Below are positions 1 through 64,000 of a stretch of DNA of 64,000 nucleotides, piece by piece; position 1 is the stretch's first letter; every line of letters starts with the position of its first letter. The stretch lies in assembly GCF_030684315.1 (NCBI RefSeq), contig NC_081371.1:27709440-27773439 (forward strand), written 5' to 3'. The notes below the pieces were generated by a model. The model made no database searches. It had not been told where the DNA came from and worked only from the letters and a program-made list of their open reading frames with translations. The translations under genes were made by a program, and so were the position numbers. This stretch comes from Stegostoma tigrinum (taxonomy: Eukaryota).

Positions 1-1154
1 TTATTAAACACAAGTTAGAGGGGGCTGGAATGCACTGAAAGTATGATGAAAGTAAATTCATCCTCCTTGCCTGGAACTGGAAACTTATCTTAGAAAAAGT
101 ATATATTTGGAGGAACCTAGCACAAGTAACACTACCTCCCACACTAGAATGGACAAGATCACAACTCCTTCCAACCAGGCGGTCCAGCTGAAACTAGATT
201 TCAACAACAAAAGTACAGTCCTGCTTACTGACAACTAGGATCTGGCTAAAGTCAAAATACAACCAGGGAAACTAGGTCTAGTCAAAGAAAAGAAAATGCA
301 AATATATGCAAAAAAAAACTTTAAAAAGGTTAAGTGTGAATACATCTAGTTCAAAATGAATTAGATCTTCCCATTCTAAAGGCTTAAATTAGCCAAACTG
401 AAAGAACATGAACAATGGTTTTCAACAAGGTTAAACATTCACTCAAGTTCAAAAAATAGCCATTTAACAGAAACACATTTAGGGTTTGACTCAACAAATC
501 ATACTTGAATGACCATTTTGTGCACTGAATTATACAACTTAAAAACAGACTACAAACAAGGGGCAGTGAAATCCTGCAAGGAGACGTACAATGTTTTAAC
601 TTTATTCATAAATACAGAATGCTTCTGGTTGAATTACGTTGATAACGAATAAGGACATTTTAAATAATAAACAGGAAATGTTGTTGATTTAGTAGCATCG
701 AAAGAATAACTATTTTAACATTTTTGTTTGATTTATTGGTACTCGCAACCCAAATCATTACCACCAGACAAACTGATATGAAACGCTAACAAAGTTTCTG
801 AAATTTCGTAATACTGTGCATGCAGAAAGTAGAAGTCCTTTTCCATCACAATCCAAGAAAAAGGATAATTTCATAAGTTTTTAAGTCTTACATCCGAACC
901 AGATTTATATGAAAAGAGTCTCTAACTCCCTTTAACTTCACCATCCTGCAGGTTTAAAAACCAACCACTGGTGGACACAAACTGGGAAACGATTTGAGAT
1001 TATGGTATTCCATTCGCCGCTCCCTTTTTCCCGCAAATCCAATGCAATTCTGGAAAGGGGTTAACACTCAAAACGCAGTAGTGTGTTACGTTAATAATTC
1101 TCCTTCATCTTTTCCCGCAGCTCCGGCCAACATGTCACCAAGACCCTTACTTAC

Positions 1155-1187
1155 CTGTTTCTGCACATCTGCGTCGCTCAGCGCCAT
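1155..1187 (-). CDS. ATP6V1E1: V-type proton ATPase subunit E1, first coding exon (gene continues left of the window)
   Basis: The minus strand reads ATG GCG CTG AGC GAC GCA GAT GTG CAG AAA CAG|gtaagt = MALSDADVQKQ, the known vertebrate ATP6V1E1 N-terminus, with a consensus donor. Synteny with BCL2L13 and BID matches mammals. Confidence 0.95.
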
Positions 1188-1189
1188 TA

Positions 1190-2100
1190 TCGTCGGAGGT
1201 TTGCCTGCTTCCGAGCGAGAAACCACAAAAATCAAACCCTACAGAGGGCAGGGAAGCAGAAACTCGTAGTAGGCGTTCGTACTCCTCGAAGCTTGTCGGG
1301 GAGAGGCCTCTAATAATCGTCCCGTTAGAGGGATGAAAGGACACTGCGCCGCAAAAGGATGAAAACTCAGCTGACAGCTAGGCAGCAACAGACAACAGCA
1401 AACCCCTGTAGCTGTACGCAGTCAGCTGACGCAGTGAAGGGGGTGGGGTGGTAGGGACGGGAGGTGATCCGCCCATACGCAGTCACGTTCCCTCTCCCCG
1501 CCCCCGTGACCGCGGCAGCTCATCACTCCGCGCAATCTACTGAGCGTCTGCTTGATCCTGTCAACACGCAGGCGCGCAGCTGGGCTCCCTTCGCGTGTGT
1601 TGTCTGTTAAATCACTGACCCAATTCAGAAACCATCTCCGCGTAATGACATCCAGGGCTCACGGCATGCTGGGAGTTCAGGACCACAAACGGATATTTTG
1701 CCAACAAAGATTTTTAAAAACGCATGTTTACCCATCGAAAACATTCTTTACTTGTTTGTATTGACGACCATTTGAGTCGCAGTACTTAAAACATCGCGTT
1801 TCAACCGCGGCTTTATTATATTTGACCTTTGACCCCGGGGTTTCCGTCAGCTACGGCTCGGGGAGGCAAAGTTGGATTTTTATGCTTTCTTTTCTCATTT
1901 GGCGAATCAGCTACTTTTTTTAATGAGAATTTTTCGAAGGCAGGATACCAGGGGCGGAGACCTTCGAGTCCTGGCGGTTTATTTAAATGTTAAAAATTGT
2001 GCCCTTTGACACTTTGCCCCCTCCCTTCCCGTGTTGTGGAAGAGGGTGGAGTTTTCTCCTCACTTTGCCCCGTAAAGATGGTGCGCGTCTAAATAAGGAA
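1190..2100. promoter_or_regulatory. CpG-rich bidirectional promoter region between ATP6V1E1 and BCL2L13
   Basis: Local CpG/GC enrichment in AT-rich surroundings, GC boxes (ccgccc ~1469, ccccgccccc ~1496) and a palindromic GTCAGCTGAC at 1421-1430, located between two divergent genes. Transcription start sites and the BCL2L13 non-coding exon 1 cannot be fixed from sequence alone. Confidence 0.75.
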
Positions 2101-3059
2101 CTTGTCCTGGAGTTGCAGCTGCAGTGGCTTGTCCCGTTTCAAAACACGCTAAGTCTGACCAGTTAGTGTTTTGAAAACAAAATGTTAAGGGAGAATGAAA
2201 AGGCGGTTAGGTTAAAATAAACGACACGTGTTGGTTGCATGAGTTGATATTTAATTGAGTATTATAAGTAGAGAAACGATGTGTGAAATGAAGAGATTGA
2301 TTGGTGCCTTTTTGTTTACGAAATTTGTGCATTTTATGTTCTTGTATTTTTGAGTTGGGGGTGTGACTTGGGATCTAGTGGGTCAGTATTTAAAACGTAT
2401 AATTCTAGCGTTATTTATGATGCCGCGGTGTATTCTTCAGTTCATGTCAATGATATTGAGCAAATGACTCAAGTTCATAACTGATGTAGGAGTTATTATT
2501 TTAGTATAATTGTCCCTGCTTATAATAGCGCAAGATGGACTGGCATTAGGATTCACGTCGTTAATGACCTCTTTCAGCTGATGCCAGACTTTGTGCACAT
2601 GGGCATTTGGTGGGGTCGTTGAACAAAGGACATATTGACTTTGTTCTATTCTGCGGGTTGCTTCCCTTAAAGCAACATATTGAATTATTGCGAGTATTTA
2701 TTTGGGCATACTCCAATGAATTCGAATTTTAATGTTGAACCCGTTTGCCGTTTGGGTATACTTAGCGCTATAGAAAAGCGTTCTGAAGCTTTCAAGGTAG
2801 TTACTTTTTTCTCCCCCCAAAACATTTTCTTTGGAAATATCAGTTTAAATTTATTGCCAAGTACATGACTTTGAGTAATGTGGTTAAGTTAGTGCTGGCT
2901 AAAACTTAAATTTCAGTTTTTGAACTGCTGGTTCTGTACATCTGGTTTTAATCGTTACGAGAAATGTTTTTATTGTTGTGTAATTCTACGCTGTACCCCA
3001 ACCTGCGTTTGTATCATTATCTAGTTATATCTTTTGAACGCGATCGAGACGACGTGAAA

Positions 3060-3165
3060 ATGGCTACAGCCATACCAGAAGGATTTCATTATGAGACCAG
3101 ATATGTTGTTTTGAATTACTTGGGGCTGATTTCACAAGAAAAGACTCCAAAACAAACAGGGGAAG
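3060..3165 (+). CDS. BCL2L13: Bcl-2-like protein 13 (Bcl-rambo), coding exon 1
   Basis: Encodes MATAIPEGFHYETRYVVLNYLGLISQEKTPKQTGE, matching the BCL2L13 N-terminal GFHYETxYVVLxYLGL motif. Candidate acceptor ctag at 3021-3024; donor G|gtaat (phase 1). Confidence 0.95.
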
Positions 3166-3861
3166 GTAATTTCAGCACTGTAATACTTAAAGGTGATATA
3201 TATTTAAACCATTACTTTAACATCTTGTGTGGACTAAATTTGTATATCACTTTTTTAAAGAAAAGTTGGCTAAATGACATAGTTACAAGAGCAGTAGATC
3301 AGCATGCTACATCCTCAAATATGTTTGACAAGTTTTACGGTCTTTTGAATATTAAAAGTACAAAATTTTAATTGTTTGCTTTTGCACTTGAAACAGAGGT
3401 TAAATGCATTTACAAATAAAAGTAATTTTGGGCTCCATTTTGTTATCTTGATAATCTATCAAAATAGACTTTGGAAAATAAACTTCATGGGTTTTTGTTT
3501 TGTAGTCATGCAAAACTTGTCATTTCACTTCTGCATGGTTTGATTATGAATTCTGACAAGATGTCACAGGCTATCAGTATAAAGAGCAGTGCTTTGGAAA
3601 TGGAATTCTATCGCTAGATAGAAAATATTTCATGTTTTTACAAGCTTTTAACGTAATCTAACTGGACAGGAATGCTAAAACAATGACTTAAGTTGGAGGA
3701 ATTTCTGCAATTTTTAAAAAAACTCTTAAATGGCTTTATTAGGCTTTCAATATTCTTATCAATACAGTAATCAATAAATTCAGTTTTGGCGTAAAACTGA
3801 TTTGCTATGACTAGTGATCTGCTATGAATTTGCTGAAACAAAATGACCTTTTTTAAAACAG

Positions 3862-3966
3862 GGATACAATCAAAAGAAAGGCCTTCTCTGCAAAGGAATA
3901 TAGCTGAGAAAATTAAGACTGAAATTGAAGAAGAACTCCATCTCCTGCATAATGACATCAATAAAG
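3862..3966 (+). CDS. BCL2L13: BCL2L13 coding exon 2
   Basis: acag|GG...AAAG|gttagt, 105 nt, phase 1-1. Encodes GIQSKERPSLQRNIAEKIKTEIEEELHLLHNDINK (human has KVKTEIEEELK). Confidence 0.92.
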
Positions 3967-5187
3967 GTTAGTTCAAATCTTAAATGCAAAACTTGCTGAA
4001 AGGGTCTCGCTATTGATAAGCTTTACTTCATTAGAATATAAGAAATAGGAGGCTGTATGTAATTGGCCCTTAAAGCTTGCTATGCTGTTCGAACAAGATT
4101 ACGGTCGATCTTTTCTTGTGGTAGGTCGGCATAGCTGTCAGCTCCCTGATAGAATTTAGAACTTGGTATATCTTCTTTAAATACTTCCATTGATCTAGGT
4201 TTCTCAACTGGTGGCATAGAGAATTCCAAGCATTCGAGGGGGTGGAAAATGATGCATTGGATTTTAGCCATCTTATATTCCAGTTTGTGGGAAATTTTTA
4301 ACTTATTAACTGAGCAGGTGAAGTTAACAATTTGTGATCCATGAACATTGTAGGGATGGCTGAGCATGTTCTTCAGTACTTCGTTATCCTGCAAGACTTT
4401 TATGTTCTACTGGTAATAGAGCAAAGAGTACTTCTAGGTGGCTGCTAGTGGACATGATGAAAAGCTCACATGCAAGTTTTTTTTTCACATCAATCTATTT
4501 ATGCTTGTGGTTTATAAAAATGGTTTATACTTTTGTAACAGCAGTCTGATTTGTTCTACTGTATTGTGAAATTTTAAATTTTATTTGTTCTGACAGTATA
4601 GATTTTTGGAATGAAGCATTGTGTATCAATTTTGAATTTTTAAATGTTTTTATTGTGAAATTGCACTTAAATTTATATCAAGTAATTTGCTTTTTTTCTT
4701 AAAGTTGTGCTGAATTTTTGCTTCCTTGGTCCCAATCCTGAAGATTGGGTCAGAAACCCTGAAGATTTCAGGATGGATCAATTAAGGGAAAAAATGGCTT
4801 GACTTGTCTGGTTAAGGTGGGGAGTAGCCTGCAGTGGGAGGACCAATGGTTTTGACAGCTAACTGCTGCTTGGATAAACGGGGGCTCTATTGCTCTGGAT
4901 AGGGGATTTTTAGGATACTTCAAAATGAGACTCTCAGCTGAAGGTTGGTATATGGAACAAAATATTCATAGAGGATGGCCTGCAGCCATTGGTTCTATAC
5001 TGGGCTACTTTGTAGTATGAACGGTTGATGTCTCCAGCCTGCCACTGGGAGATTGTTACTATTTCATCCATGACTTCAACCACCTTTTAGGAGCCTGTTC
5101 AGTGTCTTAAATCAGCCTGTGAAGGTTTTCCCAAGTTAAGGTTTTAATTGGAAATGTGTTGTTGGCACATTTGGAAGCCATTTCTCC

Positions 5188-6387
5188 TTTGAGAACGTGA
5201 CCAAACAGGTAGATGAGAGTAAACCGTTTGTGGTGTATATGGATTTCAGCAAGGCGTTCGATAAGGTTCCCCACAATAGGCTATTGTACAAAATGCGGAG
5301 GAATGGAATTGTGGGAGATATAGCAGTTTGGACCGGAAATTGGCTTGCTGAAAGAAGACAGAGGGTGGTAGTTGATGGGAAATGTTCATCCTGGAGACCA
5401 GTTACTAATGGTGTACCGCAACGGTCGGTGTTGGGTCCAGTGCTGTTTGTCATTTTCATAAATGGATGAGGGCATAGAAGGATGGGTTAGTAAATTTGCA
5501 GACAACACTAAGGTCAGTGGAGTTGTGGATAGTGACAAAGGATGCTGTAGGTTGCAGAGAGACATAGATAGGCTGCAGAGGTGGGCTGAGAGGTGACAAG
5601 TGGAGTTTAATGCAGACAAGTGTGAGGTGATGCACTTTGATAGGAGTAACCAGAAGGTAAAGTACAGGGCTACTGGTAAGATTCTTACTAGGGAATATGA
5701 GGAGAGAGATCTCGGCATCTATGTACACAGATCCTTGAAAGTTGCCACCCAGGTTCACAGGGCTGTTAAGAAGGCATACAGTGTTTTAGCTTTTATTAAT
5801 AGAGGGATCGAGTTCCGGAACCAAGAGGTTATGGTGAAGCTGTTCAAAACTCTGGTGCGGCCGCGCTTGGAGTATTGCGTACAGTTCTGGTCACCGCATT
5901 GTAAGAAGGATGTGGAAGCTTTGGAAAGGGTGCAGAGGAGATTTACTAGATGTTGCCTGGTATGGAGGGAAGGTCTTAAAAGGAAAGGCTGAGGGACTTG
6001 AGGCTCTTTTTCATTAGAGAGAAGAAGGTTGAGAGGTGACTTAATTGAGACATATAAAATAATCAGAGGGTTAGATGGGGTGGATAGGGAGAGCCTTTTT
6101 CCTAGGATGGTGATGGAGAGCCCGAGGGGGCATAGCTTTAAATTGAGGGGTGAAAGATATAGGACAGATGTCAGAGGTAGTTTCTTTACTCAGAGAGTTG
6201 TAAGGGAATGGAACGCTTTGCCTGCAATGGTAGTAGATTCACCAACTTTAGGTACATTTAAGTCGTCATTGGATAAGCACATGGACGTACATGGAATAGT
6301 GTAGGTTAGATGGGCTTGAGATTGGTATGACAGGTCGGCATTGAGGGCCGAAGGGCCTGTACTGTGCTGTAATGTTCTATGTTCTAA
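5188..6387 (+). mobile_element. 5'-truncated CR1-clade LINE (RT C-terminal part + 3' tail), relatively young
   Basis: Frameshifted ORFs encode [48 protein letters not shown] and RGDLIETYKI. The element ends in a tgttcta tandem tail. Confidence 0.93.
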
Positions 6388-6489
6388 GTCGGTGAGGGGG
6401 TGGGTTGTGGGGGACGATGCTTGCTGGGGACAAAAAGGAAGTCTTACCTATCAATAATTCTGATTTCTTATGATTGATTCTTGTTACAT

Positions 6490-6840
6490 GCTTGGTGTGT
6501 ATGTGGGATGTGGCATCACTGGCTAGACCAGCATTTTATTGCCTGTTCCTAACTGTCTAGAGGGCAGTTGTGAGTCAACTGTTTTGCTGTGGGCCTGTTC
6601 TTGCATATAGGCCACACCAGGTAAAGGTGGAATATTTTCTTGCCTGAAGGACTTCAGTAAAACAGATGGGTTTGATGACAATTGACAGCAGTTACGTGTT
6701 TGCCATTAGACCACTTTCTATTCCAGATCTTTATTAAATTCAAACTTCATCTGCTAAAATACAAATCAAATCTATGTCCCCAGAACAATGGCCTGGGATT
6801 GTATTGTTACTCTGATGACATTGGTACTGTACCAGCATCT
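6490..6840 (-). mobile_element. tRNA-derived SINE, same family as 55300-55650
   Basis: Reverse-complement similarity to the copy at 55300-55650 (gcatcactggctagaccagcatttatt...gggcagttg...ccacaccaggtaaagg). Confidence 0.7.
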
Positions 6841-7584
6841 CCTCATAATATTGATTCTGTTATTAAAAAATAGCAATTTAACCTTGGTTGAATTTTTAAA
6901 AATCCAAATTTTAAATATAACCTGGAGTATTATGGTGATCCACATTCTGTATTCCACCCTGTTTTTAGAATTATTTCCTGTGCTTAACGCTGTAGAATGT
7001 ATATGCATTTCTAGAGAAGCTCTTTATGGAGCAGAATTAAATGTGTATTTTTGCAATGGATGGAGTAGAGCACTAAAAGGCTGGGGTCAGATCAGTAGAA
7101 AGGGCATACCTGTTCTTAATTCTGTTTTCCATTCATTCTTGTGTAATGTTGACTTGTTGAAATTTTTGTCCAACAAAGTACCAAGTCTGTGTGTAATGCA
7201 GGTTGTTATTTTATTTGTTTAACATTTAAAGTTGAGGATCAATTTGCAGAGCTTAATAGTACAAAATACCGATGAAGGAAAATGATACTGTCGCAGTTGG
7301 GAATGTGATGTGCCATTGTGGTGTCGTAAATCCAAAGACGAGTCCTTGGACTTAATGTTAACACTTGACCTTTTTTCACTGCCAACATTCCTGCTGTGTT
7401 TCTTCAGCACTATATTTTTATTTCAGATCTTCAGCATCTGTAGTACTTTGCTTTTATTGCACTGTAGTGAACTTAACACCATATTTATGTTTCCAGTTCT
7501 TAGAATAGGAGTTCTATTTGGTTAAATAAATTTTGTTCTAAACCTCTTTCATTTCCTCCTCTTTTCTTGTCTTTTTCATTTTAG

Positions 7585-7741
7585 ACTTTAACAGTACAGG
7601 ATTTGACTGCCACTCATCTCCAGTATTTAGTCCAGCAAATCCAGCAATTTCAATAGAAGACTGCCTGGCTCAACTTGGAGAAAAAGTATTCCGGGAGTTT
7701 GCTGTGCAACTGCAGACAGCACTACAAAATATTCTGAGCAA
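7585..7741 (+). CDS. BCL2L13: BCL2L13 coding exon 3 (BH3-like region)
   Basis: Polypyrimidine tract plus ttag acceptor, AA|gtgag donor, 157 nt. Encodes DFNSTGFDCHSSPVFSPANPAISIEDCLAQLGEKVFREFAVQLQTALQNILSK. Confidence 0.95.
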
Positions 7742-7879
7742 GTGAGCTATGCAGTTGTTGAATGTAATATTGGTAAAATTCTTACTAAATGGAAAGTCCA
7801 GAATAACATTCCGGATGCCACAACAACCGCACTTCTTTTTGATTTCTCAGCATGATAGATAAGTAATCAATCTATAATA

Positions 7880-8660
7880 ATAGAACAAAGAAGAATACAA
7901 CACAGGAACAGGCCCTTTGGCCCTCCAAGACTGCACTGATACATTTTGGCCTTCCATATGAAAACTGCCTTCACTTAGGATCCTACTTCCTCTCTTCCCT
8001 TTTATTCACTTATTCATTTATTCACCCAGGTGCTTCCTGAATGCTGCAATTGTGTTTGCATCTACCACCACCTCTGCCAGTGCATTCCAGGCACTCACCA
8101 TCCTTTTTGTGTGAAAAATGTGCCTCACACCTCGAACCTATATCTCCTAGTAATTGCCCCCACCTGCGGAGGGGGGGAAGCATCATACTTTCCACTCTAT
8201 CCATGCCATTCAAAATCTTTTAAACTTCTATCAGGTTGCCCCTCAAACTCGTGTGTTCCAGTGAAAACAAACCCACTCTATTCAACCGTACTTCATAGCT
8301 AAAATCCCTCATACCAAGTGACATCTCAGCAAACCTTTTCTGTACCCTTTCCAAAGCATCTACATCCTTGTGGAAGTGTGGTAACCAGAGCCATACACAA
8401 TTGTCCAAGTGTGGCCTAACTCAAGTTCTGTAAAGCTGTAATATAAACTTGTCTATCCTTCTACTCAGTGCCCCTTCCAATATAGGCAAGCATGACCTTT
8501 TTTCCTACCTTTTATCTACTTGCACTGCCACCTTCAATGGCCCTTGGAACCCATACACCCAGATCTCTCTGCATTTCAATATTCCTAAGTGTTCTGCCAT
8601 TCGCTATATAACTTCCACTGAATTGACCTTCCAAAATGCATCACCTCACATTTGTCCCAT
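7880..8660 (-). mobile_element. CR1 LINE 3' fragment
   Basis: Minus-strand ORF remnant CVWLWLPHFHKDVDALERVQKRF...GLFSLE..LRGNLIEV plus a CR1-type tail. Confidence 0.85.
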
Positions 8661-9849
8661 AATATGTCAACATCAGTGGTGTGAACACTAATTCTGCTGA
8701 CTTGGCCCTTCTTTGGCATCACTTAACAGTTTAGTTTGTTACACGTGAAGCTGTATGATGTTGCTGTATAAGTTGCCTTTCTACTTTTTTTTTAAAATTC
8801 ACCAACTTCATATCTGTATCGGCCCCCCCGTGAGACTTGTGTGACCATGATTTTGTTAATGTGGGACAGGCTGAGTGGAAGATGGTACCTGGCAGAGTCC
8901 TGTCTGATTCTGTCATTCTCTCAACGGTACCACATTTGAAACTTAACATTCTGAAAACCTAATAATCAAAACACAATTTGGCAAGTAACAAAATGCCCTT
9001 GAAAGAGTCTGTGCTGCAAAAATCATATTCCTTAAAGTAAGCTTACTGTTCAAATTAAAATGTTGGACCCAATTTACTGCATCCCCTGTGGTATGCACTG
9101 GCCAGTCAAGGTCTCAAGCATACTGTTAAACACACTTGTTCCCCTCCAGGGTATCCAGCACTATGGGATTAGCTTAAAATGGCATCATGGTCAGCACAGA
9201 AATGCTGGGCTGAAGGTCCTGTTCCTTTGCGATGCTGTTCTACGTTCATTTAATACTCTGGTTTCTTTGAACCAATTGTGGCCATGAAATCCTCTCCGAG
9301 CTTGGTCGGTACCACTTTTTGAGTTCTTTCTCAGCTGGTCTGTACTTGCCACTTTGCTGAATTGGCATGACTAATACTGGAAAAGCAAGTGGTTTCTCTG
9401 TTGCAACTCCATTCCTCCCATATAATATGCTTGCAAGCAAATTTTTTATTTTTTTTTGGAAAGCCAAAGTCAAAACTCTTTCCATTATCCGTTCATGTTG
9501 AACAAAGATTTTTTTCCCTCATCTACCAATCATAAATCTGTACCATCCATTTCCAATGCCTTCAAGGATTGATGCAACTGACAACTTCTGCTCTGACATT
9601 TCTCCTTCAGCATTTGAAGGGCAGACTGCCCTCACCTGATTCTTAGCTAAGCAGTGTTATCTGTGATAGCTACCCTGTCCACTCCCAAACCTCTTTCTCT
9701 GAAGCCCACAAAAGATTGATTTCATTGCCAAGAGGTAACATCTAGAAGAAATGTCAGGTTCCACATGTACATTTGCAGAATACATGGGATATGTGGCATG
9801 GAAACTGGCCAGTTGCCCTAACCAGTTCTTGGAAGTGTTCATGCTTCAC

Positions 9850-10870
9850 TTGAACAACGTACTATGTTTCTGAATTTACTTTAGATTCCCCATCTTGTGC
9901 ATCTAGTCTCTTGTCCCTCGTATGCTTGTCTAGCCTCTGTTTGAATACATCTGTTCATCTCAGCCACTCTGTGGTAGCAATTCCATTGTCATGCCATACT
10001 TGGTAAAGAAGTTCCTTCTGAATTTCTTATTGGATTTTTTGATAATTGCCAAATATTGATTGTCTCTGTCTCTGTTTATGTATTTTCCCAAAGTAGTGAA
10101 TACAGAGAAAACGCTGCCTATCAAAATCTCACTTGTCAAGAAGAGATCCAGCATGTCAATATTTTATGTACACCCACACAATTGTATGATCACTGTAAAC
10201 TTCTCCCTCTCTGCCTTTTTATTTATATATTGTGGTGACTAGAACTGCGTGCAGTTCTTGAGTGGCGTGAACCAGTTTTTGGCATACCTTTGCTACTTTT
10301 TGACTTTGTACTTCTAAACTAAAGCCTACTGCTTGGTGTGCTTTGCTTTTCTGACTGTGATAACCTGTTTTGCAACTTTGTGTTTGTACTCATCCCTTTG
10401 TTTCTATACCTTGCCTCCTTGCACCTTCAATTCTACCTGACCTCCCTATTCTTTCCAAACTTGTTACCTTTATGATTGTCTGTTTTCTACTTAATTTGCC
10501 AATTGTTTGCTCAATCTGCATGAAATTATTTACCATCCATCTCTGTTGATTGGGCCCTGCACGAATCTGTGATTCCAGTGTCCAATGTAGATTGAAAACA
10601 AGTGGTTCCAACACCACTTGCAAACTTTTTAATGCGAAGTAACAATCCTATACTGCCATGCTGCTCTCTAGCTTGAATGTAAATTACAATTCATCCTGTC
10701 ACTTGTAGCATGGCTTCATGTTCTCTAATCTTTATTCACTTATGTACTGTTAGTACCTTTTTCAAAGGCCTTTTGAAAATCCAGATAAACTGCATTTGGC
10801 AAAGTATCGTATGAATGCCATCACTGGTGGCTCAAAGCCCAGAAAGTTAACATAATTCTTGAGCAATAGG
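9850..10870 (-). mobile_element. Old, decayed CR1 LINE fragment
   Basis: Remnants of DFQKAF (ccttttgaaaatccag) and RRNFFT on the minus strand. Confidence 0.6.
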
Positions 10871-11782
10871 AATCTGCTATTTGGGTATAAAATAAAGTTC
10901 CTTGTACATAGTTCTTGTTTTCTCCTGACAGTGTACCTCTCACTCACAGGCAAAACTGTATCGAGTATGGATCTCCCCACTCCAAATAATTATTTCTGTC
11001 TGTCAGTTTGTGTGATTCTTTTAACATGCCTTTATGTATATTTGAGGTGATGTTTGTTTTTTTTTAATGGCATGGTTTTTTTAATAATGCTGTATTATAA
11101 CTCCTTTTTGAAGTCTCGCCCGATTATATATCCAAACAGTGATTGATTGATACAGCTCATCAACACCCAAGGGTTTATTCTAACTGCTGGTTCAGTGGCT
11201 GTCTGCCAAGGAGTGGAACTTCTAAATTGTCCTATGTGTCCCTTTTTAAAATTTCTACTTTTCAGTGTTGGCTGATTTTTTTTTTATTCTTGGGTTTGAT
11301 AATGATGATTCTGACAACACTTTTTTTTCCATCAAATTTTATTTGTGACCCTGTGAAAGTGGTCAAATCTATGAAGCTAAATTTAGCAAAAAAAATTGCC
11401 TCCATCCTGAGGTGGTGAGAACGCAATCTCTACAATAGAATGAATTGGATATTTTACATTTCTTTAAGCAATTTTTTAAGTAGAAAAATATTACATGCAG
11501 AATTATTTTGAAGAGGGATGACTGAAGGTTTGATGAGGTGAATTTTAAGAGGCATAATGAGGTTTAAAAGCATTAGTCAGCAGTAAATGCTGTTTTTTTT
11601 TAAGACTTGCATGATCCACTTGAATATTGTTCTGTCGACACGCTTCATTGCACGTCAAACCTTTTCACTTCAATTTATTCTTCCCTCTTTTTTTTCCCTT
11701 TTTGTTATGGATATTTCATTTGAAGTGTTGTAACAATTTATATGGTGTTCAAGCTTGGTATCATTCTCTTATAATTCTATAG

Positions 11783-11852
11783 GCCGCTGGAATATGAAGT
11801 ATACAAAGAACAAGCAAATAGTGTTGCCAGCCACACCAGTGGGTGGAACAAG
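11783..11852 (+). CDS. BCL2L13: BCL2L13 coding exon 4 (BH1 N-terminal half, SGWNK)
   Basis: atag|G...AAG|gtaagc, 70 nt. Encodes PLEYEVYKEQANSVASHTSGWNK; phases are compatible with both neighbours. Confidence 0.95.
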
Positions 11853-13421
11853 GTAAGCACAATTTCCTCAATGAACTGACAGTGAAGCAGAGTTTTAGTT
11901 CTAGTATCAATACTTTGGGGGAATTTGAAAGTTGCAGACTATGTAAATTGAAGCACTTGAATGAAGTAGATAAGGGTGGGGTGACATTGTCCAGTCAACT
12001 TTTCCCAGTTTCATGGGACAGTTAGGAATATATAAAGTGCTGGAAATGTGCTTTACAATTCTGTAGTCATTCAGAATTTCTCCTGTATTGATATCTGCTC
12101 TATTAGGCAACAGAACTGCACTATCAACAGCAATACGAACTTAAGATATATAAATGAAACATGAAAATGTTAGAAAATGGTATGAGTCAGAGTTACTGTG
12201 AATCTCTTTATGGTTTGTCTGTAAACTGATGAGGGTTCCTTGACAATGGAAATGTTGATTGCTATAAGAGTAAAATGGATTTTCATCAAACACCAGTATG
12301 CATAGTTTCTGGAACTGTAAATAATACTGTGGTGTAAGTTTATAGTGTTTTTTTTTGGATTCAAAAGTGGAAGAAAAATAGATTTTTATTCTTCACTTCT
12401 GTGAAGGTAACACTTCTAACAACTAAGGTCAGAAAGGTATTTTGAGCAGTGGACTGCATTTCCAATAAAGCAATGACTTGACCAGCTATTAAGATAGCTA
12501 ATTGTGAAATTTTTACAAAGTTGAATTTTTTTCAAACAAATTCAAGAGAAATAATTCAGTTGCCACTTGTGGTTGAGTTCAGAACAAAAGTCATCCTGGC
12601 AGAAGGACAGGTATTTTGAGTTTGTAGAGGTCTCCCAACTGAGAGTTCAGCTTATTGGACTGCTCAAACAGCTGAAATCTCCAATGAGAGACAGAAAACG
12701 TACTGGGGAAGATGTTAAGATGGGAGCTTCACTGTGACTTTTTTTAAAAAAAGTGGGCAAAGGGTTGAACCCGTTTTGCTGATTATTAACTTCTTAAATT
12801 GTCCCTGTATGTAAGAACTTCTATAAACTTTTTCAGAAAAATCCAATGTGATCTAACTTGTCTAGTATTATCATCAGCTGCAATTTTTATAATTTTTACT
12901 CAGCAGACATCTACGTATGAGAAATGAATATAGTGCAAGTAATGGAATCACACTGTGTACATAGTTGGAGATCAGAGCTGACTCTTTTGTCGTGCTGTAA
13001 TGTGGACTAGTTGTATGAATTTGATTGAAACCATACCACAAGTTTGATGCAGGAAATTAATGCTGGAGGCTTGCATATTACATTTTGTATTAGGAGGTGG
13101 AAAACAACTTTGGTGACTTTGATCTTTCTTTTCTATTCTCCAAATACCTTGTGATTCTGTTGCAGTTGAGTTTTAGTCTTCTAAAGCACCCACCCAAACA
13201 GTCCATGAAGAAAAGAAAATGCATTTCCAGGTCTTATTTAATGATATTGTTTGGTTGACTCTCAAAGTTGAAGGCAAATCTTCAAATTGAGGAACAGGAA
13301 ATTTTAAAGACCATTTATTGTCTGTTGCTGCCTTAGTGTAACTGCAAGTGAAGAACGCAGGGTATCCAGTAAGCAGGAATGCAAGAGTCTGTTTTTGATT
13401 GTCCAACACATTGAAGATTCT

Positions 13422-13626
13422 AAATAAAAACCAAAAGAACTGCAGATGCTGTAAATCGGAAACAGAAAGTTGCTGGACAAACTGAGCAGGCCTGGCAGTA
13501 TCTCTAAAGGAAAACACACTTGACGTTTCGGGTCCAGTGAGGAAGGGTCACCGGACCCGAAATGTTAAGTCTGTTTTCCTTCATGGATGCTGCCAAACCT
13601 GCTCAGTTTGTCCAGCAACCTTCTGT
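13422..13626. mobile_element. Inverted-repeat Penelope-end insertion with 14-bp TSD
   Basis: The arms are reverse complements (gttgctggacaaactgagcagg / cctgctcagtttgtccagcaac). TSD acatt(g/a)aagattct at 13408-13421 and 13627-13640. Confidence 0.8.
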
Positions 13627-13639
13627 ACATTAAAGATTC

Positions 13640-14850
13640 TTTCTCCTTGTCTGGATAACGATCAGGGTTGCAGGGTGGATGAACTAACTGACCGCACTAT
13701 AGAAAGCGACTCTGAAGGAGAAAGATTGGGTCGTAAGGAGGTCGTATAGAGAGAGAAATTAACACCGTTTGCAGCAAAAATCATGAGTCGAGACAGCCAG
13801 CTGCCAGGTTTGATGATCTCTTAGGGCAGGTAAAGAATCTGGGAGAAGGGAAGATTGAGTCACTGTGATCCATGTAGGCACCAGTGACATTAGCAGGATA
13901 AAGGAGGTTCTGCACAGTCAATGAGAGTTCAGGGTCAAATTAAGCAGAACCTTGAGGTAATTAATCTCTGCATTATTACATAAGCCATGTGCAAGTTGTC
14001 ATAATGCAAATGGGATAAGAGATGAATGCGTGGCTCAAATACTGGCAAGGGAGAAGTGGGTCTGGTTTATGGGGCATTGACACCAGCAATGGGGACAATA
14101 GAATCTGTATAGATAAGATATTGTCCACCTGAATCATGATGGGGCCGGTGTTCTTGTGAACTGCAAAACTGGAAAAGTAGAAGATTTTGAACTGAATAGT
14201 GTGGACAGAAATCCAAGTTGGGAATATGTGATTCATCAAAAAGTAGAGTCAAGACCAAAGATAAAGCTGCTGATAGAATATGATAAGCACACCATAATTG
14301 GAAATAAAAGTATGAATCTACGAGTCAACAGATTTATGCTTGATTTACATGGCATGTTGGTGTGACAGTGTCTGGGGTGCTGTGCCTAGGATTTGGTCAC
14401 CTTATTTAAGGAAGGATGTAAATGCATTGGAGACAGCTCAAAGAAGACTTATTATGATGAATATGTGGAATGGGCAGGTGTTCATATGAGCAAAGTTTAG
14501 ATGGACTAGACTTGTATCTTCTGGATTTTCGAGTAATAAGCAACTTGACTGAAATATATAAAATCTAGAAGGGCCTTGACAGGGTAGATGTAGAGAGGGT
14601 ATTTCCCCTTTTATGGAAGAATTAGAGATATTTGATTTTAAAATCGAAGAAAGCCCATTTGAAACCAAGATGAAGCAAAGAATTTGTCTTTGAAATGCTG
14701 CATCCACCACCCTTTTTTTGGGAATAGTGTCCTCAAATATTTTATTATGGGGATAAGCAGGAATGTGGCTTTGAGGTTAATAAGATCTGACATGATCTTA
14801 TTGAAAGGCAGAACAGGCTGGAGAGGCTGAATGGCTCCTGCTCCTGATTT
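13640..14850 (+). mobile_element. Decayed, internally deleted CR1 LINE
   Basis: ORF1-like remnant (gtccatgtaggcacc-type segment, aatgcgtggctc) followed by the RT 3' end and a ggctgaatggctcctgctcct tail. Confidence 0.65.
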
Positions 14851-15115
14851 CTGTGCAGCTAAACTGCATTACAAGTGATTACATTTGAGGGATAGGAGGG
14901 AAGTAATTAATTTTGTGTGCTGTGGGCTGTTTTGAGACTCGAGACGCAGTAAACCAGCATTGTCTGTATTACACTTGTTTATCTTTTATCAAGTATTGTT
15001 TTGCATATATGCAAAACAATAAATATCTTTCTCGTTCTCAAAGTGGGAAGTTATGTGAACTGCGTAGTTTATCCCTACTGTGAACTATATAGGTTTTTTA
15101 TTATTTATTTTATAG

Positions 15116-15250
15116 GTTCTGATCTCTTTAGTGTTGTTGCAGCAGCTGCTCGCCAGTCACCACCAGCAGCCGCTAAGCGAGCTAGTGAAACTTGGAGTGA
15201 AGTACATAGAGGAGACTGATGCTGATTATATCATCCAGCAAGGAGGATGG
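15116..15250 (+). CDS. BCL2L13: BCL2L13 coding exon 5 (ends in BH2 GGW)
   Basis: tatag|GTT...GGA GGA TGG|gtaggt, 135 nt, phase 0-0. Encodes VLISLVLLQQLLASHHQQPLSELVKLGVKYIEETDADYIIQQGGW. Confidence 0.95.
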
Positions 15251-18200
15251 GTAGGTTTATCAACTAATCCAAACAAAAATCCAAGAACACTTTTTTTTTC
15301 TTCTTTTTAGATTACCAAATAGGACTATCCAAGTTCCAGTGTTGCAAAATCCTTCTTTTGACAGCACCATGTTGCAATAAGCTTTTTTTTAGGATCACCC
15401 TCAGTGCCATCATATGGACAATGTTTATGCTCCTATATATCAAAACTTGTATGATAATCCTGTGACTGTACCAACAATGGTACGCTGTTCTCCCAAATCT
15501 GGCATCCTGAAGTTTTGTAAGAATTATAGATTTGAATGTGAAATTATATAATCTTTTTATTCTGCACCAAGATCTGTGCTGTCTCAACTCTTTGAAATTA
15601 TTTGAGTTAGTCTGGCATGGATTTAAACCCTCAAATAATTTTTTTAAAAAATCACCACTGTGGCCCTTGAATCTTTTTTAAAACCAGAAGAAACTGGAGG
15701 GATATCAAAATTTAATGCAATTTTATAATCCTACTAACAGTATATTAAAGGGTAGGCTGTTTACAGAAAAAAGTAATATTATTTGCAAATAACAAAGAAG
15801 CTGAAGACTTATTAAATGTTTATAATCAATCTTCACTCTAGAAGAAGTTGATAATGTATCTGACATTCCAAAAAATTAACAAATGCAGTGATGAAACTCA
15901 CTAAAGATTTTAAAATAAGCTGGAGAACTATATAATAAAAAAATGGTGACACATCCCCAGGACTTGAGAGCTTCTATCTCCAGTGTGTTAAAGTCAATGA
16001 GAACATTGCAGATGTTCTGATTAGACTTCCAAAGTACTTTTGAATATGTCATTATCCGCTTGTTGTAAATGTAACTCATTCATTCTCTCAAAGATTTCAG
16101 AATCACAGATTTGAGGGAAAATCAGGAATGTTGTTGACCATTTATGGCTTTTATCTATAATTTAAGGAGAAAATCCAGAAACTTGAGCTGACTGCCTCAC
16201 CAATGTACCTTTTGAAAAGAATAGCCATGTGTAATTTTTTTGAGTAACTATTGTAGTAGACAGTAGTGTCTATAAATGTATTTTTTTTGGATTGTCCGAT
16301 TTTATATTTATTAGGATTCCATTTGAGTCTAAGTTAAAGGTAACTAGTGGAATTAAGGGCAAAAGTAGGTTTAGTGGGTATGTAGTATGGAAATGGAAGG
16401 AAGATACTGCCTATCTCCTGCTGAAGCTACTAGTTGCCTGGCCTGCAAGCTGTCTCCACATCTGTTAAAATGGTAGGTCAGTGACTGAAATACTGATTTT
16501 TGTCTTTTCCCATAGATGCTGCCTCACTTGTTGAGCGTTTTCTACAGTTTTGGTTTCTTTTGCTCCTAAAATAATTACTTGAAGCTGTTGCATGGAAGGT
16601 CAAAAGCACAAGAACATCAATTGTTTAGGCAGATGAGAGCCATATGCTGCTATAAATCCAAAATGCCTGCAAATTTTCAGTTAACTTTATTGTTTGTTTG
16701 AAATGCTATGCATGATTTTTAAGAGCTGAAGTTAGCTTGTTTGGACTTTAGCTCATGTCCTAATCTGACCTTGACAAATGTTACTGTATGTCTAAATTAA
16801 CATGTTGATAGTCACTTTGTTAAATTGGTATTTGAATCAAAGTTTCCTGTTCGTTGCTAGCCAGTAATATCTGCAGTTTACTTAATCAATACAGTATGAA
16901 ATTTGCCTTTTTGCCATGCAGTTTATTCCTTGATGGAGCTAGAAAAAACTTGCACATGCAGCTTCATACGTGCTGTAATAGTCAACAGCATGCCGAGACA
17001 TAGCCACTCCCTAGCCCAAGTTTGAACATTATTATTTAATTGGCTTTGTTGCATTGCTACAGCTTCAAGGCAGATCCTTGGCAGATCTGGTAACATGGCT
17101 GTCAGATCCAGCAACACCTGGTCTTCTGACATCCGAGGAAGTTAGGGCGTGCACAGACTTTTTTGTTTGCCTGTTCATAAAACAACTGGGTCTGCTCTCT
17201 TTCACGGTCCATGAATTGTACTTCAGGAGAAGCTGATCATCCTCATGTTTCTGAACTTGAATTTTTATAATCTGTCTCAATGCAAAGAGTTTTCTAGGTT
17301 GAATACCAAACGTTCAGCTTGACTATTAACTTTTTCTAAAGCTAAGATGGTACACCTTTCTCCAGGCTACCACCAGGTGAAGTTGAAAATCTGTCACAAT
17401 TTTGTTTTTATATCCCTAAAAATGGTTGGATCTAAACTTGAATTACAAGGGTCCGATTGTTTTCTGCAACTAGTTGCTGAGCTGTTTTTTTTTTGAAATG
17501 CTATAAACTTTTAATCCAAAATTTTGCCATCTGAATTTAGTGTACTTCTGATTTGAAATGTATCAATCAACTTGTTTTGATCAATTGGTAGGAGAGGGTG
17601 GCAGTGCTTCATACTTGTTTCCCTTGTGTGAAATGTTGAAGAAAATGACTAAAGCTTCAAATTTTATTGCATTAACTCTCTAAACAATTGATTTTTACAA
17701 GGCATAAATCCTGAAAAAATTAATTTAAAATCTTCAGATACTGCAGAAATAAAACGGGTGGTACATTGCTTTGCTGCTGAAGTTTTTACAGTTGAATCTT
17801 TCGCCTTTACTGTGAAGTCAGTCTTCAGATGGCCAGTCCTACTTCACCACCTTTCTCGAACATGACCTTTTGACCTTGAGGGTACTCCGGGGCTATGGCA
17901 TTTCAGAGTTAAGGAGAGAAAATCAAAGGGTGGAATTGCATCTTGGTAGCCCCTGTTACCCAATGAAATGTGTGTGGTAGCTTGGGAATAATGTCAGACA
18001 ATCCAGTTTAGGGGGCAAAATATTTTTTATTAAATTTAAAAAGAGGACTTTTTGACATAAGGATAATTTTTAACTTTAATATCCTAAGAAACTGACATGA
18101 TCAGGGCAAACTCTGGTTTTAGACCTGTTGAATTTCACACATTACTCAAGTCTATTGAGGATGCTATAGGACTGCATGTAACAGCAGGATTCCTGCTTGT

Positions 18201-21200
18201 TGTGTTAGATTAAAATTACGTTGAAGATCAAATTAAATATTTTTCATTCCAATACAGATTTTCAAATAGTAATTGGTGTTTTGTGATGCTGTTTGTAAAG
18301 AAGTTCAAGTCAATTGATACTTCTATAACTCAAATTAGCAGCTATTTTCCTGGTAATTATTGTTAATGCAAAGATACATTACTTTTTTTATTTACTTTTG
18401 TAAGTGATTTGTCTTAAACAAAAATAACCTCAGCATTGAGAGCAAGGGTCAATGGGCCCAAAACATTAACTCTGCTTTCTTTCCATAGATGCTGCCAGAC
18501 CTCCTGAGCTTTTCCAGCAACTTCTGATTTTGTTTCTGATTTCCAGCATCCCCAGTTCTTTCAGCTTTTGTTTAGACATTTGAATCCCACTGGGAAAGAT
18601 TAACTGTGTGTTTGTCTTTCAGGAATTTGTTTCTAACCAAACAGGATATATTTTAACTAACCTTTTTTGTCCTTGCTGTAGTTTCTTCAGTGCATTGCAG
18701 TCAGTCGCCCCTTTCTCGGCCTCACAATATATTTTAAGGGGAAATGTTAACTATTGGTTGTGTAACAACATTTTTTTGACTACAGTTTCAATTTTTCCCT
18801 CCGATAAGTTATTGCACTTCTGTTGAAATGAGATCAATGAACATTCTTCCCCATCCATTGTACAAGTGTTACTGCAGTACTTTTATCTCATTCATCAAAG
18901 ACTGAGGTATCTAACAGAAGAAATTACTTTTTCAGGATAAATCACTTTGATCAAGTATTAATCGGGAGCCTCCTAATAATTGACATTATGTTGTTACACT
19001 TCGGAGAAAGAAAACACTGAATTTCAACTAAGAAGAAAGTAAACCATTGCTTCCTAAGCCACTGTTTAATAATTCCATTTTAGTACTTTGAAAATTAATA
19101 CAACTTTTGCGAACACACATCAGTAACAAATCAGTGTAATAACAGTACATGTGTTAAAGTTTGCATATAATAGATCAATGCATATATGAAAACCTGCTTT
19201 TAAAATATTTTGTAATTGAATGGATGGGTGACTGCACTATTTGATCTTGAGGTGGCTCATGTTGACTCCAGGTTGTTCTACAATGCCATGGCTAGAGAGT
19301 TGCCACTGATGTGTGGGCCAAAATTCAAGAAATGTGAGGTAGTTATGAACAGTAAAGAACATTATATACAACAGTTACTGATCACTGAGCTTTCAGAAAA
19401 GCTCTCGACATTCCCAGTTACTGATAACTTTTGAAGTGGCCATATGCAGGAGCTCATCACCTGGAAAGAGAAAATGAGAAGGGCAGGACCTACTGATCCT
19501 CGGGTTTCTGCATTGCTATAGGCTGCGGTCCCTGAGGAAGACTAACTCTTAGATCAGTAACTGTCACTTATGCTCTTTGCCTGCTCAGAAGCACTCCCAT
19601 TTACTTTCCAAAATCTGGACCTAACCTTGAATTTGGACATGATGCCTCAGATGCTGAGCTGTGTCCCGTCCAAGCTCACGGCTGCAGAATCTGAGCTCTA
19701 ATGTCAGCCACTTCAAGACCCTCAACCTGTGCGTCTGATGTTTCCTGGCCAAGGTCTATGAGCTGGAGCAACTCTGGTAGGGTAATCAACTGATGATTAC
19801 AATATTTTGTTTGAACAAAATTATGGAAAAATTTCTCTTCAAATAATCTATTATATTGAACATAAAGTATTATTCAGTATATACTATTTGCATTATACTG
19901 TTTTATTGCTGTTTGTGTTGGCACCAAGGTATCACGTCACTTGAAGTGTTCAAGCAGAGTCATAGAGGGGAAAAAATACTTTGAGAAGCATTGTTTTTCA
20001 AAATTCATCCTGATACCTTTGCAGTAATTGTTTTTAATTGTACAAAATAATGTAAGCTGTAACTCTAGGGACCTTGTTCAGAATAGGATTGTCACATGTA
20101 ATTTTTGTTTCTGGTCTAGCCTGTACACTTTGTAATTATCCTCTGACCAAATGTTACAGAACTTCACACAATGGAATCAAATGCAAAGAATAATCCTATT
20201 AGAGAAATTGAAGTTCAGTCACCCGTGAAACTGTCCTGTCACAGATTACAATGGAAATGTTTACCTGAGGTTGAATGTTTCTGCACATGCTCCACATGCT
20301 TTTAACAACTTTAATAATTAATTTAATTAGTCCTTGCAAAATCAAGTTGACGTGTTTTTCATGTCAGTATTGTTCAATCTAGAAATGTCATAATAAATCA
20401 CTTTATGGCTGTTTTAACCTCCCTGTTTATAGGGACACTGCAGTTTCAATTCTGTTGGCTGGGGTAGAGTGAGGGGAGAAAAGCCAAAGCTGTATATAAA
20501 GCTGAAAGTGGAGATTTTATGACGATTGTTTGTCGGTAAATTGCCTCTTTTGGGTTTTCCTTTCTTTTTTAAAAAAAAACAGAACGATGATCCTCTAAAG
20601 AAGTAGAAGTCACTAACATTACCCTGGAAGATGATTTTTAGTTCCCAACCTTGTAAATGTTGCACACCTTTTTCCGATTGAATACCAGCAGAGTTACTGT
20701 ACTCTTTGGACTTCCCGATTGCCATGCTAAACTGACACACTTGAGCAGTTTGGCATGTGAGATGAGATTGTGCTCTAACTAAAACTTTAAAGCATGTGCA
20801 TTAGAATATTTTTAAGTTAGGTACATCAGCCTGTCTTTACCCATAAAAACAACTAGATAGCCTCTTAACACAGCTTTGAGTCTATTTGACCCATCTCTTT
20901 CTGCAGATTTTTGTAGCATTTATGATTTGATCCTGGTTTCATTCCCTGTGGATATTCCTTTTTTTAAATCAAGTTTTCCACAATCAGTCACTGAAGCAAA
21001 GCATTTGCTGTAAAATACCTGAATATTCTGAGTAAAGTTGACTCTCTCCAAGTACACACAAGCCAAGTTTTGTGGATAGAAATAATATTAAAAATTATTG
21101 GAAATGCTCAGCAGGCTTGGCTGTGTGTGAAGAGATAAAAAGTTTAAGATCTGTGACCTTTTGACTTGATGCTACCTGATTCTTGCTGTTTTGTAAATGT

Positions 21201-21279
21201 TGATAGAGCAAAAGTGATGCTTTGTGCACATCCTAAACTTTTTCCTATTAAATTGATAAATATAATCATAAGATCATGT

Positions 21280-21575
21280 AATCGTAGAATCCCTACAGTG
21301 TGGAAGCAGGCCATTCAACCCATCGAGTCCACACCAACCCTCCAAAGAGCCAGCCACCCAGACCCACTCCCTATCCTATCCCTGCATTTTGCACCCGAGA
21401 TACTATGGGCAATTTAGCATGGTCAATCCACTTAACCCACACATCTTCAGACTGGGCGGAAATCGGAGCACCCAAAGGAAACCCATACTGATACGGAGAA
21501 TGTGTGAACTCTGTAGACAATCCCCAAGACTGGAATTAAACTCTGGTGCTGTGACACAGCAGTACCAACCACTAT
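21280..21575 (-). mobile_element. HE1/V-SINE-like tRNA-derived SINE
   Basis: Reverse complement of the family seen at 37020 and 51105 (tRNA-like head, ccatgctaaattgccc core, cactgtagggattcta tail). Confidence 0.8.
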
Positions 21576-22768
21576 GACTGAGGAAACTGTGCCTACAGTG
21601 CTATCCATAAGCTGTACATTGTACCAAATTATTTTATTGTATTGGAGGGTGGTCAAAATATTGTAAACCATTTCTAAAACTGAAAATTACCAACTTATCA
21701 AATGTTGAACCGAAACTTCATATTGCTTTTTCCAAGCCAATTTTGTTCATTTATTTAAAATAACTAGTTTATCCAACAAATAGCCACACCTGTCAAATCA
21801 GCAAAGTCCAAATGAAGACTCTTAGCTACAAATCTTTTCAAAACTCGCTAGAAGACTCTTAGGTATTTATTCAAAAAACTATCTTTGGCCAATGGCAGTG
21901 AAGTTACACAAGGTCTTTGGGCCTAATAAGGCAGGGTAAATTAACTAGCATTTCAATTGTATGATGGCCAAAAAAAAACCTCCATGAAAGAACCACAGCT
22001 ATTAAATTAATTGATTCTGATTTAAATGGCATAATGATCTCTTGACAAGAATCTTAATGAATAATTGCAGAGATCCTCAGTTTCTACCTTTTTCAAATGT
22101 TATTATGGTGACATAGTGAGCAGCATGGTTTGATATACAGTAAAACAAATTCATGGTGTTAGCACACCTTGCTTCCATTTTCAACATTTTTAGTGTTCCT
22201 TTTTCACAACTTATTTATGTTGCAGGAATAATTTCACATGGTGCTAAATAGCTAGTTTAATAGGTTGAAGGAAACGTTCTAATCTGATGACATAATTGAA
22301 GTAAATTTTCATTTCAGTCTATTACAAATGGCAGCCTTTTCATATTTTGAGTCTGTTTATACTAAAGCAATAGTGCAAACTGAGATGTCATCTTAATGAT
22401 CATTACCTTCATGGTGTTTTCTCCATTTGGAGATTGAGTCATTTTTCCGTGTTGCAGTTACCTTTTATTGCTTTAATATCTTTCAACTTCTGGTAAGCCT
22501 AAATTAATTTGGATTCTGATAACAAATTAAACTGCTATGGCTAATTAAGATTTTGTGCCAATTTTTAATAATTCCGTTCATCACTTTCAAACAATGAATT
22601 TTGTCTATTTATGCCTATCCTGCAAAGATGTGTATTATCTTGGTACAAATAGATGATTAATCTTTACGTAAGATTGCTTTGTGAAAACGTCAATCTGATT
22701 GTTAGTGTGAAATTTGTGCAACAAACTGTTTAATATGTTAGATTTCAGTGTACATTTGTTATTCTTAG

Positions 22769-23608
22769 GGAACTGTTTTTAATCTGGACTCCGAAGAGGA
22801 AGAACAAGGAGAAACTGTAGATGACAGCAATGATATTTACATCTTAACAAGTGACAACTCTGGTCAAGTAAGTCCTCCTGAGCCACTAACTGTCACTAGT
22901 TCTTGGCAGGCAGCTGGCTTGCCAGCTTCACTGTCTACTAGCCAAAGCTGGCATACTGAAAGCTTGCCAGTTTCTCTTGGAACAGAGTCTTGGCAACAAT
23001 TATCCATAGACCCAGAGGACATGAAAAGCTTGGACAGTAATGGTGGTGGTGAAGAGAGAAGTGAAAACAACTCTTCTAATTCTGATATTGTCCATGTAGA
23101 AAAAGAGGAGCTTCCTGAAGCAGTCGAGAGTCAGGAGGCAGAATTAAAAACTCAAGTTTCTGCAGCAGCAATTAAATCAGCACCTCTACTCTTGCAACAG
23201 ACTGCACAAGCGGAGGTTGAACTCCCTGCTGAAGTAGGGAAAGCTGATCCTTTATTAGTATCAAGTCCAATAGCAACCTCTGAAGTAGAGGAAAAAACTG
23301 TAACACTGGCCAGAGAACAGGCTGTTGAATCCAGCAAACCACATCCATCAACTTCACTGCAAGAAATAAGAAAGCAATTGGAAGAGATTAAAAAAGGAAT
23401 CTGGGAAGATGAAATAGAAACCAAACCAGAAGATGATGTAAGAAAGGGTGAAAAAGTTGAAATAACACCACTGCCTACATCAGAGGATGGTGAAGAAACT
23501 GTTCCTGCAAAATCAAATGCATCTCTTTTGATTTATGGTGGAGCTGCTGCTTTTGCAATGCTAGCTGTGGCAGTAGGGGTGGTGCTAGCCTGGAGAAGAA
23601 GATTTTAA
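22769..23608 (+). CDS. BCL2L13: BCL2L13 last coding exon (BHNo region with LIR motif, C-terminal transmembrane anchor)
   Basis: ttcttag|GGA, 840 nt open to TAA. Encodes GTVFNLDSEEEEQGETVDDSNDIYILTSDNSGQVSPPE...SWHTESLPVSLGTESWQQL...NNSSNSDIVHVEKEE...YGGAAAFAMLAVAVGVVLAWRRRF. Summed CDS is 1413 nt = 470 aa. Confidence 0.97.
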   Translation, partial: GTVFNLDSEEEEQGETVDDSNDIYILTSDNSGQVSPPEPLTVTSSWQAAGLPASLSTSQSWHTESLPVSLGTESWQQLSIDPEDMKSLDSNGGGEERSENNSSNSDIVHVEKEELPEAVESQEAELKTQVSAAAIKSAPLLLQQTAQAEVELPAEVGKADPLLVSSPIATSEVEEKTVTLAREQAVESSKPHPSTSLQEIRKQLEEIKKGIWEDEIETKPEDDVRKGEKVEITPLPTSEDGEETVPAKSNASLLIYGGAAAFAMLAVAVGVVLAWRRRF

Positions 23609-25809
23609 TCGTGAGCTGTTCACTTATGAACCATGTGTTTGGGAAGGCTTTCTGTTCTACAATTGATTATTATGACTAATTAAGCCTATTTATTCAGCTG
23701 CATTGCGGAAAACGTGATCAATGAGGAAACCATGGTTAATAGGGGTAGCTAATCAACACAAATGCATGAATACTGGGTGGTACTATATAGTGAGGAAATA
23801 AATTTTGTATAATGGAATGGAAATTGTGCAGCACGGAAGATGTTCTCACTGTATGCAGTACAATCTTAGAATGATGCTAATAAATCTCTAAATAGCACTG
23901 AAAAGTGTTAAATCATTGTAGAGGAGAGAAGCACTTTGAAACTGGAACATTGACAAGAAAAACCACAAGTTCCATTCTGGGGAACTAAGTATTGAGGTCT
24001 TGGTTAGCTGAGACCTTTTTTTTATATATAATATGAATTAATTCATTCTTTGTCATTTTGATTCTTTAGCTGCTGGTAACATTACTTCATAATTTTTAAT
24101 GTTAGCCTTGAGCGATTTGTGACACTAGTTTGAATTCATTCAGATCTACTTCTGCTTGTATATTTTTCTTTGCCTCCTTCTCTGATTGTATTTGGTTTGG
24201 TTTATTTTTCCATAGACTACGGAACACTTTTGATGAATAAAAATGAGAACTTCATTTGATCATGTCTATGTGCGTAAGGTTAAAAGTAAAATTTAAAGTA
24301 GGTATTTTTTCAGTACTGTTACTAATGCCGAGATGATAGATGTGGTGTTCCATGACTTCATGTTGGAAGTCTGCAGGTGACCTTTATTTGTACTAATGTT
24401 AAGATGACACACATGCTCCCCAGCGAGACAACATAAATTGATTATTTTTTTTCAAAGCAACTCAGTAGTCTTTCAGTGCCAGCTTTGAAATTTGTACTGA
24501 ATTTCAAAAATGAGTCACAATAAAATATGGACTATTGTGGGTGTAACGTTTATTTCTACAAAACTGTCATTTAAAAGTAAATTTATATTCTACCTTAGAG
24601 CATTATGACTTGAAATAACTAAAATTGCTGCAGTTCTTAATCTCTTCATTTCTCCCTAAAGAAACCATCAACTTCGACAGTAGCCATGGCACATAACTCA
24701 AATTAAATAGTTTTGATTTTATTTCACATCGATTGTATGGTACATTTTGTTGGAAATGCCACAAATTTGTGGCTGTATTAGGTTTATTATAGCTTGTATT
24801 TCAATGTTGCTGGGTTAACTCCTCACCCAGGTCAGTGTGTATAGAACTATTTTTGACTTTAGTAGTTCAAAATGGCAGCTTGTCCTCAACACCACCACCT
24901 TCGGTAATGAGATGTCAATAAATGCTAGCATTCCAAGAATTAACAAGTCAATTTCACAGCTACTACTGAAATATTAGTGTATACTCCATTAGTTGCAGTA
25001 ACTGAAGCTGATTTGTCTGCAACAGGTGAAGTGAAAAGAGCCTATGTGACCTGTAATGTGAACCTGGACTACTGACTGCCATTTAAGCTCCAAAGCCAAA
25101 GTAAATCAGCAAATTTCTTATTAGCATTCAACAGACTTATCTGTACAGCTTGTTTCTAGATATTTCTACCTAGCATCTTGAGTATGTTATATTGCTATTG
25201 AATAATTCCTGAATTAAACAGCAAGGGTCATTGCAGGCCTTAAGCTAAATTGTTGAGTAAACAAGCATTATGGGCTTCAACAGGTACTTTATTTTAAATT
25301 ATTACTTAAAATTTCTTTTCAGCAAGGAACTTCTAATCTTGCAATTATCTAGTCAAATGCAAGACTTCTAACTTCAATCTCTATATTCATACTCCCTAGA
25401 AGAAGCTAGGTACATCCATTGACCATGTCTTTGCTATGGAGAAAGCAAGGTGAAATGGGGTGGAGATGTGCTGTAGGTTTCCTATGCTTCTGGGTAAGTT
25501 CTTTTTTTTTTTTTAAAAAAAAAGGCTCGAACTTTATCTTATTTGCAGAAATCAAGTCCCTGTCACTTCAAGTATGGATGAGCCAAGATAAAACTGGATT
25601 AACTTGTTAAATTCAATAACTGTATTAACAGGATTGGGCAGCACTTTGTGCAACAGCACAAACTGTCAACTCTATTCTTCCCCTCAAGCGCCCAGTTTGA
25701 CATTTAAAATTAGCATGGTGTTCAGCTATTCTGATAAACCAGTCTACATTGCTGTACCTGCATTTTCGTAAGGAAGATTAGCTATGAATCTGGAATATGG
25801 TTAGTGAAA

Positions 25810-25815
25810 AATAAA
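25810..25815 (+). terminator. Candidate distal polyadenylation signal of BCL2L13
   Basis: AATAAA followed within ~15 nt by a GU/U-rich tract (ctggtttgtttttgtt). More proximal AATAAA hexamers occur at 23797, 23879, 24236, 24519 and 24917. Confidence 0.4.
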
Positions 25816-25905
25816 ACATTGCAAGCTGGTTTGTTTTTGTTGAAGAACACTTGGGAGATGAAAGCTTAAGGACATGATTATTTTGTTCTCAAACTCAATT
25901 AGAAA

Positions 25906-25911
25906 TTTATT
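25906..25911 (-). terminator. Candidate polyadenylation signal of BID
   Basis: A minus-strand AATAAA (tttatt on +) about 450 nt after the proposed BID stop codon. Confidence 0.35.
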
Positions 25912-26361
25912 TTAAAATACAGTAAACACAAATTGCCAAACAAGTTGTAATTCTCAGATTCAGCTCTCCATTTTCTCATTCAAAAGATAGCAAACTTCAC
26001 ACTTCAGTTTTTAATGATATGCTAGCCATAAACAATATCCTAATAGCATTTGTAATCAAATTCATACTGTCATGAATTTAGAAACTACAATCACAAAGTT
26101 GTTGGAATATGGAGCTGAAGGCTTTGTTTGTTTTAGATTTCATTCAAAAACAAACTACCACCATTCATTGCACTTTGAGTGATTCCTCAATTTTATCTGT
26201 TTTCAAATCCATTCAGTTCTCAGTTAGGGTCCTTTAGATTTGTTATTTCATATTCTAAAGCAAGTCTCTTAAAATGGCTTCTCTGTAACTTTGTTTTACA
26301 GGAATATAAATCAAATTGATTCAATTTTAACCAAAGATATTCCTATTGCTTGCTTGCAGTC

Positions 26362-26376
26362 TCACTGTATATTTTG
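26362..26376 (-). CDS. BID: BID last coding exon (QNIQ*)
   Basis: The minus strand reads cttaat-ttgatttattttcctttcacag|CAA AAT ATA CAG TGA: a branch-point-like motif, a strong pyrimidine tract and a phase-0 entry. A very short terminal coding exon parallels mammalian BID (GMD*). Confidence 0.7.
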   Translation of the reverse strand, partial: QNIQ

Positions 26377-27119
26377 CTGTGAAAGGAAAATAAATCAAAT
26401 TAAGCTTATGGTTATAATACTGCAATATGATTTTAATCTCTTTAATCTATAATACAAACATTTCAGCAAAAGTTATGGATAGATATTAGCTGTTTTCCAC
26501 CACAAGGTTAGCATCAAGAGTAAAACATTTGTTTAGGAATTTTAATTGTACACAGAAAAAAGATGGGTGGTAAGTATTTTCTAATTAACCATTTCAAAAA
26601 ATGTTACTGTACTACCCTAATGGTCTCCTGCCTCAGAAGTTGGAACGTTACCACTACACTACACGTGACCCTCATATTTGTGGTATCAAATGGGGAACAT
26701 AAAGGAGAAAGTTTCATTCCAAATTGTTAAGACTAGGTGAAAATTTAGTTGGAAGAATTACTATGCATTGCTCAATTATTAATTCATTATTATTTTCCTA
26801 TAACCTATTTCCATAATGATGAAATTGGCAAGTTGGTGAAGCTCATGTGGAATGAGGGTTGTTTAAATAAAATGGAGTTTTTAAATCTTTGCAAGTTTCT
26901 TATTCCACTAATAAAGATCACTTAAATGTGTCAGCTTCACTTTTTTTTTTAAACAAAAGGTTGTGATTTAATTTCAATACCGCAGCTAGCATTAGCTAGT
27001 CTTGTGCTGAATACTCCTGCTACTGCAATGTTTCTACACTGTAGAAACATCGAGACAGAGCTGATTGCCATTCTGTACACTAATTCCCAGCTGTTAACAC
27101 TGTAGCACACAGAAGAAAA

Positions 27120-28060
27120 TAAGGTAGAGCTGAAGCCTTTTCTGGCCCCTCGAGCCTGCTCTGCCATTCGATTAAGATCATGGCAGATCTGACATTCCCC
27201 ACATCCCCTTTCCCTGTAACCCTAGATTCTCCTACTGAAATTAATTTATATATCTCAGCCTTAAAATATACATAATGATTCTGCTCCCACATGTCGGAGT
27301 TCAAAAGCGGCAAGAAATTTGTTCCCAACAGTCTTAAACTGGCACCCTTTAATTCAGACTATAATCTGATCTCAGACTGTCCAATAAAGGAGAAACCTCC
27401 TCTCAGCAATTACCCTGTCAAGCCTCAATCATTTGTTTCAATGAGATTACTGCTCATTTTTTTTTGAAATTCCAGTGAGTAGTGTTCTAAACTCTTTAAC
27501 CTTTGCTCATAAGACCCTCCATCCGGGGGTCATCCTAGTGAACATTCTCTAAACTGCCTCCAATGAAATGATATCTTTCCTTAAATAAGGAAACCAAAAC
27601 TATCACCAGTGCTCCTGCTATGGACTCACCAGGACATTGTACAGTTGCAGTCAGGCTTCCCTACTCTCATACTCCAAACCTCTTGAAATAAGAGCCAACA
27701 TTCCATTAGACGTCCTGATTACCTGCTGCACTTGTGTGCTAGCTTTGTGTTTTAAATAATAGTTCCTTTGTTCTCCCTTCCAAAATGAACAACTTGACAC
27801 TGTTCCACATATACTGCATTTGCTAATTTTCCCACTTAACGTATCAATATCTCTCTGGAAACGATGTACATCCGTCTCACAACCTGCCTTTCCACCTATC
27901 TTTGTGCTGTCTGCAAATCTGGCCACAGTATAGTTGCTTCCTTCCTCAGTCATTATTTTGTAAACAGTTGCAGTCCCAACACTCATCTCTGTAAAACCCC
28001 ATTGGACACAGGTCGACAACCTGAAAATGAACCCCTTATCCCCTCTAGCTGTTTCCTGCC
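27120..28060 (-). mobile_element. CR1 LINE 3' fragment in the last BID intron
   Basis: Minus ORF remnant VARFADSTKIGG...NGMLALISRGLEYESRE and a CR1 tail. Confidence 0.8.
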
Positions 28061-28649
28061 CATCAGCCTATTCAATTTCAATAGTTGGGTTTGGCTCCAT
28101 TTAATTTTTATATTCGTCTATCATCAGGATTATGCTATTTTTCTTGATGACATGAGAATCAATTGCTTTAAGCGCAAAACTGACAACACTGCTTCATCTA
28201 TTTCCCAGACTGATTCTAGCCCAGCTACATCCTAGCCACATACTTTATTAGTCTGACTTTGTGTAAGACATCTAAGAAGGACCAAACACTAGATTTTTAC
28301 ATAGTCTATGGGAAGGTCGTTGACTTGAAAAGTTAACTTTTTTTGCAAAGTTACTGCCAGACCTGCTGCATATTTCCCACATCATCTTTCATTTCAGATC
28401 TTCACCACTGACACAAATTTGCTTTTGTATTTAGTCCTTCCTCTCTCTTCCCCATAATAGCCCACATTTCATAATCAATTGGATCACTTGATGCCTTCTG
28501 GCCCATCTGGTTCTTCATCCTTTCATTATGTTGCATCATTATTTCAGTTTTTACTCAAAACAACTTCAGTAAGTTAAACAGTAATTAAAATTTTTTTTAC
28601 TATCAAAATCAATCCACAATGTATCACTAAATACATTAAAAAAACCTAC

Positions 28650-28871
28650 CCATCCTCCTATATTCTGAATATAATTTTGGAGCGTATTACTAATGTACTG
28701 GACAGTGGTTTTGAAGATGCGTGGAAGCAATAGCGGTTTCTCTACTACAGTTTTTTTGAACAGCATCATTGCCAGCAATAGGAAGACTTTCTCCTGGGGC
28801 ATATCTCGAGTAACATCATTTTGTTGAGTAGTCAAATGGGCAATCATGGCGGACATAATTCTGGTTCCATC
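28650..28871 (-). CDS. BID: BID coding exon 3 (C-terminal helices, ends GGW)
   Basis: tatcag|GAT...GGA GGA TGG|gtaggt, 222 nt. Encodes DGTRIMSAMIAHLTTQQNDVTRDMPQEKVFLLLAMMLFKKTVVEKPLLLPRIFKTTVQYISNTLQNYIQNIGGW, which aligns to human [44 protein letters not shown]. Confidence 0.93.
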
Positions 28872-30314
28872 CTGATATATTAAAAAGAAAGATGAATGAT
28901 TATATTGACAAGATTTACATCCAGTTATTAGGTAATAATTTTATGTGTACAATTTATACAAGCATATGCAAACAAATACATGTTACTATAATGGAAATAA
29001 GTCACAATAAAATCACTCACTTTCTCCTAGCCTTATAGGTTGATCTTAAGCATGAATCAAACCAAAACAAGGAAGTTGTTTGTGTTATTCAAGCTCAGTT
29101 TCTTCAAGCTGTTTCCTTTCTTATTTTGTCATTAACTCTTTATAATTAGAATGGAAGATGCCAATTCAGTGAGCAACTTGAGGAAATTACTTTCTGTATC
29201 AGCATTTATAACTCTAATCTTATTGGATTTTGTAGCAGACAATTCCAGGAAAACATATATATCCCAGCTTCAGAAAGTGAAAAGCTAAAAGTTTTCTAAT
29301 GCTGATGGCTGCTTCGGTCCACTTTTCACATACTTTATTTTCCATTACCTACATTTTAACCACATGGGTATAAACAATGAGGGTGTCATAATTTGCTGCA
29401 CAAGTGGCTCTAATAAAGTCTATCATTAGCTAGACTTCACTTGGCTGTTTAATCTTCCCAATACTTTGAACCACAAGATGTTCTAAGTGTAGATTGACGA
29501 CAGTGCACAAAAGGAAGAAATCAATCACCATGACTGGAAATGAGCAGGGCAAGCAGCTGTCACATTAAAGATTGTGAAACAAAAGCACAGGGATTGAAAA
29601 GAAAGTATAAATATCAAATCAGGTACTGAAAGAACTTAAAAATGAGAAAACTGAGGAAAGAATACAAAGGAGAAGTACATGTATTAATTTTAAAATGAAT
29701 GAAACTCCAAACTTTGAATAGTTCATTTTTGGAGGCAGACAGAGTTCATTGAAGTAATTACCAATTAGCATATAATGAAAAGACAGTCAATAAAGGTTAA
29801 ATACTGGCTCCTCCAGTCACTTCAGACCAGCTTGAACTTTGTATGGCAAATTTAATTTTGTTACTGCCATGCAAATATGGCACCTTCGTGTCACTTCATG
29901 CATTTCAATGGTAAGTCAAAAAGTGGGATGCCATTTTTGATAAGCCAGTGGCAAAGCAGAACATGTCAAACAACTTATGAATTCCACATTTCATCACAAA
30001 TCTTTCCTCAATGAAGTTACTGTTAAGTTGCACATTGCAGTCTTCAGATACTAAATCACATCAGGAGAATTCCCTTTGTAGATGGAACTTCTGTAAGCAA
30101 TCAAGGAGAAAGACAGTGTTTTTCATTCTGAAATTCTACTTTGTCAAAATTAAACTGATGCCTTCATGTATTTAGATAAGTAGTGTCTCAGAGCTTTTTA
30201 ATTTAGGCACATATTAATTCCTTTGCAGCTGAACCATTTATGTTTTAACATTTCTACCACTGCTCCAAAGAAAAAAATTAAAGAAAGACTAATATTTCAC
30301 ACCATTGTTGCAAA

Positions 30315-31646
30315 TGTTATGGACCAGACTGGATGCCCTCAAAATATACTAGGAAGATTGCCTCAACCCCAACCTTTTCTTATTTTTAAAAGGCAACTGT
30401 AAGGTGTTGTTATCCAGATACAATTCAATGGGTCAAATTGGCTTGAAGAAATACACAATTTATTCTTACGCTATAGTTAAATTGCAGACAAAATAAGAAT
30501 TTTAAAAATGCTTTACTATAACTCTATCGAAATAAGTAGCAATTTAATCCGTTAACTACCACTGATTAGCTGTTCCAAGATAGTAACATCCCTTCAACAC
30601 ACTCTTGGCAGAGGCAATTTCAGTAAAATAGATAATCTCACATGCAGCATAGTGGGGTCAGTGTGGTTAGTGGAAAGTGTGAAGCAGACAAGGGAGTCAC
30701 AGACAGAGCGGTCCCTATGTCTGCTCCACGCTCCCCAGTAACCCCACTGACCCCACCACTCCTGGCACCTCTCCCTGCAACCTCAGGAAATGCAACTCCT
30801 GCCTCTACACCGACCCCCTCGACTCCATTCAAGGCAAAAAATAAACCTTCGCCATCAGACATGGGTTCACCTGCACAACCATCAACTTGGTCTGCATCCG
30901 CTGTTCTCGACGTGCCCTCCTCTATACAAGTGAGACCAAGTGGAGACTCGCAGACCATTTTGTAGAGCATTTGCGCTTTGTACATGACAAACACCACCAT
31001 CTTCCAGTCGCGAAACGTTTCCACTCCCACTCTCTGGGTGACATGTCCATCCTCTGCCTCCTCCAGTATCACTATGATGCCACCCTCAAACTGTAGGAGC
31101 AGCAGCTCATATTTCACCTCGGGAGCCTACAGCCCAATGGCCTAAACGTGAGTTTTACCAGTTTCTAAATTTGCCCTCCCTGGCCTCATCACATGATCAA
31201 CCCTCCCTCTCATCTCCACCTCCTTGACCTGATACAACCTGTCAACTTCTCCCCCCACCTAAACACTACCCCCCCACCTCCCTGACCAATCCCCATTACT
31301 CCCTGTCTGCACTCACCTATCACCATTCCACCTACCTTCCCCAGCCCCACCACTCCTCTGTATATTTATTTCGAAGCTCTCCTCCCCTCCCCATTTTGAA
31401 AGAAGAGTCCTGACCCAAAATGTCAACTTTCCTGTTCCTCAGATACTGCCTGGCCTGCTGTATTCCTCATTCTCTACACTGTGTTATCTCTGACTACAGC
31501 ATCTAAAGTTCTTGCTATCTCAAGACCTGTTTATCACAAGCTGTTTACGTTATTGGCTGGAAACAGAATGTTAAGGACCTCCGTCTCAACCTCTCTTCAT
31601 AAAACCAGGACAAAATACACTTCTTAAAAGCCATTGTATTGTCACA
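30315..31646 (-). mobile_element. Probable solo LTR with 4-bp TSD, interrupted by a Penelope-like element
   Basis: Begins TGTTA and ends TCACA, flanked by caaa/caaa (30311-30314, 31647-31650), with a minus-strand AATAAA near 30458. About 450 bp remain once the nested element is removed. Confidence 0.5.
30650..31522 (+). mobile_element. Penelope-like element 3' fragment (GIY-YIG endonuclease) with a short 5' inversion
   Basis: Encodes VCIRCSRRALLYTSETKWRLADHFVEHLRFV...LPVAKRF...EQQLIFHLGSLQP, followed by a C-rich 3' region and the same terminal sequence as the copy at 37571. Confidence 0.85.
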
Positions 31647-33257
31647 CAAACCATAGAGACATTTCTACTGTGTAAAGATGCTGCCAAATGGCTTTACTTG
31701 TGGTACTAATTAAATGGATTACTGCAAAGCATGAACAAAAATAATACGTTAAAGAAGCTATTTTTGCTCCTTTACATGATGGAGCATACATGTTAACTTT
31801 TGAAGGACCCAAACCGTTCTCATTTAACATAATGCATGATTTTTCACTCAAGTTCTATGATTTTTTTGTATTTTTATCCTAATCAGTGCTTTCCTATTAA
31901 TTTATTCACTCTTATAATTATTTTTTGCTCCGTTGAAAATATACTTCAAACTGCATATAAATTAGAAACAACATGGAATATAGGTAAGCAAAAAATCAAC
32001 ACAGAATACAGCTTTTTTAGGACCTCTCCATAAATAAACTTGTATTTGTATTCAAATACATTTCTTTGATAGTGACGCCACAGAGTTTAGGCATGAATAA
32101 AAAAGTTACTAGATTCTTGAGATTTTAAAGAGAAAAGTTTAGGGAAAATGGAAAAGTTTATGCAGAATATGATCAAATTTCTGCTGCAAATGTTGTCATG
32201 AACAGCAAAGGCAAAGTTACCACTGTCTAAGAGGACCACAAAAGCGTTCTCTCATCAGACAGAAACAACTGGTGGTTAGTTTAACCCAAGCAAAGCGTGA
32301 AGTTGGAAAGGCAAAAACTTTGTGGTAACTGAACCTGCACTCTTGGTGTCACTCTGCATCGCAAATGAGCATCCAGCCAACTGAGCTTGTCAAGCCCCAT
32401 AACAGGGAAATTTGGCAAAGGCCACAGTTACAGCAACGGAAAATTTATGGGCTAGGAGGGAATGATTTGGGATTTAGGGCTGGTAGACAAAGACAACACC
32501 ATGTCAAATGTCTTCTGCTTTATTCTGGCCCATTTGGTCTTCACCCCAACCCTCAGTGGCTCTTCCAACTTGTTAAATCTAAAACTTGCATCCTCACATT
32601 TTGTTTCAATCATGAATGAGATGAGCCTAAAGACAGTAGCAAAGGGGAAGATAGTTTAGAAACTCCAGAACACAGTGACAAACTTAGTGAAAACACTGAA
32701 CCAAACTTAATAGGAGTTACATCGTAGTTACATCGTAGGAAGCTTTGTGGATAGTCATGATCTTCAGAAATCCAGGTGTTACTAGTATTTTTTGTGTCAA
32801 CGGGACAGGGGAAGGTCTGGAAAAAGAAATTATCCTTTGGTGATGTCCTAGTTCTCCAAGATCAGTTGGACATGCAAAACATTGGTTAGGCAAGTTGATA
32901 GTTGCAGAACTGTCGTGAAAAATGAAAAACCAAAAAAGGCTAAAGCCATCAACCTATTACTGCAGAAAACAAAAACATAACAGTGCCCCTACCAATAAGG
33001 GCCGTTTGCCAACCAACCAATCAGCACTCTCCTTTCATACAGTATAAATGCTGTTTTCCTTTAACATTAGTATTTCTGCTGAATTGTCCTGATGAACACA
33101 GGACAAAAAAATGTATCTTTTTGAAGCAATACTGAAATTTTATACCACCAAGCAACTTTGTTAACCTACTATTCTTGAAATATTTCCTCCATATGCACAA
33201 AAATACGGATGAAATCAACATTTTTCTAATAGCTTAGTAACTACGTTGACGGCCTAC

Positions 33258-33397
33258 CTCTTGCAGTTGAATCGCTTCATTTGCATGGATAAATTGTTCA
33301 ATCAAGTTACGATTAATGATACTTTGATCCAACTCATCTCCCAACTCAACCAACTGTGCAGCTACCATTCTGTATAATTCATCATCACCTTGATTTG
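33258..33397 (-). CDS. BID: BID coding exon 2 (BH3 domain)
   Basis: ttttcag|CA...GAG|gtagg, 140 nt, phase 1-0. Encodes NQGDDELYRMVAAQLVELGDELDQSIINRNLIEQFIHANEAIQLQE, containing the BH3 consensus LxxxGDxL. Not present in the supplied ORF track. Confidence 0.93.
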
Positions 33398-34545
33398 CTG
33401 AAAATAAAGCAATAGATAATTTGTATTAAATTCAGCTTCTACCAAGTAAATGCTTTTTCATCAAATTGGTTGTCATATTTATATCTTCAGGATTTTTTAA
33501 GAAAATACCTCCATTCAAGAATGAAAAGCCTAGATTTCTTCAGCATTTCCTAAAGGACTTTTGCTGAGATAGTAGGTGCATTTGTTTTCATTCTACAAAA
33601 GTCCCTAGATTCTAGACAAGTCCCGACACAAATGTAAGTTGTCTGTTTCAGAAAGGAGGAAGACTAAAAGCAGGAAATAACAATTAATCTATATCTGTCG
33701 TAAGGAAATTGATGGTATTTGTTACAGTGGGACACTAATAAAATCCCAAATCAATCAAGCATTTTATTTTTGTGGAAGAAAAATTATGCTTGACTAATTT
33801 ATTAAAGCTCTTTGAGGAAGTAACAAGTGTCAAAGGGAACTTGCAGATGTGGTGTACTTGAACTTCCAGAAATCAAAGGAGCCACAAAAGTTACTGAACA
33901 AAATAAGAGCTCATTATGCCTGGGGTAACATATTGGCATGGAACAGAGGATCAGTTAGCAAACAGAGAGTAGGCATGAATAGGTCTTTTTTGGTTTGGCA
34001 TGATATGGTGGGTAAAATGCCACATGGATCAGTGTTGTGATCTCAGGTTATTTACAATTTACATTACTTGAATGAAGGGACTGTATGTGTGGTCGTTAAG
34101 TTTGCTTATAGTACAAATATAAGTGGGAAAGTAAGCTTTAAAGAGAATGCAAGGAATCTGCAAAAGGGCATAGATAGGTTAAGCAAGTGGGCAATAATTG
34201 GGGAGTTGGAGTTGAAAGTGGAAGCATGTGATTATTAGTTCACAGGAAGAACAGAAATACAGCACATTAGTTAAAAGAAGAGTTTGACAAACTCTTAAGG
34301 TGCAGGGGTATCTGGACATCCTGGTAGATGGAACAAAGTTAGATTCCAGGTCCAGCAAGTGATCAGAAAGGTGAGCAAAATTTGCCATTTATGACAAGAG
34401 GAATAATATCTAAAAGTAAGGATTTTCACTACAGTTGCATCAAACTCTGGTGAGACCACATCTAGAGAGTACAGTGTACAGTTTTGGTCAACTTTTTTAA
34501 GAAAGAACATGGCTGCATTAGAAGAAGCGAATTAAAGGTTCACTT

Positions 34546-34692
34546 TTCGGGTCTGGTGACCCTTCCTCAGAACCTGGACCAGAAACATTAACTCTGTTTA
34601 CTCCTTCGCAGATGCTGCCAGACTTGCTGAGCTTTTCCAGCAACTTTGTTTTTGTTCCTGATTTACAGCATCCGCAGTTCTTTAGGTTTTTA
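34546..34692. mobile_element. Short Penelope-end insertion with partial inversion and 13-bp TSD
   Basis: taaaggttcactt at 34533-34545 and 34693-34705. The minus strand carries gttCTGAGGAAGGGTCACCAGACCCGAAA. Confidence 0.8.
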
Positions 34693-35055
34693 TAAAGGTT
34701 CACTTACCAACTTATTCCTGGGAAGAAGGATTAACTTTTGAGGGAAGATTAGACATGTTGGTCCTGTAACTATTCGAGTTTAGAAGAATAAGATCACATC
34801 TCATTACAGCAGATAAAATCCTGAGGGGACAGGAAGAGTAGATACAGAAAGTCTGTTTCCCTTTGTAGGTTAGAACTGTGGGGGCAGTGTAAAGGTAAGG
34901 GGTCTCTCATTTAAGACAAAGATGAGAAAAAAATATTTTCTCCTCAAAAGTCATGAGTACGTGGAATTCTTTTCTCCAGCGAGCAGTGACAGCAGTCATT
35001 AAATATTTTTAAGGCATAGGTAGTTAGATTCTTAACTAACAATGTTCAAAGAGTG

Positions 35056-35973
35056 GAGTTGTTAGTTGGCTCACCAAGCTGAGTGGTTTTCGTGCAAATG
35101 TTTCATCTCCCTTCTCGGTCACACTTTCAGCGCTGTGTAGCCTCCGCTGAAGCACTGTGCTTCTGTCCCGCTGTGAATTAAATCGTCCAGTCTCACATGG
35201 TCGGTAGCCCTGTTTCCAGTTTTGTACAGTAGTGGTATGTAGATGGGGTCTATTTCAACAGGTTTGTTTATCGCACCGATGGTTGGAAACCAGGCCTCCA
35301 GGAATTCCCGTGCATGTCCTAGTTTTTGCTTGTCCTAGTACTGTAATTTTGACCCAGTTAAACTGATGTCCTTCTATATCGGAGTGTATTGAAACAAGGG
35401 AGAGCATATAAAATACCACGCAGCAACTGCAAGAAACACTACATAGGACAGATGGGCAGGAAACTCACCACCAGGATACATGAACATGAACTCGCAGCAA
35501 AACAGCACGACCAACTCTCCCTTGTTTCAAAACACTTCGATACAGAAGGACTTCAGTTTCACTGGGGCAAAGTTACAGTACTAGGACAAGCAAAACAAAG
35601 CCAAGCACGAGGATTCCTGGTGACTTGGTTTTCAACTACCGGTGCAATAAACAAATGTGTTGAAACAGACCCCCATCTACACACCACTACGGTACAAAAC
35701 TGGAAACGAGACTGCCCACCATTACAGCAGGCAAGGCAGCACCAAAGGAAAAGGAAAGCTGACATTTTGGGTCAGGGCCCTTCTTCAGAAATGACCCATT
35801 TGACAGACATATAAATTCGGGGCAAAACAAAACAATGGCACGTCAGAGACTAGACAGCACTGAAGATGTCACCTAGAAGGGAGATGAAAAGTTAGCATGA
35901 AAACCAGTCAGCTCAGTTTTACCAACCAACAACTCCAACCACAACTCGAGCTACAGATCTTCGTTAAAACATT
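35056..35973. mobile_element. Second-family Penelope-like element (GIY-YIG) with long inverted duplication and 15-bp TSD
   Basis: The ORF remnant reads YKIPRSNCKKHYIGQMGRKLTTRIHEH. The segment 35056-35390 is the reverse complement of ~35520-35940. TSD aatgttcaaagagtg at 35041-35055 and 35974-35988. Confidence 0.88.
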
Positions 35974-37019
35974 AATGTTCAAAGAGTGCTGGAAAGTGGA
36001 CTTGATGCCATAATCAAATCAACCGTATCTCATCAATGGTAGAGCAGGATCAAGAGGGTGAATGGCATTCTCAGACTCCTAATTCAAATGTTTTTCACGA
36101 GCCTTCAAATTGGTTGAGAGGTGTTCAGCCTTGTGGCATTTTTTGGTGCTGCTTTAATATCTTACTGTTTGTTGGCAATCAAAAATAGATATAGCACTTG
36201 AGGTATGATGTCAGCACAATACCACACAAGTTGATCACAACTTCCTCTGACTTGTATTGTTTTGGCTATGTAGTTCAGTATTTTATTAGCTTTTCTGATT
36301 CTTGTTCTGTGCCGGCTGGATATGATTTGTGTACAGTTTACCTGTTTCTTTCCTCTTCACCTTTAGCTATTTAAAAAAAATACATTGTCACACATTTTCC
36401 TTTCTAGATGCATTACATTACATTTGTCTGATTGACCAAATATTGTTGAACTCGTTCTGTAATTTTTTACTTTCCTGCTCTGATATCATCCTTGGATGAT
36501 ATTATCTCCAAACTGATTAAACAACAGTTTCTGAATCACTTACTAATGTCAGTTAGAAGCAGCATCAGTCCTCTCAACATACTAAGTACAGTTCCTTCTC
36601 ATCACACATATTTGTCATTTTCCACCCTTCTGCAATTTCTTAGCCATTACCAAGTTTACCCTGAATTTCTTTGAGCCTTGCACTTAGCTAGTGGACTTTA
36701 ATCTGCGTCTTTATCAAATGTCTTTGGGAAATCTTGGTACACAATGTAAAAATAATTTAACATAGTCCATTTGGTTGTCACTTCCTCAAAAAACTGTGAT
36801 GTTTATTTGAGGAAGCCTTCTAAACCTGTGCTGGCTGATTTACTGGGTTGCTCAAGTAAGCTCCTAATACCATTATGCAACCTTCTGAACCATCATTCTT
36901 TCTAAAGAAGAGAATTACATTAACTTATTGGGACCCTGTGACTACTGACTCTCTCAATATCAATGTTTCATAAATCACTTCTCATATTATTTCAAGTCTC
37001 TATGAAAAATATGTGAATG

Positions 37020-37352
37020 AGACGATGGCTCAGTAGTTGGCAATGCTGCCTCAAAACACTAGGGATCCGGGTTCAATTCCAGCCTTGCGTTACTGTGTGT
37101 GGAGTTTGCATATTCTCCTCGTGTTTGCGTTGGTTTCTGCCAGGTGCTCCACTTTCTTCCCACAATCCAAAGACGTGCAGGTTAGGTGGACTGGCGATGG
37201 TAAATTGCCCAGTAGTGTCCCAGGATGTGCAGGCTAGGTGGATTAGCCATGATAAATGCAGTTACAGGGATTTGGTGAGATGCTGTTTGAAGCATCAGTG
37301 CAGACTCGATGAGCTGAATGTCCTCTTTCCACACTGTGGGGATTCTATGATC
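37020..37352 (+). mobile_element. HE1/V-SINE-like tRNA-derived SINE
   Basis: A-box-like tggctcagtagttgg, B-box-like ggttcaattcc, central gtgtggagtttgcatattctcc domain and a gggattctatga tail. Confidence 0.85.
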
Positions 37353-37570
37353 TAACTCATCAGTTCTTTAAAACTGGAACATCAGGAGTGTTGAAAACAA
37401 AGTTTCTTGCTCATTATAATTATCTGTTTGTAAAGTGCTTATGTTTAGATGCTGGGTAATACTAGCATAAGCTCAACTGTGATTTACTGCCAGCTAAATC
37501 TCTAGGGGTTATATTGACATAATCCACCTCTGAAACAAAGCAGTGATGTAATATTCTTAATCAGAGAAGG

Positions 37571-38505
37571 TGATATCACAGATATCAAAGTGTGGAGCTG
37601 GATGAACACAGCAGGCCAAGCAGCTTCTCAGGAGCACAAAAGTTGACGTTTCGGGCCCAGACCCTTCATCAGAAAAGGGGGATAGGGAGAGGATTCTGAA
37701 ATAAATAGGGAGACAGGGGGAGGCGGACTGAAGATGGATAGAGGAGAAGATAGGTGGAGAGGAGAGTATGGGTGGGGAGGGCGGACAGGTCATGGGGCGG
37801 GATGAGGTTAGTAGGTAGGAAATGGAGGTGCGGCTTGAGGTGGGAGGAGGGGATGGGTGATAGGAAGAACAGGTTAGGGAGGTGGGATGAGCTGGGCTGG
37901 TTTTGGGATGCAATGGGGGGAGGGGAGATTTTGAAGCCGGTGAAATCCACATTGTTACCATTGGGCTGCAGGGTTCCCAAGTGGAATATGAGTTGTTGTT
38001 CCTGCAACCTCCGACACTTCCGCCATCTGCAATCCGACCCCACCACCAAAGACATTTTTCCGACCCCACCCTTGTCTGCCTTCCAGAGAGACCACTCTCT
38101 CGTGACTCCCTTGTCCGCTCCACACTCCCATCCAACCCCACCACACCTGGCACTTTCCCCTGCAACCGCAGGAAGTGCTACACTTGCCCCCACACCTCCT
38201 CCCTCACCCCCATCATGACTTTCCACATCAAGCAGATGTTCACCTGCACATCTACCAATGTGGTATACTGCATCCGCTGTACAGGGTGGGGCTTCTTCTA
38301 CATTGGGGAAACCAAGCAGAGGCTTGGGGACCGCTTTGCAGAACACCTATGCTCGGTTCGCAGTAAACAACTGCACCTCCCAGTCGCGAACCATTTCAAC
38401 TCCCCCACCCATTCCTTAGATGACATGTCAATCCTGGGCCTCCTGCAGTGCCATAATGATGCCACCCATAGGTTGCAGGAACAGTAACTTATATTCCAAT
38501 TACGA
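37571..38505. mobile_element. Penelope-like element with internal inversion (3' end on -, GIY-YIG fragment on +)
   Basis: The + ORF reads TFPCNRRKCYTC...NVVYCIRCTGWGFFYIGETKQRLGDRFAEH. The minus strand at 37571-38010 gives the continuation LQEQQLIFHLGTLQPNG plus the 3' terminus. Confidence 0.9.
37645..37672 (-). ncRNA. Minimal hammerhead-ribozyme-like core in the Penelope 3' terminus
   Basis: The minus strand reads CUGAUGA-A-GGG(UCUGGG)CCC-GAAA-C-GUC. Both conserved hammerhead boxes, stem II and an NUH triplet are present; stems I and III are vestigial. Confidence 0.6.
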
Positions 38506-38507
38506 AC

Positions 38508-38645
38508 CCCGCAGACACAGGGAGAATGTGCAAACTCCGCACAGATGGTTACCCAAGGCTGGAATCGAACCCTGGCGCTGTGAGGCTGCAGTGCTGACCA
38601 CTGAGCCACCGTTTCGCCAGTGCTGACCACTGAGCCATCATGATG
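38508..38645 (-). mobile_element. V-SINE 5' fragment with duplicated tRNA-like head
   Basis: cagtgctgaccactgagcca occurs twice in tandem; the B-box-like ggttcgattcc is on the minus strand. Confidence 0.7.
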
Positions 38646-39099
38646 CTATTAATTTCTTCATTATTGTTAACTCTTCCTAGTTGCTACACCTACTCAAGTT
38701 TTGAGAGTGCTGGTTGAACATCAGAAACTTATTTCCTGTTGGGTGCTGGCCAAATTGCCAGGAATAGCCAACACCAATGAAATCACTAGCCAGCAAAAAC
38801 TAAATTGCAACACTCATTTTCAATTGTAATTAAAACATTATTCACATATTGTGGTACCAGAACCGAAACGTGCCTGAGCCTACGATCACAGTAGTTAAAT
38901 ACTAAAGATACACTACAACATGGTGGTGATGCTGGATATCTAAGTAAGAACTGAAAATGTTGGACACACTTAGCAGGTGAGGCAACCTCTGGTCAGAAAA
39001 GGAGAGTCAACACTTCAAGTTTCTGACTTTTTGTCAGAATTTGTAAAGATCTAACAGCATGTACAGAAGCAGGGAAGCAAATGAGAGATTATCCTGTTG

Positions 39100-39330
39100 A
39101 TAGAATCACAGATTCCCGATAGTGCAGGAAGAAGCCATTCAGTCCATCGCATCTACACCAACACTGAAGAACATCCTATCCAGGCCCAGCCTCCCACCAA
39201 ATCCCCATAACCCCACATTTACCCTCGATAACCCACTTGGCCTGCATACTTCCTCTGACACTACGGGGCGGTTTGCCATGGTCAATCTACCTTACCAGCA
39301 CATCTTTGGACTGTGGGAGGAAACCTGCTA
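39100..39330 (-). mobile_element. V-SINE 3' fragment
   Basis: cacatctttggactgtgggaggaaacc core and an atagaatc tail. Confidence 0.7.
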
Positions 39331-39495
39331 ACTATGAAGGTGAATCGTGGGTAAGGAAAACAAAAGAAATAGTCCAAGCACTGGTATGGGAGGCTGCACT
39401 GTGATTGCAGATGTGAAAGGTTGACTATGACTTCCAACAGGAAACAGGATTGGAAGATGTGTAGCCAAGAGCTAACTGTGGGAGTGAGTTGGTAC

Positions 39496-39709
39496 CTTGT
39501 CCCACATCTGAACGGAAGTCTGTATGCTGAGGTCCTGAGGGGCAGTGTCCATCCGTCTGAATATCATCATCAAATCTGGATCCATTTCTCAATTCACTTT
39601 CAAGTTTCTGAATTTCTTGCTGGTAGGTTCGATTTTCAACTTTATTTTGCTGAAGAAACTTCAACAAAATATGTTGAGTCTGTTCGTCAAAGGAAGCATC
39701 CCAAAACAT
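39496..39709 (-). CDS. BID: BID coding exon 1 (caspase-8 site IQTD/G)
   Basis: Encodes MFWDASFDEQTQHILLKFLQQNKVENRTYQQEIQKLESELRNGSRFDDDIQTDGHCPSGPQHTDFRSDVGQ. Donor G|gtacc is phase 1, matching the next exon; the ttgcag acceptor puts the exon start at 39735. The start at ATG 39709 is inferred and gives 591 nt = 196 aa. Confidence 0.85.
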
Positions 39710-39869
39710 ATTCAAAACGTTCCTTGCCCTCGGCCCTGCAATTTAAACATAAATAACATGTTTTAGTGGCAAGACCAATTAAGACACAGCAAGTCTAGCT
39801 GAGTTGAAACAGTTTCGTTTTGGAGGGGGAAGGGGTACACATCAGAGCTGATTCTTGATTCCAGCAAAG

Positions 39870-40620
39870 ATGAACACATAAATTTACGTACGCAATCTAC
39901 ACAACTGTTAAATTGAGGAAATGCAGATACCGGAAGCCAAAACAGATTTTTGTTACACCTAAAACGCTTCAAACCTCCCCAACATTCGCAAAGCAAGTTT
40001 AACGTGAAGAAACTAGCCAGCAATGATAGTTCAATTACTCACTCCGATCAGCAGCGCGGGTTTTTTCACTTTTGGTCAAAGACTTCGCCGAATCCTGTAC
40101 AAGTTGCTGCTGGGAAATGCAAGCCTACACAAATTCCCCTCCCTTTTCCGCAAGCCTTACACAACGTTAAAACACGCCCCATTGATGTGCTTCGACTGCT
40201 TGCAGCCCGAGCTGATGAAGAGCCAGGATTGTGCTCTTTCTGACTTGATGTGGTGGCGCTAAAAGTGTGTCAATGATGAGTGGGCGCTCCAGGAAGCTGC
40301 GACATAAATTGTTACAACTGCAGGAGGCACCAACACACTCCAGGGGAGAAAAATAACAAGCACTTTCCCAGCAGAATGGGGGTTCCTCCTCTAGCTGCTG
40401 CTCCAGTAATACCGACTGGCCGCAAGTTTTTCGAGTATTCAATCAGGACATTAATTATGTCCGTACACAGTGTGAAGAAACGTACAGTAGACTCCCGCCC
40501 CAACCCGCAGTGAAATAGCGCTGGAGGAGGAAAGTGGTCATTCACATGCCATGAGTGATAATGGGTGCAGTATAGCAGTCAGTAAGCGGGGTGCTTGCTG
40601 TTTGCAAGGGCAATTCAGCC
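39870..40620 (-). promoter_or_regulatory. Putative BID promoter and non-coding first exon (candidate donor GGA|gtgagt at 40043/40042)
   Basis: CpG-enriched, repeat-free island immediately upstream of BID coding exon 1, with a GC box (gggcggg ~40495-40501) and a consensus GTGAGT donor 307 nt upstream of the acceptor. Confidence 0.5.
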
Positions 40621-40679
40621 AGTCCCCGACTTGCTCACCCAATCCCCTTCCCTCTTTCCTAGTATTCTCCTTAATACCC

Positions 40680-41030
40680 TTGTTATCACATAGCCTGCCA
40701 TTACACACCCTCTGCTGTTAATCACTAACAGTCCCCATTATCAACCATTCACCCTCCCAGCCTGATCGTTAGCAACTCCTTTGTCTGTCCAACTGTCTTT
40801 CTCTATCTTTGGGCTCTATTCTACCGTTTACCCCCTACCCCACCCACCTCCCTATTTTCTGCATATAAACTGACGTTTTCCCAGCCACCATCAGTTCTGA
40901 GGAAGGGTCATCAGACTCGGAGTGTTAACTCTTTTCCCCTCCACAGATGCTGCCAGACCTGCTAAGCTTTTCCAGCAGCTTTGTTTTTGTTCCTGATTTA
41001 TAACATCTGCAGTTCTTTTGGTTTTTATCC
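40680..41030 (+). mobile_element. Penelope-type 3' terminal fragment
   Basis: C-rich region followed by gttCTGAGGAAGGGTCATCAGACTCGGAGTGTTAAC (a decayed hammerhead core) and the cagatgctgccagacctgct terminal unit shared with 13422, 34546, 18430 and 53880. Confidence 0.7.
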
Positions 41031-41429
41031 CCTTAATCGTTCCCCTTTTCTTTTTCTCTTTAAGTGCTTGTCAAATTCCTTTCTGAAAGCCACAAATGAT
41101 TCTGTGACAGAAACAGAGGGTGGCTGCGAAACTCAACGGTTCCGGCAGCTCCACTGTGAGAAAAACACTCAGTGTCTCATCTAGTCACCCTTCTCAGAAC
41201 GGAAGGCAGCTGGGGAATGGTGGTTTCTTTTATTTTTCAGAAAAATAAATTATCTAAGTTAAAAACAATTACAACACATTGGTACAGCTTTTACAGAATA
41301 GACAATGGACTTGTGACACTTCAGTCCAGTTGCAAGAGGGCATTTTCTAATCATGAAAGAGAACTATTTACATTCCCATGAAGGCCACTAGGATACCGCA
41401 AAACTTAACAGACCCTTGTTACATTTTGG

Positions 41430-44400
41430 GACAAAGACCTTAAGTGGTATTTCCGCAAATGATAATGGGGGAGTGTGAATTAGTAGATAGAGAAGGTGCC
41501 CAGATAGAGGAAAAAATGAAGCAAAGAGATTGCTGGGAGAGAGGTAAGTCCTAATCGGATGTGAACATTTGAAAATGGATTGGCTGGCTTGGGAACAACC
41601 CATCCAGAACGGGACCTGGGACATTGGAAACAAACATGGTGGAAGATGGAATTGTACTATAGAGCCCTCAATCGTCAGAGGGAAATTGAGAGGCAAACAT
41701 GTAGGAAGCTCTCAAATGTGTAAGTACAATAAGGTTGGAATAATTGGGCAACTATAGTGATCAAAGGTGGAAGGTGAAGAATTTGTCATACGTGTTCAAG
41801 AAAATTTTCTTTATTAATATGTGGATGCTCCTACTAGAAAAGGAGCAAAACTAGGCCTTCTTTTGGGCAATCAGGCAGGGCAGGTGACAGAACTAAAAGT
41901 GTGGGAACACTTTTGGTTTAGCGATCATAATTCTATTAGTTGCAAAATGGTTGTGGAAAAGAATAAGCCTTACATAAAAATTAGAATTTTTTTAATTGGA
42001 GTAAGGCAAATTTGAATGGTATGAAACAAAACCTTTCAAAAACTAATAGGAATAGACTGTTCGCAGGTAAAAGGATATCTGACATGTGGGAGACCTTCAA
42101 GAGTGTGATGATGAGAGTTCAGAGGCATTTTGTTCCTGTTACAGTGAAGGGTAGTGCTGATGAGATTAAGGAGTATTGGATGAATAAAGATATTGAGGTT
42201 CTAATCAAGAATGAAAGAGAATCATATTTTAGATGTAGACAACAGTCCTGTTGAAGGGTCTCAACCTTCGTTCCTCTGATACTGCCTGACCTGCTGTGTT
42301 TCTCCAGCTCCACACTGTATTGATTCTGACTTCTGGCATCCGCAATTGGTTCTATCTTCTTGGTTCAACTGAATCTCTGAATCAATATAAAGAGTGCAGG
42401 GGCATTCTTAAGAAAGAAATCAGGAAGGCAAAGAGAGGATATGAGATAACATTGACAGATAATTTTGAGGATAGTCCAAAGAGATTCTACAAATACATTA
42501 AGAGAAAGAGGGCAATTAGAGAGAGGGTAGGGGCCTCTTAAAGATCAAGGAGGTTGTCTTTGAGTTGAACTCCAGGGGGTGGGAGAGATACTAAATTAAT
42601 ATTTCATGTCAGTTTTTACCATGAAGAAACTGGTGACGTGCTAGCTCAGTGGCTACCACTGCTGCCTCACAGCACCAGGGACTTGGGTTCAATTCTCAGC
42701 CTTGGGTGACTGAGTTTCCTCCAGAGCTCTGGTTTCCTCCCACAGTCCAAAAATGTGCAGGTTAGTTGGATTGGGCATGCTAAATTGTCAAGGGTAGGAG
42801 GGTGAGTCTGGGTGGGATGTTCTTCAGCGAGTCAATGTGAACATGCCGTGCTGAATGGCCTGTTTCCACATTGTAGGGATTCTGTAAAAAAAAAATTCTA
42901 TTCCATAAATGGAGTCTAGAGAATGCAGAGAAATTAACTTTGATATTTTAAAATCAGTTCAGATTAGAAGAGGTAATTCGGGAGGTCTTGAGAGAATATA
43001 AAGTTGGATAAATCTGATGTATCTCAGAATGCTGTGTGAAGTAAGGGAGAAAATTATAAGATCCTTGCAGAAATACTTGCTTCATCTATAACTATGGGTG
43101 AGGTGTCTGATGGCTGGAGGGTGGATAATGTTAACCCTTTATTTAAGAAAGGTTATAAAGAGAAAATGGGGAAAATCCTGTGAGTCTGTCTTTGGTTGAG
43201 AGCAAATTGTTGGAGGCGATTCTAGAAGATTGGATTTATGGGCATTGAAAGAGGAAAAAATGGCTAAGGATAGTCAGCATGGTTTTGTGCGAGGAAAATA
43301 ATTTCTCATAAATTTGATTGAGTTATTTGAGGAAGTTACCAAAACGATTGATGGCAGAGCAGTAGAGATTGTTTATTTGGACTTTAGTAAAGCCTTCAAC
43401 AAGGTTCGACATATTAGACGAATTAGTAAAGTTAGGTCACGTGGGATTCAAGGTGATCTTGCCAATTGGATGCATAATTGGCTTAACAGCAGGAGACAGA
43501 GTGGTGGTGGTGGAGGTGATAATGGGAACTGCAGATGCTGGAGAATCCAAGATAACAAAGTGTGAAGCTGGATGAACACAGCAGGCCAAGCAGCATCTCA
43601 GGAGCACAAAAGCTGACGTTTCGGGCCTAGACCTTCATCAGAGGAGTGGTGGTGGAGGGTTGCTTTTCAGACTGAATTTGGTGTTCTGCAGAGATCAGTT
43701 CTGGGTTCTCTTTTGTTTGTCATGTATAAATGATTTGGATGTGAATATAGAAGGCATGGTTAATAAGTTTGTGGATGACTCCAAAGTTGGTAACATAATA
43801 GACAATGAAGAAAGTTTTCTAAGATTACAAAAGAATCTTGATCACATGGGTCAGCGGGCTTAAAATGGCAGATGGTGTTCAATCTGGATAAATGTAAGGT
43901 ATTGGTACAACAAACAAGGGTAGGGCTTATACAATTAATGGCAGGACCTTGGGTAGTATTGTAGAAGAGAAGGACCTAGACATTCAGATACATAATTCTT
44001 TGAAGTTTGCATCATATGTAGACAGGGTGGCTAAAAAGGTGTTTGGCACACTTACCTTCATTGCTCAGTCCTTTGAGTATAGGAGTTAGGAAGTCACGTT
44101 GAGGTTGTACAGAACATTGGTGAGGCCTCTTCTGGAATACTGTCTCCAGTTCTGATTGCCCAGTTACTAGAAGGATATTATTAAGCTGGAGAGGGTTCAG
44201 AAGACATTGACCAGGATGTTGCCAGGAATGGAGGGTTTGAGTGATAAGGAGAGGCTGGATAGGTTGGGACTTTTTTCACCAGAGTGTAGAAGATTGAGAG
44301 GTGACGCGATAGAATTTATAAAATAACAAGAGGTATAGATAGAATTAATGGTAGTTGTCTTTTCCCGAGCATGGAGGGATTTCAAGACAAGGGGACACAT

Positions 44401-44662
44401 TTTTAAGGTTACAGGAGAGAGATTTTTTAAAAAATAGGCTTTTTTTTACACAGAGGTTGGTTTGTGTGTGGAATGAACTTCCTGAAGAAGTGGTGGATGT
44501 GGGCACAATTACAGCATTTAAAAGACATTTGGATAGATACATGAATAGGAAAGGTTTGGAGGAATATGGAGCAGGAGCAGGTTGGTGGGACTAGTTTAGT
44601 TTGGGATTATGTTTGGCATGGACTGGTTAGACCGAAGGATCTTTTTCCATTCTGTATGACTC
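41430..44662 (+). mobile_element. Near-full-length decayed CR1 ORF2 with nested insertions (Penelope ends ~42240-42358 and 43517-43643; V-SINE ~42632-42890)
   Basis: Endonuclease remnant PTRKGAKLGLLL...SDHNSI, RT remnants YLDFSKAFNKV and INDLD...KFVDDSK, then FFTQRLVCVWNELP and a 3' tail. Confidence 0.88.
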
Positions 44663-45219
44663 AGATGGTAATGAAGAAGCAGCTGGCCTTATTGCTTGCA
44701 GACTCATAGAGGTTGTCAGATTAAAAGCAGGGGTGGTATTTCAAGTTGATGAAAAAGAATATTTTTGTTAATCAGCCAGGGTTAATCAACAAACCAAGAG
44801 TTGGTGAGGACAGAATCCAAGCGGAAACAAGGATTGTTAAGTTGTTTCAAGTCTGCTCAAATGGTTAATTGAAGCGGATTTGATTTAAAGAAGTACTGGA
44901 TGATTCACCTTCATAAAGTTTTCAGTTGTGCCACAAATGTAGAGGAAATATCTTCTGGAGTTTTGCACATTCATTGCCTACTAAGTAATGTTCAGTCAAA
45001 ATTGATCTAACTTTGTTGCAGTAAATGTCTTAAAATGTAAAATCTTGTTGTGTAATTCTTTGTGTTGATCATTGGGAATTCATATCTCTTTTTAAAAGTT
45101 ATCAATCTCTATGGAAATCATAGCATGATTGCTTAGGGATTGCATTCTGTAGATCTCAGCATTGCACCCTTTGAAGGTGCACTGTATCACTCACAACAAC
45201 TTAGTTTCCTTTTTTTTAA

Positions 45220-45475
45220 AATTCATTGGACGTAGGTATCACTGGTCAGCTGAGCATTAATTGCTTATTCCTAATTGCCCTGAGGGCAGTTAAGAGTCAA
45301 GAGGACATTACTGAACCATATTTTCCCCTGACAGTTATTTCATGGTCATCATTAGATTCTTAATTATAGATTTTTATTTTTAAGTTCAAATTCCACTGTC
45401 TTGGCAGGATTCAAACACAGGTCCCCACAGTCTCTGAATTAATAGTTTAGCAATAATACCACTAAGCCATCACCT
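45220..45475 (-). mobile_element. tRNA-derived SINE (55300 family), internally deleted
   Basis: Shares ctaattgccctgagggcagttaagagtcaa and aaattccac...ggcaggattcaaac segments with the other copies. Confidence 0.65.
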
Positions 45476-47949
45476 TTCCTGCTCATTCTGCTAGTGTGCA
45501 GATTCCTTAAGTTTCAATGCTTTAATGACAATGAGCACTAACAGGTTCACCATCATTGTTACTACAAAACCTGGTCTACTTTTTTCTCTGATCGAATGAA
45601 ATCATCATTCACTAAAAGTAGCTGAGGGTGTGATTTAAATGAGAGTGCCTTCATGTGAAAACTAACAGCTTGAGATCTCTTATCTGCAGTCTGTGTGCTA
45701 CTACTGAACTCCACTGATCTGTACTTAAAATGAGGATAGGATCTAGCTTGGTTCCTATAAGCTCCAACTCGCATATAGGTGAGTAGGTTATAATTGTTAA
45801 GACTTGGGGATAAAGAACAGCCATTTTTGTAAAGTAGACAAGAGGGATAAGCAGCGCAATACTGTATTTAGCAGTAATTAGTATCTTTAGTGTACTGGTC
45901 TGTATAAAAAAAGAGAAAAAGCATTAAATCATTTAGAAGGCTGAGGTTAGTGATAACCAGAGGGTGAGCATGTGTTCCAATCTGTTTGTTGCAGCTAGTT
46001 GGGGAGGGGGGGCGGGGTCTTGTGGTAGTGGTAGTGTCCCAACCTCTGGGACAGAAGGTCACAATGTGATGGCACAACAGGTTGAGAAATAAAATCATTT
46101 GGCTCTTTGGGAGGCCATTCAGCCCACTGTGCTCAGACCAGCTTTTTGAAAGAACTATCTAATTAGTCCCATAATCTTACTTATTCCCCACAGCTATGAA
46201 AATGTTTGCAAGCGTATTACTGACTTCCTTGGAAAGTTGCTATTCAATCTGCTTCTACCATTCCTTTTGGTAAAATATTCTGGATCTTATCAATACACTG
46301 TGGAAAATCAATGTCTTCTGTGTCGCTTTTGCCATTTATCTTAAATCAATGTCATCTGGTCACAGGTCCCCACAGTCCCGACAGTGGAAATGCTTCTTAT
46401 TTACTCTATCGATATTATTTCTAATTTTAAAGAGCTCTTTTATATAACCCCATAATCTTCTCTGATTTGATGAAATGATTCCAAAATAGAATTAAATGAA
46501 TAGGATGCAATCATGTTTTCTTGTCAAAAAAAATTTTGGTACAATTTGTAAAACATGAAACCTTCACTAAATGTGTTTCTGCACACACAGTCTCTTCACC
46601 CTTTCACTTTTGGTATTGGGCTGCATGAAAAGGCTTTGTTCAGTACTTAGCTAAGAAGAAAAAAATTCCAGCAGTCTCTGGAGCAATTTATGTGACTTAA
46701 AGTTTGCAGAATAGCTTACAATATTGCTGCTCCTTTGTCTTTGGGAATTTTTGAGTGATTTTCCCCTAAATTTTTGGCATTTTTTTTATTAGTGGGGAAT
46801 TTAAAATAAATTTTCCCCACTTTCTCCTGTGATTTACATGTGCTGAGTTGAATCAATAGCCGTCTTACCTCTTATTTAAAGAATTTGCATACGTCCCATT
46901 GAGAATTTGAAGATGATCTGAATTAGGTTTCTGTATAGTCATAACGCTGTGGGCTGTTGTGTTAGAAACACTGTATTGTGGATGAAATGGTAGACCAGGA
47001 TCCTATCTGCATATCTGGGTAAGCTGGAGATTGCCTGAGGCACTTGAAGGAAGTTATGCACTTCCCATAATGTCTTGGTCAGCATTTATAACTCAACAAA
47101 TATTACTTATCATGTTGCTTTGTGTGGCATTTTGCTGCAGACTAACAAGAATACAAAAGGCATCCAGTAAAAGCTATAAATGAGGAAGAGGAAGAGAGAG
47201 AGAAAGTTGCTGAAATTACAATAACAGGGGAAACAGTGCTAGGCAGACTGGTGGAGCTGTAGGCTGACATGTCCTGGGTCCCAATGGGTGTCACCTAATG
47301 GTCTTAAAAGAGGTGACTAATTAGGTATTACATGCATTAGAATTGGTTTCCCAAAATTTTTAGATTCTCAAAAGGTTCCATCAGATTGGGATGTGACAAG
47401 TATAACTACTGTATTTGAAAAGGGTGGTGGGGCTTAGAAAATAGGAAACTACAGGCCAGTTAACTTAACGTTTGTCTATAAAAAAAGGTCAGAATCAATC
47501 ATTAAAGAGGTTACGGCTGGGTAACCTGGGAAAACTGAAGGTAACTGGAAAGAGTCATCACGATTCTGTCACAGGGAAACATGTTGAACCAATTTATTGG
47601 AATTTTTTGAAGGGTAACATACGCTGTGGATAAAGAGGAAAGTATGGACACCCTATACTTGCATTTCCAGAAGACATTTGATAAGATATCACATCAAAGA
47701 TTATTGAAGAAATTAGAAACCAGTGGTGCAAGGGGTAACATATTAGGTGTTGGTTGTCTTGCAGAAACGAAATTATGCATAAATAGATCTTTGATTGAAA
47801 TGTGTGATGAATGGAGTTGCAGAGGGTGTGTGCTGAGACCTCACGCTTTTACAATTTACACCAAAAACTTAGACGAGGGGAGCAAAGTCACAGATGACAT
47901 AAACATACGTAGGAAACTAGGTTGTGAAGAAGACACAAGTTCCAGATAG

Positions 47950-48139
47950 CAGGCCAAGCAGCATCTCAGGAGCACAAAAGCTGACGTTTCGGGCCTAGAC
48001 CCTTCATCAGTCTGATGAAGGGTCTAGGCCCGAAACATCAGCTTTTGTGCTCCTGAGATGCTGCTGGGCCTGCTGTGTTCATCCAGCTCCACACTTTGTT
48101 ATCTTGGATTCTCCAGCATCTGCAGTTCCCATTATCACT
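47950..48139. mobile_element. Palindromic Penelope-end insertion (two hammerhead-like cores back to back) with 13-bp TSD
   Basis: Near-perfect ~60-bp arms around a 1-nt spacer at 48011. TSD aagttccagatag at 47937-47949 and 48140-48152. Confidence 0.88.
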
Positions 48140-49434
48140 AAGTTCCAGATAGGTTGAGTGAGTTAGCAGAAATTCAATTTGGGCAACATGAAGTTGTTCA
48201 CTTTGGCAGGAAGAATAAAAATATCTGAGCTTTTATTCAATGGACAGTGACTGCAAAATTCCAAAAAGTAGAAGGACTTACATGTTCTAGTACAACACAT
48301 AATCTGAAAGGTTAATTGGATGCTATCTTTTATGGGAAGAGTAGTTGAACAGCCCTTCTTGAATATATAAAAAGGAAGAGAGAAGTCAAAGTGAATATAG
48401 GCCACTTACAAAATGACGAGGATGAAATGTTAAAGGGGAACTAGGAATTGGCAGAGGGGTTGAATAAATGCTTTGCATAAGTCTTGCCAGTAGAGGGCAC
48501 TAACAGCATTACAAAACTACAAAATAATCAAGGGGCAAAGGGAGGAGTGAAAATAAATATGCTAACTGTCTCTACGGAGAAAGTGCTCAGGAAACCCAAC
48601 ATAACTAAAGAAGTCGAGAGGATTTTAAACTGATCTGGGGCATAGGCCCATGTCTGGGAAGTTGGGGTGATTCAAAGAGTGTGGAAATGCATAGATTAAC
48701 GTGAGAATGATAGACAATGGCTGGAAGAGACAGAGAATGCACGTCTGAGAGCAAATCAGCAGATACAACTAGAAGTTACAAAAATAATAAAGGACAAAAA
48801 ACTTAAGGCACTGTATTTACATGTATGTAGCAGTCATACAAAACAGATGGACTAGAAGCACAAATTGAGATAAATAAGTTCAATATGGTGGCTATAACTA
48901 GTGAATATAATAACACAATGTCCCCACCTCTGACCCAGGAGGCCTAGGTTCAAGCTTTGCTTGCTTTCTTAATGGGTTAATTAGAAAATATCTATAACTG
49001 AGACATGGCTGCAGGATGACCTAGATTGGGACCTAACTATTGAATGGAATGTAATATTTAGGAAGGGCAGGAAAGGATGGAAGAGTGACCCTGTTCCTTA
49101 AAATTGAATCTGGCACAATACAGAGTGCTGATCTAAATTCAGGAAACCAGGATATAGAAGCAGTCTGGGCAGCCAGAAGGAATGATATAGGCAAAAGGTC
49201 ATGTGTGCGAGTTGTGTATAGGTCCTCTAACAGTAACCACATTGTAGGACAAGGTATCAAGGAAGGGATAGTGCAAGCTGGTCATAATGATACAGCAATT
49301 GGGTATTTTAACCTACACACAGACTGGAAAAATCAAATGGGAAAATGTTGTCAAGATGAGAAATTTATTGAATATTTTCAGGACAATTTCTTTGAAGCAT
49401 GCGCTTGCACCAACAAAGAATATGCTATACTAGA

Positions 49435-49697
49435 TAATAAAATGTGAGGCTGGATGAACACAGCAGGCCCAGCAGCATCTCAGGAGCACAAATTGAGATA
49501 AATAAGTTCAATATGGAGGCTAGAACTAGTGAATATAATAACACAATGTCCCCACCTCTGACCCAGGAGGCCTAGGTTCAAGCTTTGCTTGCTTTCTTTT
49601 GTGCTCCTGAGATGCTGCTGGGCCTGCTGTGTTCATCCAGCCTCACACTTTATTATCTTGATTCTCCAGCATCTGCAGTTCCCATTATCACTCACAC
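49435..49697. mobile_element. Inverted Penelope-end insertion with 15-bp TSD and a captured 114-bp local segment
   Basis: TSD atatgctatactaga at 49420-49434 and 49698-49712. The centre (49485-49598) duplicates 48857-48970. Confidence 0.85.
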
Positions 49698-51104
49698 ATA
49701 TGCTATACTAGACCTGTTTTGGACCAACAAGATAGGATTAATTGCTGATCTCATAGTAAAAACACCCCTGGGTAGCAGTGACCATAACATGATTGAATTT
49801 TACATACAATTTACGAGAGAGAAATGTGGGTCCAAGACCACAATTTTGAAAGGGCATAAAAGCAGAGCTAGTGAAAGTAAGCTGGCAATTTAGGTGAAAG
49901 TACAGGTCAATAGAAATATAGGTCAATAGAGATGCAATGACAAACATTTAGCGGGGGTATTCTTAAAAAAACACAATAGACACATTCCAACAAATAAGAA
50001 CAATTCTGAGGGATGGACTTGCCATCAGTAGTTAACTACAAAAGTCAAAGGTAGTATCAAACTCAAAGGAAAAACATATAAAGATAGGTGGCAAGTCAAA
50101 ACATTGGGCATGTATATTAAATTCCAAAAAATTATTAAAAGATTAGGCAGGAGGGAAAATTAGAACTGAAGAGGAAATTTGCCAAAAATATGAAAACAGG
50201 AAAAGCTTTTAAAGATGTTTACAAAAGAAAATTATTAACAAAATAAGCAACAAAAACAGAGATTGCTGGAAAACGTCAGCAGGTCTAGCAGCAAATGTGG
50301 AGAGAAATTGGAGTTAACACATTGGATCCTACCCTTTCAAGTCCTCTAAGAATCCTTAATTTTAAAAAAACCCAAAGGAACTTTGAGATAACAAGGTGTG
50401 GAGCTGGATGAACACAGCAGGCCAAGCAGCATCTTAGGAGCAGGAAAGCTGACAGCTCCTTTGGGTTTTTTTTAAACAAAATAAATGTTGTTCTTATAAA
50501 TAATGAGTCTGGGAATTAGTAATGGAAAGTAGAGAAATGACATGAATTGAACAGATATTTTGCATCAGTTGGAGCCATTAAATGCATGGCATTAAAATTG
50601 ATGTCGGTGGAATGTCTTACAGTTCATGAGGCACTAGCACTATAAATAATTGAGTCTTTTTCAGGCTGGTAGGGTGTCATGTGTGGGCCATAGGGGTTGC
50701 TGCTGGGGCCTCAATGCTTTACAATTTATATAAATGATTTGCATCAAGGAACATGGCAGCTAAATTTACTAATGACCCAAAGATAGGTAGGAAAGTGAGT
50801 TGTAAAAAGGACATAAGAATCGCACAAATAGGATAACAAAATAATTTAAGTGAGTGGGCGAATATCTGACAAATGGTGTACAATTGGCAGAAAGAATAAC
50901 AAAATGCACATTATCTAAATGATAAGAGCTGTGGGATGTAGAGAGATCCGGGTGTCCTAGTGCATGAATTTCAGAAGGTTAGTTTGCAAGTACAGCACGT
51001 TATCAGGAAAGCTAATAGAATGCAATGGTTTTTTGCAAGGGGAATTGAATGCAAGAGCAGGGAAGTTATGCTTCAGTTATACAAGTCAGTGGTGAAACTG
51101 CAGT

Positions 51105-51340
51105 TTGGTTAGCACTGCTGCCTCACAGCACCAGGGACCCGGGTTCAATTCCACCTTCAGGTGACTGTGTGGAGTTTGCACATTCTCTCCATGTCTACGT
51201 GGGTTCCCTCCGGGTGTTCTGGTTTCCTCCCACAGTCCAAAGATGTGCAGGTTAGGTGGATTGGCCATGCTAAATTGCCGATGTGGTCTTGTTGGGCCGA
51301 AGTGCCTGTTTCCACACTGTGGGGATTCTATGATTCTATA
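51105..51340 (+). mobile_element. HE1/V-SINE-like SINE nested in CR1
   Basis: ggttagcactgctgcctcacagcaccagggacccgggttcaattcc head, V-type central domain and gattctatgattcta tail. Confidence 0.85.
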
Positions 51341-52539
51341 AATACTATGTACCGGTCATCAGACTTACAAAAGGATGTTAATGCATTAGAAGCAGTTCAA
51401 AGAAGGTTTACGAGACTAATACTTGGAATGAGAGGATTATCTTATGAGGACAGGCTAGTCAGGCAAGGCCTGTATCCTTTGGGGTTTAGAAGAGTCAGCG
51501 TGTAACTTAATTGGAATATGTAACGTCCTGAGAAGACTTGAGTGGATGGAGGTTTTGATGTAACTATGGAAAGCACTTGTCAGACCACATCTGGAATACT
51601 GCAATCAAATTGGTGACCCTCATCTAAGGAGAGATATACTGGCATCGAAGGCAGTCCAGGAAAGGTATACTGATACCAGATACAGAGGGATTGTTTTAGG
51701 AGGACAGGTTGATTAAGTTGGGTCTGTGTCATTGGCAGTCACCGAGGGGTAGAATTTAAAAGGGACTTAAGGGGCAACTTTTTCACACAAAGGATGGTGC
51801 ATGAATGGAATGAGCTGCCAAAGGAAGTGGTGGAGCCTGGTACAATTGGAATATTTAAAAGGCATCTGGATGGGTACATGAATAGGAGGCGTTTATAGGG
51901 ATATGGGCCAAATGCTGGCAAAGGGGACTTTATCGATCTAGGATATCTGGCCAACAAAGACAAATTGGACTGAAGGATCTATTTCCATGCTGTACAGCTC
52001 TATGACTCGAGATCAGAAGCTGAATGGGCTTGGCAGAACCAAAACTGAGCGCTGGTGCACAGGTTATTGTTGATGATTGAGATTAGATTGATGGCGTGGA
52101 AACTGGGCTGGTTTTGTTCTGCTTTTTCTGAACAGAACACATCGGGGCAACTTTTCAACATTGTCAGGCAGATATCAGTGTTGTAGCTATACTGGAATAG
52201 CTTAGCTACGGTTACAGCACATTCCAGAGGACAAACCTTCGCTGCTATTGCCGGAGTGCTGACAGTGCCAAAGCTTTTACAGTATCCAGTGTTGCAGTTA
52301 TTTTATGATCTCACGTGGAGTGATTTGGGGTGGTTAAAAACTGGCAACTGTGGTGCTATGGACCTCAGGTGGACCACTCAGCACTTCTGGCTGAAGATGC
52401 ATGTACATGTATGTGCTGTATTACCATTGCATGTCCTTTCCATTCATGTGCTGGATTCCACAATATACAGGATAGGATATTTATGGAGCTTCCTCCTCCA
52501 GTGAACTGTTTAATTGTCCACTACAATTCATAACAAACA

Positions 52540-53280
52540 CAAAAAAAGATTGTGGTAGCTGTTGGAGGTCAGTCATCTCAGCCACTGGATATCTGTACAG
52601 GATTTCCTCAGAGCGGTACCCATTTCCAGCTGCTTCATCAATGATCTTCCCTCCATGACAAGATCAGAAATGGGGATATTTCCTAATGATTGTCAAATAT
52701 TCATGACTCCTCAGAAACTAAAGCAGTCCAAATCCAAGTGCAGGAAGACTTGGACAATATCCAGGTTGGGCTGACAAGAAGCAAGTAATATTCATGCCAC
52801 ACACGTGCCAGGCAATGATCACCTCCAACAAGACAGAACTAAACATAATCCCCCCTTGACATTCAATGGCATCACCACTGCTGATTCACTCACTATCAAT
52901 ATCTTCGGATTTACCATTGTCAGAAACTCAGCTGGGCTAGCCATATAAGTACTGTAGCCACACAACAGGTCAGAGATTAGAAATTCTGCAGAGAGTAACT
53001 GATCTCCTAACTCCCCAGAGCCTGTCTACCAGCTACATGGCACAGATAAACAGTGCGATGAAAAACTCCAAATTGCCTGAATGAATGCAGTTCCAACAAC
53101 ACTCATGAAGCTTGTCAGAATTCTGGACAAAACCACCTACCTTTTTGGGACCACATTCAACTTACTGCACCACTGATGTTCAGTAGCAGCAGTGTGAACC
53201 ACTGCAGAATTTCTCTGAGGGTCCTCGGATGGCACCTTCCAAACTCACAACTACTTCCAGCTAGATGGACAACACCAACA
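52540..53280 (+). mobile_element. L2/CR1-group LINE RT 3' fragment (distinct family); an oppositely oriented related fragment probably lies at ~52010-52530
   Basis: Remnant SCFINDLPSMTRSEMGIFPNDC (a decayed FADD motif) with typical downstream RT C-terminal sequence. Confidence 0.65.
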
Positions 53281-53284
53281 TATA

Positions 53285-55010
53285 CATTAGGATCAGAAGT
53301 AGGCCATTTGGTTCCTCGAACCTGGTCCGCCATTTAATAAGAGCGTGGCTGACCTGTTTATATTGAGAATTTCACATTCTCATCCATGACCAACAAGCTT
53401 TGCTTTGATCTCCGTGCCTAATGAGAATCAATCTACTCTCATTTTAAACACAAACAAGGACTTCGCCTCCAGCACCTTCTGAGGCAGAGTTTCAAAATCA
53501 CACAACACACTGAGACAAAAATATTCTCCTTACCTCTGTCTTAAGACAGTAACCCTTAAATTTAAAACATTGTTCCCCAGGTCTGGACTCACCCATAAGA
53601 GAAACATCCTTTTCAAAGCAATTTGTCGAATCAGGATCTATAGATCTCAATCATGTTCCACATTTCTAATTGGTAGGGAACACAAGTTCAATCCATCCAA
53701 CCTTTCTTCATAAGCCAATCCCGTCTTTCCAGATATCATAGTAGGCCTCTTCGGAACCACTTTAAATTAATTTACATCTCTCCTTAAATATGGAGACCAA
53801 AAACCACACGCAGTATTTGTGATATAATTTCACTAATACTCTAAATAACTTCAGCATATCATCCTTACTTTTATAAAAACCGGAAGAACTGTGAATGCTG
53901 TAAATCAGAAACAAAAACAGAAATTGCTGGAAAAGCTCAGCAGGTCTGGCAGCATCTGTGGAGAGAAATCAGAGTTACCGTTCAGGTCTAGTCACCGAAA
54001 CTTTACACTGTACTCAGGTACAAAAGTATATGAGTACAGTGAAAAGTGTACAAAGTCACCATTCCCAGCACCACCTTAGCTACAAAGGTACAAAATTTTA
54101 GGTACAAAGTAGAAAAATAAAGAAATAAAGGTAATAGTTAAAATGTTGTCATTCTAAGAATAGTACAAACAAAGATTAATTCAAGCACCTAATTTAAACC
54201 AAAGCAAGCAAATATTTCCCAACGAAATAAATTAGGTTACTCCTAAATTTCCCATCACCTTGAGGTTTTTCTAAGTGCTCAGCTATAACCAAGTTGGTGA
54301 TCAATACTAACACCTTCCCAAGACAGACATCAAGCCATCTAGCTTACATTTTCTAATTGCTCGCTCCCTACTTTTTGGAAGTAGAGGAATTGTATTTGCT
54401 AATGAGCAGTTTTATGGGAACCTTCCAGAATCTAGTGAACAAAGGAAGATTAATATCAGTGCATTCACTACTTCATTGACCAGCATGAGGACCCAAGTTG
54501 TAGCAGCCACCCTTCCCTCGTAATTGTAATTTCATCCAGTTCCTCTCTCCCTTCTACCTCTTGATTTGTAGGTGTTACTGGAATGCTTTTTATCTCCTCG
54601 ATAGCAAATACAGAAGCATAATATTTGTCCATTTCATTTACCATTTCCCTATTATGTATTATTTACTTTCCAATCTCACTCTTTGGAGGACCAGCACTCA
54701 TATTACTTACTCTTTCCCTTTCTAAATTGCCGTAGAAACTGTTATTACCCTTTTTAACATTATTTGCGAGCTTCCTCTCATATTCTAACCTCTTGATAAC
54801 CTCTTTTAGCCATTTGCTACAGTTCTTAAAGTTTTGTCCAATTATCTGATCTGCTCTTCCCCTTTGTGCTTTATCCTTAAGTATGATGCTTTCCTTAATT
54901 CCTTTAGTTAAGCAAGGATGGTGAGTCCTGCCCTTAGTTTTCATCATAGGATTATGTTTATTGAGTATTTTTTAAATATCCTTTGAATACCTATCACTCC
55001 TTCTCTATTG
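53285..55010 (-). mobile_element. Decayed CR1 fragments with nested short elements
   Basis: CR1 tail at 53285-53340 and minus ORF remnant EYERKLANNVKKGNNSFY. Confidence 0.7.
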
Positions 55011-55299
55011 ACGTCTCATTGCCTAACATCCCCAAGCCTCACATTCTACTGATTCGCCATAATAAGACTTGCTTCTGGCTCTTCTCTACAATATGTGCAA
55101 AACGTGGATTGTTGCTTTATCTTTTGGTTACTAGTGTACTCCAAAATACAGTCTGAACAGATCTCTGCACCATTTAATTATGATTTCTCTGACTCTTATG
55201 CTACAGTTTGGCTGTATGATTTAATTGACTTAGCTGAGTATCATTCTGCATTATCAGATTTGTTGAGCAGTGTTTATGACCTTTGCACTCTTTCCATCT

Positions 55300-55650
55300 G
55301 AGGAAGTAATGGTATTATCGCTGGACTGTTAATCAGAGACCCGAATCATGTTCTAAAGATCCGTGTTTGAATCCCACCATGGCAGATGGTGGAATTTGGA
55401 TTCAATAAATTAAAAATCTGGAATTAAGAGTCTAATAATGACCTTGAATCTATTGCTGATTGTCAGTAAAACCCACCTGGATTATTAATGTCGTTTAGGG
55501 AAGACAACTGCCATCATTCCCTGGACTGGGCCACGTGTGATTGCAGACCCACAGCAATGTGGTTGACTCTTAACTGCCTCCTGAGCAATTAGAAATGGGT
55601 AATAAATGCTGACCTAAGCCAGTGACGTCCTCATCCTATGAATGAAAAAC
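55300..55650 (+). mobile_element. Full-length tRNA-derived SINE (second family)
   Basis: tRNA-like head (gtaatggt...gtttgaatccc), conserved body gacccacagcaatgtggttgactcttaactgcc and atgaatgaa tail. Further copies at ~6490, ~45220, ~56290-57175 and ~61060-61300. Confidence 0.75.
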
Positions 55651-56519
55651 AATCTCATCCTTAGTTACATTAATATCATTAATGGAGTACCTGTATCAGC
55701 AATTTTTCCTTCTCTGGTGCAGCAACTTAATGGCCATTGGGTTTTTAATTGATCTGAGATATGAAAACTGTCCCATCCAAAAGGAGATTGCACTCCTGAG
55801 AACGAATAGCCGTCCTTTCTCTTCTTCAAGTAGCATCAGCACAAATGGTGGCTGTTGCTGTGAGTATGGACTGTCATGAAGAATTGATGCAGTGGAGCCT
55901 GAACCCAAAAGCAAGTCTTTCCACGAACTGGGTGGCAAGCTCCAGAGAAAAGGTAAGGGGATCAGGATTGGTAGGATAAGGGATAGGGAAGCACAGAGGA
56001 GACAGACATACTTTGGTGAAGTCTTTAATGGGCGTAGAGTGCCCAACAAGGAGGCAGACATCAGATTGTTCAGTAGAAACTAAGGATCAAATCTGTAAAC
56101 TCCTTGGCCTGTGTATCTCAGTACTACAACAGCTAGTTAATTTCTCAATAGTGCCATTTGGCCCTTAGAGCCTGCTCTCTCGTTCATTATAATCATGGCT
56201 GATCATCCAACTTAAAAGCCTGTTTCCACTTACTCCCCATATGCTTTGATCCCTTTAGACCCAAATGTTCCATCCAACTCCCTTCTTTAAAATTCATTCA
56301 CAGGATGAGGGCATCACTGGCTAGGCAGCATTTATTACCCATCCCTAATTGCCCAGAGGGCACTTAACAGCCAACCACATTGCTGTGGGTCCAGATCACA
56401 CATAGGCCTGACCAGGTAAGGATGGCAGTTTACTTCCCTAAAGGACACTGGTGAAGCAGATAGGTTATTCTAACAAGTGGCAATTGTTTCACTGTCATCA
56501 TCAGACTCTTAATTATTAA

Positions 56520-57055
56520 TGTCCTTACCTCAGGAAGGACATACTGGACCTGGAGCACGTCCAGCGGAGATTCACATAGATGATCCCTGGAATGGTAGGT
56601 TTAACGTATGATGAACGGCTAAGGATCCTGGGATTGTACTCATTAGAGTTTAGAAGGTTGAGGGGAGATCTAATAGAAACTTACAAGATAATGTATGGTT
56701 TAGAAGGGGTGGACGCTAGGAAGTTGTTTCCGTTAGGCGGGGAGACTAGGACCCTTGGGCACAGCCTTAAAATTAGAGGGGTTAAATTTAAAACTGAAAT
56801 GAGACGACATTTCTTCCGCCAGAGAGTGGTGGGCTTGTGGAATTCATTGCCACGGAGTGCAGTGGAGGCCGGGACGTTGGATGCCTTCAAGGCAGAGATC
56901 GACAAATTCTTGATCTCAGAAGGAATCGAGGGCTACGGGGAGAGTGCAGGGAAGTGGTGTTGAAATGCCCATCAGCCATGATTTAAATGGCGGAGTGGAC
57001 TTGATGGGCCGAATGTCCTTACTTCCACTCCTATGTCTTATGGTCTTATGGTCTT
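56520..57055 (+). mobile_element. Young CR1 3' fragment inserted into a minus-strand SINE (56290-57175)
   Basis: Open reading frame IPGMVGLTYDERLRILGLYSLEFRRLRGDLIETYKI, CpGs retained, (tcttatgg)n tail, flanked by tcttaatt. Confidence 0.88.
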
Positions 57056-57974
57056 AATTCAAGATATTTATTGAATTTAAATTCCACCATATGCTGTGGC
57101 AGGATTCAAATCTGGGTCCCCAGAACATAATCCACGTCTCTGGGTTAGCAGTCCAGCAATAAAACCACAAGACCATTCTTGAAATCATACAATGTTTTGG
57201 CCTTGTCTACTTTCTGTGATAGTGAATTGCACAGACTCACAACTCTATGGGTGAAGAAATTTCTCCTCATTTCAGTCCTAAATGGTTTACCCTGCATCCT
57301 TAGGCTGTTGCCCCGGTTAGATTCTACAAAATTTGTGCTTACTTGTCAATATATTGTCCGTCATCGTACAAGAATCACTTTCAGGTCTATTCTTGATTTT
57401 GTTTTTGTTTATAACTTCCAAACTAATACTTAATATGTGTAAATTATGTTTTGTTCATTACATTAATGAGGCATTTTGAAGTTTAATTTAAAACATCGTT
57501 TTTAGTCCCCAGATAAAATATAAAATACTGCTGCATAGTCCAGGTCAAAAGTCCAGAGTCCAGCAGCAGTTCCACATGTAGTTACATGATACAGTTTGGA
57601 CTTGCCATGCTTTCTACCTCAGTGCTCTCTGTTGTGCAATACGTCAGAAAAAACATTCTTCACAGAGAGACTTGGAAACGTTCCAAGGCTTCAGTGAGGC
57701 AGTTTTTCACTGTCACCATGATTAAGGCATTTCTTTAGACATTCCTTTTTTTGTTTGCCTGACTTAGATAGATTTTTAATCAACTAAGTAGTCAGGGGAA
57801 AACAGGGGGGAAAGAGGGGTTAGGGCCACAATTAGATTAGCTATTATCTGATTGAAGCTGGCTCAACTAGCCTATTTCTAGTCCTATTTCTTGCATTTTC
57901 ACCATTTATCTCAAATGTCAACATGATTCATAAACTGCCATTCAAAATTCTCCATAATTACATATTCATTACTT

Positions 57975-58295
57975 TTGAATCATAGAATTCCTACAGTGTG
58001 GAAGCAGGACACTCCCCCTATCCAGTCCACATCAACTCTTTTAAGGTCAGCCCACCCACTACCCTATTCCTGTAACCCCACATTTCCCATTGCTAACCCA
58101 CACATCCCTTGACACTAGCGTGGCCAATCCACCTGACCTGCACATCTTTGGTTTGTGGGAGGAAACCCACGCAGACAAGAGGAGAATGGGCAACTGTCTA
58201 TGTGGAGTTTGCACAAAGGACCCATCAGGTCCCGAGCGATAGGGTTAGGGAGCAGTGAGGCAGCAGTGCTAACCACTGAACCACCGTGCTGCCCC
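57975..58295 (-). mobile_element. HE1/V-SINE-like SINE
   Basis: The minus strand begins ggggcagcacggtggttcagtggttagcactgctgcctcac. Confidence 0.85.
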
Positions 58296-58299
58296 AATG

Positions 58300-60140
58300 C
58301 TGCAAAAGCTTTGAGGAGGTAACAAACAGGATATGTAAAAGGGAAACAATGAACGTAAAGCATTAGGATTTTCAGAAAGAATTTGATGAGATACCGCATA
58401 TTAAAGTAACTTGTAGAGCCAATGTATTGGAGGTGGTATATTACCATGGACAGAGAATTATCTAAACAGAAGACATGGATTTGGGATGAGGGGAGGTATA
58501 ACTAATGGTGTACAACAGGGATAGGTGCAGGGTCAATATATATTGATGGCTAGGATGAAGAAAGTCGATGTACTATAGTGAAGAATGCAGATGACACATA
58601 AAAACATAGAAAATAGGAACAGGATTAGGCAATTCTGCCCTTAGAGCTTATTCCGTTATTCATTATAATCATGACTCGTTTTCACTTTCCCCCATCATAT
58701 CCTTTCATCCTTTTAGACCGAAGTGCTATATCCAACTCCTTCTTGAAATCATAAAATGTTTCTGTGGTACTGAATTCTCTCTGGGTCAAGAAATATCTCT
58801 GATCTCAGTCCTAAATGGTTTACCCTGTACCCAGTTGTGGCCCCTAGTTCTAGGTTCCCCCATCATTGGAAACACCCTCCCTACATCTACATTCTCTAGG
58901 ACGATAGAGGAATTGGATGTTATTAAATGGAGGAAGACTGCATAAAGCTATGGAGCAGACGGATTTGGGTGTCCTCGTCCATGAAAAGCTAGCATCCAAA
59001 TTCAGTGGAGAATAAAGAGGGTAAGTGAATGTTGGACTTTATTTCAAAATGTAATGAGTATAAAAGTAGAGAGGTTTTTCTAAAACCTTACGAGGCACTA
59101 ATCAGACTCCAGCTAGAATGCTGCGAGCTGATTTGGGCTTCTTTTTCAAGGAAAGCTATTACTGATATTGGAGGTAGTCCAAAGAAAGATACCAGGTATA
59201 GTACAAAACTCTGGTGCGACCGCACTTGGAGTATTGCGTACAGTTCTGGTCACTGCATTATAAGCAGGATGTGGAAGCTTTGGAAAGAGTGCAAAGGAAA
59301 TTTACTAGGATGTTGCCTGGTATGGAGGAAGGTCTTACGAGGAAAGGCTGAGGGACTTGAGGCTGTTTTGTTAGAGAGACGAAGGTTGAGAGGTGACTTA
59401 ATTGAGGCATATAAAATAATCAGAGGGTTAGATAGGGTGGATAGGGAGAGCCTTTTTCCTAGGATGGTGACGGCGAGCACGAGGGGGCATAGCTTTAAAT
59501 TGAGGGGTGAAAGATATAGGACAGATGTCAGAGGTAGTTTCTTTACTCAGAGAGTAGTAAGGGAATGGAACGCTTTGCCTGCAACGGTAGTAGATTCGCC
59601 AACTTTAAGTACATTTAAGTCGTCGTTGGATAAGCATATGGATGTACATGGAATAGTGTAGGTTAGATGGGCTTCAGATTGGTATGACAGGTCGGCACAA
59701 AATCAAGGGCTGAAGGGCCTGTACTGTGCTGTAATGTTCTATAAATAAATCTGTAACTAGAGGAACTGTCATTTGAGGTCAGGCTGAGTAGATTGAGCTT
59801 ATACTCATTGAGATTTAGAAGAATGAGAGATGACCTTATTGAAATATACAAGGGTTTAGAAGACTTGACAAGGCAGATGGGGAGAGAATGTTTCTCCTTG
59901 TAACAAAATCTAGGGCCAGTAAGTATAATCTCAGAATACGGGGTCACACACTTCAGACAGATATGAGGAGGAATTTCTTGTCTCAGGAGGTAATGAATCC
60001 TCACCATACAGCATTGTCAAGGCTGGGTCATTAAGTAAAGGAATCAAGGGTCATGGGCAAAAAAGCAGGGCTTGAGGATCAGATCAACCAGAACCTTACT
60101 GAATGGCAGATCAGACTTGATGGCCTGAATGCCATGGTCA
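58300..60140 (+). mobile_element. Decayed CR1 with a nested young CR1 copy (59205-59742) and a minus-strand CR1 tail (~58600-58900)
   Basis: 59205-59742 is nearly identical to 5846-6380. The flanks carry older RT remnants. Confidence 0.85.
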
Positions 60141-61552
60141 TATTATCATAGGAGCACATTTAGACAATTCCCAATTGTATGTACAAGAATATTTAAAGAG
60201 CTTTTAGAGGTCAAAAGAATGGTCAATGTCTGATTAAAGTTTTGGAACATTAGAATATTTTGAATTTTACAGTTATTAAACATTTGTTAATTCCATTTCA
60301 ATTGTTTTGTAGAATAATGTGAAATGGGCCTAACTGAATGGGTTGATACATTATATTTTCACCTCTGAGACCTGTGTTTGAATCAACCCTGACAAACAAT
60401 GAAAATTTACTTTCTTTGCTGGTTCTGAGGGCTTCAAAGTGTAACATTACCTATCACACAAAAATTGCACTTGCACAGAGCCTTGTACCGTCACAACATG
60501 AACTTGCCAGTAACATTACCAACTCGTGCCCCTCCAACCCTTGTTGGAATGGATATATATAAATATAACTTGCTAATTTTACAGTTGGAAGTGCTTATCC
60601 TGTTGCATGATATAATTTTTCATTGCATGTTTGATGTTTTGATTTTATTTAATGCATTGAAATCAATTCGGTAGCCCAATGATTAACATTACTGGAGTCA
60701 AATGTTCCCTAAGTATGAAATTATGCAGAAATTAGTAAATATGAAAAATTAATCTTTACTCAGCAGACAACCAATCAACACACATGGAATTCTCCATTCC
60801 TTTCATTTCACCCTCCATAGATTAGCCATGGGAAATGTAGGGCTACAGGGATAAGGTAAGGAGGTGGTTATGGATGGGTTGCTCTTTGGAGGGTTGTGTG
60901 GATTTGATGGGCTGAAAATGCCTGCTTCCACACTGTTGTGATTCTATCATACCAAATCAAGGGAATTTTTAGAAATTAGCACCAACACATCAACTAACTC
61001 ACTTACAGCTTCTGTAAAACTTTAGGATAAAGCCCATTAGGACCTACAGACATATCAGGTCATAGAAATTAAGACTCTAACAATGACCATGAATCCAATG
61101 GTCTGGAAAATTGCAAATTGTCAGGAAAAACCCATCTAGTTCACTAAAGTCCTTTAGGCAAATTAACTGGCATCCTTACCAGATCTGGACTACATGTGAC
61201 TCCAGACCCATAACAATGTGGTTGACTCTTAACTGCCCTCTGGGAGTGGCATTAAATGCTGGCCTAGTCAGTGACACCCTTATCTCATGACTGAATTTAA
61301 AAAAAGACCAAAATTTGTTCAGTACCAGTTCTCTCGTGTTTGTCATTTTCCTGTGTTCCACCCTTCTTCCTGATTTCTATGATATTACGTGAATCCTCTA
61401 AAGTGAAGACTGCTGCAAGTTGCTGTTCAATTCATCTCCCATCATCTTATTTTCCATTATTAATTCCCTAGCCTCACTTTCTAAAGCTCAAAAACTGCTG
61501 ACCAGTTGAGAAAGGCAAAATGTGATTGCCAGTCATATAGAATATTATGTGA

Positions 61553-61781
61553 TCAAAGATAATGGGAACTGCAGATGCTGGAGAATCCAATATATCAAAG
61601 TGTGAAGCTGGATAAACACAGCAGGCCAAGCAGCATCTCAGGAGCACAAAAGCTGATGTTTCGGGCCTAGATCCTTCATCAGAGAGGGTCTGATGAAGGG
61701 TCTAGGCCCGAAACGTCAGCTTTTGTGCTCCTGAGATGCTGCATGGCCTGCTGTGTTCATCCAGCTTCACACTTTGTTCTC
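61553..61781. mobile_element. Palindromic Penelope-end insertion with 15-bp TSD
   Basis: Inverted arms of ~88 bp around a short spacer at ~61684-61688. TSD tagaatattatgtga at 61538-61552 and 61782-61796. Confidence 0.88.
61690..61717 (+). ncRNA. Minimal hammerhead-ribozyme-like core (intact copy)
   Basis: CUGAUGA-A-GGG(UCUAGG)CCC-GAAA-C-GUC read directly from the sequence. Confidence 0.6.
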
Positions 61782-63109
61782 TAGAATATTATGTGACCTG
61801 ACTGAAAAGGTTCAAGAATGAATTGTGGTCAAAGTTAGTAGCGATCATCTTGGAGGTGACACGTATTCAAGAACATTGAAGAAAAGAAGAGAATATGTGG
61901 TGGGATTTTGGGGTTTTGTAAAGGACAGTGATGATAGCAGATCTGAAGGAGACATCACTGGAGATAAGATGACCAACACAGTAAAAAAATGCAAGTTGAG
62001 GACTGGGACAGAGCATAAGCTTAAGAAAAAGGTGGCCCAATGTGCTGGAGGAAGGGAAGGAGGTAGTTGCTATTTGGATGATCACAATCTTAGTAACATA
62101 GAAGTTCACAAGTAGCCCAATGGTCTTGTTGTGTGTGAGGAGGCAGATGGGGTTTCTGAGAGATTTTCTTTTTACCCAGGTGTTACCCTTGTACTCCAGA
62201 ATTCTCTCAAAAGAATGAACAATTTTGACAACAGAGAAAAAGACATGATAATTTCCCTCAAACGCCATTTTCTCCATCTTCAACAACACCATTCTTTACC
62301 TTGTCAAGAACAAGCTTCCCAATGGTGTGGACATTGTATGCAGGATGAATGGAAAACCTTTTAACCTCCACTGGTTTAAATTCAAGAACAGAAGCATAAG
62401 TAAAGGATTAGAACAATTGTTTCAGAAAGTGTTATTAGGATACGAAATGTATTGACTTTTAAGGGAAATTAGATCAAGACAAATTTATTAGAAGTTATGA
62501 GGAAGAAAGCAGAACAATTACGTTTTACAGGACAGATGGCTACCGGTGTTATAAGTGGTAAGGTACACTCTATGGACTAAACCAGAACCAGTGCTTGTCA
62601 TTCTGACATTCTATAATGTAAAAGAGTTTGCTTCTGTTTTGTAGCACTGTCAACTAAACTCAATAATAATTCCTATATTTCAATGATACATGATTCCCCT
62701 TTGGTTAAAATCATTGTGGATAGTGGGGAAAGTAGTTAATCACTCAATTACTGCATAAACACTATACAGAATATGTTTTAATAATTAATTACACTTAATA
62801 GTAAATGTTGCTGGTATGTAAAATCATATTTCCAATGTGTGCATGGAAATGTAACAAAAAAGGGCACCCATTCGTAATTTTTCGTTTACTATTTGGAATG
62901 TTGGCGGCTGGCTTCTCCACTGTTCAGCAGGGACTGAATACACTACTCCTATATCTTGTGTTCCTGTGTTCATATCTTGGCCATGATGATGTACTTGAAA
63001 TGCCATAACATTCAAGGCTATGGGACTAGTGTATATTTAGCATAGTTTTGATAGAATGGTAGAAATTTAAGGGACTGAAGGGCCTCTTCGGTACTATATG
63101 ATTCTGTGG

Positions 63110-64000
63110 GACTTCAGTATGTGGACGCCAATGCCATCTCTGTTCCCTCAGAAGCCTTGCTTAACACTTTTGCAGAAGCATACTGAAGAATTGGTCTCAG
63201 CCTCAATCTCAAGAAGAATCCTTTACCAATCCATTCCAAGTTCTGTTCAATCCCTCCATTAAGATCATAGGACAAATCCTCTCAAATGTGGAACATTTCC
63301 CTTATCTAGGAAGCTACCTTTCGGCTAAATCTGACATCACTGCAGAGATTCAAAATCACATCCAATCTGCGACCATCAACTTTCAATGCTTAAGGATGTT
63401 GGTCTTCAACGATCATGATATGCATGCTGATACCAAGATCCTGGTGTCAGCTTCTGACTCTTTATGGCTCTGAAACTTGGACTCTGTATAGAAAATCCTG
63501 GAGAAGTTCTGAATAAGGGTCCCAACCCGAAATGTCAACTTTCCTGTTCCTCTAATGCTGCCTGACCTGCTGAGTTCCTCCAAATCCACACTGTGTTATC
63601 TCTGACTCCAGCAACTGCAGTTCTCATTATCTTCTGGAGATTTCATCAATGCTGTTTGAGATAGATCCTCCACATCAGCTGGAAAGACAAGCGTGCTAAC
63701 ATCAGCATCCTTGAAGCAGCCAGTAGCATCATGATCCAGGTCATGATCATCCAAAAACATCTCCCGCTGGGACAGGCCACATCCTTAGAATGTCTGGGTT
63801 CTGATTACCAAAGCAAATCTTCTTTGCCCAGCTCAAGGAAGGCAGTCAAATCAAAGGACAATGAAGGAAGCTTTTCAAAGACTCCCTGAGGCTTCCCTCA
63901 AGTAATGCAACATGGATGTCAATGCATTGGAGACCCTGGTTCAGAAGAAACAGACTTAGAGGAAACTCCTGTATGAAGAGACATGATTTCTTTGAGAACA
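63110..64000 (+). mobile_element. RTE-clade LINE (BovB-like) RT C-terminal fragment with a nested Penelope-end (~63505-63630)
   Basis: Encodes VEHFPYLGSYLS..DITAEIQNHIQSA...TKILV..LYGSETWT...RFHQCCLR.ILHISWKD...LPKQIFFAQL, typical of RTE ORF C-termini. The nested insert is flanked by ctggaga. Confidence 0.8.

Follow-up and report, generated by a model that had tools for sequence, protein, structure and literature searches.

The palindrome at 47937-48152 in a 64,000-nucleotide stretch of the zebra shark genome (the window, to which all coordinates refer) is made up of two short stretches copied from the ribozyme-bearing end of a Penelope-like element (PLE) and arranged head to head. It is likely a by-product that arises afresh with each insertion, not a new self-copying element, and the point at which copies commonly start likely marks, to judge from the sequences, where the RNA of the element begins. 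The family is not a new system; it is a shark member of the PLEs with the published inverted-pLTR layout. A literature search for shark or palindromic mini-PLEs, with subscription journals, Repbase and supplements outside its scope, turned up no description of the shark family.

Anatomy of the palindrome and its parent element

The two arms of the focal palindrome (47948-48010 and 48012-48074) are 63 nt each, 97% complementary and separated by a 1-nt gap. They lie within a 13-bp target site duplication (TSD) that has no mismatch (47937-47949 / 48140-48152); random boundary pairs reached a maximum score of 9 in 150 trials. The target site was a decayed LINE reading frame, presumably CR1-like. 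With position 1 of the pLTR defined as the C of CUGAUGA, the parts are:

47937..47949, + strand: left TSD, 13 bp; final 2 nt shared with the inverted arm at its outer end
47948..48010, - strand: inverted arm, pLTR positions 1-63; core intact, GUC triplet, stem I 0 bp here
48011..48104, + strand: direct arm, pLTR positions 0-93; stem I 1 bp
48105..48139, + strand: optional 35-nt tail, positions 94-128, on the direct arm only; layout as in PMC3846280
48140..48152, + strand: right TSD, 13 bp

The palindrome, 13-bp TSD and two minimal-hammerhead motifs described by the first-pass annotation are thus real. The ACGU that it placed in stem III is present in the left focal core; the direct-arm core on the right has undergone a CpG-type change and reads GAAAC-A-UC, which breaks that palindrome.

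From its sequence context, the arm is very probably the terminal repeat (pLTR, with an optional 35-nt tail) at the 3' end of a PLE of the Neptune/Nematis type. It is continuous with a UTR and a GIY-YIG endonuclease in the copies at 37.6k and 31k. The PF01541 match (E 6e-4, on a decayed fragment) falls just under the curated cut-off, and tblastn of relatives gave E 1e-73 at 38.0-38.5k and 1e-46 at 30.7-31.2k. The 37.9-38.5k frame and the relatives both include a CX4CX2C linker, and a CX2-5CxxC linker before the endonuclease is a feature of EN+ PLEs (PMC8557442). A whale-shark protein (P0001) that combines reverse transcriptase (RT) and GIY-YIG is 78% identical to the window fragment; RVT_1 and GIY-YIG are found in this protein and in ENA relatives, while the window copies are truncated and lack RT. 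Moreover, in a predicted zebra-shark protein the GIY-YIG domain reads into the arm (12/14 aa). Evidence from beyond the window came from Logan contigs of four runs, which span the joint between UTR and arm and cover both alike. The pLTR with hammerhead motif, the optional tail, the inverted 5' copy and the TSD are all present in the family. Scanning metagenome and viral contigs with the core pattern gave no matches, and the loci returned there by a looser pattern (13 and 11) are attributable to chance, the similarity spanning only 21-34 nt at the pattern itself.

The other family copies in the window are:

37580..38507, - strand: longer copy of the focal element, with GIY-YIG; arm stops at position 93
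30652..31520, + strand: another long copy, from related subfamily C: a short inversion at the 5' end, then GIY-YIG, UTR, a decayed core, arm and tail
61558..61782, - strand: subfamily A palindrome; inverted arm 0-93, direct arm -5 to 125, TSD 15-17 bp
49432..49697, + strand: subfamily A palindrome without core; arms from 33 and 31, 15-bp TSD
43516..43643, - strand: subfamily A single arm, -1 to 128; 15-bp TSD, 1 mismatch
13419..13626, - strand: subfamily B palindrome; inverted arm from +2, direct arm from ~+13; 14-bp TSD, 1 mismatch
34546..34693, + strand: subfamily B palindrome; 27-nt inverted stub from -2, direct arm from ~+14; 13-bp TSD
63508..63632, + strand: subfamily C single arm, tailed, starting at -1
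50386..50453, - strand: short arm, 26-93; flanked by a ~25-nt inverted duplication of host DNA in place of a TSD
40790..41028, + strand: subfamily B arm after a pyrimidine-rich, probably native UTR; left edge approximate

The copy at 37580..38507 is ordered as an inverted GIY-YIG segment with the CX4CX2C linker, the sense GIY-YIG C-terminus, a pyrimidine-rich 3' UTR and the arm. All five copies named by the first-pass annotation (focal, 61.7k, 13.5k, 34.6k and 43.6k) do have TSDs of 13-17 bp; family-wide, such TSDs were found at 6 of the 15 loci tested.

The hammerhead core and the start of the arms

By its sequence the motif is a minimal hammerhead of the Penelope type, as had been proposed. 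A stricter minimal-hammerhead descriptor gave 5 matches in the window, where 100 simulated windows averaged 0.03; a loose core pattern gave 8 against 0.94 expected, 6 of them within the family. Like the minimal hammerheads of metazoan PLEs (PMC4209133), the core comprises CUGANGA / GAAA / UH, one extra nucleotide before stem II, the G10.1-C11.1 pair and a palindromic 15.2-16.2, with no loop 3. Positions 15.2-16.2 are CG in three of four subfamily A descriptor matches and CA in the focal right core. Stem II has 4-5 bp in the shark. Helix I has 2 bp in the native subfamily A context and 0-1 bp in the palindromes, with a pair probability of about 0, and a 4-bp stem I (AGUU/AACU) can be drawn by eye at 40790..41028; the same source gives 4-5 bp for S. 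mansoni families and 2 bp for D. virilis. The excerpt of PMC4209133 does not name sharks among the hosts, and it mentions dual motifs on opposite strands 100-700 bp apart, alongside copies that are for the most part single and truncated. An Rfam search at E<=1 returned no hammerhead match, and its two miRNA matches were far below cut-off. Covariation between stem II subfamilies, another early claim, did not hold up: among 21 arms, a small and decayed sample, none of the 7 stem II and stem III pairs changed on both sides, and the subfamilies differ by a one-sided change (U-G vs U-A) plus one added pair.

The early observation that 5' ends gather at the start of the core beyond chance is borne out. 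Arms begin at -5 to +3 of the core in 11 of 21 cases (9 of 16 loci), for which the binomial p is 7e-5 to 5e-7 (spans of 60-100 nt, the interval having been picked post hoc). Another seven begin elsewhere (three at about +10 to +14, four at +25 to +33), and three extend far upstream of the core. The 5' ends of decayed subfamily B arms were placed by eye, local alignment having ended too late. Among the 6 of 207 places listed for run X1, the best-supported 5' loose ends with unrelated flanks lie at 0 (165 contigs) and -3 (197 contigs); a mismatch between the reference copy and the population over -1 to -11 smears the peak across as much as ~10 nt. Summed contig depth, which does not equal copy number, is roughly halved at the core and stays level for 300 nt beyond it. 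One arm of each named copy starts within -5 to +2 of the core start; at 13.5k and 34.6k this is true of the inverted arm only. Back-to-back cores occur in the focal copy; the direct arms at 13.5k and 34.6k start at ~+13 and ~+14 and have no CUGANGA, so these two copies lack such a pair.

What sets this boundary? The first-pass annotation had appealed to RNA structure. Cleavage is not what delimits the arms, because the predicted cleavage site is ~28 nt downstream of the boundary and the scissile bond lies inside 17 of the 21 arms. (The contig stretch reaches only ~17 nt 3' of that site, so cleavage-defined 5' ends are not countable there.) We lean towards transcription start as the cause, a start placed solely from the stop points of DNA copies. 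A start right at the core would depart from the published pattern, since transcription of D. virilis Penelope starts a good distance upstream of its ribozyme, with a 75-bp intron that opens 46 bp past the start site and extends to helix I (PMC2377424, PMC4209133). An origin of the boundary in spliced RNA was rejected, given that an AG at -3/-2 is present in subfamily B and absent from subfamily A, and that the loose ends have no common upstream exon (agreement 0.35).

A weaker form of the structural idea is retained as a rival of some, though low, probability: the same element and by-product, with RT stopping at a folded or protein-bound ribozyme region of read-through RNA. Positions 1-30 are predicted to form a 30-nt hairpin (-11.3 kcal/mol), and the boundary coincides with its 5' base in three subfamilies with different upstream sequence. 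About half of the depth reads through the core, and no cap-derived extra G is evident at the 5' junctions in the window or as the first loose letter in contigs. That said, an RT moving 3' to 5' would meet such a hairpin at position 30, not 1, and in the native read-through context upstream CCCUU pairs with the 5' strand of stem II, leaving the 1-30 hairpin a probability of about 0. Terminator-like release by the matching cDNA hairpin was dropped, as cDNA 30-1 folds at only -1.0 kcal/mol.

Probable joining of two primed copies at the target

At their other end the arms stop mainly at two places, position 93 and ~125-128 with the tail. Four arms, including two of the five inverted ones, end exactly at 93, and six carry the tail. 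Run X1 has 2,681 loose ends at 93, in a count that omits some ends of X1 and X3; they lend weak support, the tail-less reference mixing true ends with tail-bearing copies. Junctions and arm lengths differ in all five palindromes; because each has its own, no palindromic master was copied. Overlap between the TSD and the outer ends of the inverted arms amounts to 2, 3 and 3 nt in the three subfamily A cases, and to ~1 and 0 nt, by eye, in the two subfamily B cases. Between the arms of 49432..49697 lies a filler of ~103 nt of nearby host DNA, copied from ~630 nt upstream with 2 mismatches and flanked by 8-nt and 3-nt microhomologies. A minority head-to-tail joint occurs elsewhere in the genome (contigs); the window copies are single or head to head.

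These patterns suggest that the palindrome is quite probably built by two separate priming events. Priming at 93 predicts that inverted arms stop at 93, and fold-back does not, which favours a second priming. An origin of the inverted arm by fold-back or self-priming of one cDNA, or of antisense RNA, seems improbable. Self-priming on an antisense template is a published proposal for palindromic junctions (PMC3846280), the focal centre is an almost perfect palindrome, and the two 49.5k arms have private variants in common and differ at 1 of 61 nt, as would be expected equally of one template or two. However, the alternative 3' end, 93, is precisely where two of the inverted arms stop, and the inverted arms at 13.5k and 34.6k hold positions 2-12, which are missing from their direct arms, so that they were not copied from the finished direct arm. 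Moreover, position 56 distinguishes the two focal arms, and each of its letters is also found in other copies (one case), and among the joints listed there is 1 opposite-strand joint, in a single contig.

Taken whole, the best explanation, which we consider probable on balance, is a PLE mini-insertion in which two separately primed reverse transcripts run off the RNA 5' end and are then joined. The RT-endonuclease of the element would cut the two target strands 13-15 nt apart. RT would start internally at 93 or ~128, or elsewhere through short microhomology, on mostly uncleaved RNA, as it does in vitro for PAc, the Poseidon element of Anolis carolinensis (PMC11167929). From a start in the 5'-most pLTR, the RNA 5' end, most likely a transcription start just before the core, would be reached after ~93-128 nt. 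A second cDNA primed from the other target strand would give the inverted arm, and host repair would join the two cDNA 3' ends over 0-8 nt of microhomology, sometimes with templated filler. The focal copy would be a dead product, its cores unable to cleave.

The first-pass annotation had instead proposed a distinct non-autonomous, ribozyme-delimited retroelement. That proposal is not sustained, the arm being the 3' end of a longer RT/GIY-YIG element and the junctions being private to each copy. A self-propagating palindrome whose ends are cut by its own dimeric hammerheads, as in a retrozyme, is accordingly given very little weight: its motif and TSDs are real, and the start of the two 49.5k arms, 2-4 nt 3' of where cleavage is predicted, would be consistent with occasional cleavage of the template, but the differing junctions, the spanned cleavage site, a stem I of 0-2 bp and the lack of two-sided covariation all stand against it. 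The focal cores are also predicted to be locked in a 63-bp hairpin (-134 / -143 kcal/mol), and being on opposite strands they cannot dimerise within one transcript. Still less credible is a MITE or other DNA transposon, or a microRNA hairpin. The hairpin shape and a weak Rfam match to mir-4529 speak for it, but that match, at 35.7 bits, falls far short of the gathering cut-off (88), the two arms are of unequal length, and both the tail and the length of the TSD are as expected for a PLE. The run of the arm into the GIY-YIG ORF, with its RT link, refutes the idea.

Dimer formation as such, which had also been claimed, is favoured by calculation, with the dimer predicted to be inactive. Stem II of subfamily A with its CUAG loop is a near-perfect 12-nt palindrome, and a stem-II RNA-RNA duplex is predicted at -37.8 kcal/mol vs -22.6 for two monomers; a forced active-type dimer (stems II and III only) reaches -13.3 kcal/mol, far above the -32 to -38 of stem-II duplex dimers. 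One speculative reading of these models, which we regard as unlikely, is that the first 30 nt of the element RNA serve less as scissors than as a dimerisation signal. If so, a dimeric RT-endonuclease would carry two capped RNAs kept head to head by the stem-II duplex, both target strands would be extended at once, and the core would be where the cDNAs come together. The many genomic stubs would in that case preserve, to the base, a fossil record of transcription start, the two RT start sites and rare in vivo cleavage, in a class of retrotransposons whose life cycle is still undefined.

Relation to other retroelements

In LINE-1 twin priming, a 5' inversion results when the other end of the target also primes on the RNA. 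The shark palindromes resemble it in this respect (10.1101/2024.12.14.628481), although L1 inversions copy adjacent, largely non-overlapping parts of the RNA, whereas both shark arms copy the same stretch. The closest layout is that of Pen2a_Av of Adineta vaga (PMC3846280) and the scheme in PMC8557442: an inverted 5'-truncated pLTR beside a direct one, a one-sided 30-40-bp tail, a TSD, a palindrome at the inverted junction and host DNA captured between pLTRs. Unlike Pen2a_Av, the shark copies are only 150-270 bp and have no ORF, their TSDs are 13-17 bp vs 8-10, and their junctions concentrate at the start of the ribozyme core.

The proposed mechanism also resembles the PAc system (PMC11167929), in which two internal RT start sites define the tail, both target strands are cleaved and extended, products reach the template 5' end and ribozyme cleavage is not needed. 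PAc belongs to a different clade without the CxC linker, and its ORF begins at stem II, whereas the shark copies have no assignable ORF start. Animal non-LTR retrozymes (PMC7229834; bioRxiv 10.64898/2026.07.22.740005) are likewise non-coding and PLE-related, with a type I hammerhead, but they form head-to-tail tandem units with a ribozyme in each; the shark copies are head-to-head, one-off insertions. Dimeric PLE hammerheads were described by Lunse et al. (via the review PMC6765202).

PLE palindromes of this type are open to misannotation as MITEs or microRNAs. The PLE integration cycle and the role of the hammerhead are stated to be unresolved in PMC8557442 and PMC11167929, and the shark family offers small insertion products with sharp boundaries in great number. 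The 5' ends of these products, their two 3' ends and their junction fillers would allow a direct test of transcription starting at the ribozyme, of priming on both strands and of how often cleaved RNA is used.

The inverted terminal-repeat insertions and their parent element

The palindromic insertion at 47937..48152 is real, one of a set of minimal inverted insertions of the terminal repeat (pLTR) of a shark Penelope-like element (PLE). The first-pass annotation had proposed a new ribozyme-delimited retroelement; these are not that: the insertions belong to a PLE, and their 5' ends do not cluster at the cleavage site. Arms are numbered from the C of CUGAUGA (position 1), with the predicted cleavage site directly after position 28.

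Features of the focal copy and of a nested arm
47937-47949: left target-site duplication (TSD) of the focal copy, perfect match to the right TSD
between left TSD and direct arm: focal inverted arm, positions 1-63 (BLAST/alignment)
between inverted arm and right TSD: focal direct arm, positions 0-128 (BLAST/alignment)
48140-48152: right TSD of the focal copy, perfect match to the left TSD
35724-35795: subfamily C arm, nested in a different PLE at 35041-35988

The perfect focal TSD outscores 150/150 random boundary pairs. Within the window, BLAST and alignment located 16 loci that together hold 21 arms, which sort into subfamilies A, B and C. TSDs of 13-17 bp flank 6 of the 15 loci tested, all 5 palindromes among them (the nested 35.7k arm lies outside this count). 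Seven TSDs show no obvious common motif. A descriptor of the minimal hammerhead (min-HHR) has five matches in the window, where 0.03 would be expected: four in the focal subfamily (A) and one in the different PLE, at 35860. The covarying stem II that had been claimed is absent: two-sided change occurs in 0/7 pairs, a result equalled or beaten by 500/500 shuffles.

Judged from sequence, the arm is the pLTR of a GIY-YIG-bearing PLE, because several junctions and relatives agree. On the minus strand at 37580-38507, a GIY-YIG C-terminus is followed by a pyrimidine-rich UTR and then by the same arm, with an upstream ORF piece also present, inverted; the arm/UTR/GIY-YIG layout recurs at 30652-31520. 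The closest proteins to the GIY-YIG fragment come from whale shark (78%) and zebra shark (72%), which makes a carpet shark the probable host of this eukaryotic DNA. Relatives of the fragment carry RT plus GIY-YIG and a CX4CX2C linker, the Neptune/Nematis PLE linker (PMC8557442). One predicted zebra-shark protein runs from endonuclease through UTR into arm, 12/14 aa matching. In contigs of 4 public runs, UTR and arm both stand at high summed depth, with bridging contigs; 123,141 contigs were placed in run X1, which like X3 is possibly a source of the assembly and hence not independent. The 35 nt restricted to direct arms are the PLE tail, and inverted pLTR, tail and TSD form the typical PLE layout (PMC3846280, PMC8557442). 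The arm's hammerhead motif agrees with the min-HHR consensus published in PMC4209133, where dual motifs on opposite strands are also mentioned.

Each long copy carries a 5' inversion that falls in the endonuclease region; in the 37.6k copy some 40 nt, with several mismatches, occur in both the inverted and the direct part. The PLE at 35041-35988, also inverted in layout, has a 15-bp TSD and a hammerhead motif of its own; with GIY-YIG and no CxC linker in view, it is probably of Penelope/Poseidon type. At 50360-50476, a short arm (26-93) lies between inverted, not direct, ~25-nt target duplications. Decayed LINE-like and GIY-YIG fragments are interspersed with exons, at about 2990-3170, 22769-23608 and 28566-28940, that are presumably from a BCL2L13-like gene. 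The exon at 28.6-28.9k has a Pfam BID/Bcl-2 match and lies on the strand opposite to the others, so it may belong to a neighbouring BID-like gene. At least two insertions (47937, 49420) sit inside what we take to be decayed LINE frames of CR1-like type.

The 5' boundary and the hammerhead

Alignment, by eye for decayed arms, placed 5' ends at -5..+3 in 11/21 arms, two of these in decayed cores; three others end at +10..+14, four at +25..+33 and three far upstream. By locus, 9/16 have an end at -5..+3; for spans of 60-100 nt, p is 1.6e-4 to 2.5e-6, with this interval chosen post hoc. Leaving out the two decayed cores gives 7/16, with p of 5.6e-3 to 2.6e-4 for the same spans and post hoc interval. 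Among the 6 X1 loose-end places listed, out of 207, the two with long unrelated flanks fall at positions 0 (165 contigs) and -3 (197 contigs), at a resolution of ~10 nt. Summed depth, which is no copy number, is 6.2-7.6 million over the core versus 3.6-4.4 million at -26..-55, and stays at ~4 million in well-matching bins as far as about -310: a step, not a slope. Clustering of 5' ends at the core was thus borne out, but it does not fall at the cleavage site. The scissile bond is spanned by 17/21 arms. Of the remainder, two begin 2-4 nt past the bond, one stops short of it and one is deleted across it.

Where subfamily A stands in its native context, stem I has 2 bp; in the palindromes it has 0-1 bp. 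In folds predicted by nearest-neighbour energies, tertiary contacts left out, stems I and II have probability ~0 in the native read-through context and on both focal strands, where a long hairpin forms (-134 and -143 kcal/mol). In RNA beginning at position 1, stem II (0.44) lies inside a hairpin that pairs CUGAUG with CGUCAG and is inactive. Among homodimers, a stem-II duplex has the lowest energy (-37.8); the stem-III-swapped form, stems II and III only, reaches -13.3. These predictions agree with the poor cleavage of min-HHRs reported in PMC4209133, and with the Poseidon of Anolis carolinensis (PAc) ribozyme, which depends on protein and can be dispensed with for insertion in vitro (PMC11167929). 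Across core positions 1-15, contig variants at >=3% occur only at N7, position 12 and a loop position, a weak sign of selection on source elements.

Contigs on window 37628-37775 repeatedly join arm position 38 head-to-tail to position 0, leaving 2 letters in the gap (depth 151 in X1 and 304 in X3, versus ~10 for single X1 contigs). Such a joint implies that the core repeats in tandem with a unit of 41 nt. The letters upstream of the second core would permit a 3-4-bp stem I, so the tandem could be a very small retrozyme-like dimer.

Palindrome formation

Junction and arm length differ among all 5/5 palindromes, so each was apparently made anew. A model in which each target strand primes its own cDNA, the two being end-joined afterwards, would fit the inverted-arm ends (93, 93, 63, ~80 and ~27), the two inverted arms containing sequence absent from their own direct arm, and the insert at 49432-49697. 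There, ~103 nt of nearby DNA (donor 48865-48967, 2 mismatches), bounded by 8-nt and 3-nt microhomologies, separates the arms and looks like templated end-joining filler. PAc biochemistry (PMC11167929) matches two-strand priming. Two single-arm copies likewise have their 3' end at position 93.

The sharp 5' stop common to three subfamilies would most simply reflect run-off of cDNA at the element RNA's 5' end, because the promoters of PLEs lie within the pLTR (PMC2377424, PMC6765202). Two points count against run-off: a cap G, looked for at the 5' ends of copies, was not seen, and the D. virilis Penelope start site lies well upstream of the ribozyme (PMC2377424, PMC4209133). The main rival is a structure-induced RT stop.

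Literature searches yielded no description of the shark family or its core-start boundary; Repbase, subscription papers and supplements, outside their scope, may hold one. What makes these insertions valuable is how precisely their ends are defined, which opens the PLE cycle to testing.
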